Below are positions 1-64,000 of a stretch of DNA of 64,000 nucleotides, one piece after another; the first letter of the stretch is position 1, and the number at the start of each line of letters is the position of its first letter. The notes under the pieces were generated by a model. It did no database searches and was not told where the DNA came from. It worked only from the letters and a program-made list of their open reading frames with translations. Made by a program: the position numbers and the translations under genes. Source of the stretch: Rhizophagus irregularis. Lineage: Eukaryota. Where the stretch lies: the NCBI RefSeq assembly GCF_026210795.1, contig NC_089435.1, positions 2,976,001 through 3,040,000 on the forward strand, given 5' to 3'.

Positions 1-1344
1 CAGTGATTATGATTGTGATATTACAGAATTCAATTTCAATTTTATTATAAGACCTTGTAATGAAAAAGCGAGGCCAGCAAAGTGGGAATCTTTTAAAGTT
101 TTTACATTTATAGAATTTGAAGACGAAATTTTAGAATTAGTACAAAACCAATTTGATACTTTTATAAAAAAAGATAATTATATCATCATTTATAAAAGTT
201 CAATACACGGAATGGGTATACAACTAATAGATAAAAGATGTTGGAAGAAATTTTTATTAGATTATCAAAAAATTTTATCTAGCAAAAAGGAATTATTTGT
301 TATTGTAGAAATAAAGGAAAAAAGAAATAAAAGATTGAAAAGGTAAAGTATATAACCTAATAATATAAATTATTGTTTAATATTTTTAATATTTTTATAT
401 TTTTATTTGGAATAGCGATGTAGATTTAGAAATTAGTCAACTATCCGATCAAAGAAAAGTATCAAAATCATCTAGTAATATTGTTCCTAAGGAGAGTAAT
501 ATTGATGAAGAGAGTTCAAAAAAAGCCGCTATTATAATGGAATTGACTAAAAAATGGTTTTGTCAAGAATATTCTCGAACTTGTTTTATTGATACAACAA
601 GACATATTCAATTAACTCCCCATCATCTTACTAGTTGGGCTAATGCAATTGTAAGTTTTAAAATTTTAATTTTTATGATTGCAATTAAATTAAACCATAT
701 AATTAAATCTAATTTATTTAAATAAATTTAAGGAAAGAGGATTTGCAAGCGTTGATGACCCTCCAGCTGTACCTTTATTCAATTCAACTAAAAAAAAAGA
801 AATACCATTAACACAATATAATCCTCAAATTTCTCAAAATTCTCAATTTTCTCCTTTTATTAATCCTTTATTATATCAACATTTGTTTAATCAATTTATG
901 CAAACAAATTCTTACTTTTTACCATCATCTAGTAGCGAAAATTCTCATTTTTTGTCTAATAGTAATCTGACACAAATGCAAAATTTTACAAATACAAAAA
1001 TTGCGCAAGAAAATTACGCAAATGGGAACACAAATACAAATATGAACACAAATTTTTTACACGAAGGTAATGCAGGGACAAATACAAATACAAATACAAA
1101 TATCATACAAGATAACTCTGTAAATACGCAATTACAAAAGATAACTATAGAACAATTTTTGGAGGATTTAGATAAAGAGTATGGTGCCAACACGTTTACA
1201 AAATATCTGGATGCTTTTAAAGAACAAGAGGTTGATGTATTAGATATTATCAATTTTAAAGATAATGACTGGATTACATTAGGAATTGAAAAAGTTGGAC
1301 CAAAAAGTAAGATCATTAGAGCGTTAGATAAATATAATAAATAG
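1..1344 (+). CDS. 5'-truncated spliced gene with a Cys/His 'WAxAI' module and a C-terminal SAM-like domain; probable transposon accessory gene
   Basis: Exons <1-342, 416-650 and 733-1344 join in frame across GT-AG introns. Motif WFCQEYSRTCF..HIQLTPHHLTSWANAI-ERGFASVDDPP. C-terminus IEQFLEDL..KYLDAFKEQEVDVLDIINFKDNDWITLGIEKVGPKSKIIRAL fits the SAM pattern. Confidence 0.7.
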
Positions 1345-1421
1345 TTATAATGTTAACATTGTAATCCATGTTGTAATACAATATAATTTTCAGAATAAAT
1401 TCTAATAAAGTTTTATTATAA

Positions 1422-2604
1422 TCAAAAATAAATTGAAGATTTATAAAAAGCTTTAGCCATATCAGGAGTAATTTGTCCACAAGCTAATAATAAAGCAAAA
1501 TAAGGATCTAAACAAAACTCTATATAATCCTTATTTTTTTTCAACCAACTTTTAATAACTGAAAATGCCAATTCAATTGGATTATAATCTGGCGAATAAG
1601 GAGGTAAAAAAACTACTTTACAACCAACACTTTCAATAATTCTAATTAATTCTGCATTATGATGAATTACTGCATTATCCATAACTAATACACTATTCTT
1701 TTGTGGATATGGATTCATTAACAGTAACTATAAAAAATTAGAGTTATAATTAATAAAATTAATAATCAAATTTACAATTTTCACGTTAAATTTCCTTAAT
1801 TAAAGAAATATACACTTACGACTTGTGATAAAATAAACGTACAAAATCTTTCTTTGTTACAACTGCCTACCATGATATCTACTGCTAAGATACCATCTAA
1901 AGAAAGTGCAGGTAGTATAGTGTATCTTGTTCCTCTTAAAAATACTACTTTTTGAATTGCAGAAGTATTTTTAGGTGAATAGCCATAACGTCTAGATAAA
2001 GTTCTTTCATCTTTTGAGCTTTCATCAAGAAAAATTAATTGTTTTGGATTATAATAAGTTCCTATTGTTAAAACATAATTGGCCCTTAACATCTCTGATC
2101 TTTCCTTCGCAGCTTTTTCTAACTTTAATAATTAAATATTATAAATAATTAATTTAAAAAATTTTAGAACCCATAAATTATTTATCAATATACCTTTTTT
2201 CTCGTAATACCACAATAGTCTAGAGACCGCCACAAAGTTGGAATAGATACAACTTTCGAAGTCCTTTTAGCCATTTCCGCAACCAGTTCATCCAAAAACC
2301 AATCTTTTCTTTCATTTATCAATTGCATCAAAATCTTATATAAAATGTTAGTTATTGTATTACATAACAAAAATGACAGACGAAAAATACTTACATCCAT
2401 ATCATTAGCATTAAACATCTTTTTCCTTCCTTGCTTTCTCCTAAAAGGATTTTTTATGCAGCTCCATAATTGATAGAAATGTAAGATTCTCTTAACTGTT
2501 GCTTCGCTAATATATAGTAATTGTGAAATTTCCTTTGGCTTATAGCTATCAAGCCATAAATAAACAACTCTCCATCTTAAATCTTCACTCAAGTGGTTGG
2601 TCAT
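1422..2604 (-). CDS. IS630/Tc1-family DD34E transposase, 4 exons, ~319 aa, apparently intact
   Basis: Exons 2604-2395, 2334-2194, 2122-1820 and 1727-1422 splice in frame (960 nt). N-terminal HTH, IFLDES, VMDNAVIHH...LPPYSPDYNPIE with 34 residues between D and E. Confidence 0.92.
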
Positions 2605-4910
2605 ATTTGAGAAAAAAAGTATTTGAATAATATTGAAAATTACAAGTGTGATCTCTAAAAAAAAAGTGTGATCAAACCGGGTTACAAGGTGTAATCGCGT
2701 AAATAAAGAGAGATAAAGGCATAAAAGTTTATATAAAGTATATACAAAAGTTATTTTACAGCACTTCTAGAGTCTACTTTTAACGTAAACAGAAAAAATT
2801 TTATATTTTAAAAATTGAAAATAGTTAAAATAGTTAACAGTCAGTAAAAAAATTAGTATGTATGTATGGAAATTTTTTATGCAGATCAATTTTTTTGAAA
2901 ACCCCAATAAATAACTCGGTTTCCTCCTTTACCCAGTGGAAGTTACCTGTAGGTAAGTATTGCAACATGGCCCATCAATATAGGTTATTTGCGTCTAAGT
3001 ATAGAATAGATGACTTGGGCTTATCTGTGATCCATTTACCTTCTCCTATATCTGGGTTATTTGCACGAGCATATCGTTTACTTACCATAGAGATTCCACC
3101 ACGTAATCCTTGTTCTACTATCATGTACATACCCTGGTCAGTTATAAGATCCAATCTTTGCCCTGTTATGAAGAATAGTGCATCCCATGCAAAGCCTGGT
3201 GTTGAGTAATACCAGAGAGGATCTAACCCATATTTTTTCAAGGCCATTTCTCGGAAATTCTGAAATATATCAGCTAGTAGGAGGACGTCAGTTTTGAGAT
3301 AAAAGTCATGATAATCTTGCATTGTTTTACATCCTGCTTTTTCCCATACATACTGTGCATATTCGTATTCTTTATCACTAATGTGGGTTTCATTAAGTTT
3401 GCTATAGAATGCTCCTTTAGATGGTAAACTAGTTTTCTCGAACTTTTTCCAGTCATCCATGTATTCATCATACAGGTAGACACCTTTCTTAAGATAAATC
3501 TCGAGTAATTCAGATGGTATTTGACTTCGTGTTATCTTAAAGTTTTTAGGATGTGCAAAGCATCTACCTGCATCAATTCGCCATAAGTGTTGTGGATTAC
3601 TACATTCTTGTGCTCTACATTTTTCTGCGCCTAGGTTGGATGCTAATTTGTCGAGACTTGATTTTATGAATTGTAAGCTGTCTATAAATCGAAGAGAACC
3701 TAACTTGAATGCCATATACTTTTCCATGTTATAAGGGATAGAATCAATATCATAATCACATTCCATTGCACCAATTCCTTGCATAATCATGTGTCCATCA
3801 TATCCTGATAAATTGTGAAAAATTACTGGGATATGCATTTCGCGAGGTTTTATGGATAAGTCAAGATTACATCCTCTATGTGCTGCACCTTAATACCTTC
3901 CTGTAATATGGCAGTGATCTCTTACTTTATTTCCATCTAAAAGGTTACAACATATCCAGCAGTTTATTGCATTATCATAACTTGCTTGCTCTTGGATTGT
4001 TAACAGCATCATTTCCATTGGATTTCTGAATTTGTTACGGATTGCTTCAGCCTCATTTAGCACTTCGATTACAAATTTTTGTGCTGCATTTTCTCCTGTA
4101 AATATTTTCTGTGATTCACTTACTCATATCTTACCTTAATATACAAGTATGAGCAGGGATTTGCTCTTGTACTTTCTTGGTTTTCTTATCTTTATCTGCA
4201 TCTGTGGGTGGTATGTCCATTACTAGGGCTTCAAAGTCTGCAACAAAGTAATATGGGACTTGCATGCGGCATTTCCAGTTCTTGAATTCATATATATCAT
4301 TTCCTTTCTTTACTGATGGCATGCGGTCTGCTTGTGGGGTTTTATTTAATCCTCGACATATTGCTACATATTTGTCATGGATTTCTTGTTGATGTGTGAA
4401 GTGGGAGATACACCATCGGCAGACAAATGTAGCATGTCCATCTTTATACGTTTATTTACTAAGCGACTCATATTCTTAATCCAGCAATAGTGCTGCTTTT
4501 CCCCGTTACTAATAAGTACTAAATCTATTATTTTACAGCCCTCTGCATCATCCCTATCGGTAACATATATTGGGCATAAGCGGTGATCACACCATTCACA
4601 GATGCAGAGGGCAATAGTTGGATTCTGTCACTCAAATCTTTTTAGAATTACCTCATCAGCTTGTACTGGGAACTCGATACTTTCAAAGTTTAACTCATTT
4701 ACATACTCCTTATACTTGGAAATTCTTTTTGCATTCTTTTCTACTGGATGTAATGCTGCTAGGATTGCCCGCTAGAAGCATTTGTCATCATCATTAGCTG
4801 GATTTACTACTCCCTTTTTCGTGGCAAGATCTTTTGGGAGTGGTATGTGTCCTGCTCCTGTAGGTGGTTGGAATTGCAAGATTTCTATGAATATTTTTTC
4901 TACACGATAG

Positions 4911-7558
4911 CACTAGTCAAAAAAGGACAATTTGACCTAAATTTGACCAGGTCGAATATAGGTTGAATGATGATCTAATCTGTGTCAAATTGAGGTCAAA
5001 TTTTTGGGCACATTTAGGGTGCCAATCGTCTCAAATTTGGACAAATTATTCGACCATTATTCAGGCTTAAATTGACCAATATTCAATATTAAAACTTTAA
5101 GCTGAATTATGTTCTAATAACAACCCATTTATTTATGAATTTATTTTGATTTTTTTTATCAAATTTATTAAATAAATGTATTTATTAATGCTTAAATACT
5201 TTATAATTATATTATTATTATTGCATCTATCTAATTTACAAAAAATATTGCTAATTCAAATACAATTCCACAATTACATGATTCATGTATTCGTATATAC
5301 GAATATTTGATTGTTCTTTAGCAATCCGCCTGAACCTATAAAAAAAAGAAAAGAACGGTTAGTAACCGTTCATAATATTAAAAAAAAATAAGAAAAAAAA
5401 CCAAGATTCGTACTTACTTACGAATCTTTGGTTTTTTCCGTTCTTCAGAAGACACCCGAGACACCTAGGACCTAAAAAGAAAAGAAAAGAACGGTTATTA
5501 GTAACCGTTCATAATAATACTAAAAAAAATAAAAAAAATAAACCAAGATTCGTACTCACGAATCTTGGTTCCACTTTTCTGAAGATAGGAAGCCAACTCG
5601 AAGCTTAAAAAAAAAGAAAGAACGGTTATTAGTAACCGTTCATTAATATTAAAAAAAAAATTAAAAAAATAAACCAAGATTCGTACTTACGAATCTTGGT
5701 TCCACTTTTCCCAAAGGTCAGAAGTCCACCCGATCCTAAAAAAAGAAAGAACGGTTATTAGTAACCGTTCGTAATATTAAAAAAAAAATTAAAAAAAAAA
5801 TAAACCAAGATTCGTACTTACGAATCTTGGTTCTTCTTTTCCCAAAGGTCAGAAGCCCACTCCACCCGATCCTAAAAAAAGAAAGAACGGTTATTAGTAA
5901 CCATTCATTAATATTAAAAAAAAAATTAAAAAAATTAAACCAAGATTCGTACTTACGAATCTTGGTTTTTCCACACAAAAGCCCACCTGAACCTATAAAA
6001 AAAAGAAAGGAACAGTTAGTAAACCGTTCCAAAATGATAAAAAAAAATAAAAAAATATATATATAGAAAGATTCGTACTTACGAATCTTTATCTTTGGAT
6101 TTTCATTCTTTAGAAGTCTATCTGAACCTATAAAAAATAATAAAGAATGGTTAGTAAACCATTCGTAATAATAAAAAATAAAAAAAATTAAAGATTTGTA
6201 CTTACGAATCTTTGGGTTTTCGTTCTTCAGAAGCCCACCTGAACTAACTATAAAAAAAAGAAAGAATGGTTAATAAACCATTCGTAATAATAAAAAATAA
6301 AAAAAATTAAAGATTTGTACTTACGAATCTTTGGGTTTTCATTCTTCGGAAGCCCACCTGAACTAGCTATAAAAAAAAGAAAAGAACAGTTAGTAAACCG
6401 TTCATATATTAAAAAAAAAAACAAAAAAAAGAACCAAGATTCGTACTTACTTACGAATCTTGGTTTTTTGGTTTTCCTTCTTCAGAAGTACCCACCCGAA
6501 ACCTAAAAAATAGAAAAGAATGGTTATTAGTAACCATTTGTAATATTTTTAAAAAAAAAGAAAAAAAAATAAACCAAGATTCGTACTTACTTACGAATCT
6601 TGGTTTTCCATTCGTCAGAAGTCCACCTGAACCTATAAAAAAAGAAAGGAACGGTTAGTAAACCGTTCCATAATAATAAAAAAGAAAAAAAAAATTTAAG
6701 ATTCGTAATATAATACTTACGAATCTTAAAAAAATACTCCTTTTTCCGTTCCCATTCACTTTCATTTTCCCCTTTTGTTTTACCCTTTCCTTTCATTTTC
6801 TCTTTCCCTTTCGTTTTTTCCTTTGTCTTACCCTTTTCCCTTCGTCTTACCTTTCCCTTCGTTTTACTCTTTCTCTTCGTTTTACTTTTTCCCTTCATTT
6901 TACCCTTTCCCCTTCATCTTACCCTTTCCCTTCGTTTTACTCTTTCCCCTTCATCTTACCCTTTTCCCTTCATTTTACCCTTTCCCTTCGTTTTCCTGAA
7001 ACCTATAAAAAAAACACGAACGGTTAGTAACCGTTCCATAATATTAAAAAAAAACTACTAAGATTCTACTTACAAATCTTAGTTTTTTTATTATCACGAA
7101 GCTCGTTTCGTCTGGCAATACCTGCAAGAAAAAGAAAAAAAGAAACGTTAAAACGTTTCTAAAGTAAAAAAATGACTTTCCCTTCCCATTTACCTTATTA
7201 TCCAAAGTCCAGTGCGTAGTTTCAACCGGCATTCCCATAGAATTACTACGAAAAGGGAAAGGGCCACATTTAAAATTTAAAAAAAATAAAATAAAATAAT
7301 TTTTTTTTGTTTTTTTCCGCACCTATAGGGCCAAAGGACGAGGAAAAGAAGGAATAAAAGTTTAAAAAAAAATGCATAAGATTCTTTTTTAAACTTTTGA
7401 TATGCGTAACACGTGATGTGGCTATTCGACCAGCATGGTTAGTTATTCGACCAATGTCTAATTGTAGATCATTGCTAATTAAAGTTGAATTTTTAATTTT
7501 AGTCGAATATAGGCCGAATTTTACTAAGACTGAGTGAATATTCCTTTTTCGACTAGTG
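4911..7558. mobile_element. Non-autonomous CACTA (CMC/EnSpm) element
   Basis: TIRs CACTAGTCAAAAAAGGA / TCCTTTTTCGACTAGTG; 3-bp TSD TAG (4908-4910, 7559-7561). Excision restores GSGWKFYRVEKIF in the polymerase. Confidence 0.95.
5335..7075 (-). repeat. Array of ~12 units (mostly 120-135 bp): hairpin-containing intron + short variable exon
   Basis: Minus-strand unit GTAAGTACGAATCTT...GAACGGTTACTAACCGTTC-polypyrimidine-AG. Palindromes AAGATTCGT/ACGAATCTT and GAACGGTT/AACCGTTC recur throughout the array. Confidence 0.85.
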
Positions 7559-7892
7559 TAGAATTTCCAACCTGATCCGTAATTTACATAGTCTTCTACT
7601 TTCTGCATGATTCTTGCTAATGCAGAGTTAAATGTACCATTAATATCTGTTGATGGTAGGATTGGCATATTGCGAGTTTTAAATGGTATATTATATCTGT
7701 AGATATACTCTACTCCATCATCTTCACTAAAGTTACAATCTCTGAATAATCTCTCAAGGTAAGAATCTAAACGTCTTATTGTGGCAAATATTCCAATTCT
7801 TACCTTTATTGATTCCAATCGATTTCATTCATCCTGAAGAATATTCTGGATTGTTTGACTGTGTGCTGTAAGAAATGAAGCATAGTCATGCT

Positions 7893-8105
7893 AGGATCCC
7901 GAAATATATATGTAGAGGTCAGGTCCAGAAGTGGTCCAAAATACGCATTCTTTCAGGGCCGGAATTACGATAATTTCAGCCATTATCTAAATTAGGAAAT
8001 ATTATTTTGGCTGGGATTATCCATAAAAGGAATGATCTACATGATTTTTTTGACTCATTATACGCAAACTCTGACCTGACCCTTTTATGTATATTTCGGG
8101 GTCCT
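7893..8105. mobile_element. 213-bp MITE, copy 1
   Basis: TIRs AGGA(T/C)CCCGAAATA / TATTTCGGGGTCCT; 8-bp TSD GTCATGCT (7885-7892, 8106-8113); near-identical to 24926-25138. Confidence 0.95.
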
Positions 8106-8547
8106 GTCATGCTCTCCAGGTGTTCCTATAGCAATATCGGCCATAAAATTTGAGTCTGTTAACTCCTTTCCTATACGTACCTGATCACAATGTTCAAAGA
8201 CTACCTCATAATGTGAATCTGGGTTGATTTGCATCATGGGGTTATCTCTTTATTAGTTGCCGCCATTTGTACTTCACGGATTTGGCAGATCTCATCCTCA
8301 TATTCCTGCAATTTTACATTTGAGCGTGGATATTGGATGGACTTGACAGATACCTGCTTAAGTTCAGCTAGAACTGATCGGATGACTTATCTGTGTTGGA
8401 CACTTCTTGCTTGATGTGTTGATATCTTGTAAACTTTTTAGGTTCCTCTTTTATTCAATTAGATTTTTTCTGAAATAAAAAATTAATTGTCCGCCTACCC
8501 TATGAAGGTAAAAAAAGAAGGAGACAGATTAGTACTGTCTTCCTAAA

Positions 8548-9111
8548 CTATTTATCACCATCTGAGTCATCATCATCCAAGTCACCGAACACATCCTTAT
8601 CAGGAGTATCCCCATCCTTAAATAACTCGAAGTTGCATATCATTCAGATGTATTCTCCCTTATTAGTTTCTTCTGATATAAAGCTACAATGGAGAATAGT
8701 AGCTTGTTCTATGACTACCATTTCTATGAACCTGGTATACTTTTCTTGAATAACTTTCTCTATTTTATCGGTAAGTTTATCAAGATTTATACCACCATCT
8801 GCACAATCTCACCAGTAAGCCCTTTCAGCTTTGTTACATATATTTGCCACCTGTTTATATGTCTCCTTGACTTGCATGTGCCACTTCCAGAGTATTCGTT
8901 CAGCTTCGGCTCTCCAGATTGGATTGATTTCTAGAAGATGTGGCCTGAAATTGTTACTTGGAATGTATTCCAGGATGTGGCCTACAAGTTCAGGGATTTT
9001 TAACGGGGTTTGCTTTCTGCATTGCTCAAGAAGTATTCTCCTATTGATAGTCATAAGATCGGAGACTGTACAACTGAAGATTGTTGCTAACTTTTTTGCG
9101 GTATATGCCAT
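8548..9111 (-). pseudogene. Intronless Polinton-borne ORF (~187 aa) with an F-box-like segment and two internal TGA stops
   Basis: TPLKIPELVGHILEYI..LLEINPIWRAEAERILW resembles an F-box. The frame continues through two TGA codons to an acidic tail and TAG at 8548. Confidence 0.5.
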
Positions 9112-9429
9112 GTTATGTACTGTTTATCTGTATAGTTACTTAGTACCTACCTTTTATTCAATTACATTTTTTTCGGTATAAGAGTAATTGCTTGCCTTGC
9201 TATTCCGCTCTATTGACTCCATGGCTGGTTTTCTGGATGGGTTAATATTTCCTTACCTTTTTTGGCTCTGTTGGTTTTAAAATCCTATTTCTTGTTCAGT
9301 TGGGGTAAGTAGATGAAAATATAAATAGGATGAATAAAAAGTAGATAAAATAGGTAATGTAAGGAAATAAGTAGATGAAATAGGTGGTATAAATAGGTAA
9401 AAATGGTGATATAAGTAGGTGAAAATATA

Positions 9430-9565
9430 AAAAGGTAACCAGGATTGGACCTACAGCCAGTAGGAGAGTAACGGAAATAGCAAGAAAAAGGTGACCAGGA
9501 TTGGACCCACAGCCGGTGGGGGAGCAACGGGGTGGTAGCAAGAAAAAGGTAACCAGGATTGGACT
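9430..9565. repeat. Three subterminal direct repeats near the Polinton end
   Basis: AAAAAGGT(A/G)ACCAGGATTGGAC occurs at ~9430, ~9486 and ~9543. Confidence 0.8.
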
Positions 9566-9604
9566 CTGAGGGAAGTGAGCCAGAACTGGAATTTCTATAC
9601 TACT

Positions 9605-9873
9605 CGCAGTATCGTAAAATACAAAATGCTGATTTTTGACATTTCGCTCAATATCTCAACATCTAGTGATCGTAGAAAGACAATCTAACCACCATTTGAC
9701 TCATCGTTATGAGATGATTCCAACAAGCTATGATGGTGCATCTTTCTACGATCATTAGATGCTGAGTTATTATATGAAACGTCAAACGGCACAGTATCGC
9801 AAAATACAAAATACCAATTTTTGACGTTTTGCTTAATATCTTGGCATTCAGTAATCGTAGAAAGACAATCTAA
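9605..9873. repeat. ~185-bp tandem repeat; the second unit is split by the 9874-15520 insertion and resumes at 15538-15625
   Basis: Unit C(G/A)CAGTATCG..AAATACAAAAT..GTAGAAAGACAATCTAACCACCATT..GATTCCAA..AGCTAT..GATGCTGAGTTATTA is present once whole and once split. Confidence 0.8.
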
Positions 9874-10305
9874 GGGTTGATCACCCTTTCTCAGTGGTAA
9901 GTGACTAAAACCCTCATTAAGCCTGAGTATAGTGAGGTCGCAGGTTCAATTCCACCGATCACAGAAATTAAACAAATTATACTGCGAATGCTACAACAAA
10001 TAGCGTGAAGGTACAGGGATTAGCGTAGTTAGACTGCATCATTATGAATTAGTGTGTACAGTTAGGCCGCACATTTCAACTAAAGGTCATGGTATCTTTC
10101 TAACGTTCCCTATGAGGCTATTGGCATGTGCGCAGTCCTGTCCTTGAGGTCACTACTATACCTTAGGGGGACTTCCTGTCTGGGTGGTCACTCTACGATA
10201 CCACTTGGGGTCAGTAATGGCTAAATGGTCGTCCTAGATGGTAAAGCTGAGGGTGCAATGTCTTAGTTGTAGTTTGACCTTCTGTTAGGTCTTAGACCAA
10301 CCAAG

Positions 10306-12486
10306 TAGAGGTATGCTCCGAATCCGGTCAATCCGGATATCCAGTCATCCATCCGAAATTTGACCAGATTTGGATTGATCCGGATGATTCATCGGATTGA
10401 CCGGATGGATCATCGGATATCCGGTCAATACTTGCTCACCAATTTGACTGGATGGTTGACCGGATATCTGAATAATTCAGTCAATCCGGTGAATCCGGTG
10501 AATCTGAATTCAGTTTTTTCTACTTAATACTTTTTATTAATATTAATTAACAATTAGAAATTTTATAATAATAAACATAGTATTTATTTTTACGTTATTA
10601 CAAATGATTTTTAACAAATTAGTTGACACAATATTTATAAAAAGTTTAAGATTTAGAGGTCCAAGAAGGTGTCTCCCTAAAAAAAGAAGCAAAAGGAACG
10701 TTAATTACGTTCCTAAAAACAAAAAAACAAAAATACCTTTCCCCCAACTTACCTTTATAACCATGCCGAAATCCAGGTCCAAGAGGCGTCCTCCTAAAGA
10801 AAGAAGCAAAAGGAACGTTAGTTACGTTCCTAAAGACAAAAAAAACTCAAAAATAACCTCCCCAACTTACCTTTATGAAATCCAAATCTGGGAGGGCGTC
10901 TCCTAAATAAAAGAAGCAAAAGGAACGTTAATGACGTTCCTAAAGACAAAAAAAAAAGATAAAATACCCTCCCCAACTTACTTTAATAGCCCAAGCCGAA
11001 ATCCAGGTCCAGGAAGGGCGTCACCTAAAGAAAAGAAGTAAAAGGAACGTTAATTACGTTCCTAAAGACAAAAAAAACCCAAAAATAACCTCCCCAACTT
11101 ACTTTAATAGCCCAAGCCGAAATTCAGGTTAGGAAGGGCGTCACCTAAAGAAAAGAAGCAAAAGGAACGTTAATGACGTTCCTAAAAAAAAAATAAGCAA
11201 AACACTCTCCCTCAACTTACTTTAATAGCCCAAGCCGAAATCCAGATCCAGGAAGGGCGTTACCTAAAGAAAAGAAGCAAAAGGAATGTTAATTACGTTC
11301 CCAAAGACAAAAAAAAACCCAAAAATAACCTCCCCAACTTACTTTAATAGCCCAAGCTGAAATCCAGGTTAGGAATGGCGTCACCTAAAGAAAAGAAGCA
11401 AAAGGAACGTTAATGACGTTCCTAAAGACAAAAAAAAAACAAAAATTAACTTCCCTAACTTACTTTAATAGCCCAAGCCGAAATCCAGGTCCAGGAAGGG
11501 CGTCACCTAAAGAAAAGAAGCAAAATGAACGTTAATTACGTTCCCAAAGACAAAAAAAAACTCAAAAATAATCTCTCCAACTTACTTTAATAGCCCAAGC
11601 CGAAATCCAGGTTAGGAAGGGCGTCACCTAAAGGAAAGAAGCAAAAGGAACGTTAATGACGTTCCTAAAGACAAAAAAAAAAGATAAAACACCCTCCCCA
11701 ACTTACTTTAATAGCCCAAGCCGAAATCCAGGTCCAGGAAGGGCGTCACCTAAAGAAAAGAAGCAAAAGGAACGTTAATGGCGTTCCTAAAGACAAAAAA
11801 AAAAGATAAAACACCCTCCCCAACTTACTTTAATAGCCCAAGCCGAAATCCAGATCCAGGAAGGGCGTCACCTAAAGAAAAGAAGCAAAAGGAACGTTAA
11901 TTACGTTTCCAAAGACAAAAAAAAACTCAAAAATAACCTCCCCAACTTACTTTAATAGCCCAAGCCAAAATCCAGGTTAGGAAGGGCGTCACCTAAAGAA
12001 AAGAAGCAAAAGGAACGTTAATGACGTTCCCAAAGACAAACAAAAAATCAAAATTACCCTCCCCCAACTTACCTTTATAGCCCAAGCCAAAATTGAGTTC
12101 CAGGCAGGCGTCCCTTAAAGAAATGAAGTAAAGGAACGTTTAGTGACGTTCCCAAGACAAAAGAAAAAGAAATTTACACTTACTTTTCGAAATTCAAGCC
12201 GTCCAAGTCATTCCGAAGTCCAAGTCCAAGTCCGTCCTAAAGAAAAAAAGGTGTTTTTTTTAAAAAAAAAACATTTATGTTAAAAAAAAAAAAAAAAGTT
12301 ATGAATTTGACCAGATTATCTGATCAATCCAGTCAATTCGGTAATCCGTGTAACATCCGATCAATCCGATGTTATCCAACGGATCCATCTGGATTATCCG
12401 CAATCCGTTCATTCTTAATCCGGATGATCCGTTTTTTGATCGGATCGGATGACGGATTGAACGGATTTCACTGGAGCACACCTCTA
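10306..12486. mobile_element. Non-autonomous hAT-like element
   Basis: TIRs TAGAGGTATGCTCC / GGAGCACACCTCTA; 8-bp TSD CAACCAAG (10298-10305, 12487-12494); dense ATCCG/CGGAT subterminal repeats at both ends. Confidence 0.93.
10675..12250 (-). repeat. Array of ~13 units (~121 bp): ~79-nt intron + mostly 42/43-nt exon
   Basis: Minus strand GTAAGTTGGGGAGG...GGAACGT(A/C)ATTAACGTTCCTTTTGCTTCTTTTCTTTAG, then exon GTGACGCCCTTCC...GGGCTATTAAA. Confidence 0.88.
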
Positions 12487-12881
12487 CAACCAAGGTGTTT
12501 GTGCACAGAACAGATAGCATGGTTATGGGTTCGATTCCCTACTCTTTGGGTCCTGGTTGGTGATCCCTGGTGGTTGATACCCACCATAAGGGGTGATCCT
12601 GGACAGATGCCTGCTACTTCCTGTCTGAGTGGTCACTACAAAGTATACCACTTGGGGTAAACAACTGTACTATCAGTGCTAGGTAATTGCGGGCTGTAGT
12701 GGCCTTTGAGTGAGACTTAATACCTAAAATGGTGGTATGGAAGGGTACTAGATGGTTGATGTTACCTGTCGAAAGTCCTCCATGAAAGTAGGTGCTCTCT
12801 AAAGGTCATAAAATAAATTGAGTATCAGTATCATGCAATGGATATAGGATGAGTAGGCGGCGTATTCCTAGCTTCAGATCA

Positions 12882-15358
12882 CATCAGGAGTTATATTCTA
12901 TATGGATTTATATGAAAAAATGTATGTAAAATCTACATACACTATTCTATGTAGTTTTAAAGACCCAACGTGGAATTTATGTGGGTTTGATTTTATGTGT
13001 AAAATAGATTTATATGGAGTCTATATAAATTTTTTGCATTAATTTCAAATAAATTTTATGTATTTTTTGAATAGATAATATAATATTTAATAATGTAAAT
13101 TATAAATTGCAAATTTATTATTGTTTACTTTTAATATTGTACAATAAATTACAAATTTCTTTAGTTATCAACTAAAATTAATTGTAAAACATTTAAACGA
13201 TGCAAAGCCTTCAACCAGCAGGTTTCAGAACTTACCGTTACTATCCATGTTGACAAAGCATCAAATCCGAAGCTGATCCTATAAAAAAATGAAAAATGGT
13301 TAAAAATCATTTCTTAAATAAAGAAAGAAGTTTCAAAATTGAGTAAATTTCGAAACTCACCTTTCACATAACTATATTCACTCCTCCAAAGTGCAAAACC
13401 TACAAATAATTAAAGAAGCAGTTAGTAGTAAACTGTTAACTTTAAAACTTTAAAATTTTCTTTTTTTTTTTAATTAATTAAAGTTTCAAAACTTACATAT
13501 TCATTCATCCTACAGACAAATTTTTATCTGAATCCCACGACAGGTTAGAGGCTTAAAGCTAAGTCCTATAAAAAAAAAATCATTAAAGAAGAACACTTAA
13601 ATTATTTTTAAAATTTTTTGAAATTCATCAAAAATTCACAATTAATTCAAAAATTGGATGTCGAATTTCTACAAAAAATAAAAAAATGTTAAAGTTCTTA
13701 AAAATTATGAATTTACTCAAAGATTTAAAAAGGAAATTTGCATTTTTGTTAAAAGAGTGAATTGAAGCTTACCTCACCCTAGGAATTTGAAATTAGAAAA
13801 AAACATACAAAAAAGAAAGAAATATTTTTAAAGAACATTTTTAAAGGTGGTTGAGCAGTTTTCTATAAGGTAGAAAGAAAGAAGTTACAAATTGACTTTT
13901 GTTTTAAAAAAAGTAATGTTTTCAAAATGAAAACTTGCCCAGGAGTCACCTAAAGAAAGAAAAAAAAAACTGAAAACTATTTGCTGAAATACATAAATTA
14001 ATAAAGAAAAAGTGATAGTACACGTCCAAAGATATCCAAAAGAACCAGAAGAAAGAATAGAACTGCAAGTACAGTTCGTTAAAATAAATAAATTTTAAAG
14101 AAAATAAATACAATAACTGAAATACCAAATTTCCACATGTATATCTAAAAATAAAAAATCAAAAAAAATTTCACTGGATCTTGCGAATTACTACACGTCC
14201 AAAGACCCAAAAAGATAACTGTTTAAAAGAAAGCAAGAAATATAAATCATCATATAAAAATTAAATGATTTAATGAAACCCTAACTGAAATTCTGCACGT
14301 TCATAGACCCAAAATTTCAGCCGCTTAAAGAAAAGAAAAAAGAGCCATTTAGAACTGTTAAAAAAATGAAAACTTACAGAAATATCGTGTTCAGAAGACT
14401 AAAAAAATCCAAAAAAAAAAAATTGAGTTATAAAATATTTTTAACGAGAAAGGGGAAAGAATAAAGGAGAGGTAATGGAAAAATGAGGAAAAGGAAAAGG
14501 GAAGAATGAAAGAAAGGAAAGGAAAAAAATGAGAAGGAAAAGGGGAAGAATGAGAGAAAAGATAATGACAAAAGAGGAAAGAAGACTTCATTGAAAAAAA
14601 AAGTTTAAAAAAAAATTAACTGTTAACTGCAAGTAAATACATTATATCACGTGATACATGTGATGTAGTTTACCTTTTTTGAAGTGGAAAAAGTTGTAAA
14701 GCTATTGAAAACGTGAAGATGAAAAGGAAGAGAAAAAAATTGATAACAAGAAAGAAGATAGTTGAGAAAATATTAAAGAGTTTATAGAAGAAGAACGAAA
14801 AAAGAAAAAAAAGTGATAATTTCACGATTAAGCCTAAAAAAAATTTAGGTCGTACAAAATCATGTAATGTAACTAAATAGTTTATAGTATAACTGTATAA
14901 CCAAACTATAATAGTTTGTTCTAGTTATTTCGAATGAATTTACACTATTAAAAATTAACTTATATAATCCATATAGATTTATATGAAAATTTTAAATAAA
15001 ATGTATATTTGAATTTTATATGTATATAATCAGTATATAAAATGTTTGTATAATATTTATTTGATTTTATATTATACATGGATTTATATTTAAATAGTTC
15101 TGTATTTGTATAATTTTATTTAAAATATTTGCATCATATTTATTTGGCTATAAATTACACATGAATTTATATTTAAATAATTTTATATTTATATGCATAT
15201 TATATAGAATATTTATAATATTTTTACATTTATATAAAAAATAAGTAGATTATTTATATATATTACAGATTTATAAAAATTTATGTAACAAATTTATATT
15301 GGATATATATAAAGTTATAGATATTACATAGAATCTATAAAAAATACAACTCCTGATG
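12882..15358. mobile_element. Non-autonomous TIR element of the CATCAGGA family, with a degenerate internal intron/micro-exon series
   Basis: TIRs CATCAGGAGTTATATT / AATACAACTCCTGATG; 2-bp TSD CA; minus-strand GTAAGT/GTGAGT...polypyrimidine-TAG units between ~13230 and ~14380. Confidence 0.88.
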
Positions 15359-15636
15359 CAGCCTTAAAAGTGTCCTGATGGGGGATGTCTTCTGTAGTGG
15401 TGCTGTTACCTGAAAAATTAAGTACTCGGTATAATGGTTGCCCAATGAAGATGATAGGATACTAGCCAGAGAATGCCTCAAAAAGAGGTAGAGGGAGGCT
15501 TGGCTGTAAACACTAGCAAAGTAGAAAGACAATCTAACCACCATTCAACTCATTATTATGAGACGATTCCAATGAGCTATGGTGCATCTTTCTACGATCA
15601 TTGGATGCTGAGTTATTACGTGAAACATAATATTTT

Positions 15637-15746
15637 AGGTTTCAACAATTTCGACATGTCAAAACTATTTCAGCATTTTGACAAATCAGAGAGCTAATGT
15701 CAAAATGTCGAAATAGTTTTGACAATTTCGACATGCTGAAACTCCC
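15637..15746. repeat. ~110-bp foldback, MITE-like
   Basis: TGTCAAAACTATTTC..CATTTTGACA is inverted against TGTCAAAATG..GAAATAGTTTTGACA; no clear TSD. Confidence 0.55.
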
Positions 15747-15834
15747 TAATTTTGGCAGGCAACTTTAGGTAGTATACAATACATTTACAACCAAGAAATT
15801 TTGTATACATGGCCAATTTCTTATTGATTTGTTG

Positions 15835-16033
15835 CCCTATAAAAAATTTTTATCTGAATATTTCCATTATTTCTCTGTGTCTTCCATAAAAATTCCATGA
15901 AAATGATACATTCATGGATATCCGTATTAGCGAGATGAAAATTTCCATAATTTAAGGCTATAAATTCCATTAAAATGATACATTCACGGAAAAAATATGG
16001 AAAGATAAAACACGGATCAGATTTTTTACAGGG
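15835..16033. mobile_element. 199-bp MITE of the CCCT(A/G)TAAAAAA family
   Basis: TIRs CCCTATAAAAAAT / ATTTTTTACAGGG; 3-bp TSD TTG on both sides. Confidence 0.85.
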
Positions 16034-16559
16034 TTGGTAATTTCAACTAAATCCTATTAAAATGTGCATCATGGAATTTAGTTGTAAACTTGTCCAATTT
16101 CCATGAAGTTTATAGGCCTTTTGAAACTAGCAGATTTCCACTACAATAAATTTAGCTTAAATTGTAATTATCATAAATCTAAGTAAAATTTTGTATATTA
16201 TAAAGAAATAATAATAAAATCTTATTTAAATTTAGTATAATTACAAATAAATGCCTGATTTACACTTTATTTGCTAAATAAAGAATCACAAAAAGTATTG
16301 AATTTACTGTACATTTTCTAATGTGTTCTTCAGTTCAATTATGCCCTGTATAACAAATTTCTGTAATATATTACAGTATTAAAGTAGAATTAAAATTAGT
16401 CTAATTTTTACAAGTTGCATATCTAAAACAAAAAACAACATATTAAACTTACCATTATTAATAATTCCTTACTTTTCTGGTGTGTTTCTCATTGTATATT
16501 ATGAAATTAGTCCACTTTACACATTTGTAGCTGTATTTGACATGTACTTTATCTAAGAC

Positions 16560-17846
16560 TTACTCAAAGTCCAAAGTTAAAATCAAAACCAAAGTTTAAT
16601 AAGAAAGTTAAGATAAAGTCAAATTTAAATGGGGTTTCTTTATTCATGTCTGGTGTCAGGGATTATAATAGTTTTTATGATCTTCCTTGGATTTCTAAAT
16701 GGAACAGCATAGTTATAGAAAATCTTTAAGAAAGCTAATAACATTATTAAACAACCAATACGAAAAATTTGGAAAGATTTTTAAATTTAAATAGAAATGT
16801 TAAGTATAGAAAATGTGAAATAGATTGGTCAATTTTCTTTAATAATTTTTTGGGAGAAAAACAAAAATTATACACTGATTTCAAAGAATCAAAATTAGAA
16901 GACGCAAAATTCAGTTGATGATTTGAAGAACTTCAGTTCCTTGCACTGAACAAATCAAAAGAACTTTATTTTCATTATATAAAGAGAGGTTTTGTCCTAG
17001 TATGTGTGAAGAGGATGAAGAAGATTTCAATCATATCTAGTTTTGTGAAGTAAGACGAGAGGACATGGATGATTTAATTTTAGGAGTACAAAATTGGCTT
17101 CTTTTAGAAATTAATAAAATGTTAGATCCTATTAATCATATTACTCTTGAACACATTAAAATCAATGATATTTGGAAACTTGAAATTTTGAGGATCACAT
17201 AACTTTCATAGATTTAATTAAAGGTTTCTTTCCTTGTCTGTTAATTAATTTTTTTAAACAATTATTATCTACAAAATCAAAAGTTGAAATTTTGTCATAT
17301 AATTTTAAGAATGAAATTTTGGATAAATGTATGATTTTTTGGAAAATGAGATGTAATAAACTTAATGAAATTGATAGAGGTTTGGGAATTGATAAAAATG
17401 TTAAAAAACAACATTTTGGTAAAGAGCAGTTTATTGACAAAACGCGTAAATCAAAAAATAAGAATTACTCTAATCTACAAAGTCTTCAAAGTCATATTTT
17501 ATTTTGGGTAATACAATAAATTATGGTAGTGTTTCGTAGTATTGTTTTTATTATTTTTGATGTAGTAGTAGTTGAAGAAGTTGTGGCGGGTTTTTATATA
17601 ACATTACCGAAGTTTATACGAATAGTAGTAGTTATGCGGATAGTTTAGTGAACCTATTTGGGAGCAGGATGGTAGCTAGATAGTTCTTTTGAACATAAAA
17701 TCTTAAATCCCTAATAATATTATAGTATAGTTCGATCGTGTTCTTTACTAAATGTTATATAATGTAGATCATTTCCTTTTTTGTAATTTTTCTTATTTCT
17801 AATTTCTAAATACTGAAAGTAATAATTTGACTTCGTAAAAAAAAAA
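16560..17846 (+). mobile_element. 5'-truncated, decayed non-LTR retrotransposon (LINE) 3' end
   Basis: Broken frame reading LYKERFCP..CEEDEEDFNHI*FC (C-terminal CCHC knuckle of LINE ORF2) and IFWKMRCNKL, then a 3' UTR and poly(A) at 17837-17846. 5' limit approximate. Confidence 0.75.
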
Positions 17847-18333
17847 TTATAAAGAACAAAGAAAAGTATCGGTACATGTTACATCGTTTTATTGATCGTG
17901 AAATGGGACATAGAAAATTTATCAGTACAGGCAATTATCAGTATATCGGCCTGACTGTAGATCTTAAACAATATATATTATAACTATTTTATAAGAATTT
18001 TCTTTATAACGATTTTTTTACATATCAAAGATTTGCTAGTAAATTTATTATAAAAAATTAATACCATTTTTCATGAAATCATTCTTAAATGAATATTTTC
18101 ATGTATTTTATTATGGTTTATGATATAACATATTCTACCAGATTTCCTATTACAAACAAATTTTGTAGTGTGGCACAGGTAAATTTTTCTCGAGTTACAC
18201 CGATAGGCACTGGCGCTAGAATGTCACCATAAAAGGTTAAATAGTATGAAAATCACGAATATTTTAATGCAGTACAAGGTAGTTTTATGTTTCAACTGCT
18301 GTTAAAAACTTGACAAAAAATTATTTCAAAGAA

Positions 18334-21300
18334 ATGGAAGAAACCGGCCTTAAAGAACCAAATTATTATATCAATTGGTTAGAAAAATCGATTGCAGATG
18401 AATATCTCAATTATTATGAATATTCTGAATTTAAAAATTTAAAACCGATAGGAAATGGTTCATTTGGAAGTGTCGTTCGTGCTAATTGGAAAAATGCTGG
18501 AAATTTTTTTGCTTTAAAGACCTTCAAAAATAATTGTAACACAACACTAAAAGAACTTGTTAACGAGGTAACTAATCTCGATTCTTATATTCTAGTTTTT
18601 ACATATTATAAGTATTTTTTTTTTTTTTAGATAAGATTACAAAAAAGAGTTGACTTTCATGAAAACATTATACGGTTTTATGGAATAACGAAAGTAGAAA
18701 ATGGTAAGTTTTAAGTTTGGTATACAGTGTGGGACAAAAAAAATGAGAAAACTAGTCACGTGATATAAAATGATCTACATCGCCAAAAATAGATTGTTTT
18801 TGTACCACCTTAATACATAATAAATAACACGTTTGTGGCGACGTTTGACAACCTTTGTGTTTACCAACACCCTTTACTTAACGAGAAAATTCCCACATAA
18901 AATCTTGCGCAATGACGAAAACTTACGATGAAACTCTATTAAGATTGTGGAATAACGGTATACATGATGCTAAAAAACTACACAAGCTTACGAACATTTC
19001 ACTATCCACAATTTATAGAAAAATCAAAAAAATCAAAAAAAATGGTTTGTTAGAGCATGCTGGAGGGAATGGTAGACCTAAAAAGATTATCGCAAGCGCC
19101 TCCCGTGTACTTAGCCAATATGTAAGGCATGATTCTTCTCTTTCCACAAGGACTTTAGCGAGAAAATTACAAAATATAGGTGTAGAGGCATCATATAGAA
19201 CTGTTGGAAGGCACCTTTCAGGTGTTGGCTATTTAAAAAGACTACCCAAAGCAACACCAATGCTGACCGAAGCACACAAAATAAAACGGGTAGAGTGGGC
19301 AAGACAACATATTAATGACCGATGGAATAAAACTTTGTTTACAGATGAAACAGCATTCCAGCTTTTTAGGAATACTGTAGAACGTTGGTATAAAGGAGAG
19401 AGGCCGGTTCGGCGTATGCCTAAAGATCGTACAAAAATTATGGCGTGGGGCGGTTTCAGCGCAAAGGGGAAAACAAGCTTATTTTGTTTCAAACAAATCA
19501 TGAATGCCGAATTTTATGTGGAAATTCTTCGTAGACATGCTCCTGAGATGTCCCAGATGCTTGGTGATCATTGGCGCTTTCAACAGGACAATGATCCCAA
19601 GCATACGAGTCGTCTTGCAAAGGCCTTCCTCACAGAAAATTTCCCAGTAGTTTTAGAGTGGCCATCCAATAGCCCCGACTTAAACCCCATTGAAAACTTA
19701 TGGTCAATTATTAAGAATAAAGTAGAGAAACGGATGCCAAAAAATCTCGATGATCTGGAGAAATTTATGGTGGAGGAGTGGCAAAATATACCAAATACCG
19801 TTCTAATCAATCTTTCAAAGTCAATGAAACGACGTTGTGAGTTAATTATTGAAAAAAATGGTGAACGTATACCATATTAATTTTTTTTTAATAAAATTGT
19901 CTGGTCTTTGGCTTTAAAATAAAAAAAAATTCACGTGATTTATTATAATAATTGAGCGTGTATGACCTATGTTTTGATTCTCATTTTTTTTGTCCCACAC
20001 TGTATATTACATTATTTAATGAGCTTAATTTTAATATACTCTTTGTATCCAGAAAAATATTCGTTAGTCTTAGAATATGCTAACAATGGTACATTAAAAA
20101 CTTATTTAAATGAGCATTTTAATGAACTCACTTGGGCCGATAAATATCAATTAGCATTTCAACTAGCCACTGCAGTAGAATGTTTACATGATTGTAATAT
20201 TATTCATCGTGATCTGGTAATAATAAATTATTAGCTTTGTAATTTGTTATTTTATTATTTTATTATATTCTTACTAAATAAGATTCTTTATAATAATAGC
20301 ATGCAGATAATATACTTGTACATCAGAAAAATCTAAAACTGACGGATTTTGGTTTATCAAAAAAAATCGCCGAGGTATCAAGCAATGTATCAAAAATACT
20401 TGGCGTAATACCTTTCATTGACCCCAAAAAGTTACATGATCAAGGTTACAAATTAAACAAAAAATCTGATGTATACGGAATAGGAGTTTTAATGTGGCAA
20501 ATTTCAAGTGGCCGTCAACCATTTTTTGATTATAATTATGATGTAAGTTTAATCTTATCCATAGCAAATGGTAAACGAGAAGAAATTATTGATAATACTC
20601 CTAAAGAGTATAGTAATTTGTATACAGGTAATTTAAATTAATAATTTTATAATTTATAAATTTCTTGAAAGAAAGTTTAACAATATTTAAATAACTAGAA
20701 TGTTGGAAATATGAGCCAGATGAACGTCCAAATATACAAAATGTCGTTTCAATCCTTTATGCACTAATATTTCCTAAACAAGATGATATAATTATTGATA
20801 CTGTTAATAAAGAAAAAGAAAACAATCAACTAATAGAATCAATTGGGACCATGGATTTAAATAATGCATTGATGTCAAATACTGGATTAAATTTAATGGA
20901 CACTGAGAAAAATTTATCAAATACAACAATTCAAACAAATTCATCAATATTTCCATATGGGTCGACATTTGATAAGGTAAACAATATAGTTGTTGAAAAT
21001 TTAATTGAAGAAATAAACAGCAAACATGATAGGGAAGGTATTAATTTTCAAGATATTAAGCAATTTATTAATCAACAAGTATTAGAATTAAATCAAAGCT
21101 TGGACGATCTCATTAAATGGCTATCTAAGCAAGTAAATCCACAATATGTTTATTTACTTGGATTACTTTATTATTATAATATTGGTACAGATGAAGGTAG
21201 TACAAAGGCATTTGAACTATTTTTAAAAGCATCTGAAAATAATTATTCATTTGCACAAGTTTATCTTGGAAAATGTTATTATGATGGTGGATATGGAATT

Positions 21301-22998
21301 GAATGTAATCATAATTTAGCATTTAATTGGATTCAAAAATCTGCAGAAAGTGGTAATATTATTGCTCAATTTTACTTAGGGAATTGCTATGAATTTGGTA
21401 TTGGAATTGCACAAAATACTATAAAATCAGTGTATTGGTATCAGAAAGCAGCTAATAATGAAAATACAAATGCAAAATTTTATCTTGCAAATTGTTATCG
21501 ATTCGGAAAAGGGGTTGATAGAAATGAGAAAAAAGCATTCGAATTAATAAAAGATTTAGCTGGAAAAGGTAATGCAGATGCCCAATTTGAGCTTGGATGT
21601 TATTATGATAAAGGAATTGGAACTGAAATTAATAAATCAAAAGCATTTGAATTATATAAAGTAGCAACAGAAAAAGGAAATAATGCAGCACAATATAATT
21701 TAAGTAGATGTTATGAATTAGGAGAAGGAGTTGATAAAGATGAAAAAAAAGCATTTGAGTTAATAAATGATTTAGTTGAAAAGGGTAATGTAAATTCTCA
21801 ATTTGAGCTTGGATATTATTATTCAAACGGAGTTGGAACTGAAATTAATAAATTAAAAGCATTTGAATTATATAAAGTAGCATCAGAAAAAGGAAATAAT
21901 GCAGCACAATATAATTTAAGTAGATGTTATGAATTAGGAGAAGGAGTTGATAAAGATGAGAAAAAAGCATTTGAGTTAATAAATGATTTAGCAGAAAAAG
22001 ATTATTTAAATGCTCAATTTCAACTTGGAAATTATTATAATGAAGGAATTGGAACTGAAATTAATAAATCAAAAGCATTTGAATTATATAAAGTAGCAAC
22101 AGAAAAAGGAAATAATGAAGCACAATATAATTTAAGTTCTTGTTATCGATTAGGAGAAGGAGTTGATAAAGATGAGAAAAAAGCATTTGAATTAATGAAA
22201 GATTTAATTGAAAAAGATTATTTAATAGCACAAGCACAGCTTGGATATTATTATGAATATGGAATTGGAATTGATAGGGATATTAAAAAAGCTTTATACT
22301 GGTACCAAAAAGCAGCAGAAAATGGTGATAGAGTTGCACAGTATAATTTAGGAGAGTGTTACGAATTGGGAAAAGATGTAAATAAGGATGAAATTAAAGC
22401 ATTTGAGCTTTATAAAAAATCGGCTGTAAATGGATATATAGATGCAAAATTTATACTTGGATATTACTACGTAAATGGAATCGGAACTGAAATTAATAAA
22501 GAAAAGGGGTTTGAATTATATAATGAGGCAGCTGGCACTAACATCCAAATTAATCTTATTAAAAATGATGACGAAATAGTAAATGATTTAGACAAAGTCA
22601 ATTATTGGTATCATAAAGCTGCAGAAAATGACAATAAACTTGCATTATATAAATTAGGTGAATTTTATGAATTAGGTAAAGGGGTTGGTGAAAATGAAAC
22701 AAGAGCATTTGAATTCTATAAGAAATCGGCTGATCAAGGATATATAAATGCTCAATATAAAGTTGGGTATATTTATAATTATGGAACTCAAATCATCATT
22801 GATAAAGAAAAAGCATTTAATTATTTTACAATGGCTGCAAAAGGAGGAAATGTTGATGCACAATACAACCTCGCATCTTTATATGAACGAGGAGATGGAA
22901 CCGAAAAAAATGTTGAGAATGCCATTTATTGGTACAAAAAGGCAGCAGAAAATGGATGCCAAGAAGCTGAAAAAGGTTTAAACTTATTATTAAAATAG
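18334..22998 (+). CDS. Tyrosine-kinase-like protein kinase with a long C-terminal Sel1-repeat array (5 exons)
   Basis: Exons 18334-18567, 18631-18703, 20053-20216, 20300-20627 and 20699-22998 join in frame. Motifs [41 protein letters not shown]; 36-aa AQYNLGxCYxxGxGV repeats. Start codon inferred. Confidence 0.93.
18725..20002 (+). mobile_element. Full-length Tc1 element (1278 bp) inside intron 2 of the kinase gene
   Basis: Perfect TIRs CAGTGTGGGACAAAAAAAATGAGAA; TA TSD (18723-24, 20003-04). Confidence 0.97.
18912..19880 (+). CDS. Tc1 DD34E transposase, 322 aa, intronless and intact
   Basis: HTH region, [24 protein letters not shown]...[15 protein letters not shown] with D-E spacing of 34. 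Confidence 0.97.
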   Translation: MTKTYDETLLRLWNNGIHDAKKLHKLTNISLSTIYRKIKKIKKNGLLEHAGGNGRPKKIIASASRVLSQYVRHDSSLSTRTLARKLQNIGVEASYRTVGRHLSGVGYLKRLPKATPMLTEAHKIKRVEWARQHINDRWNKTLFTDETAFQLFRNTVERWYKGERPVRRMPKDRTKIMAWGGFSAKGKTSLFCFKQIMNAEFYVEILRRHAPEMSQMLGDHWRFQQDNDPKHTSRLAKAFLTENFPVVLEWPSNSPDLNPIENLWSIIKNKVEKRMPKNLDDLEKFMVEEWQNIPNTVLINLSKSMKRRCELIIEKNGERIPY

Positions 22999-24925
22999 AT
23001 AAATAAACATGAATTCTAACCTTAGTTGATTAGACTGATTGCTTTATTATTAAAGAAAATGCAATAAAAAAAGTTTCATTAAATTATTAACAACTTATTA
23101 CTTTATGTCATATTTGAATTATTGTTACTATATCTAATATACTAATATACGTCATTCTAAAAAAAAGAGATTTTGTAAATTGATCCATACATGTGACTAC
23201 AATGTGAAGCACGTAATTAAATAATCTAGTAATTTTACAGCGAATGTGTAGGCTGAATTATTTTAATCGTTTGAAAAGCGCTGATGAAGAATTATTAGTT
23301 AATTTAAATCTTCTCTCCCGGCAATACTTGCCAAATAAGGATTAAGTTTATTTTTTAAACTCCCAAAAAACTTTTTCCTCCTAAAATTATTGACAACTAT
23401 AAACAATTATTTATGTTAATTTGTTATAAAATATGATACAAATATTAAACAAAAAATATTATCAATATAAAATTTTATACGGAATAAAAATAGTAAATAA
23501 GTAGGTTAGATCCATATAACTTACTCTTCATAATTTTACTTTGCTTAGCTATGCAATTTTACAATACAAAATTTTAAAATGTAAAAAGTAAGATAAATGA
23601 CATCATTTCTAACGTTTACAAATATTTCAAATATAATAAATTAAATATTTTGTATTCAGTTCCATTAATTCTATTTCCTATTATCGACTACATGGAATTT
23701 TTTTTTTGATAAATGTAAGACAAAAATAAAATATTTTTATTCTTTCATGGATGTCATAATTTTTCGTAGCATAGTTCGACTCAAAAGTCTGTGGTTCGTA
23801 TCAAAATACAAGATAGGATATAAGTGGCAAAAATACTAGTATTGTTAAAAAATAACAGTAGCTAGCTCAACGTTCTTATCCCAATTTTTCAATTTCACTT
23901 TAAAACACAGTATAAAGCATAAACTTGTTATATGCGACAAAATAATATTTTAAATTCTTTAATAGTTCGGAGAGCGTGAAATAAAAATTTGGCCGTGGCG
24001 CTAAACAAGTTTAATTGTTTAGTTGGTTTTCAATGACTTTTATAGTACTTATTCATTACTTATGGGCAGTGATCACAACAAGAAAAGTTTTGACGAAAAT
24101 TTTCACGACGTTGCAAAGGTTACTCCAACTAGATATCTTCCCATTAAAGCAAATTCATTTTAAAGTATAAAATATAAATTATGCGAAACTTAAAAAATTT
24201 GATTTTACGCCAACTGTTACTTTAATCCAAAACTACTTATAAAAATGTTTAATATTTAAAACCTTTCGTAAAGTAGATATGTTGTCAATGTTATGCCATT
24301 ACTTAATACCATTTTTTTAATATTACTTATATATAAATTCAAGTATCATGTATGTAATTTTATCTTTAAATATACGATTATTAAAAAATACGTATAACGC
24401 AGATAACTTTTTCTTAAGTTATACCGCGTTCATAATAGGATTAAATCGCATGAAATTGGAGCAATAAAATTGGTAACAAGATATCGGCACCCATTTACTA
24501 TTAGCTCTACGCGTCTCTAAAAATTTTATATTCTTATATATAATGTCTAATTTCAATAGTATTATTATTCGTCATTCGCAAAAATTTATATGCCAAATTT
24601 CTTAGAATTAATGAAAAAATCCTGGAAATATTTAAAAAGTGAAAATGAAAAATTATTTCGAAATTGTTTCACATTTATCAGAAGAAACAAGAAATAATTT
24701 AATGTTAAATAAACATCATAAATTTTTAAAAGTTAATATCAAAAGCCTTTATTCGATTATATTAATTTTTGTAAACATTTAAATTTGAAACAATAATTAA
24801 TTTTATTATAGATAAAATTATGAAATTTAATCTTAAAATGAAACTCTTTATTAATCAAAATAAAGAACTTACACACCTTTGTTTAATTGTGTATTTGGTT
24901 ATAAAATACATCTTATTCCTGGAGC

Positions 24926-25138
24926 AGGACCCCGAAATATATATGTAGAGGTCAGGTCCAGAAGTGGTCCAAAATACGCATTCTTTCAGGGCCGGAATTA
25001 CGATAATTTCAGCCATTATCTAAATTAGGCAATATTATTTTGGCTGGGATTATCCATAAAAGGAATGATCTACATGATTTTTTTGACTCATTATACGCAA
25101 ACTCTGACCTGACCCTTTTATGTATATTTCGGGGTCCT
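24926..25138. mobile_element. 213-bp MITE, copy 2
   Basis: Same TIRs as 7893-8105; 8-bp TSD CCTGGAGC (24918-24925, 25139-25146). Confidence 0.95.
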
Positions 25139-25533
25139 CCTGGAGCCAAACATTGTTTATCAGGACTTCAATACTTCAATTTCTTCGTTGTCATACTACA
25201 ATAATATGTAAATATATTATAATTATTGGATGAAATAAAAATAACAAAATATCGGTCCACTAATATTTCCTAATAATGTTTAATATCGGACGATGCGATC
25301 AACCGCAGCAGAACGTTATTTTTTTTTAAAAAAAAAACTTTTTTCGGTATCAATTTCCCCCTTTTTTCCTAATTTTTTTTGTTCTCTTACCTTTAGTTCA
25401 TATCAGGTCTATGGTCTATGCGTGCTGCAATAAAAAATATATATATTTTTTTATTTGAATATTATATTTATATGTTTTTTAGTTAGAATAAATATGAATA
25501 TCCAGCCAAAAAAAAAAAGAAAATTATTATTAA

Positions 25534-26126
25534 CTAGGTAACAGGAACTGTTGGAGTGTCCGAAGCGTTATATTCTTCACATGACCATCTAAAAAAATAT
25601 ATCACTAAAAAATGTATCACTAAAAAATGCTTCACTAAAAAATGTATAGTTAAATGTATCACTGAAGTTAAAAAATGTATAGTTGAAAAATTTTTGAATG
25701 CCAAACCATTTGAAGACTGATGCCATATGACAAGAATATCAAGCAATGATTGATTTCAAGGGAGGTGCGTTGCAAACTCTAATACATCTTGTGAAGGAAA
25801 TATACCAAATGATGGGAAATATCTGGATGATTAACATTTCTTCTAATAATTCCTCTGGAACTTCGCCCAGGTCCATATTATATCTGCAGAAACTTTTTCA
25901 ATGTATTGTTTCCTGTATTGTTCACCTTCCTGTTATCACTATGGCAGCATTGACAACATTCTCCTTTTATAAGTTCAACGGATGGAAATCATTTATTACA
26001 TTTAAAGCAAAAAGTATGTTTAAGTTTATTCATCTCTGTTCAAAACTTATACAGAAGTTCTTGATCAGTTTAAAAAGGCTGCTGGTTGTCAGCATCCTGC
26101 TCTGGTTTTCATTCTGTCTATTGATG
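25534..26126 (-). pseudogene. Internally deleted Helitron: RepHel N-terminal fragment and probable 3' end
   Basis: Broken frame CFKCNK*FPSVELIKGECCQC..NMDLGEVPEEL.EEMLI..QDVLEFATHLP..LDILVI resembles the fungal Helitron N-terminal (DUF6570-like) region. Small hairpin then CTAG|T at 25534. Confidence 0.7.
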
Positions 26127-29100
26127 CCCTATAAAAAAAAAATGTCCAGTTTTTGTTCAGAAATTGTCTGCCTATATTTTCCAGACAAAAACAGGATCTA
26201 TAAACATCCAGAATATTGCAATATTCCGGACATTCATAAATAAGGAATTCGTCCGGTTTTTGCCATATATTTGTCCGTCATTTGTCCAAATTTTGATTAT
26301 TCATAAATAAGTAATTTGCTTATATGATTTACTTTATAGTTTTTTTAGCAGTATTATTAGTATTATTTATTTATTCAAATTAAAAGCATAACAATAAAAA
26401 TCATAGACTATTTATTATATTATAAAAACAATAACTTTATTATAAATTAATCAATTAATACGATATGCTCCACTAATATTATAATCTACTTTCATTAAAA
26501 TTAAGATACAAGTAATTTTAACCTTGCTGAATAATTTTACTTAAGCATAAAAGAGTAGTTTCATTTGAATAAAGTGATGAACTTACGTTCTAAAGTTGGA
26601 AAATAGAAAAGTAAAATTCAAAAATTAGTATTCAATTAAAAAATGCAACTTACTCTACGAATATTGTACCTATACTTATGAAAATCTAAACACAAGTAAT
26701 TTCGACCTCATTGAACAACTTTACTTAAGCACAAAAGGGTAATTTCATTTGGTGAAAGTGGTGAAATTACGCTCTGAAGTTTAAAACAGAAAAATAAAAA
26801 TTTTGAAAACCAGTACTATTATAAAAAATTATGATTTCCTCTATAATTATCATACCTATGCATATGAAATAAGTATAATTTAACATTGCTGGACAACTTT
26901 GCTTCATAAAAGATAGCTTCGTTTGGCCAAAGTGGTGAGATTATGCATGAAATTACGCTTCAAAACTAGAAAATAAAAATACAAAAGTAAAAAGAAGAAA
27001 TTAAGGTACTATATATTATATAAAATATTATAACTTTACAAGAACAAGTAATAAAAACTGAGTTAAAAGAGTTTATTATATGTTAGTTCTTTGCTGAAAC
27101 TTGGAGTTTACAATCGATATTGATTAGATATCGCAATGATATCATTACGATATCATTTGCGATATTTTGATAAAAAATAGATTCGACATCGTTAAGTTAG
27201 TCGTAACTGTATTTATTCGATATTGATTAGTTCGATATCTCTGCGATATCGCTGCGATCATTATGCGATGTAAATATTATCATGTAACCACATCGTAGTG
27301 ATGTCGTATTAACATTGAATTAATATTACAAAAATATTTGACATTTATTTGATATCGTAACCACATCGTAGTGATGTCATATTAATATTGAATTAATATT
27401 ACAAAATATTTGACATTTTATTTGATATCGTAACCACATAGTAGTGATATCATATTAACATCAAATTAATATTGCAAAAATATTTTACATCTATTTGATA
27501 TCGTAACATCAGGAAATTATATAGTGCGAAAAGTTGCGCAAGTTTACACATCATAATATTTCGTAAGCTTCCAGACCCGCCACAAGTTTGCGTAAGCGTA
27601 ATATTTCGTAACTTTTTAAAATATTTCGAAATATTACGATATGCAAAGCTTCGTAATTTTACGATTTGTAATATTCCGTAATTTTGCGGTTCGCAATATT
27701 TCGTAATTTTACATAATATTTCGTAAGTTTTCAGACCCGCCGCAAGTTTGCGTAAGCGTAATATTTTGTAACTTTTTAAAATATTTCGAAATATTACTGT
27801 ATGCAAGGCTTCGTAATTTTACGATTCGTAATATTCCGTAATTTTACTGCGTAATACTTCGCAACTTTTTAAAATATTTCGAAATTCTATGATGCGTAAT
27901 GTTCCATAATTTGACGATTCGTAATATTCTGTGATTTTACACAACTTAATATTTCGTAATATTTCAAAATATTTCGATAAATAATACTTCATTTTCTGTA
28001 CTATAAGTTTATATAATGTATGTTTTATTAGATATAATCATAAAAAATTACAAGTATTTATTAATATATACAGAATACATAAAAGTAAAAAAGAGAAAGA
28101 GTAGAGTAACAATATTATTAGACGTAAAAAGAAGAGAAACAGCTATAGTAACGTTAGTATTAGATATAAAGATAAAAGAAATATTGTTATTATTGTTAGT
28201 ATTAAGGTAAAAAGAGTTAAAGAAACAGTAAAAGGAGTAAAAGAAACATGGATATTATCGTTAGTATTAAAGTACAAGTAAAAAGAAATAAAGGAAACGT
28301 AGATAGTATTGTTAGTATTACGACATAAAGTAACAAAGAGGTAAAAAAAAACGCGTTAATATTAAAATAATTAGTATTAATAAATAAATATTTCTATAAC
28401 TGCAAAGTAATTGAACAAAAGAATAAAGAAATAAAGAGAAAGGAAAAAATAAACATGTTGTTAGTATTGTTAGTATCGTTAGTATTAAAGTACAAGTAAA
28501 AAGGAATAAAGGAAACATGGATATTATTGTTAGTATTACGATACAAAATAACAAAGAGGTAAAAAAAAATGAAAATAATTAGTATTAATAAACAAATATT
28601 TCTATACCTGCAAAGCAATAAATTATGAAATATATGTAAATATATTGTATATAATTAAAGAAATAATAGAAAGAAGAGACAAAAAAATTAAAAATATTGA
28701 ACAAAAGAATAAAGAAATAAGAAACAAAAATAAATAAGACAAAAACGCGTGCATGATTAAATGATTAAATGATTAAATCACATGCAAGGATCAGCCTAAT
28801 TTTGATTGGCCAGAAATCATGTACATCGTATAGCGGGTGTGACATAAATAAATTGTGACTGAAATTTGTGTTCAATTTGTGTTCAATTTGTGTTGATAAT
28901 TCTGGTAAAAAATTTGTTAATTTTGGCCAAATTTCATTAAATTTGTTAAATTTGTGTTGAGTTTGTGTTGAATTTGTGTTGCGTAATTTTTTATTTATCA
29001 CAAGGGGATGATATTTAGTAATTGCATGTACGACGTACAAGATTTTTTTTATGATTTTTTTAAGAAATGTACGCAAAATATTTAATCAGAATATAATTGT

Positions 29101-29535
29101 TTTATTTTTAAATATGATATATTGATGATTTTTTTTTAAAAATTCAATAGAATGTGCTAATAATAAATTGTTTTATTTTTAAATATAATATATTGATATT
29201 TATATTTAAATAACCAAAACATGTACATGATTTTTAATTATTTTTAATTGAAATCAAACTAAGATTTTTTTTTAAAAAAAATTAAAATAAATTAAGTGAT
29301 TTATATCTATATTTAGAATCATGATATTTATATTTAGATAATCCATATCCGCATGAGATTTAATTAATATGTTTAATGATGAAAAGTCTAATAAATTAAA
29401 TTTTAATTGAAACGAGAAATAAAATCAAACCAAAGAGGTATTGTTCAAATTTTATTTAAAGTGACATTTTACGACTTTCTTTCAAATTTTTACTCATCCC
29501 AAAATCAAATTATAAAAATAAAATCAAATCTAATA

Positions 29536-30176
29536 ATGCCTCGCCAAACACGTCGTCGTTCCTATAACGTCCATTGGAACTGGGCTATGATGGACGAACT
29601 TGTCGACATACGCCGCGACAGAAACCGCGCCTACCATAATATTAATGGTAGAAGCCGCCATGATTTTTGGGACTCTGTTGCCAATAGGTTCATATGACTA
29701 ATATCTATAATTTTCTTTAAGAAAGAATTTAAATTCAAATTAACCAATCCATTTAATTGAATCAGAATAAATAGAATATTTCGAACGAGGGTTTCCGGGC
29801 AACAGTGCAGCCAAAAGTGGAGGAACCTCGTCAGGGATTACCATGTAAGTAAATAAATAAAATTACATTCATTTAAATTAAATGTATTTACCGAATATTC
29901 AAACTGATTTTGATATTTAGAACTATGTCCTTTATCGTAATGGTACCCCTGATCGGCCTGGGCGGCGGCTGTAGACGCGTACCGGCCAAAGATATTATCG
30001 CGAATTTAGAACGAGATTTTGGGAGAGGCCGGGTAATTATACTATAATAAAATTTTATAATTAATATTACATTCTATTTTACGTTCACATTTTAAATTTG
30101 ATAAATTTGATTAATTTTAGATACGCGTGATGATCGTAGGAGAAGGAGAAACTTACCTACGTATCGTAGAAGATAA
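29536..30176 (+). pseudogene. Myb/SANT-like (trihelix) DNA-binding protein, 4 exons, Arg-rich tail, one in-frame TAG
   Basis: Exons 29536-29687, 29766-29844, 29921-30032 and 30121-30176: VHWNWAMMDELV..FWDSVANRIN..SGQQCSQKWRNLVRDY..RFWERP. Confidence 0.8.
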
Positions 30177-30569
30177 TTATTTTTATTTTTTTATTTATTA
30201 AGTGAGTAGCTAGGCCCAGTCCGTACCAAATATCGGCTGGAGACTCACGTTTTTTTTGGGCTGTGACTGATACTGACGTCCACGCCGTACAGCCTGGGTA
30301 CTATTTTATAAAATAGTAGCGAACAAGTATCAAATGTATATTTTTTTATTAAGTTATAATAAAAATTAGAATTTACTTTAATTTTTAACATAAAAATTGT
30401 AAATAATAAAAAATTCGTAAATAAAAATAAATTTGCTTTCCCAAACTTAAAAAAAAAAGGTGTTTATATAAAAGAAAAGGTGTTTATATTATTTTTGATT
30501 ATTCAATAGTATCACATGCCCCTTGTATACGTTCTACTGCATACGCAGTTTACAATCTCGTAAATTTTC

Positions 30570-30960
30570 GAAACGGAATATTACGCAGGTTTACAGTCTC
30601 GTAAATTTTCGAAATATTTCAACCGTAATATTACGCAGGTTTACAGTTTCGTAAATTTTCGAAATATTTTAACCGTAATATTACGCAGGTTTACAGTCTC
30701 GTAAATTTTCGAAATATTTCAACCGTAATATTATGCAGGTTTACAGTCTCGTAAATTTTCGAAATATTTTAACCGTAATATTACGCAGATTTACAGTCTC
30801 GTAAATTTTCGAAATATTTCAACCGTAATATTACGCAGGTTTACAGTCTCGTAAATTTTCGAAATATTTCAACCGTAATATTACGCAGGTTTACAGTTTC
30901 GTAAATTTTCGAAATATTTCAACCGTAATATTACGCAGGTTTACAGTTTCGTAAATTTGC
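30570..30960. repeat. 60-bp tandem subterminal repeats (~6 copies)
   Basis: AACCGTAATATTACGCAGGTTTACAGTCTCGTAAATTTTCGAAATATTT recurs every 60 bp. Confidence 0.92.
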
Positions 30961-32716
30961 AGAATATTTTGACCGTAATATTGCGTAAATCTTACGATAT
31001 TGTAAACTTACGTAATATTTTAACCGTAATATCACATAAATCTTACGAAATTGTAAACTTACGTAATATTTTGAAATTTTTCGAAATATTATGCCATAAA
31101 CTTTCATAAACTTACAAAATCGTAAACTTACGCAATTTTTCGCGCTATAAAATTTCCTGATGAACCACATCGTAGTGATGTCGTATTAATATTGAATTAA
31201 TATTACAAAATATTTGACATCTGTTTGATATCGTAGCCACATCGTAGTGATGTCATATTAACATTGAATTAATATTACAATTTTATTTGATATCGTAACT
31301 ACATCATAATAATATCATATTAATATCGAATTAATATTACAAAAAATGTTTTACATTTATTTAATATCGTAACTACATCGTAATGATATTATATCAACAC
31401 TGAATTAACATCACAAAAATATTTTTATTGTAATATATGTTTATTATTTATTATACATTAATAATAATAATTTTTTATTAGTGGATTATTATGGGTGAGT
31501 GGAGTACGTTTCTTTTCTTCCTTTTTTTTTTATTCTTTTCTTCTCTTTTTTATTCTTTTCTTTTCGTATGTGAGTGGATGGATACGTCATTTTCAATTTT
31601 AAAATATATATATATATATATATAAAACAATCATGATTAATAAAATGTATTATTTGTAAAATATATTTAAAATTTAATACATAACCTTGGGATAATAGTT
31701 AGAGCAGGTAATTCCAGGATTTTGTAAAGAATAATAAAAATGATAATATTTTTAAGTTAGTTCTTTCTTTAAATTTTTTTGAGAGTGTTTTGTTTCTTAA
31801 AATCATAATATTGTAAAAAAATGCTGGTTGCTACGACTGACGGACAATGACAAATTGTCAGGCTACCCCCAGACAAAGTAATTGGAAGGCGGAAAATGCC
31901 ATAAATATCCAGCCCTATTTTACAACATTTTCTTCCAGGCTAAAGCAAATATTACAAAAGAAATTGCAAATATATTTAACAAGCAATAGATACATGGCCA
32001 TTGAAAAATATATTCACACTTCATATTGTAATACCACAGTCTAACAAAGAAATTGCAAATATATTTAACAAGCAATAGATACATGGCCGTTGAAAAATAT
32101 ATTCACATTTATACCACAGTCTAACAAAAAAATACTCAACCCACAACATATTGTAAAAAAAATATGAAAAATACGCGTATATCCTATTTTCATACCTTGC
32201 TTAACAGCTCCACTATTTATTTAAAAAATGGCTTTTTTCTCTTTTGTATGTGGTTAAGTGGGTACATTTTTCCTTTCTTTTATTCTTTTCTCTCGTATGT
32301 GAGTGGTGGGTACATTTTCTTTTCTTTATTCTTTTTTTATTCTTGCTTTTCGTATGTGGGTGTTTTACTATGTTGAATATATAAACTAAAGTGTCCCAAA
32401 GTATTGTTAATATTGTAAAAAGATAATTAAAGTATACTTTAAAAAGAGAAAAGAAGAGATGAACAAAATACCGTAAAGTGTTAATATAAAAGACAAGAGA
32501 AAAGTGTATTTTTGAAAATAAACAAAAAAAATCTCATTAATAAACGCGAATTTTAGCTATTTTTAGATATCACATGCATGTAATTAAAGTGATTTTAATT
32601 GGTTAATTTTAATTTATTATTACATCATGCATATGATTTTATTGGTTAATTTTAACCAAAATTTTATACGATACAAATTAAATAATTATTTTATTATATT
32701 TATATAATTAATATAA

Positions 32717-35700
32717 TTATATGACTGTAAAATAAAAATTATTTTTTATCCAAATTCTATTTGTAGTATCATGATTTGGTAGTTGGCACCTTTCTGAATT
32801 ACAATTATGAATAAAGTGTACTTTTTGAACATTATCTATTACAGTAATTGGAAAAATACGTCTCCATTTATCTTCTGTTGCTTGAAGACGGTAAAGTGGA
32901 CATTTTAATACTGAATGTTCAACCATAGTATCTTCAAACCAATCTACAACAATAAATGCATAATATTTGTTATTATTACCCTTATGTTGAAAGATACCTT
33001 TGATTATTGCATAAGATTCTTCATGATCTTCTTCATAAATTGTGATAAAATCACCGAGATGTAGGTGAACTTTTGAAAGAATACCATTTTTTTCTTCAAT
33101 TGTATATGATGCTAATTTGTACCAACTAATTGAAGAATTTATAAGTGCCGCCTCAAACTTCATATCCACATAAGATAAAAACAATTCAATTTTAAAATTA
33201 TGCAAAGTCAAGAGAAGTTTATCATGTTCCTGCTTTGACATTCTTTTTTTTAAGGAAATATTGGAAATAAAATTTACTGGTGAAGTAACTAAATTAAAAG
33301 ATTAGTAAATATTATGCATATGTGAAAAAATAAATATGAAGTACTATAATATTTTGCTATCTTACCTTTTACGTCATCATTTTGAATTTGTTCCTCAATT
33401 AAATATTTATCTTCTGTAACATACCAATTCGAAAATAATTGATCAAAATTTGAACTTGTGAACCCAGTACAAGATCTATTTAATCTTGGATCTATACCTC
33501 CATCTGCTAAATGTCGAATTGCAAATAAAGTATTGTAACGTTTTAATAAATCCAGGTCTATAGTTTTGCAATTAGTTTTTGGTACCATTCCTTTAAAGAT
33601 ACGATGAACCATCTCTTTTATACCAACCTGAAAGTTGACAAGTGTACCAAAAGTTTTAGCATGCATCAAAAGATGCATATTAATATGTATATTTGGTAAG
33701 TTAACAAAACTTGCAAAAACCTACATCAGGAAATTTGTTTAGGCGTAATTTAGTGTAATATTTCGAAGGTGGTGTAAAATTTCGAAATATTACACTAAAA
33801 ACGTAATATTACAAAAGTTTACGCTCTTAAATTTAAATAATTATAGTAATTTAAGAATATCTCGCTATCTACTGATCCAATCAAGACGATCTATAGCTCA
33901 TTGGAATCAGCTCATCAAGACGAATCGAATGGTGGTAAAATCGCATCTTTACGTTCGATAGATGGCTTTCTATTAATTTAGAACTTTATTGTATACTATA
34001 GAGCGTTCTATCAACTGTAGAAATGCGATTTTACCACCAATCGATTCGTCTTGATGAGCTGATTCCAATGAGCTATAGATCGTCTTGATTGGATCAGTAG
34101 ATAGCGAGATATTCTTAAATTACTATAATTATTTAAATTTAAGAGCGTAAACTTTTGTAATATTACGTTTTTAGTGTAATATTTCGAAATTTTACACCAC
34201 CTTCGAAATATTACACTAAATTATGTCTAAACAAATTTCCTGATGTATAAAAAAACAAAATATTGTTAATTATTGAATTATTCCATGTTCTGAATTTCAA
34301 ATTTATAATTATACCTTTGGAAGAATTAAAAACTCTTCTTTAAGACATAGCTGTAATTCCTCATAGCTATCTAACGTAAATTCCTTATTAAAAACTGCTT
34401 TCATAGTCTTTGCAACTTGTACCCAACAAGATATAATAGCTTTTAGCACTAAGCTAATTTGAGCCACATCAATCCTTTGTCGAATAGTGGCTGCTTCATT
34501 ATTTTTGAGGCTTGATTCCTTTAAAAATCGATTTAATAAAAATGGCATAATCATAGCTAGTCTAAGAAGATCAGACATCATAAAGCTATTGTAATGACTA
34601 ATTGGATTTGGTAGACGAGACCACTTTTTTGGAATTTCAAAATTTTTCCAAATTTTAACAAAATCATCCTCTCCTTCTTGTGAAAATAATTCACAGGTTA
34701 GTTTTAGTAGCCGCCCAATCTTTCCTGCGGTGGCATGATAAATATCCTGTGGCGTCTGTAAATGTCTCTCACGTTTTAATTTATCCAAAATACTAGGTAA
34801 TGATCTTAAACCATATTCTGTACAAAGTTGTCCTCTTTTTGAACTTACAGATTCTTGAGAAATTTTTGAAATTTCTTCATCTGTGATATGATGATAATGT
34901 AATGTTGTCACACTATCCTGATTATAGGTACTCAATGATTCCTTTTTAGTTATACAAGTACGGCAACCTTTATTTGCATTATGTCTAAATTGATTTTTAA
35001 ATTTAAATCATTTTAATAGTTGTTACGAAAATATATTATTAAGATTAATAATTAAATTGAAAAATACCTCAGTACTCCTGCCATATCATTACCTTGAGGT
35101 AGATCTGCTGTAACAAGGCCCAACCCAGCAATAACCCATGCATCTTGTCCTTGAACAGTCATAATCTTTCCTTTCTCAAATTTTTTTATTTCTGAAACAA
35201 ATGGTACCATAAACTCGTTAAAATTTCCACCAAAAGGAATAAATCCAAGAACAAAATGGTTCTTGATTAGCTTTCTCTGATGCGTTGACATGTTACCAAA
35301 CTGTATATAGATGCCACCTAAGGAATGGTATACATTTCTAAATGTACCAAAATCATCATAGTAAAGATCTAAAAACAGCTTATAAACTGGCATAGACAAC
35401 GGTGGATTTCTGACAGAAATGTAATCTGAAGGATGTTGGTATGAAAGCTTTGCATCACGAACGTGCCAACGGTCATTACATTTATAAATTATTTCAGTAA
35501 TTCGTAATGAACCTTCTGGAATAATTTGGTGTTTATACGTCATCATTATAGTTACTTTCTCTAAAATTTGAGAGGTAATTATGGTTATAAATGGTTCATC
35601 CTGAAACCATACTTCCCCAGTTAGAGAACGACGTTGTCTTGATAGCCCTTTTATATTTCCAGGTAAATCATCATAATTTAAAATTAGTTGAACTCGTAAC

Positions 35701-36824
35701 TCATAGTTTCCATTTTCATCTTTTAAAATTGCTCTCAACCTTCCAAGTTTTTTAAGACCATTATCATGATAGTAGACAAAATCACCAGATTGATATATTA
35801 CTATTTTATTAAAATAAATATTTTAATGTTAACAAATCATAATTATACCAAAGTATATTGTCCTATTACCTTCTGATATTATTATTTCATGTTGTCCAAA
35901 AAGTGGTGATTCTCCCCATAAAGTTCCATGCCAATATTCTGACTTTGTTTCAGAATTAACACTGGGTCCGAAATACATATGCTTCATCAGCATTGGATTG
36001 TTGAGAACATGCCATATAATATCACTAATTGAGAGTTGATATGAAAGCTTCGAATCTCGCGAAGTTGACAGAGTTTTTTTTGGTAAAATTTGAATAGGCT
36101 TTGTTATTATTGGTAGGAGAGGAAGACGTTTTCTCCATGATTGGAATCTACAGATATTTTTTACTACATGAGTAGGTTCGAATTGAGGATTGTGAATGAT
36201 ATCAACAAGGTCTTCATATGCTTTTGTAGAAACATTATGCTTCTGAAGCCAACAAAATAGTGCCGTAGTTGTATAATTATCAAAGTACGGTGCAAATTCA
36301 CCATTGCAGGACGGTATCTTGTCTTTATCCAAAGCTTCAACAATTTGATGTATTTCTTCCTCTTCATTGTCATTACGTTCCTCTTCATCATTGTTACGTT
36401 CCTCTTTCTCTTCATTATTACCTTCCTCTTCCTCCTCTTCATTATTGTCTCCATTATCATCATCTTCCTTCTCATCCCTATTGTATTCATTGTCATTTTC
36501 CTCTTCCTCTTCACTATTGTATTCATTGTCAGTTTCTTTTTCCTCTTCATTATCAAATGATTGATCATCATCTTCCATCTCATCATTGTAATACTGAGGA
36601 CCAATTGATCCATATTCATTATCATCATCATTAATGTCCTGAAAACTTAAATCATTATCTTCGTGATTATACTGAAAGTCCATGTTATCGTCATCATTAT
36701 CAGGTGAACGTATAGGTGAACGTCTCTCACCAGAAGTAGTTGTCTCACCAAGATTGCTGTAAGAAAACCAATTTCGAATTCGAATTGGTTTTATTGGTTT
36801 GGCGTGACTATATCGTCTCCTCAT
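32717..36824 (-). CDS. CMC/EnSpm (Tnp2/Plavaka-like) transposase with acidic N-terminal tract and C-terminal BAH-like domain, ~1094 aa
   Basis: Exons 36824-35870, 35800-35068, 34984-34315, 33720-33366 and 33288-32717 total 3285 nt with no stop. Motifs LDLYYDDFGTF, VTADLPQG..CRTC, PQDIYH, PNIHINMHL..KEMVH; tail LGDFITI..YAIIKGIF..FIVVDWF. Confidence 0.85.
33724..34245. mobile_element. 522-bp foldback MITE (CATCAGGA family) in intron 3 of the transposase
   Basis: Near-perfect inverted arms of about 240 bp starting CATCAGGAAATTTGTTTAG; TSD TA. Confidence 0.95.
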
Positions 36825-37094
36825 CTTTATAACAATTACAATTTAAATTAATTTAAATTTAACTAGAATTTTATTAATTCAATTAGAACTTTAAATTTAT
36901 TAAGCGTGTTGGCAAAAAAAAAAAAAAAAAAATGCAATTGCCAATTAAGTAATCACTTCGGTTAAATTAATGCCGATTTGGCTATTAATGGATACACAAA
37001 ATTTAGGGTCAATTATACTGTATATGGTTAATAACAATTGATTGGTATGACAAATAATATTATCGAATAATGTCATTTATTGAATAAAATAATA

Positions 37095-37290
37095 AGTATA
37101 TAATAAAATAAAATAAAACATAATAATAAAATAAAATATAACATAATAATAAAATAAAATAAAACATAATAATAAAATAAAATAAAACATAATAATAAAA
37201 TAAAATAAAACATAATAATAAAATAAAATAAAACATAATAATAAAATAAAATAAAACATATAATAAAATAAAATAAAAAATAAAATGAAA
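37095..37290. repeat. AT-rich minisatellite (~23-24 bp unit)
   Basis: TAAAATAAAATAAAACATAATAA repeated about 7 times. Confidence 0.9.
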
Positions 37291-37298
37291 TAAAAATA

Positions 37299-37874
37299 TT
37301 AATGACGTCGGTGACGATGAGATCGAGAATGAGAGCGCCCGCACTCTCGGTGGTGATAGGGGGATCAGGAGCGAGAGCGCCTAGAGCGCCTGCGCTCTCT
37401 ATACTCGTATGTCCTACGATCCACCCTATTTCTCTGGGAGGACCAGACTAATGCTTAAAACAAAGCAATTATTAATATAAATGCAATGAATTAATGAAAA
37501 AATCAGTTAAATAATAAATACTTACGCTCAACTCTCCAGAACTCGTCTGAGAGTTCTTGGTGGAACCTCTCGTCGTGTAAAGATGGGGTACGAGTAGGGT
37601 AATCATCAGGATTTCTATTGATTAGCCTCTCTAGATTCTCGTACCCCACCTTTAGTGCATTCCACTTCTCTCTGCATTGTTTTCTAGTTGGCCTGAATGT
37701 GTGGTTGTTTCGTATATCACGAGCAATTCCACTCCATAATTGTTTTTGGTCATGTAACCTCGTTGTGGTGAATAAGGGCTGATAGGCCCGATGACGCTGA
37801 ATTAAGGTCAAAGCAGCGTCATCGGGCCATTGAATGTATACTGGAAGATTTGCGTTTAAGTTTAATGCTGCCAT
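37299..37874 (-). CDS. Myb/SANT-like (trihelix) protein with Arg/Ser/His-rich tail; probable premature TGA at 37365-37367
   Basis: IQWPDDAALTLI..LWSGIARDI..TRKQCREKWNALKVGY..EFWRVE. Intron 37525-37454; exon 2 reads ..RRSRRSRS*SPYHHRECGRSHSRSHRHRRH. Confidence 0.8.
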
Positions 37875-37942
37875 TATTAAATATTATTAGTTTGATGGGG
37901 AAAATGTCAAGAAAAGGCTCTATATTTATAATAAATTTATTA

Positions 37943-38245
37943 TGATTTCTTTGAGTTTATTTTTACGATCTTGTCTAAATTTTTTAGTTCTAATGCAATC
38001 CTTAATTAATTTATTTAACATTGAATACACACATAATTTTTTTTTGATTTCTTTGAGTTTATTTTTACGATCTTGTCTAGTTCTAATGCAATCATCTTTA
38101 ATTAATTTATTTAACATTGAATACACACATATTTTTTTTTGATTTCTTTGAGTTTATTTTTATGATCTTGTCTAAATTTTTTAGTTCTAATGCAATCATC
38201 TTTAATTAATTTATTTAACATTGAATACACACATAATTTTTTGAT
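37943..38245. repeat. Three ~100-bp tandem repeats upstream of the Myb/SANT gene
   Basis: TGATTTCTTTGAGTTTATTTTTA(C/T)GATCTTGTCTA...AACATTGAATACACACAT occurs three times. Confidence 0.9.
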
Positions 38246-39544
38246 TTATTAATTTATTTTAAAAATATAGTTACAGTAATACTGCATCACGGCGTTAATT
38301 AATATATATAAATAAAAATAAATAAACAAATTCTATTAATAAAAAGTGAGTTAAAAATGTTATTTATAATTATACATTAAAAAAAGCAATAAAGAAGACG
38401 AAAGTAATCTGCAAATTATATTTAAGGTAAAAGAAAATGTAATATTTTAAACCACGCATGTCCTTCCTTGATTATATTTCATATTACACTGCGATGATAT
38501 ATTACAATTATACTGAATTTTAAGCTAACCTTAATCTACACCGTAAGGAACTTAATTCGATCTTAATTTACTCCGTTTTAGAATATTACCGAACAATTAG
38601 ACAAATGATTAGTTGCACATGACTTGCATTATTTGTATAGTTGATACTTTATATACCGATATTTGATTACACCAATATGTATTAAAACTCTTTCCTACAG
38701 TATAAAATATCAATATATCGGTATTTTTCAAATATCGTTGTAAGTTGACTACTGTAGATCCCATCTATCTATTTAAAAAATTCTTTTATGTAATCAATCC
38801 AGGGGCTTACACTAAATAAGGCTTAGATATGGCTTAGTTAGATAGGATCATCACATGGTTCAGTTTAAAAATAATCGATCTTTTTTATTGATTGGTTTTT
38901 TTCCGATCATATTTTATATTTTATCGTCAAGAGTATAATTATTTAAAAATTTAATTTTTCTTGCATGTCATCGTATCACACATAAAAATGGAAATTCAAA
39001 ACGTAATATTCCATTAATTTCTTCTCACTTCTTTTTCTTCTACCGATCATTTTTCTTCTCACCCCTTTCCATTATTTTTCTTCTCATTCCACGTATAGCC
39101 TGAAAATATAATAAAATTTGGAACCGTAAAATCGATTTGAGGTAATCTTCCATATAAAAAAAAATGTCACTGAATGAAATTCGATATTGTAATAATTTAT
39201 TTATATAAACTAAATTTAATTTCCGATCCTCTAGAAATCATAGTTTTTTTCCATCTTTCAACATTTTCAACTGATCCCGCATTCCCCTCAATTTATACGG
39301 TACACAACGATATTGAGATCCTGCATACTTTCCAATTACGTTCTATAATTAAAATTACAGTAACCAAGATTTCATTTATATCGTGACAACCTCGTTTTAT
39401 ATCCCATATTTGATCAAGGGTTATATCGACAATCTCGCTCTTTTGATCAAGGAGATCTCATTTATATCATGACAATCTTGCGAGAAGTTTACTTCACTTT
39501 TTTTCTCGTTTTCTCATTTTCTCTTATTCTCTCATTACGATATT

Positions 39545-40879
39545 ATGACTAAACGTAATAATAAAGAAATAGAAATCGAAACAGGTATATATATAACTCT
39601 TCCGTAAAAGTTTTGCTTATATGTAAGAATAATAACCAAAATATGTATAATAGGATCAAAAAAAAATCAAAGGACCTTACCGAGAAAGAGGAGAGAAATA
39701 AATATTGAAGAAACTAATCAATTATTATTAGGTAAATATTAATTTATATAGGCTTTAGCTCTTTAATATTATTCTATTAATTTTTAATTGAAATAATTGA
39801 AATAATATATTACATACAGATATGAATACCAGGCAAAAACATAACGAAAGTGAAAAGGAAGTAATAGTAGAAGAGGATGTAAGGGATAAAAGTGAAGAAG
39901 AAGAGGAGGAAGAAGAAGAAGAAGATGATGATGATAATGACAAGTTAGGCGCGGCTAAAACAATTCCGGATCCGTTTCAGTTTTGTACCAAATTAGACAT
40001 ATGTAACTGGCTTGTAAAAAATCCAGAAATCTTACGATTAGCGAATGAGATGAACGAATCATCTTATGTTGTTAGTTAGAAGAATACTGAAGTTAGTATT
40101 AATACAATATGATAATATTTATTATGTCTAAATCTCAAATAACGTATCTCAATATTTTAGGATAAAATATGACTATGGGATGAGTCGGTAAAGTGCTTAT
40201 TTTTACGAGTGAGGAATCCGAGTAGTGAAGCACTCGACAATTTGGTTGTGAAAATTTTTCAGTTTAAAATTTACACTAGCGAAGCTAGAGGATATCTAGA
40301 TAAAACTCGTAAGTCTTTAACAGACTTCAGGAATAAATTCAACCAAAATATTCTAAATTTAGTGAGGGAATAAAAAGAAATCAGAAAGAGCAGGTATTTG
40401 TTTATTTTATTGTTTTATAGTCAACAAAATAGTGCCATTTGTATAATTATTAATTAATTAATTATAGGGGTACGACTGGAAATCTTTCCCAAAAAGAAAT
40501 TAAAGATTACGTTGACGAAAATGTGGTGCAGAAACTTCTAAACCGTCAACTCGCAGCTGTCAATATTTTGGAATTGACAAATAATGGAGGCATGGATACG
40601 TTAGTTGAGTTTGTTAAGGAAGCCGTCCGCGTTTCTTGGGACGGTAAAAACTTACCTGGTATAAAGGAGTTGGATACCATGACTAAAAATATAATTATCC
40701 CTTCCCGAAGTGGAAGTGATATAGTAAATACCCTAAAACAAGTAAGTTATTTTATTTATTTCGCACATCATGCCTTTGATAATAATATATTAATAAAATT
40801 AAATTATAGATTTAGGTGCGTTCTTATAAAATTATATGACGAAGAAGAATCATTAATAAATGATTTTATAAAATTTTAA
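39545..40879 (+). pseudogene. Multi-exon accessory gene of the CMC element, unknown function, acidic tract, at least two internal stops
   Basis: ATG 39545; several GT-AG introns; segments EEEEEDDDDND..KLDICNWLVKNPEIL, KI*LWDESVKCLFLRVRNPS, FRNKFNQ, LVEFVKEAVRVSW. 3' end uncertain. Confidence 0.6.
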
Positions 40880-41366
40880 TAAAAAAATAAAATTGAGTTT
40901 TATTGAGTATTTCTTTTTAGTTTATTTAATTATATTCTTTTAATGGTATAGACTTTAATAATAATTAGCTTCAATCGAAAAATCACAAAAAGTTTTAAAA
41001 GTTTTGAATATCTGTTGAGATTCAATCATATTTGAATTTCTTTAACTTGTTGTGTTATTACCATTAAATAATCAATTATCTATATAAACTGTGTAAAGTT
41101 AATTTGGCTCTATTTTGATAATATCCACCTATAAAGAACTCATCTGTGCATTACCTAAACAATTATTGGTTGATCAAGTTCATATAATACCAAATTTATA
41201 AAATTGTCTGATTAAATGATCGCGTAATTAAATGATCGCGTATATTAAATGATCACGTATAAGACCTATTAATTCCTAAAAAGTCAATTCAACCACCATT
41301 TTATTTAACCGCTATTTATTTGTACGTTTTTTTTTTTTTGAAAAAAAAAAACTTTCTTTCTGAAAA

Positions 41367-42380
41367 GTAGAGTCTTCCTCCTATACCGTTTGCCGTCGTG
41401 CATAGTGTATTATAGGAAAAGGCGGACTTGTTTGATTGATTATATGGGCATAAGCTTATGTTATATAGGCGTAAAACTTATATAATCAGTTTGATAACGC
41501 AACGAAAATCCTTTAATCAAGGGTTAAAATAGGCATGATGGGATATTCTCATATATCATGAGCTCTGTCTGTTCGAAGTGTCGTTTTATATATAATTAAG
41601 TAGGCTTAAGTCATAAGTAACTTTTTTATAACATTGATTATTGGAGAATTAAGTGGCAAAAATAATTTTTAGTTTGTAAGACTTTAACTCCATACCAACT
41701 TGTGTGTGTTTGGGCGTTAATTTATTCCCTAACCCTTAGATCCACTCGTGGGTTGGTAGGTTGCTTTGCACTTCTTGCAGCCTATCTTCTAATGGGTTTT
41801 AGGTCCACGTTTGCCCATTTAAAATTTATTAAACAGGATGTCATTCGTCCAAACACATTGCAACGTTTGTTGATGAAGCTATGGTTGTCTAATAAAAGTT
41901 CGCTTTGCCTGGCAATTTATAGTGGATTCAATGGATCAAATTACAAACAACAATAATTTAGTCATATGAGAATTCCAGGCCAATGAATAAGGGTGCATTG
42001 TCAAAGTTGAGAATATATTTGTATTTTTTTTTTTAAAGCCGTCATTCTCATGAACTTTTTCATTGTATCCCTAAGTTCAATGATTTTGGTAATGATGAAA
42101 CTGCAGTTGTTTATAGGGGTTTCCCGCCAAACTTCTGAGGTGAATTTATGTCTGGTGTTTTCGAATATACTTATCCTTTTTGCAATAGAGTCGTAGCGAG
42201 TCTTCTTAAAGCGTACCTGTGACACCCCATCCAACTTGGGCAGTGTCGCTGAATTTAAAGCAAGGTACCCGGTTAATCCTCAACTTTGGGTTGATGAGTT
42301 ATGATTCTGGAGTATTAAGGCATAATGTTTTGACTTACATCACCAATTTAACTCATAATTCTAATTTATTGAATTAGTTT
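41367..42380 (+). ncRNA. Candidate ~1 kb structured non-coding RNA with a telomerase-RNA-like template/pseudoknot core
   Basis: GC-elevated, hairpin-dense, no credible ORF. Helix 41705-16/41846-57 encloses CCCTAACCCT (41727-36) and an H-type pseudoknot (41791-41839). Ends estimated from base composition only. Confidence 0.55.
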
Positions 42381-43970
42381 ATTATAGATTTATTGATATT
42401 TTTTTTATCTGTTATATAATATTTAAACTAATGTATACTTTATCTGTAATTAAAATTGTTATTGTAATAAATAACCGGTAACTTAAATCTATTGAAATTA
42501 ACTTTTAAATTAGATTACAAATTATTAAAATATTATAAAATTGAATTTAACGATATTTGATTGATTTGATATTTTTATAGATAATATCATTTTGATATTA
42601 TTTTGATACTGAATTAATATTAAAATAATATTATATTGATATTGCATTTATTAAAAAAAATCATTATTGTTATAACAATATCAAAATGATATCGTTTCGT
42701 TATTTGTCAATATCGATTAGATAATTATAAAGTGATATCTTTACGATATCATATTGATATTGAATTAATGTTAGAACGATATCATATTAATATCGTATTT
42801 ACTTTCTATTTTTCATTGTTGTTATAACAATATCGAAATGATATCGATTTGATGTTTCGTCAATATCGTTATGATGTCGATTAGATAATTATAAAGTGAT
42901 ATCTTTACGATATCATATTGATATTGAATTAATGTTGGAACGATATCATATTAATATCGTATTTACTTTCTATTTTTCATTATTGTTATAACAATATCGA
43001 AATATTGATATGATATCGATTTGATGTTTCGTCAATATCGTTATGATGTCGATTAGATAATTATAAAGTGATATCTTTACGATATCATATTGATATTGAA
43101 TTAATGTTGGAACGATATCATATTAATATCGTATTTACTTCCCATTTTTCAAAAAATTCATTGTTGTTATAACAATATCGAAATGATATCGATCTGATAT
43201 TTTTTCAAACAAATATCTTTACGATATCATTTCGATATATTGAATTAATATTGAAATGATATCATTGCGATATCATAATGATATCATTTGCAAATCGATA
43301 TCGCCACGATATTTATTTAACATCATTATTATATCAATTCGGTATTGTTTAAAAATTCAAGGTTTCTGTAAAGTTTGTACTTTTGAAAAAAAAGGGAAAA
43401 AAGGGGAAAAGATTTTTTTTACAGCTATCACGTAAACAATAAACAAATAAACAAAAAGGTAATCACGTGATATTAGTGACGATCATTTGAATTTTGATGT
43501 AAAGCGAAAAAATCAACTGCACGTGATACAGTAATTCTATAAAATTAATTTTTTTATTGTTCAACCATTAATTATTGAATATAATAGAGAAAAAAGTTGT
43601 GAGATATTTTGCTGTAACTGTCAGTTATATACACTACATTCTCGTTAAATATGGTGGATGATCAAAAAAATTCTGGATATTTTATGGACGAATTCTGGAC
43701 GATCAAAAATATCAAATTCCAGATGATCAAAATTCCTTGGACATTTTCCAGACATATTCTGTACATTCAAAAAATTCCGGACATTTTTTTTGGGCAAATT
43801 CCAGATGATCAAAAATTCTAGACATTTTTCTAGACAAATTCCGAACAATCAAACATTCAGAAAATTGGTTTTTGTCCTAAATCCTGCAATATCTGGACAA
43901 TTTCCAAACATTTTCTGGATGCACCCAGACATTTTTAGATACAATTTCCAGACATTTCTTTTTTATAGGG

Positions 43971-44110
43971 ACGTGGTTATTATTATTTTCTAAAACACCT
44001 CTCATTCTTTTACTACGCTTTCATTTATGTTCTCTGCTTAGCCATGCATCAGTCACATCACGCTGATCTGGTGTTTCTGAGCATAGCGGGCTTTCTCATT
44101 TATCATGTTA
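43971..44110 (-). pseudogene. Upstream continuation of the split Helitron ORF
   Basis: Reads ..ETPDQRD..WLSREHK*KRSKRM..NNHV (STPR-like ETPEQR repeat) and joins across the TSD to NRQNENQ at 26126. Confidence 0.55.
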
Positions 44111-44396
44111 ATTTGCCGATCATTTTCTGATTTTATCATATGATATAAAATGCCGTTACAAGACATTGCATAAAATTCTACATATTAATATGACCTCAAA
44201 TATTGCAAATAAATTTATTGCACTTTAAATTTTAATCATACAAAGTTTTATTCAAATTGAATTATTATTGACCGATTTTTACAAGTAGTAACTTTTAATT
44301 TAATGCATTTTACGTAATTTTTTAATATAAATGACTGGCAGATTTAAAAACTCACATAATAATCGTACTTTAAATCTTGCAAACTAATAAATATTA

Positions 44397-45764
44397 TGGT
44401 GATTTTAATGCTCACCAGTGGTGAAATTCATCCAAGGTAAAGTTCACCTATATTACATAATTTATTAAAATTTAAATTGTTTTGTTTTGAAAAAAATAAT
44501 AATTTTATTAATAAAAATATTTATATAAAATATATAGTTTAAATATAATAATATATTATACAATAATTCATAAGTTAGTATTATTATAAAAAATGAATAA
44601 ATCCTACAATATTAAGTAGATTTTATATTGCTAAACAACTTTCAATTAATAAAGGAAGTAAATTTCATTTGACTGAAGTGGTGAAATTACATTCTAAATT
44701 AGTAAATGGAAAAAAGAAAAATTTGAAAGTTAGTATCGTTATGAAAAATGTAGATTTCTCCATATGTATTATACCTACACCCATGATAATTAATATACAA
44801 GTAGTTTCGACCTTGCTGAACAATTTTCAATTAAGTTAGAAAGTTGATTTCATTTGACTAAAGTGGTGAAATTACGCGCTGAAGTTAATAAACAGAAAAA
44901 AAAAAATTTGAAAGTTAGTACCTTTATGAAAAATGTAGATTTCTCCATATGTATTATATCTACACCCATGAAAATTAATATACAAGTAGTTTCGACCTTG
45001 CTGAACAATTATCAATTAATTTGGAAAGTCGATTTCATTTGACTAAAGTGGTGAAATTACGCGCTGAAGTTAATAAACAGAAAAAAGAAAAATTCGAAAG
45101 TTAGTACCATTATGAAAAATGTTGGTTTCTCCATATATATTATACCTACACCCATGAAAATTAATATACAAGTAGTTTCGACCTTGCTGAACAATTTTCA
45201 ATTAATTTAGAAAGTCGATTTCATTTGACTAAAGTAGTAGTAAAATTACGCTCTGAATTAATAAATGAAAAAACAATTTTGAAAGTTAGTACCATTATGA
45301 AAAATATGGGTTTTTTTATATGTATTATACCTACACTTATAAAAAATAATATACAAGTAGTTTTGGCTCTGTTGAACAACTTTTAATTAATAAAAGAAAT
45401 TGAATTCATTTGACTAAAGTAGTGAAATTACACTCTAAAGTTATTAAATAAAAAATATAAAACTTTAGGAGTTAAACAGTTAGTGGTGTTATAAAAACAC
45501 AAATTTCTCTATAAATTTCATTTCTAATTTATGAAATTGAGTTGTAAGGGTTTAATAGTATGTTTGGAAAAAAAGTTACAGTTTAAAAAAATTCATAAAA
45601 AAATTTTTATTTACGTGTATGAAATTGTAAAACGTAATACAAACAAAATTAATATAAAACTTATAAAACTAAAATTATCATATTACTGGTGAATTTCACC
45701 AGAGGTAAATTCACCACTGGTGAATTAATTTTAAATTAACCACTGGTGAATATAAAATTAATCC
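44397..45764. mobile_element. Non-autonomous Mutator (MULE)-like element with an internal ~187-bp tandem array
   Basis: 9-bp TSD TAAATATTA (44388-96, 45765-73); degenerate TIRs with TCACCAGTGGT / ACCACTGGTGA; about 4.5 tandem units at ~44620-45460. Confidence 0.75.
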
Positions 45765-46780
45765 TAAATATTAATAAAATATATTTGCAAAAAAAATTTT
45801 ATTAGAATCTGAAATAAATTCAAGAATTTTAATATGTACCTTCCATATAAATTAAAAATCCATTATAATTCCTGTTGCAAAATCATAAATAACTCAACAT
45901 ATATGCATGCTAGAAAAATGAATTTATATTTATTTGAAAGGAGAGAATGAGATCTATCCAAAAAGTTAAAAATCGCATTTATTGAATCATTGGTTCCTTA
46001 ATAAATACACTCAACACATTTACTATCAATTTGACATAAACTCTTGCATTTGAACGTAAATATCTCCTTATCTAATGATTCAATTTGCATGATTTTTGAT
46101 TCCAAAATTAGAGTCCATTTACACCTTTCAAAGGAATATAATATTATTCATTTAGCATATGTGCATGTTGATAAATTAACGATAATGTCATTACAATCAA
46201 AACCTGACACAAAATTTAAATTATAGTTCTTACCAATAATTGTAGCCATAAAACTCCTTTCACTTTATTTAAAGGATGTTGTTTAAGCTTTTAATAGAAT
46301 ATACTGATGAAATTCATAAGTCAACTCCTAAAAAAGAGAAAGAAATAATTAGTTTATTAATAAAGGAAAAAAAATTCTAAAAATCCTATCTGATCCTTTA
46401 AATGGTAAGGAGTTCTATCAATAAAGAATTTTTTTGACACTAAACTTATTTAAAACTTTATAACTTACACTTAAGAAGAACCTGGAGTGTCAAAACATAT
46501 TTTTATTTGATTCCAACTATTTTTTGTCAAAAATTCTTTGTAAAGCCAAATAATATAAATGTACTATACTTATTTTCATTTTATAAGAAGGTTTCAAGTG
46601 TTTATAACTTCTGGATTCCACCTCTAATAGCCAGATTCCTTTGTAATACGTTTAAACAAGACCTGAAGAATCAATTTTTTTATCGTCCTTCGCTATTAAA
46701 TTTTTTGTTGCACAATTAAAATAAATTAGTACAGCTATCACATGTGCAATACATATGATACCCAGCCAATAAAATACATA

Positions 46781-47610
46781 TCTATATACAAACAATTATG
46801 TCAGTGTTACGTTATTTAAAAATTACTAGAAAATGTTATTTATTATGGCGCCATAACAGATAATTTATTAATAAAAAACTAAAAATAATACATATGCTGA
46901 TCATCATGTGATTATTCAAAAATCGAAAAGCCTGCTATGTTGTGTTTCTGGTGACCTTTTCATTTGTTTATTTTCTCAATCTTTTGAATGGCATATTTCA
47001 TGATGTTTAACAGTTTCATTTTCTCTGGATTTACATTTACGAAGTGTTGATAGGTTTGTCATCTGTTCATTTGCTTTTGCTATTTATCGAATTGTTTAAT
47101 TATTTTTTATGGTTTATTTATTAATTTTTTTTTTTGAATGTACAATTTATAGACTGACACTTCAAAAGCAACGGTTATTAGCAAAAGAGATATTTATTTT
47201 CAAATTTTATTATACCAGTTTTTCTACATAAAAATTATAAAAACATTAGTTTAAAAAATTTATTATATATAGTACTATTATACTATATATTAAACTATTT
47301 AAACTATTTTATAATTAATAAATTATTTACGCGTTTATCTGTAACACTGATCCTAAAATTTCATTGGTTATATACGCGGCGTGACAGACAGACATTGCAT
47401 GATATCGAGTTCAAACAGTATAGTCCTATGCTACGCTTTGGACAATTATTCTAATTTATTTTATTTGATATAGTAAAATTTTTATTTTCACTCAAATTAT
47501 AATCCAAATTATAAATCTAAATCAATATTATGTAATAACCAATTTTCCTAAGAAATTTCATCATGATTTAAATTCATTAATCCTGTTGCAACGCAACAGG
47601 TTACAGTTAG
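46781..47610 (+). mobile_element. Non-autonomous Helitron (~830 bp)
   Basis: A|TCTATATA 5' end; 3' hairpin CCTGTTGC-AAC-GCAACAGG followed by TTAG|T (CTAG variant); no TSD. Confidence 0.65.
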
Positions 47611-49573
47611 TAAATTCTTAAAATTGTTCAGTTCTTAAAAATTTTATAATTATGATAATCAAAAAATAAACAAAATTTTTCATTTATCTTGATTAGCTTA
47701 CTATTTTTTTTTTATTGATATCTGTGCAAGATTATAAAATTGAAACTAGTAAGTCGATCCTTTTAAACTGATAAAACAATTTTTCTGACTTGGCAGCTAA
47801 TGTATGACAATCTAGAAGTGTTAAATTGCATGATTTCTATTAATCTCACTTTTTTAAATTATTTTCATTAATAAAAAATGTACAAGTAACTAATATAATC
47901 ATAAGAAAGATATTATTATGTATTTATATATATATTATATATAATACACAATAATTTTAATAATTTATTTTTTTATTAAATCAAAATTGATAATTTGCTT
48001 AATTACTCTTGCTTACTTTTTCTATTTAACTTGGTTTTACTATTTAGAAAATTAATATATTACAATTTCTATATTAAGTATTTTTTGTATACTATAGAAG
48101 TACTGAAGATATCAGTTCTGATGGGAAAAAGGAAAATTAAAGCACACAAGTGATATTATTTGGATATCATGCAATGATTGCAATGTTATTAGCAATCTGA
48201 TGAGATTTCATAATTGCGATTATTTTTTCTGCGACAATTTTGATTAAATAATCGATTCATTTAAATAAATCATTTAAATCGATTTTGGTAAAATTGATTT
48301 ATAAAAATAATTCGTTATATTTAAGTATTGATATAAAAAATAATTTTGTTTGTGAGTTGTGACGTCTTCTGCCATAAAAATTTAAAATATTTTTATTACT
48401 GTGGATTTATAATGATTCACTGGAATTTATACCAGTTAGAAGAAAAAGTTTGAAATGATTTTGACTTAGTATAAAACACAATGCGCCATGCTTAAAGTAT
48501 CCTCCTGATATCCAGCGGAAAATGTGTGAGGTGTCACAATCGGATCGGATCTCTACAGGGAGCGAGATAACTGTTTCGCTCATATAATAACTTATTTAAT
48601 AAGACTTATTGCAAAAAATATTTTTTTCATTTTATAATCTCCACCATAAAGAGAAGTTTCTACTTCAACATAAATCTCTTTAAAAAACCAAAATAAATAT
48701 TCTAACTTTATACATATAATTCTTAGATATGTTTGTTGATCATAAACTTGATTTATGTTGCATCAGGTGATTTAAACTTTCATTTAAGTGAATTTTGCGG
48801 TGACGAAAAAAAACTCTTTCCGCAAATTTCCGGTACAATTTTTTTTTTACACAGCTGTTCCCTTCGTCACAGCCCAAGGGTTTTTACACATAAATAAACG
48901 TTTACACAGGGTTTTCACTTTTCATACCTTTCATAAACACTTTATTATATTTTTTCAAATCGAGCTACATTATTACGACTCAAAATAATTTTATATAAAT
49001 TTTATAAACAAATTTTTTCTCGACTCGTTTACCTTGTCCTTTTTATCCTAATAGCAATATTTTTTTTTTCGTTTCTAACTATGAACCCGACTATAACCCC
49101 TAATACACCGACCTACCCACTAAAATGGACCTTAAACTTTATAAACCTATAAAATTTCCCCACTTTCATTCGAGTTTCGCTCAACTTGTCAAGTCGGGCA
49201 CAAGACAGGTGGAGTCTACACATTGTACAACAACAAAATCGCCAGATATTACCTTTTACGCCTAAGACCAAAACTTTTGATTCGTACGATACTCGTTTTA
49301 TGGTGATCACAAACAACGAAGATTTAAAAACGCCACACCTAAAACAGTATTTCTCATCCTAAAAGTAACCAAACATAAATTACATAATTAGTAATTATCT
49401 CAACCATCAATTCCTAAAGCGGCTATAGAAGTAAACATAGAAATTTCAACCAATGGGTGCAGCTATTTGCTGAGCTCAAACTATATCAATTATAAAATAG
49501 ATGAGAAAGTAAAACGATTCCCAAATTCTCAAAATTCTAGAGTTTCAAAGAGACCGCAAAAAATATATAATTA

Positions 49574-49705
49574 CCGTATTTTGCGGTCCCCGAAAATAAG
49601 CACCCTTGCCAGAATTATGGCGATTTTGCCAGAATTATGAGAACCTTGGCCGGCATTAAGCGCAAAAAAGGGTGCTTACTATTGCTTATATACCGAAAAA
49701 TACGG
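49574..49705. mobile_element. 132-bp Tc1/pogo-type MITE
   Basis: TA|CCGTATTTT...AAAATACGG|TA, with inner inverted TAAGCACCC/GGGTGCTTA. Confidence 0.8.
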
Positions 49706-52700
49706 TACATGGAAAGTATTATCAGTCAAAGTTTAATTACCCAACTAGAAATGTAACCGATATAACTGCGAAAATAAAATCGGTTAAATAATCAAACATT
49801 ATCCAAAAAGAGAAAATACGAAGATTCACGATATAGAAGTGGCTGTTCTTAACGTGTCTCAATTGCGGAGCTTGAAATTGAGGATGTCAATATATTCGCA
49901 GACATATGTCTGTTAAATCATATTTTGACATTTCGATGCAGAAGAACAAAATCTAAAATTGAGCAAGAAAAAATTGAGGTTATAACCCAAATCTTAGTTA
50001 TTATAGAAACTTGGCGAGATATCTTAAGGACAGCGCATATACTTGATCAACTTGAAAGTAAACATCCGATTCAGTAGAAAGGCGATTCAAGAATCTAATT
50101 AAAATTTGAATAATTAATTAACAAGACCAGCAAAATACTCGATGATTTGGAGGAAATCTTGACTGCTTGTGACGCAAAACTTGATGACGTCACAATACTA
50201 CTATATGATAAGGCATCACTATTTTAAAAGCTTGCTAGTTAATCATAATTTCAAAAAAAAATTCTGGAAAAAACTCCGATAAATGATCATTGGTTTCAGG
50301 AGGTGGAAAAACATCGACAGCATTTGGAATCTCTATACAAAATTGGTCAATATATGTTGATTTTTCTCCTATTGGGGCCGGGAGCTTGAAAAAATCAGAG
50401 CTAGACCACCAAAGTATGACCAAACTGAAGAACAGAGTAAAGTATTTGACATGCTGGTTTCTAGTTTTTATTCCGAAAAAACTCAAACACGTGATAATTT
50501 TTCTGAAAAATTTTTTATAGGGTTGTTTATCTGTTAAATTAAAGTCTAGTGTATAGTTTCTATGTAATTTGTACTGTAACTTAGTTCACGTTGAAATAAA
50601 AATAAAAATAAATTATATGATGTTTTCGTTTATTTATACCTTTTGTTGCTATTTTTCGCAAATATAAAACCTTTTTTTTTAACTCGATCAGATTTGTATG
50701 TATTACGTACTATACGATATTTTTACACATTTACGATTAATATTATAATGCGGGCCAAATTTATAAGGGCAAATTGGAACCAGATATAGTAAATTTCCAT
50801 ATTTTAAAAATAAAAGCCTATAATTTTTGATCAATAATCCGATTTTAATTATCTCAGCGTAGTTAGATAAAGTTTATTAAGAAGTATTAATTAACGTTTA
50901 AGATTTTTAAAAATATCATTTCAATATTTTTTTATTAACATTTGAAATCGTCAATTTTATTTGGTATCGCTTACTATACTGTTTATTGACTTTATTCTTT
51001 ATTAAAATATTATTATTATCTCAATTACAATTAAGGTCACATGTCGATTCTATATAAATCACATGACTGCTAATCTTAAATTTTATGTTAACTTTTTCTT
51101 AAATATTTTATTGTTCCAGAACATTAAAAAAAAATTGTAATAGGTTGCAATGTTTGTTTGTTCTCATATTACAAAAATTTTTAAGTTTGAAATAAAATCA
51201 CATAAAAGGCAACTCTCTAATTTGAATACTTTTTTAGAGGTCATCCATTTGTCCAGTCTCTAACTTTAATTTTATTCTTTAGGTTTATGGTTGGACTCTT
51301 TAATAACGACGGTAGATATTTTAGGTTTTTAATTTATTTTTTCGTCCAGCCACTAATAACTCTCTTATTTCTAAGACACTTTGAGGAGGCAAGTAAATAT
51401 TTTCATATTTATTATTTTTTTTTTCATTCTCTTTATCATCTCATTCCTTTTGTCTCTTACATTTTATTTCTTTAGGTCTTTTGGCTGATCCTTCGTGATG
51501 ATAGGTAAGACATCATTTTCTTATCTAATTTTCGTCTCTAATATCTTATAGGCTTTTCTTTAAATTTTCTTTTTTTTCCTTAAAAAACTTGCCAGTTAAT
51601 AATTCTCCTGTTTTGCTCGCTATTATAATTGGTTAGTACTATTCCAATTTCTATCCTTTGACCAGTATAAAGAAAGTTGTAGATCATGATCTCTTTAAAA
51701 TCATAGATTTTGACAATCGAAACTTATAAAACACAAAAAAAAAACCCCCTTTCTCCTCCTTTTATTACGCGATTAAATACTTATTCACGCGAAAAATAGA
51801 ATTTATAATATTTAATAAACCTTTTTTAAGTAAAAGAGATGATATCGAGGGAATCCATTTTTTTTTAATTATTTTAATCGTTGAATAAAAAGATTATAAA
51901 AGTTAATAAGTTTCTTATTTTAATAAACAATATGCAACATATCTGAAAAATAAAAATTTTATAACACCAACAATCATGTGTTTTTTTTTTTCTGCTAGAT
52001 ATGTTCAAATATTCATTAGAACTGATTATGAACATTTTATTTATTCATTGAGTTTCAAACATACAGTAAATTTATCATTGAAATTGGGCTATGACGTGCA
52101 TATGCGCATGCGCATGCTGATTTCGCGCAGTTTTAATATCAGATATGCGTGAATTCATTGTATAAACCATTTAATTAATTTATCTTTTAATATTTTAAGA
52201 AATGCTTGATATTTGGTAAAGTATTTTTTAAGGCACGTTTGATATAAAAATTTTAATTAAAAATTTAATAAATTTATTTAAGCATAACAGATAATAATTC
52301 ATACAAATTAATTATCTTTAATAATAGCAACTATATCTGATTATCGCAATGTGCAACAAGCGTAACGCCTAATAAGAGACCAAACAAAACTTTGAGTCAT
52401 AATGATTATATTTTGTGTACTAACATTTTTATTTTTTTTTTTACTTTATTTTACATATGTAATATTCCCATTTATTTTACAATAAATGAATATATGCCAC
52501 TTTTAAGTGCAAAACTAAAAAAACTAAAAAAAAAATGAATTTACCGTATTTGGCATATTTATTATTAATACTTCCGGATTGTTTATTCTAAAAAGAAATT
52601 TTAAAAATTCGATGTTACAATATTAAAAAAAAATTTTGTTTTTTATTAGAAGTATTAGATAAAAGTTTTTCATTGGCCGAGCGACCTTTCTTCTGGCGTT

Positions 52701-52905
52701 CACAAGGAAGATTACGGGACTTGATATAAGTTTTGGAAGTCTTTATCGTTCAATTTTGTTTGAGCTCAACATAGAATGCGAGTATTTTGGCCATAATTTT
52801 TTTTTTTATTTTATATCTCTTTTTGTCGCAAATTTTTTTCATTTATTAAGAGGTTCATTAGTAAGAACGTGTATGCTAATATGCTATCGTTAATACTTAA
52901 TATGG

Positions 52906-52995
52906 GGTTATACTAATTTTCGCCCCTAGTTCCATTGATTCCGTCTGGTGAATCGGGTCCGATTGATCAACATCGGGGCGAAAATTAGTATAGCC
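52906..52995. repeat. 90-bp MITE-like inverted repeat
   Basis: GGTTATACTAATTTTCGCCCC / GGGGCGAAAATTAGTATAGCC (20 of 21 match); no TSD seen. Confidence 0.6.
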
Positions 52996-53317
52996 AATTT
53001 TATAATATCTGATATGCAAATCGTTTAGTAATTACTCTGATAGAAGGGTCTTATTTAAACATTCTAACATGTATAAAAAAAACTTTGATTTATTAAAAGA
53101 ATAATATGGAAAAGTGAGAAAAGGGCTTCAAACTGTTTCTTTTAATAGTTAAATTAAATATTTCTTTTTTTTTGATAAAAAATCATTTATCGTTCCTCCC
53201 TGATTTCACAATTTGATTCCGTGCTTATTCATTATTACTGCTGAAACTACTTAAATAACTAGATAAAAAAAATCTTCAAATTAAATAAGTACTGTACATT
53301 TAGATATAAAAAAGGTA

Positions 53318-53827
53318 TCGGGACTTTTCGCCGATATCCATTTCGTTGAAACCCATCTCGTCGAAACCATTTCGTCAAAGGGATTATTTCGCTGAATGAA
53401 TATTTTGCCAAATGAATATTACGCCGAAAAATTATTTATTCCATTTGGTTATTTATTGTTTTTATCCAAAATAGTACATAAAGAAATATCTTCCAGAAAA
53501 TTTTTTGAATTAGATGATTTTTATTAAATTTATTTCGGTATAATACATTAATCTATTTTTTACTTGCTTTTTTCAGTTGTGAATAAATGTTATCAGGAAA
53601 ATAAAGTTATATATTTATTGCTTAATAATAATTAATATCAGTTACTTGAATGTTAAAGTAATAATATCCTGGAAAAAACTAGAAATAATCATTGCGCGAT
53701 GAATATTTTTTATAAAAATGTTAATCGCTACCATTTTCGACGTCGGCGAAATGGAATCCGGTGAAATAGATTCGATAAAATGCACTTTCGGTGATCTGTG
53801 AAACATCTCTTCAGTGAAACATCCCTG
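53318..53827. mobile_element. Degenerate ~510-bp MITE
   Basis: TA-flanked ends TCGGGACTTTTCGCCGA / TCAGTGAAACATCCCTG, with TTTCG(C/T)CGAA-type subterminal repeats in inverted orientation. Confidence 0.55.
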
Positions 53828-56800
53828 TACTGTAACCATAAAAAAAAAATATATTTTTGTAATTTGATAATTTTATTTCATCTTATTTTATTTATTCATT
53901 TTAATCTTTGTTAGTTACAGGACCGAATGATTGAATAAAATTGGCCGCGCCAACCCCGACGCTTTTGATTATGCTATGTTAACGATTGCAGATCTATCAA
54001 TCCGAAGTATTAAAGCTGGCGTTAAACATTATAGCAATAGGAGATGGTCTTTTATGCTATCACAATAAAATACACGTGAAATGACAGAGCTTAGATTGAT
54101 AGTAAACCGAATTTTTGACTCGAAGAGTTCAACATGCGGGCCGAAAACCGATCGTAATTTTACTCGAATGAGATGGAAAATATTATCGGCATATTCATAG
54201 ATTGTGATGATCATACTTTATTACTTTATTCGGAAACTTATTGTTACACACTATTACTGTACATGTTTAAAAAAACAATTTTGTAATTTTTTTCCGCAAG
54301 AAATGTCTAATTACTCCCTAAACCTGTTTATGTTCCAAAGATACTATATTGGGAGATTTTGCCTATTTAAATTTGGAACGATATGATTGAGTTTCGGACA
54401 TACGGCAAATTTATTATTTAATTTGGGATACAACATGCATATGCGCATGCGCATGATTATTTCAATATGCTTGAATTCATTAGTACATAAAAAAATTTGG
54501 TTTTTTTAATCTTTTAAAAAATGTTTGGGCGGACTCGCTTGCTAAATGGTTTGTAAAATTTAATAAATATATTTTGGTATGATAATTTATAAATATAATT
54601 TTTTGTTTTTTTTTTTGTAACTATATCTGATATAATTAAATTTGGTTGAGCAACGTGCAACAATAGTGACGCCTAATGAAACCTGAGTCATACAGATTGT
54701 TTTTTGTGTACTAAAAAAAAAAATTTGATTTACTGTATTTGGCATAATATTATTCTCGGATTTACAATATTCATAAATCCTTTGTTGGTGCTCATGTAAA
54801 GGACTACGATACTTGATAGATAGAACTTTTGTCGCCCAATTATATTTTAGTCCAATATAGAATGGGAGTATTTTGGTTATAATACGTATTATTATCAATT
54901 TTTTTTCATTTATTTAAAAAAATTCATTAGTGAGAACGCGTATGCTAGTATGCATGGTATTGTGAATGCTTTAATATGTAGAAGTTTATTCGTATGAAAT
55001 GATAAAATACAGTATAATACTTTCATTATAAGGAGGAGGGGTTTATTAAACATTCTAACATGTAAACATTATTTACTTTTTTTTTAAATAAATCATTAAC
55101 ATGCGTAATATTTTATGAAAAAATAATAAAAAAATAAAAAAATCTTTTTTTTTTTTTTTTTTTTTGAGAAAAAAAATTATTTTTTTCGTAATTTTTTTTT
55201 TATCAAAGAAATAAGCAAGGGGAAGTTTATATTTCATATACACAAATTCATCGATCTTATATAAAAACGTCAGAACTTAATATTTTAATTTAACTTTTAA
55301 AAGAACAATAAAGTAAAAAAGAATATATATATATTTTTTTTTCACAAAAAAAAAGAAAAAAAATCTTTTATCGTTACTCCCAGAAAAAAAAATTTATTCT
55401 GTAATTTTGATTCCTGTTTATTCCACAATAATATAAATAAATATATTTACTAGTTTAATAATAGTGAATGATTATTATTGTTGAAAGATTATTTTAAAAA
55501 CTCTAAAAAAAAAAATAAGATTAAATCAAATATTTACGACTAAATAAAGAATATATTATGTGTATTTGTATTATTTATTATTTATTTTTATTTTATTGTT
55601 TATTTATTTAAATCTTTGCTTCTTTTTTATTTATTAAAAGTTCTATTTGCATATTTGCATAATAAATGTATGAAGTTGAACAGTCACAGGACCAAATGTT
55701 TGGATGAAATGAGTCACGAAGTGGCCATTTCACCAATCAATACGCTTTTTAATTATTATTCTATATTAATTACAAATTTGTCAATCTGCAATCCGCAATA
55801 AACGCTATATTTTGCAAAATGAAGATGATTTTTTATGCTATCATAATAAAATACTACCTAGAGGACTGAGCCAACCTCGAGTAAAACGAATTTTTTGACC
55901 CAAGTCGAAGCTGAAGTGCGGGACAAAAACCCAATCGTAATTTTTACAGTGCCAGCCGAAGTTGTAATAATCATAAAAATCAAGTTACACGCAGCACAGT
56001 GTGACCTCAAAAAAATATGCATTCGGCTTCTCTATAAAGAACTTTATCCAAATATTTCTCGTTATTTCTCCTCCAAATCATTAGATTTTGATGATCATTG
56101 TCTCACTTCTAAAAATAAAAATTTATAATACATCATTCATTCTAATCAATTGACGCAACCGTCTTGATACACCTCGTTTGTCATAGACCGGTCTAGGCCT
56201 TTCCTTTTTTGGTATAAGTTATATGTAGATCGCTGGCTAAAATATATGTCGCACCTATCACCTTTGGTTGATTCCACAAATTGGCCGATATGCACAAACC
56301 TGTTTATGTCCAAAACCTAACTAGATTAAGACATTTTACCTATTTAAAGTATATCTGATATGATTGAGTTTCGGAAATACAGCAAATGTCATTAGGCGAC
56401 GTTATGGCGGACATGCAAATGCGCATGCGCATGCGCATACTGGTTTTCGCGTTAAGTTTATATGTGTGAAATATAATAAATTTGATTTTTTAAATTTTTT
56501 GAAAAAAAGGGCAAAAGCTTTACAAACGCTTGATAAATAATTTGTAAAAAATAATTTAAAATTAATAATTTATAAATATAGAAAATTTTATTCTTAGTAT
56601 CCGATTGTGTTAAATTTGATTGAGAAACGTGCAACAATCGTGATGCTTATCAAGTGAAAGAGACCAAATAAAACTTGAGTCATATTGATTTTTTTTTTTT
56701 TGCATTCTAAATCGAGTACCTAAACTGAAAAAAAAAAAAAAAAAAAAAGAATTTACTGTATTTGACATATTTAGGCGTAAGGAAATATTATTACTTCTGG

Positions 56801-59800
56801 ATTGTTCATTCAAATTCCTTTTACTTTTTCATTAGGAGTACAAGATAAAGAGTTTTCCATCGGCCGAGTCGTCTCTTTTGAGGAGGAATATGGATGGGGA
56901 TTTGATTAGAAAATTCTAAGCTTTATCGCTTGAGTCTAACATAGAATACGGGTATTTGAATCATATTCTTTATCTCTTATTATTGTCACAATTTTTTTTC
57001 ATTTACGGTATTCCCATTTATTAAAAGAAATTCATTAGCGTGAATTCCAATATGTCACCATGAATATTTTGATATGCAAAGGTCATCTTAAAGTGTGCCT
57101 CTCTTTCGATGATCACAAGAAGGATTACGGACGTGATAAAATCTTTGGACTGTCTTTCTTAGCTTTTATCACGCAATTTAACATATGCGGGTGTTTTAGT
57201 CACAATGTTTTTAAAATTTTCGCAATACAACCATTTCAATGAACAATCTGTATTTATAAGGTACAATGATTTCTCATAGATTAGCTCATCAACATTTAGT
57301 ATTTTTTTTCATTTATTAAGAGATTCATTATTGTTATAAATATTATATTATGAAAAGGTTAATTTGTTTAATTATCTTATAGAAGTGATGAAATTGCGCC
57401 CTCTCTTTCGATGATCACAAGAAAGACTACGGACGTGATAAAATCTTTGGATTGTCTTTCTTATCTTTTATTACGCGATTAGCTTTAATCTAGGGAAATG
57501 TGAGTGTTTTGATCACAATTTTTTATCTTATATATTTTATTATCGCAAAATTTTTTCATTTATTAAAAGAAATTCATTAGCAAGAACGTGAATGCCAATA
57601 TGTCATTATGAATATTATAATATGCAAAGGTTATCTTGTAGAAGTGATGAAAGTGCGCCCTCTCTTTTTCGATGATCACAAGAAAGATTATGGACTGATA
57701 AAATCTTTGGATTGTCTTTCTTAGTTTTTATCACGCAATTTAATATATGCGGGTGTTTTAGTCACAATTTTCAAAATTTTCGCAATACAACCATTTCAAT
57801 TGATTACTGTGAAACGCCCTCGAGCGAACAATCTGTAGTGTAAGGTACAATGACTTCTCATGGATTAGCTCATCAAAATTTACGGTATTTTTTTTTCATT
57901 TATTAAAAGAAATGATTCATTATCGTTATAAATATTATAATATGAAAAGGTTAATTTGTTTAATTATCTTATAGAAGTGATGAAATTGCGCCCTCTCTTT
58001 CGATGATCACAAGAAAGACTACAGACTTGATAAAATCTTTGGATTGTCTTTTCTTAGCTTTTATCACGCAATTTTTTTGAGTTCAGGGAAATGTGGGTGT
58101 TTTGATCACAATTTTTTATCTTATATATTTTATTATCGCAATTTTTTTTTTCATCTATTAAAAGAAGTTCCTTAGCAAGAACGTGAATGCCAATATATCA
58201 CCATGAATATTATAATATGTAAAGGTTATCTTATAAAAGTGATAAAAGTGCGCCAAAGATCATAAGAAAGATTACGGACTTGATAAAATCTTTGGACTAG
58301 CTTTTATCACGCAATTTAACATATGCGGGTGTTTTAGTCACAATTTTTTTAAAATTTTCGCAATACAACCATTTCAATGAAACACCCTCGAACGAACAAT
58401 CTGTATTGTAAGGTACAAATGATCTTATGGATTAGCTGCTGCAGCTTATAATATTTACTGTGTCGTAATTTTTTTTTTTATTTATTAAAAGAAATTCATT
58501 AGAAAAAAAATGTCATCATGAATATTATAATATGCAATCGTTTAATTACTCTAATAGAAGTTAATGTAAATAAAATAATTTCGTAATATATCATTAAGGA
58601 ATTTATTTAAAACATTCCATAACATTTTATTATTATTTTTTAAAAATAAAACATCAATTAACGAATATCATGAAGTTCAGAGAATACAATTTTTATGACA
58701 ACATTTTTTTTAAAAAAATTTTTTATCAAAAAAAAAAAGCAAATCCTTCTAAAGAAATGAGGGCGTCAAAAAAATAATTTAATTTAGCCTTTAAAAGAAC
58801 AATTAAGATAAAAAGAATGTTTTTTTTTTCTCAAAAAAGAAAAAAAGCCCCTATCGTTCCTCCCCATAAAACATTTATTCCGCGACATATTCCGTAAATG
58901 CAAATTTCATTTACGGAATAATTAATATAAGAAAAAAAATCTTCGAATCGTTATAATGACAAATCTAATTGTGGTATATAATACCATATTTTAAAAAACA
59001 ATAAAAATAATTTAAAGAAATTCAGCCCCATGTTCTAAGTCTAGAATATTTATGAATCAGTTTTATTACAATCAAAAAAAGCAATTATCGAAGATCAACA
59101 AAAAAAAAAAAAAAAATTAATTATGCAGGCTGAAATCACACAACGCTTACTAATGAAATCTTATTATTGTAACAGATAACAGATTACAATATATTTAATA
59201 TATTTTTATGTACGTACATATAAATTTATTTATTAATTGTTACTATAACAAAATTTTTCGAATATTTAATAATTAGATTATCTTTTAAAATCTTCTTTAC
59301 CCAAAGTAGGAATAAACAGCCACAAGCGTATTTATCTAACTAAAATAATTAATTTATTTTTAAAATTTCAAAAGTTTAATTTATTTTTTTTTTGGAATCA
59401 ACCTAAATTAAGCATTTTATAAAAAAATTCAACTAATTTGTTCATATCAGTATCACAGCCATTGTGCTACATGATTATCTCGATCAAAGTTTCATTAAAA
59501 AAAAATGTCCGGTGTTTTTATTACGAAATAATAAAAATAAACAATAAAATAATAATAATAATAACTTGTTATATTTCAATTAAAAAAAATAAAATTTTCT
59601 CATTTTATTCTATAAAGAAAAAAAAAAATAAAATTATTTTTTTTAAAGAAATTAAATTTTTATAACATAATTTTCAAAGAATTTTATATATCATATCACG
59701 ACTTTGCATTGTTCAACGATCATTACACATATTATAATATTATAACACTAATCAGGGGGACGATTCCAAACGTTATTAGGATCGCCTGCATAAAATGTTG

Positions 59801-60725
59801 CATAAATAAACAAAGTTCCATTTATGTATGTATTCATTAAAACTATGATGATTGTATTAAGTTTAGTAAATAACGCAATGTCACAATTAATATTTAATTT
59901 AGGATATTTTCCCGATTTTTACTTCATGCCAAGACAAAAACTGTCCATTGGTGATAAATATGTGGAATTATATTTATAGTTTTTCTGTATTGTAATACGA
60001 AATGTCAAAATGGGACATTAGATACTAATATTATATTTTCATTTGGTCCGGATGTTAAACGTAAAGATTACACTTGAATAAGTAACACATGTTGCATTTG
60101 ACCATTATTGGAAATTGTTTTGTTCAAACTTTATCTATCAAAAAATTCTTGTTCGTGGAGAACTTCGGTTACACATACAGTAATTGTTTCAAAAAAATTC
60201 GAATGAACTCAGATAAAAGTTCGATAATATGTATGCATTTTATTTTTGGTTTAAGTCAATAACAATTATTTCTGGGGTATTAACATTTAAATTATTACTA
60301 AAATTTTACTTTACGTACAATAGGAAGAATTATTCCGGTATCTCCTTATAATAAATATTATCTGTTATCGTAACACTAAATTTATCGTAACGCAAAGTAT
60401 CAAGTATCACAAGATTACCGCGTAGATCAACGCTTTGGAAAAACATGACATGATTGACCAAAATTACATTTTTTTTTTTTAAAAAAAAAGGATAAAAAAA
60501 GAATCCAAATTTGTTTAAATGAAAACAAAAAATGATTTGTTTTTTTTTCGTGTCACTAATTATTATATTTAAACACCAGTTCAAAGATTAAGATTTAATT
60601 ATACGTGAATAAATATTTACAAAAATATTTATACACACATATATAAAAGAACTCCTCCTCCTTATTTTTTCACGTAATTTATCTTACATACTCTATCTAT
60701 TTTCATGAATTATAAATAAAAAATT

Positions 60726-63700
60726 ATGTCTGAAATAGAGAAAAATGTTGAAACCAAGGTTTCAATAGAATATGAACAACAAACGAGAGAAGCCATCATT
60801 ATTGAAAGTGAAGATAAAACTAATGGTGGAACAATTGATGCAATTAAAAATTATAAAATTGTAAGATCTATTAAAAGTAGAAAATATTCAAGTAAAAGTG
60901 TGTTAAGTCATGATGATGACATCATTATTAAGAAGGAAGATTTTCAGATCGCCATTTCTCAAAGTGGAAGATTCGTTGCTACATTTGACACAGGTAATTA
61001 TTATTTGTGATACATTTGTGATACAATATAAAATGTCAAATATATAATAACGTTATATCATCATAAAATTAGCAAACCTTCGAATTAAAATATTGGAAAA
61101 CACTGATCGTCGTCCGCTCAGTATTCCTAAGGTGGAGGATATGGATTCCAATAAATCTAATATAATTGGCAAGACAATCGTACATTTCAAGATAAGAGAT
61201 GATTTTAATATTGATAAGTTTTACACTGAAGGTTTCACCCCTCCTCTATATAAAGAATCTCGAGAGCAAAAAAATGTAGATATAACAGTGGATTTCAGTA
61301 ATGATAATGATTCTTATAACGATTTTGAAAAAGATGAATTGATCGAGGAAGAAAAATTTAGATGGTCCTTCGATATATCGAATGTGTGCATGAATAATAA
61401 TAAACATTTTATTTTTGTTGCCGTATCTCGTATAGATGATGAAGATTTAAGAGGAACAACAAAAGAAACTGAAAAAAGAGGAACTACTATCATTTATCCC
61501 ATTGAATTGTTAGAAAATGAAAATGAAAATTATACTTTTGTTTATAATCCTAAAGCTAGTCATTATCAAACTCGTGGAATTTCAGGTATATGTAGATTTG
61601 TGGAATCTTCTGATGATAATGAAAGTTCCGATCCAAGAATTTTTGTGACTGATAACAAATGTTTTGTTTTAAAGAAATTCGTAGTATTGAATTTTCATGG
61701 TATACATAATTTTAATTGTACCGATGGTTTTCAATTAAGTAGGAAATTTAATTATCCAAATTGTATCAGACGTGAATTAGATTCATTAGATTCTTCAGAA
61801 ATATCTGATTGTATGGATATACTTCTCTCTTGTGTTTATGATAAATATTTTTTGGTTGAGCAATATAAAAATAATGTACAATTGCTTGAAGGTAATAATC
61901 AAATCTTTTTCAAAAGTTAATCGTCACATTATAAACATTAATTTTTTTTAATCTTTTAGTTTACGGTCTAGCAAAAATGAAATTGGAAACTATCACAAAA
62001 AGAGTCGAAAATAGTCAAGATAAACTTACAAGAAAATATAATAGAAATATTTTCTCAGTTAGTAAGAATAAATTATATCTTTGCTTTACACGAGGAATTC
62101 AATCTGTCAAGTAAGTAGTAATTCACATTCCACGTATTAAGTTTCACGTATTAAATTCCACGTATTAAATTTCACGTTGAAATATTCAATAAACTAAAAC
62201 TTATTATGATTTACTTTCTTAAGGTTATACTTTTTGGAAAATGGTCTTGAATCCATCTCAAAAAAATTTGATGATATTGAAAAAATTTATTCATTAGAAT
62301 TCATTGAAAATGATAGGAAATTACTTGTAATTGGTAGTGGCGCTGAAGATGAGGAAAATTTAAAGATTATAATTTGGGATATGTATAATGTTGGAGAAAC
62401 TGAAATGATAGAATTAGATGATTTTCTTACGACGAAAAATATTAGTACTCGTTTAGCTAGAACTTCAGGAAATCTTTTACAAATTGATGATAAAGGAAAT
62501 ATTACATCAATTCTTAAAAAGGTCGATAAATTATTAGAACAAAAACAATTGGAAGAGGTTGAAAAGTCTTTTCCTCTTCCTCAACCTCCTGATTTGAGCT
62601 TCTTTAATGGTGAAAAACTTGATGGAGGACTGGATAAAAGGCATACTATATATTATGATAAAATTACAAATCCATATTTCAAACCAATAGTTGTTGAGAA
62701 AGAACCATGGGTGTTAGGTGATTATGATAGACAATCTTATTGTCTTTACCAAAATAAAAATGGATCAGTGATAGAAACTATACAACTTATAATTGGTAGA
62801 TCTACTGTCCAAATTTGGCATCAAATCAATTCTGATGATAAAAATATAGACAAAGACGAACTTCCTAATAGGGGTGAACCATTTCTTGAATATATATGGA
62901 CAAATGGTATTCCCGTAATTCAAGAGAATCCTAGAAGAAAATTACGAATTGAAATGTTTGAATATGGACCAAATGATGGAAAAATGAGAGATTTTTATTT
63001 AAAAGTTTATTGGTACGAAAAAGTATCAAATGAATTTGAGAGTGATGTAGATGAAATAACGAAACAAGAGAATGAAGAAAATAAAATGATAGCAGAGGAT
63101 GAAAATAAAATGATAGCAGAGGATGAAAATAAAATGATAGCAGAGGATGAAAATAAAATGATAGCAGAGGATGAAAATAAAATGGTAGCAGAAGATAAAA
63201 AAATAAATGAAAAGAAATGGAATGAGGAAAGGAAAGAAAGAATAATTCGGCGGTATGAAGTTCTTGATAAAGCTAATGCAGTCAAATGCGCATGTAAAGC
63301 ATTGGAATATATCAATAGGCGCACAAAATTTCTTGTAAATTATGTAAAAGAACATCGCGTAAGTGTTTACTGTATATATAATAATTCTTAACGTAAAACA
63401 AGTATATTGATTTTTTTTTTCTTTTCTTCAATAAAGTGTGAGGAAATGGTTGCATATATTAATCGTATAATATGGAGATTTATCAAATACAGGCCTGATG
63501 ATTTTAAATTGCTAGATGTTAGACATAATGTTATGAAGAATTTGATTCTTGGTGATTGTGATCATTTGATAAAGTTTATATTATTTGGAAATGATGATGA
63601 TGATAAAAAAGCCAACAAGTTACACATACCAAGGAATACATTCTGGAAAAAGAGAAAGTATGTAGATGATGACACTGAAAGTGAAGAAATAACGAATGTT

Positions 63701-64000
63701 ATGGAATTGGCAATTTATCATTGCAAAGGTAAATTATTTTGTATTATATTATTGGGGAACATTGATTTATAATACCTTTTTTTATAAACTAGGTCGTGAA
63801 ATTAAAGACACCATTATTGTTGCCTATCTTTTGGAATATTATTCCATGCATGCAACAGATTATGCTGGTTGGATGAGTACCGTTTCTAAGGCGCTTCCTC
63901 TATTATTTAAATATCATTATGGTTCGTTATTTTAATTCTTTTTTTTGATATAATACAGAAAAGATTAAAGACTTATGCACAATTTTTATCTATAACAGAT
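60726..64000 (+). CDS. N-terminal part of a large multi-exon protein resembling the expanded Glomeromycotina TRP-channel-like family; runs off the window
   Basis: Spliced ORF with AISQSGRFVATFDT-ANLRIKIL, QLIIGRSTVQIW, FLEYIWTN, MELAIYHCK, LLEYYS..GWMSTVSKALPLL. Channel domain is not in the window, so the family call is recognition only. Confidence 0.7.
63077..63196 (+). repeat. Coding 24-bp minisatellite, (ENKMIAED)x5
   Basis: GAAAATAAAATGATAGCAGAGGAT four times plus one variant copy, in frame. Confidence 0.95.

Follow-up and report, generated by a model that had tools for sequence, protein, structure and literature searches.

A transposase-less hAT element of Rhizophagus irregularis carries a spliced array of thirteen hairpin introns and micro-exons

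The window analysed here is a stretch of 64,000 nucleotides from Rhizophagus irregularis (contig NC_089435.1, positions 2,976,001–3,040,000 of the forward strand), consisting of AT-rich DNA dense in transposons, in a genome for which much of the repeat DNA is described as unclassified (PMC11075540). At positions 10306–12486 lies an element of 2,181 bp that encodes no transposase. It is bounded by 14-bp terminal inverted repeats (TIRs) matching at 13 of 14 bases, the left one (10306–10319, plus strand) starting with TAGAGG and the right one at 12473–12486 (minus strand), and it is flanked by a duplicated target site of 8 bp (TSD), CAACCAAG, whose right copy (12487–12494) is identical to the left (10298–10305). 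The subterminal regions inside these repeats (10320–10510 and 12311–12472) each contain 13 occurrences of the word ATCCG/CGGAT, which is not present in the 1,800 bp between them. Ac/Ds-type hAT elements are described as having 8-bp TSDs, short TIRs and subterminal repeats within ~200 bp of both ends (PMC3260210); as the TSD, TIRs and subterminal words found here are hallmarks of this type, the element was classed as a non-autonomous hAT, in agreement with the host proposed by the initial annotation. Elsewhere in the window, an intact-looking, intron-less Tc1-type transposase of 332 aa (18882–19880; PF13358 and PF01498) is present inside a gene that we take to be of kinase/Sel1 type, and an element-like stretch at 27284–31430 has TATTACG-rich repeats of 25 and 50 bp at both ends, with no intron layout.

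Between the subterminal regions of the hAT element is an array of introns and micro-exons which lies entirely on the minus strand. About 13 units had been expected, and 13 donors were found, all reading GTAAGT, at positions 12183, 12072, 11950, 11828, 11706, 11585, 11463, 11342, 11220, 11102, 10981, 10870 and 10752. The array begins with a first exon (exon 0; 12184–12236, 53 nt counted from a TTTAG) that is homologous to the first exon of a related array on soil contig L002, described below. This is followed by unit 1 (12073–12183), made up of intron 12183–12115 and an exon of 42 nt, and by a core array of units 2–10 (10982–12072) with 76–80-nt introns, 42/43-nt exons and two alternating unit types, including intron 10 (11025–11102, 78 nt). 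Next are intron 11 (10903–10981, 79 nt), a segment at 10753–10902 comprising exon 11 (10902–10871, 32 nt), intron 12 (10870–10794, 77 nt) and exon 12 (10793–10753, 41 nt), and intron 13 (10677–10752, 76 nt), the splicing of which is read indirectly, from a loose read end. The AT-rich terminal exon (10530–10676) has AATAAA at 10588 and 10538 and is the likely 3' end, as RNA depth tapers to near zero here. Terminator-like matches were set aside because they follow a bacterial consensus. The intron length of ~79 nt given previously suits the twelve introns of 76–80 nt and not the first, of 69 nt. Similarly, with exon lengths of 42, 42, 43, 43, 42, 43, 42, 43, 42, 43, 32 and 41 nt in order, sizes of 43 and 42 nt apply to the inner exons and not to the two near the end.

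Each intron is ordered as GTAAGT, a G-rich stretch, a U tract, a branch hairpin, a pyrimidine tract and TAG. The hairpin, GGAACGT-5 nt-ACGTTCC (7–8 bp), was found in all 13 units, as had been noted before, and encloses a TAAC branch motif whose branch-like A sits 24–25 nt upstream of the acceptor. A TTTAG acceptor is present in 12 of 13 introns, the first intron of the window copy reading TAA/AAG. The signals of U2 spliceosomal introns (GT, branch motif, pyrimidine tract, YAG) are thus represented by 13/13 donors and 12/13 TAG acceptors, and GC content is 33% in introns vs 50% in exons (units 2–12). When a single unit was put through 3000 dinucleotide shuffles, 8 of the results had a donor, branch motif and acceptor in this layout on either strand. 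An inner TTTAG, found 39–42 nt into seven of the 13 introns, was considered as an acceptor and rejected, having no preceding branch motif and occurring in none of the 15 RNA joints listed.

Splicing was examined using four raw-read RNA runs from two studies, representing at most three samples under one species label, with reads mapped to 10250–11150 (units 10–13 and the left end) and the strand deduced from GT-AG, the libraries being unstranded. Seven of the 15 joints listed link exon ends at a predicted donor and acceptor. The joint of intron 10 (11022>11101, CT..AC on the plus strand) was covered by 33, 19, 46 and 128 reads in the four runs and that of intron 11 (10900>10980) by 44, 36, 55 and 150; a further 61, 56, 65 and 95 reads show the joint of intron 11 at a variant end of the exon. 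A skip of 188 nt from donor 10981 to acceptor 10794 was seen in 48, 38, 54 and 127 reads, and three 'go-back' joints, from exon end to exon start, in 121/122/129/277, 41/35/48/135 and 2/4/9/19 reads. We take the remaining eight joints to stem from unspliced reads of other copies that slip from one unit to another. Loose ends matching the junction of exons 0 and 1 (68, 71, 56 and 86 reads; median loose length 29–37 nt) were also found, and the first exon is likely to be near the transcript start. Separately, a loose end at 10764 (44, 40, 46 and 120 reads) reveals a well-expressed family copy in which exon 12 is followed by another last exon.

The depth of intron 10 relative to exon 10 was 0.59, 0.59, 0.44 and 0.019 across the four runs. 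Three poly(A) runs therefore keep 44–59% of intron depth and ~98% of it is missing in run X23, whose library label is ambiguous. Subterminal DNA was covered at a depth of 0–4 vs several hundred over exons (almost nil in the left subterminal region), which makes genomic DNA carry-over an unlikely source of the unspliced reads; these may represent retained introns or opposite-strand RNA. RNA depth gives out ~250 bp inward of the left TIR, close to the two AATAAA motifs. Reads at least 99% alike to the locus numbered 108 of 1507, 112 of 1369, 78 of 772 and 127 of 498 (7–26%), so the splicing evidence speaks to the family rather than to the locus itself, most reads deriving from other family copies. 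At that level, the splice-junction mapping suggested by the initial annotation showed removal from RNA at the predicted sites for introns 10 and 11, the double skip and the junction of exons 0 and 1. Lack of splicing, which the initial annotation gave as one refutation, is thereby contradicted.

A pattern scan of metagenomes returned two loci, on soil contigs L001 and L002, and pattern scans found none in prokaryote genomes and none in viral contigs (three patterns). Contig L002 starts at a terminus that shares 90% identity over 125 bp with the left subterminal region of the window element, and from this terminus a cassette which includes the first exon runs inward (L002 97–1322), with introns of 70–140 nt and exons steady at 41–42 nt. 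As the cassette of the window runs inward from the right end and that of L002 from the opposite terminus type, either full-length elements carry a cassette facing inward from each end or the cassette was inverted in one lineage. Contig L001 carries a hAT transposase gene (PF05699, E 1.5e-19) with one frame break, a candidate for the transposase of the family; the termini of its element lie off the contig, and it is linked to the window copy only through the homologous array. The named relatives of this transposase are all Rhizophagus proteins, and its use as a query gave no loci in viral contigs or prokaryote genomes. Past its stop codon, 4–5 decayed units, ~67% like those of the window, lie on the opposite strand; this array runs toward the transposase stop, with the last donor ~200 nt beyond it, AATAAA on both strands between the two, and acceptors decayed in 2 of 4 cases. 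Across the loci, exons measure 32–43 nt and introns 69–140 nt, and the donors are invariant in three lineages that are ~67–80% alike.

The convergent arrangement in L001 could mean that RNA from the cassette runs into the 3' end of the transposase gene, with splicing slowed by the hairpins, or double-stranded overlap, feeding a small-RNA silencing that holds down the activity of the family. This would resemble the transposon KDZ1 of Cryptococcus, for which an antisense ncRNA is reported to yield RNAi-dependent small RNAs over the transposase (PMC11588098), and the high intron depth of three runs would also fit. However, such a convergent orientation was found in L001 only, a single locus, the cassette of L002 is at the other terminus type, and elements without a transposase keep the cassette. 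Antisense RNA, moreover, does not need thirteen introns, the donors are perfect consensus and X23 is ~98% spliced. We regard this explanation as unlikely, though serious.

The possibility of a coding origin was also considered. The spliced exon chain of the window has 6–12 stops per frame and no open frame of more than 41 codons in three-frame translation, and so the view that no long frame survives splicing was upheld, and the second refutation named by the initial annotation, a conserved repetitive protein encoded by the exons, likewise did not hold. The unit may nevertheless derive from a captured or accessory gene in which it coded for an acidic/aromatic repeat of 14 residues: what looks like the ancestral exon measures 42 nt, and across four successive 42-nt exons of L002 two frames remain open, for 70 and 83 codons. 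Against this, each of the three loci contains exons whose length breaks the frame (40, 41, 43 or 32 nt), and we reckon that chance alone would leave a GC-rich unit of 14 codons free of stops, in any one frame, in about half of cases. Together with the stops in the window chain, this renders a decayed coding repeat highly unlikely. The exons have no other match within the window (best E 0.92). A long hairpin precursor was also rejected, the spliced chain folding at -128 vs -142 +/- 6 kcal/mol for 30 shuffles and therefore being less stable than these.

A second array is found nearby in a transposase-less CACTA element (4911–7558, TSD TAG), which has an inward-facing cassette. Its array (5330–7073, minus strand) comprises 12 donors and 12 branch hairpins, the introns being predicted from this layout, which is the same as that of the hAT array, as stated earlier. 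The first CACTA intron (7193–7122, minus strand) can be aligned over its whole length with the hAT intron at a score that none of 2000 shuffles reach, its hairpin being kept through a double change, and it is matched by a profile made from hAT units alone (nhmmer E 5.6e-4). A GAACG..CGTTC branch stem is common to the hAT introns and the 12 repeated CACTA introns, and the six of the latter that were scored were modestly above shuffles (1–27 of 500). Seven host-type introns (approximate, from gene models; 11–24% GC) scored 14–35 against the hAT intron vs 67 for the CACTA intron. Given the homologous first intron and the common branch stem, shared ancestry or exchange appears more likely than pure convergence as the origin of the two arrays. 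Of the two origins offered by the initial annotation, exchange is thus the better fit and pure convergence is disfavoured; its description of the hAT array as sequence-distinct holds only in part.

The donors of the CACTA array are mostly buried in a long stem. Some of its units carry a doubled donor (GTAAGTAAGT), and a purine-rich tandem repeat of 18–19 bp at 6755–6994 forms the long second exon of the cassette (minus strand). The element interrupts a broken organellar/viral-type DNA polymerase B gene (~2900–9200, minus strand; PF03175), presumably Maverick-like, for which no relative was found in viral contigs. Outside the hAT and CACTA elements, model R1 gave no match under E 0.1 in the window, other tandem arrays at 27–33 kb and 36.6–41.5 kb are without an intron/exon layout, and those at 42.7–45.5 kb were covered by pattern and model scans only. 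At 13100–14400 (minus strand) there are several short intron- and exon-like segments with no open reading frame, one of which (13360–13279) places a branch motif within a small stem, and a TTTAG/GTGAC junction as in the hAT; R1 matches there at E 0.5 only, and this is possibly a third, older cassette.

As the GAACG..CGTTC stem is the part common to both arrays, and as host-type introns resemble the hAT intron far less by score than the CACTA intron does, the product might be the excised hairpin intron itself, as a stable RNA or a splicing-factor sponge, or the palindromes might be sites in DNA for an anti-silencing protein encoded by the element, with splicing then incidental. The stem, however, is short (7–8 bp) and its position relative to the acceptor is constant, no Rfam family was matched at the gathering score (two weak hits, far below threshold, both lie outside the hAT), and the subterminal word of the element differs from the palindrome. 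This alternative is judged to be very unlikely.

The dimeric higher-order repeat that had been suggested was also confirmed. The two unit types switch at 9 of 10 steps in units 2–12 (shuffle P = 0.024), and a plain odd/even dimer test gave no signal (observed value reached by 114 of 252 partitions) because of one phase slip; the array is a dimeric higher-order repeat with this single slip. For conservation, units were defined by the hairpin, giving 26 hairpins in all. In the 22 that are followed by an exon, GTAAG always occurs 52–63 nt downstream; the other four comprise a terminal hairpin, a hairpin next to the end of its contig, and two from which acceptor, exon and donor have been lost together, leaving longer yet intact GT-AG introns. 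The GTAAG columns show 0 parsimony changes vs 16–27 in the next seven columns, these fast columns being slippage-prone G runs. With units defined by the donor and the last unit of each locus left out, 11 splice-critical columns varied less than random columns (P 0.009 and 0.006), and the AG class had two changes, one of them an alignment shift. The hairpin covariation score was reached by 1 of 500 shuffles, with three pairs having two-sided change, on 20 related sequences (9 from the 13 units of the window) of a kind that can pass without structure; three of four two-sided changes are at CpG sites and could be decay. Exons, at 0.86 changes per column, are as conserved as hairpin stems (0.86–1.14), so that homogenisation alone explains much. 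These data are suggestive of selection on the splice signals.

The similar conservation of exons and splice-side features is what would be expected if one intron, with its flanks, of a transposon UTR or by-product transcript had been tandemly duplicated without acquiring any role. A duplication spanning any whole intron would give such an array, which would splice since its copies are young and homogenised, similar to the filler of maize Ds2. The dimer structure and block deletions are ordinary behaviour for tandem repeats, and the link with CACTA could be explained by one capture event. Less easily accommodated are the donors unchanged over the three diverged lineages, the amplification by CACTA of a different unit in the same layout, and the abundance of the RNA, from which the introns are almost completely removed in one run. 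Neutral amplification is a serious alternative, though on balance we think it unlikely.

The explanation that we favour, tentatively and at somewhat less than an even chance, is that dense splicing makes the hAT transcript resemble that of an intron-rich host gene and so dampens silencing in cis. The transposase-less element carries an inward-facing, non-coding cassette of 13 introns and micro-exons whose transcript probably starts just inside the right subterminal region and ends at a poly(A) site ~250 bp before the left TIR. The array would have grown by tandem duplication, later as a dimer, with the hairpin tuning access to the branch site, the splice signals under selection and the cassette kept for its splicing. 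The intron-rich transcript might then pass an intron-sensitive host surveillance, leading to less silencing of the element. A benefit in cis would best fit the large number of strong introns, the almost complete splicing of one run and the persistence of the cassette in elements that moved without a transposase gene. Such a cassette is retained in two elements that lack a transposase yet have intact ends and TSDs, and the decayed acceptors of L001 coincide with a broken transposase frame.

Introns are reported to counter HUSH repression in human cells (PMC8770142) and, through Aquarius/EMB-4, to hinder nuclear RNAi in Caenorhabditis elegans (PMC5554785). R. irregularis is described as having CpG methylation and Argonaute-loaded small RNAs, with many low-methylation copies among its recently expanded hAT elements (PMC8647823). 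No report of intron-based self recognition in Glomeromycotina was found in the literature searched. Standing against a protective role of splicing, the intron depth of 44–59% and the hairpins that cover the branch site (and, in CACTA, the donor) are compatible with slow splicing, reported as a trigger of silencing in Cryptococcus (PMC5851062), and the position of the L001 cassette, antisense to the 3' end of the transposase gene, fits an inhibitory role. Retention of the cassette may also be hitch-hiking next to a terminus. The broader proposal, that DNA transposons of mycorrhizal fungi evolved a protein-free anti-silencing module of hairpin introns and exchanged it across superfamilies, draws on three hAT-type sequences and one CACTA element and is, in our opinion, doubtful.

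If the splicing-based protection is real, hairpin-tuned introns that only load spliceosomes would let an element pass an intron-based check of self and non-self; a transposon would thereby have built its own answer to intron licensing, and these fungi would have to possess such a check. Introns shield transgenes in animals and betray transposons in Cryptococcus, and an intron-stacked, non-coding element tests which rule the fungus follows. Even if neutral, the array documents one origin of spliced non-coding transcripts and of portable splice sites. No description of tandem intron arrays in transposons was found in the full-text literature searched, which held few subscription papers, and none in the accessible main text of four articles on Glomeromycotina (PMC13465315, PMC10234402, PMC8647823, PMC11075540; supplements and repeat libraries lie outside this). 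The spliced array of 13 introns is real, and its architecture is apparently undescribed.

Near-identical, structured introns are known from introner-like elements and the repeated stwintrons of ascomycetes, in which they are dispersed into unrelated genes, whereas the introns here are in tandem, amplified together with exons and inside a TIR element. The maize element Ds1 can reportedly be spliced out whole from the host message. Closer in structure are maize Ds-del/Ds2 elements, described as having short TIRs, an 8-bp TSD, subterminal repeats of ~200 bp and a replaced transposase, as here; their filler is scrambled or captured DNA (PMC3260210), unlike the ordered, spliced cassette of 13 introns in the window. 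KDZ1 of Cryptococcus neoformans is also a fungal DNA transposon with its own ncRNAs (CNAG_12018 and CNAG_12019), one antisense to the transposase; among the loci here, a convergent orientation is seen in L001 only. KDZ1 belongs to another superfamily, and the accessible text makes no mention of introns in tandem arrays (PMC11588098), in contrast to the 13 near-identical hairpin introns of the hAT element. HUSH and EMB-4 share with our proposal the mechanism by which introns protect a transcribed locus, but are described as host surveillance in human and C. elegans (PMC8770142, PMC5554785), whereas the array here is built by a transposon. Finally, stalled-spliceosome RNAi (SCANR) of Cryptococcus is a fungal case in which the introns of transposons are tied to silencing; there, poor introns are reported to betray the element (PMC5851062), while the donors of the present array are perfect and splicing in one run is ~98%.

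What the first reader, a model, noticed from the sequence alone, without database searches (positions are those of the whole stretch)
41700..41863. Telomerase-RNA-like template/pseudoknot core carried inside a DNA transposon
Seen in sequence: a 12-bp helix TGTGTTTGGGCG (41705-16) / CGTCCAAACACA (41846-57) encloses four parts in order. These are a 10-nt U-rich linker; CCCTAACCCT (41727-36; 4-nt alignment + 6-nt template for TTAGGG); two hairpins (GATCCA-CTCG-TGGGTT, which can keep the template unpaired, and GTAGGTTGC/GCAGCCTAT); and an H-type pseudoknot. The pseudoknot has stem 1 AATGGG/CCCATT (41791-96/41814-19), loop TTTTAG, and stem 2 GTCC-AC-GTTTG / TAAAC-A-GGAT (41803-13/41830-39), with three U-A pairs facing the U4 loop. 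Established: enclosing helix, U-rich linker, ~1.5-repeat template and a U-A.U triple-helix pseudoknot define the telomerase RNA core, TTAGGG is the common fungal repeat, and Marek's disease virus is a precedent for a parasite-encoded TR. Inference: this is either the host TER or a captured or mimic TER mobilised by the CMC element, which could recruit TERT to transposition breaks or titrate it. I know of no described transposon-borne TER.
Basis: partly seen in the sequence, partly recalled or inferred. Interest (0 to 1): 0.93.

Follow-up and report, generated by a model that had tools for sequence, protein, structure and literature searches.

The report
Transposon carrying a telomerase RNA gene
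A family of jumping DNA elements in a root-symbiotic fungus carries a conserved, folded non-coding unit shaped like telomerase RNA, which likely supplies the template for the host's chromosome ends, a job normally done by a fixed host gene.

Summary
The template-pseudoknot core (41700-41863) is the 5' domain of a conserved unit of about 670 nt (41672-42342), just inside the right terminal repeat of a 16.3-kb TIR DNA transposon (27089-43373) of Rhizophagus, whose telomere is TTAGGG. A metagenome scan anchored 550 nt away from the template gave 5 homologues (75-99%) among 112 loci. The 10-nt template is invariant in all 6 sequences. Two copies leave the window exactly at the TIR end, and one diverged copy carries TIR, RNA, ORF2, Myb gene and transposase in the same order, with the RNA as conserved as the transposase while the spacers are unalignable. 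A second, nearly invariant three-way-junction domain (42188-42307) sits where CR4/5 would. Against: in silico the template is predicted to be paired in all homologues, P6.1 is not cleanly met, Rfam has no match, and transcription and TERT binding are untested. Best reading: a working telomerase RNA kept under selection inside a transposon (0.55). No such case was found in 10 literature searches.

The parts
41700..41863 (+). Template-pseudoknot domain, closed by an enclosing helix (41700-16 with 41846-63)
   Evidence: helix forms in 6 of 6 homologues at -12.8 to -21.8 kcal/mol
41727..41736 (+). 10-nt template for TTAGGG (4-nt alignment, 6-nt copied part), inside a 14-nt invariant block 41726-39
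   Evidence: invariant in 6 of 6
41739..41754 (+). Hairpin H1 3' of the template; competes with a template-pairing helix
   Evidence: 3 changes keep pairing (1 compensatory), 1 breaks it; energetics
41756..41785 (+). Hairpin H2
   Evidence: 6 of 6 changes keep pairing, 1 compensatory
41791..41839 (+). H-type pseudoknot with U4 loop facing three U-A pairs (predicted triple helix)
   Evidence: stem 1 G-C to A-U in 3 of 6; stem 2 position 41804/41838 reads U-A, A-U, G.U or U.U; U4 in 6 of 6
41865..41948 (+). Conserved middle hairpin (helix 41878-89/41911-23) followed by an A-rich hinge with an ANANNA box candidate at 41950-55
   Evidence: 3 of 3 changes keep pairing
42188..42307 (+). Nearly invariant three-way-junction domain, candidate CR4/5 equivalent; NUNGN hairpin at 42281-93
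   Evidence: invariant runs of 22, 19, 13 and 13 nt (the 22-nt run and the 13-nt run at 42294-306 overlap the search anchor); identity 89-97%; alternative folds
42331..42342 (+). Long-range helix with 41960-64, then an invariant ACA where conservation ends; candidate 3' end
   Evidence: 1 compensatory change, ACA in 6 of 6
41367..41671 (+). Lineage-specific 5' extension, shared with L025 and L050 only; weakly structured
   Evidence: z = -1.51
27089..27507 (+). Left terminal inverted repeat and GATATC-rich subterminal repeats
42560..43373 (-). Right GATATC-rich subterminal repeats and terminal inverted repeat; element ends at 43373
   Evidence: L050 and L069 diverge from the window at this end
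32720..36824 (-). Spliced transposase-like gene (about 1100 aa), CMC/Plavaka-related
   Evidence: tblastn blocks; 97-98% to proteins named R. irregularis, 283 relatives; Atlas features Transposase_21; no Pfam hit
37503..37883 (-). Myb/SANT-like ORF
   Evidence: PF13837 above cut-off; also in L069
39801..40740 (+). Exons of ORF2, a protein of no known family, upstream of the RNA

Best explanation
A Rhizophagus TIR DNA transposon family carries, next to its right end, a conserved structured unit with a telomere template and pseudoknot that is likely a working telomerase RNA, predicted to bind the host TERT and template TTAGGG repeats. Shown: the anatomy, its conservation with pair-preserving changes, its fixed place in the element, and the element's mobility. 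Inferred steps: (1) an ancestor of the family captured the host telomerase RNA gene; (2) the unit is transcribed on the + strand, probably by Pol II, because T runs of 8-11 nt lie inside it in 6 of 6 copies; (3) TERT binds the pseudoknot core and the 3' junction domain and opens the template; (4) it copies 41732-41727 after a 4-nt alignment; (5) in a largely clonal, multinucleate host, copies that keep a working RNA are favoured because they supply or top up telomerase RNA, so selection holds the RNA while the spacers decay. The RNA-bearing right end has also been swapped between subfamilies.
For: Template invariant in 6 of 6, although the search anchor lay about 520-555 nt downstream. Whole structure: 95.7% of 508 cells paired, 11 double-change cells against 4.8 +/- 1.7 in shuffles (0 of 500), slid controls 30-45%. 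Identity to L069 is 72-95% over 41700-42299 against 40-55% in the 500 nt upstream and 46-52% at 42400-42599, with a shuffled baseline of about 36-56%. Against L042 there are two peaks (79-88% and 89%) around a variable linker, the two-domain layout described for telomerase RNA (PMC3592445, PMC4993307, passages). L069 holds TIR, RNA, ORF2, Myb ORF and transposase in order. L050 is 98% identical over 5.4 kb with a different flank from the TIR end on. Eight ORF2 relatives at 88-100% bear distinct locus tags of one annotation, on 7 contig lengths. R. irregularis telomeres are TTAGGG (PMC10234402).
Against: RNAalifold pairs the template with the G-rich strand 15-20 nt downstream (6 of 8 pairs invariant). 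Opening the template costs 0.5-2.8 kcal/mol in 4 sequences and 6.3-6.6 in L042/L063, where the 5' helix strand pairs with it instead. The NUNGN hairpin costs 5.2-7.5 kcal/mol against an invariant alternative pairing, has 3 bp in 2 of 6, and lacks the junction adenosine. Such hairpins are also common by chance (49 on the + strand of the window). No Rfam family reaches its threshold, and no telomerase model appears at E up to 10. The 6 sequences are about 4 lineages; pairs with double changes were 6 against 3.7 (25 of 500) and further pair types 24 against 26 (477 of 500). A 10-nt invariant stretch has a chance of about 0.012 in this domain. Transcription, strand, ends, TERT binding and the presence of a separate host gene are untested.
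Confidence: 0.55

Rival explanations
1. The RNA is a telomerase-RNA homologue used as a decoy. It would bind TERT through the pseudoknot and the 3' domain while its template stays paired, and so would lower telomerase activity, for example to stop telomere addition at the element's own excision breaks.
For: All 6 homologues can sequester the template in silico, by two different strands in two groups of lineages. The 3' junction domain is the best-conserved part.
Against: A decoy need not keep an exact telomere template, yet it is invariant in 6 of 6. The only change seen in the sequestering helix breaks it, whereas the competing hairpin H1 shows a compensatory change. Human telomerase RNA also has inactive alternative folds in cells (PMC11754830, abstract).
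Confidence: 0.17
2. The transposon copies are passengers: a captured host gene fragment of the Pack-element type. The L042/L063 type or an unseen locus would be the real host gene, and gene conversion or end-swapping would keep the copies alike.
For: L042/L063 lack the GATATC arm within the 430-940 nt held downstream and lack ORF2 upstream. The ORF2 and RNA relationships disagree: L025 is closer to L069 in ORF2 (83% aa) but closer to the window in the RNA (92%), so recombination occurs. Against L025, non-coding DNA upstream of the RNA is as conserved as the RNA.
Against: Between two TIR-bearing copies (window, L069) the RNA is 84% identical with pair-preserving changes while the adjacent spacers are at baseline, which neutral carriage does not give. 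L042/L063 share an upstream block and the 3' tail with the transposon copy L069, and L063 abuts a multi-copy repeat gene, so they look element-derived as well.
Confidence: 0.13
3. It is a structured transposon RNA of another function (a scaffold, guide or regulator for the element's own proteins), and the telomere-like 10-mer and the pseudoknot are convergent.
For: No Rfam telomerase match. P6.1 is not cleanly met. ORF2 has no known family and could be the partner. Telomere 9-mers alone are common (274 matches in 150 simulated windows).
Against: Template plus this pseudoknot arose once in 150 simulated windows, before asking for the 12-17-bp enclosing helix. The order, spacing, U-loop and U-A stack match the published core, and the template fits the host repeat.
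Confidence: 0.15

Closest known systems
Telomerase RNA of filamentous fungi, fission yeast and animals (PMC3592445, PMC8480181, PMC4993307; passages read)
   Same: About 1.5-repeat template, core-enclosing helix, pseudoknot with a U-rich loop facing U-A pairs, and a second conserved junction domain downstream of a variable linker.
   Different: Lies inside a multi-copy transposon. Conserved unit about 630-675 nt, shorter than the 900-2425 nt given for fungi. Canonical P6.1 with junction adenosine not met. No conserved Sm site or 5' splice site after the junction domain. No Rfam match. No activity shown.
Marek's disease virus vTR (PMC3203187, one passage)
   Same: A telomerase RNA carried by a genetic parasite, probably taken from the host.
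   Different: A virus, not a chromosomal DNA transposon; 88% identical to a known host gene, whereas no separate host gene is known here.
Mimulus telomerase RNA paralogues moved by transposition (PMC12169523, passages)
   Same: Telomerase RNA genes duplicate and change place; the authors speculate that DNA transposons are involved.
   Different: There a transposon merely lies within 2 kb in 6 of 9 species. Here the RNA is between the TIRs and is a fixed part of the element in three subfamilies.
Gene-capturing TIR elements (Pack-MULE, Pack-CACTA; search listings only)
   Same: Host sequence carried between terminal repeats.
   Different: Such cargo is usually fragmentary and decays (recalled). 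Here a whole non-coding RNA is under structural selection in a transposase-bearing element.
CMC (CACTA/EnSpm, Plavaka) transposons of Rhizophagus (PMC8647823, passages)
   Same: TIRs, subterminal repeats, large spliced transposase with Transposase_21-like features, accessory ORFs; CMC is among the recently expanded families.
   Different: Ends read CTTT, not CACTA; no Pfam hit; no RNA cargo reported in the passages read.

Membership tests
Telomerase RNA | Template complementary to about 1.5 host telomere repeats, conserved | tested here: met
   10 nt, invariant in 6 of 6; host repeat TTAGGG
Telomerase RNA | Core-enclosing helix around template and pseudoknot | tested here: met
   forms in 6 of 6; less regular in L069, L042 and L063, with 3 breaking against 2 keeping changes in the inner 9 pairs
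Telomerase RNA | Pseudoknot 3' of the template with U-rich loop and U-A pairs for base triples | tested here: met
   both stems and U4 in 6 of 6, compensatory change in stem 1; the triples themselves are inferred
Telomerase RNA | Template single-stranded and accessible | tested here: inconclusive
   folding favours a paired template; sequence changes favour the competing hairpin
Telomerase RNA | Second TERT-binding stem-loop domain distal to the template | tested here: inconclusive
   a nearly invariant junction domain sits at 42188-42307; binding not testable
Telomerase RNA | Transcribed, bound by TERT, directs repeat synthesis | not testable with these tools
Vertebrate/filamentous-fungal CR4/5 | P6.1: 4-bp stem with NUNGN loop | tested here: inconclusive
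   sequence fits in 4 of 6, 3 bp in 2 of 6; disfavoured by 5.2-7.5 kcal/mol
Vertebrate/filamentous-fungal CR4/5 | Invariant adenosine between P6 and P6.1 (PMC4993307) | tested here: not met
   the base 5' of the hairpin is U in 6 of 6; not filed as canonical CR4/5
Fungal snRNA-type telomerase RNA | Sm site and 5' splice site at the 3' end | tested here: not met
   a splice-donor-like motif at 42312 is in 4 of 6, an Sm-like U run in 1 of 6
Box H/ACA-type telomerase RNA | Hairpin, H box, hairpin, ACA three bases from the end | tested here: inconclusive
   ANANNA at 41950-55 and terminal ACA in 6 of 6, closing helix with one compensatory change; hinge is A-rich, the junction domain lies in the 3' arm, real 3' end unknown
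Rfam telomerase families | Covariance-model score at threshold | tested here: not met
   0 hits at gathering score in the window; none at E up to 10 in 41200-42500, L042, L063, L025
TIR DNA transposon | Terminal inverted repeats and insertion at different sites | tested here: met
   2 of 2 homologues that reach the end have other flanks
TIR DNA transposon | Target-site duplication | tested here: inconclusive
   TT on both sides in the window; weak in A+T-rich DNA; both ends seen for one copy only
CACTA/EnSpm in the strict sense | CACTA/CACTG termini | tested here: not met
   both ends read CTTT
CMC superfamily | Tnp2 (Transposase_21)-type transposase | tested here: inconclusive
   no Pfam hit; Atlas features 0.95 to Transposase_21 clusters, 0.92 to Plavaka; predicted model too poor to search (mean pLDDT 38)

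The most novel reading that the evidence does not exclude
Rhizophagus has no stand-alone telomerase RNA gene: its telomerase RNA exists only as cargo of this transposon family, so chromosome-end maintenance depends on a mobile element that cannot be lost or fully silenced.
Probability: 0.25. Interest if true: 0.96.

Novelty: new variant of a known kind. Interest (0 to 1): 0.83.

Why it matters
It would give a first telomerase RNA candidate for arbuscular mycorrhizal fungi, a lineage between animals and Dikarya for which the searches found none, and a seed for finding the RNA in other early-diverging fungi and for dating the switch in 3'-end processing. It would also be a concrete case of a core housekeeping non-coding RNA maintained inside an active-type DNA transposon, a host-element dependency so far only speculated on for plants. 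Both points are directly testable by reconstitution with TERT and by scanning public Rhizophagus assemblies.

Tried and rejected
No own genome is held, so copy number and a separate host gene could not be checked directly. Viral-contig scans gave 3, 3, 1 and 0 matches and none is a homologue. A transposase scan there confirmed 0 of 61 candidates. The prokaryote scan gave 1 match limited to the anchor. Of 112 metagenome loci, 107 had no support beyond the anchor; 32 of the 112 held at most about 620 nt. A weaker NUNGN hairpin at 41915-27 was rejected as P6.1, because variation supports the long middle hairpin instead. A minus-strand RNA was rejected: folding and G.U-type changes favour +. Pol III transcription is unlikely given internal T runs of 8-11 nt. 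SRA: 20 of 24 listed runs from 15 studies hold the stretch, the best at 0.72 of the words. In four laid runs (DNA or of unknown kind), summed contig depth over the RNA unit was several times that over ORF2 in X2 and X3, and X1 covered only 41377-42557, but the tool states that this is no copy number and that missing cover proves nothing. ORF2 gave no family. The transposase model was too poor for a fold search. The sigma-70 scan is irrelevant to a fungus and at chance level. Earlier scan notes: nothing. A ciliate-like telomerase RNA suggested for Lichtheimia had no homologue in other basal fungi (PMC4133162, passage) and was not compared.

Full report
Observation. The 164-nt stretch folds at -51.3 kcal/mol, z = -4.41, 0 of 200 shuffles as stable. 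The enclosing helix extends to 41700/41863. A descriptor for template plus U-loop pseudoknot, written after seeing the finding, hit once in 150 simulated windows, after 0 of 18 template matches in 115 unrelated loci, and after 21 of about 3000 planted templates. The arrangement is therefore well beyond chance, though a telomere 9-mer alone is not.

Host and element. The gene at 32720-36824 (-) is 97-98% identical to proteins named Rhizophagus irregularis and has 283 relatives in the search. ORF2 has 38 relatives, all named R. irregularis, 8 of them with distinct locus tags of one annotation on contigs of 7 lengths. R. irregularis telomeres are TTAGGG (PMC10234402, passages). The element runs from 27089 to 43373, with imperfect terminal inverted repeats, GATATC-rich subterminal repeats, and TT on both flanks. 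It holds the transposase-like gene, a Myb/SANT ORF, ORF2 and the RNA unit. Pfam does not name the transposase. A language-model search places its core with Transposase_21 clusters at 0.95 and Plavaka at 0.92. The ends do not read CACTA, so I call it CMC-related and do not file it as CACTA.

Homologues. One metagenome scan, anchored on a hairpin about 550 nt downstream of the template, gave 112 loci. Five are true homologues by BLAST and nhmmer: L050 99%, L025 88%, L069 83%, L042 and L063 75% by BLAST. With the window they form about four lineages. L050 matches the window at 98% over 5.4 kb and leaves it at the TIR end; L069 does the same, which shows insertion at different sites. L069 (11.9 kb) carries TIR, RNA unit, ORF2, Myb ORF and transposase in the window's order, with a nested DUF659 insertion. 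L025 carries subterminal repeats, RNA unit and ORF2. So 3 of 5 homologues are plainly in the element. L042 and L063 lack the GATATC arm and ORF2 in the DNA held, but share an upstream block and the 3' tail with L069, and L063 abuts a gene 96-97% identical to a multi-copy R. irregularis family. Loose ends of this same type appeared in 2 of 4 laid runs. Whether it is a host gene or an element remnant is open.

Selection on the RNA. The template lies in a 14-nt block invariant in 6 of 6; given 64% invariant columns in this domain, a 10-nt invariant stretch has a chance of about 0.012. Compensatory changes occur in pseudoknot stem 1, hairpins H1 and H2, and a long-range helix that closes the 3' part. 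The pair count over 86 pairs gave 95.7% of 508 cells paired and 11 double-change cells against 4.8 (0 of 500 shuffles). It gave 6 pairs with double changes against 3.7 (25 of 500) and no excess of pair types (477 of 500); relatedness inflates such scores. Against L069 the unit is 72-95% identical while the spacers on both sides are at shuffled baseline; against L042 there are two conserved peaks around a variable linker. Against the closer L025, upstream non-coding DNA is as conserved as the RNA, and ORF2 and RNA give different relationships, so the RNA-bearing right end has been exchanged between subfamilies.

The 3' domain. 42188-42307 is the best-conserved part and folds as a long arm ending in a three-way junction. 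It holds a 4-bp hairpin whose loop fits the NUNGN consensus of P6.1 (PMC3592445, passages). That hairpin costs 5.2-7.5 kcal/mol against an invariant alternative pairing, has 3 bp in 2 of 6, and lacks the junction adenosine described for vertebrate and fungal CR4/5 (PMC4993307, passages). Echinoderm and protostome RNAs work without P6.1 (PMC8480181, passages), so this lowers 'canonical CR4/5', not 'telomerase RNA'. Conservation stops just after an invariant ACA at 42337-39, preceded by a helix with a compensatory change, and an ANANNA box sits in the hinge at 41950-55. An H/ACA-type end is my guess (about 0.4); the fungal Sm-plus-splice-site end is not conserved.

Results against. RNAalifold pairs the template with the G-rich strand just downstream. 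With the pseudoknot strands held, opening the template costs 0.5-2.8 kcal/mol in four sequences and 6.3-6.6 in L042 and L063, where the 5' helix strand takes it. The sequence changes side with hairpin H1: the only change in the rival helix breaks it. Inactive alternative folds are known for human telomerase RNA (PMC11754830, abstract), but probing must decide. Rfam gives nothing. TERT itself was not looked up in the host; its presence is inferred from the telomere repeat.

Mechanism. Most likely (0.55) the unit is a working telomerase RNA: captured once, transcribed on the + strand by Pol II, bound by host TERT through its two domains, and kept because copies supply telomerase RNA to a largely clonal host. 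All of these steps are inferred. Rivals are a TERT decoy with a sequestered template (0.17), another structured transposon RNA with a convergent template (0.15), and passenger cargo of a separate host gene (0.13). That it is a telomerase-RNA homologue at all I put at about 0.85.

Comparison and novelty. It is built like the telomerase RNA core of filamentous fungi and animals; family membership is likely but not shown. The nearest precedents are Marek's disease virus vTR (PMC3203187, one passage) and the proposal that DNA transposons move telomerase RNA genes in Mimulus, where a transposon only lies within 2 kb (PMC12169523, passages). Ten full-text searches listed no Glomeromycotina telomerase RNA and no telomerase RNA inside a transposon. 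I saw most hits as listings only, and read passages of PMC8647823, PMC4133162 and PMC12449055. The library lacks most subscription papers, and I opened no supplements, where repeat libraries or ncRNA tables for Rhizophagus could bear on this. Verdict: new variant of a known kind, interest 0.83.

Noticed in passing
window 27507-31162: A 3.66-kb element with short terminal inverted repeats and an apparent 3-bp target duplication is nested in the left subterminal repeat of the large transposon.
   Followed up: partly
window 33722-34247: A 526-nt near-perfect foldback (254-nt arms, 95%) with the same terminal motif as the nested element sits between two coding blocks of the transposase gene.
   Followed up: partly
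L042 480-880; L063 about 130-510: A G+C-richer, folded stretch of about 400 nt (z = -2.57) lies just upstream of the RNA core and is unrelated to the window's 5' extension; L069 has none.
   Followed up: partly
L069 5961-7189: DUF659 (hAT-like) transposase fragments are inserted between ORF2 and the Myb ORF.
   Followed up: no
L042 1697 / L063 1333: The two 96%-identical loci part at one point about 190 nt after the RNA's ACA; L063 continues into the end of a multi-copy repeat gene.
   Followed up: partly
window 42329-42339 (- strand): The invariant 3' motif reads as a perfect splice-donor consensus on the opposite strand; probably coincidence.
   Followed up: no
window 2978-3889 (-), 18882-19880 (+), 20695-22998 (+): A DNA polymerase B fragment, a Tc1/mariner DDE transposase and a Sel1-repeat protein, ordinary for this genus.
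   Followed up: no
window 26477-26980 and 44614-45474: Related arrays of about 185-nt units flank the large element on both sides, suggesting that it inserted into an older repeat.
   Followed up: no
window 7893-8105 and 24926-25138: A 213-nt direct repeat at 99% identity, 17 kb apart.
   Followed up: no
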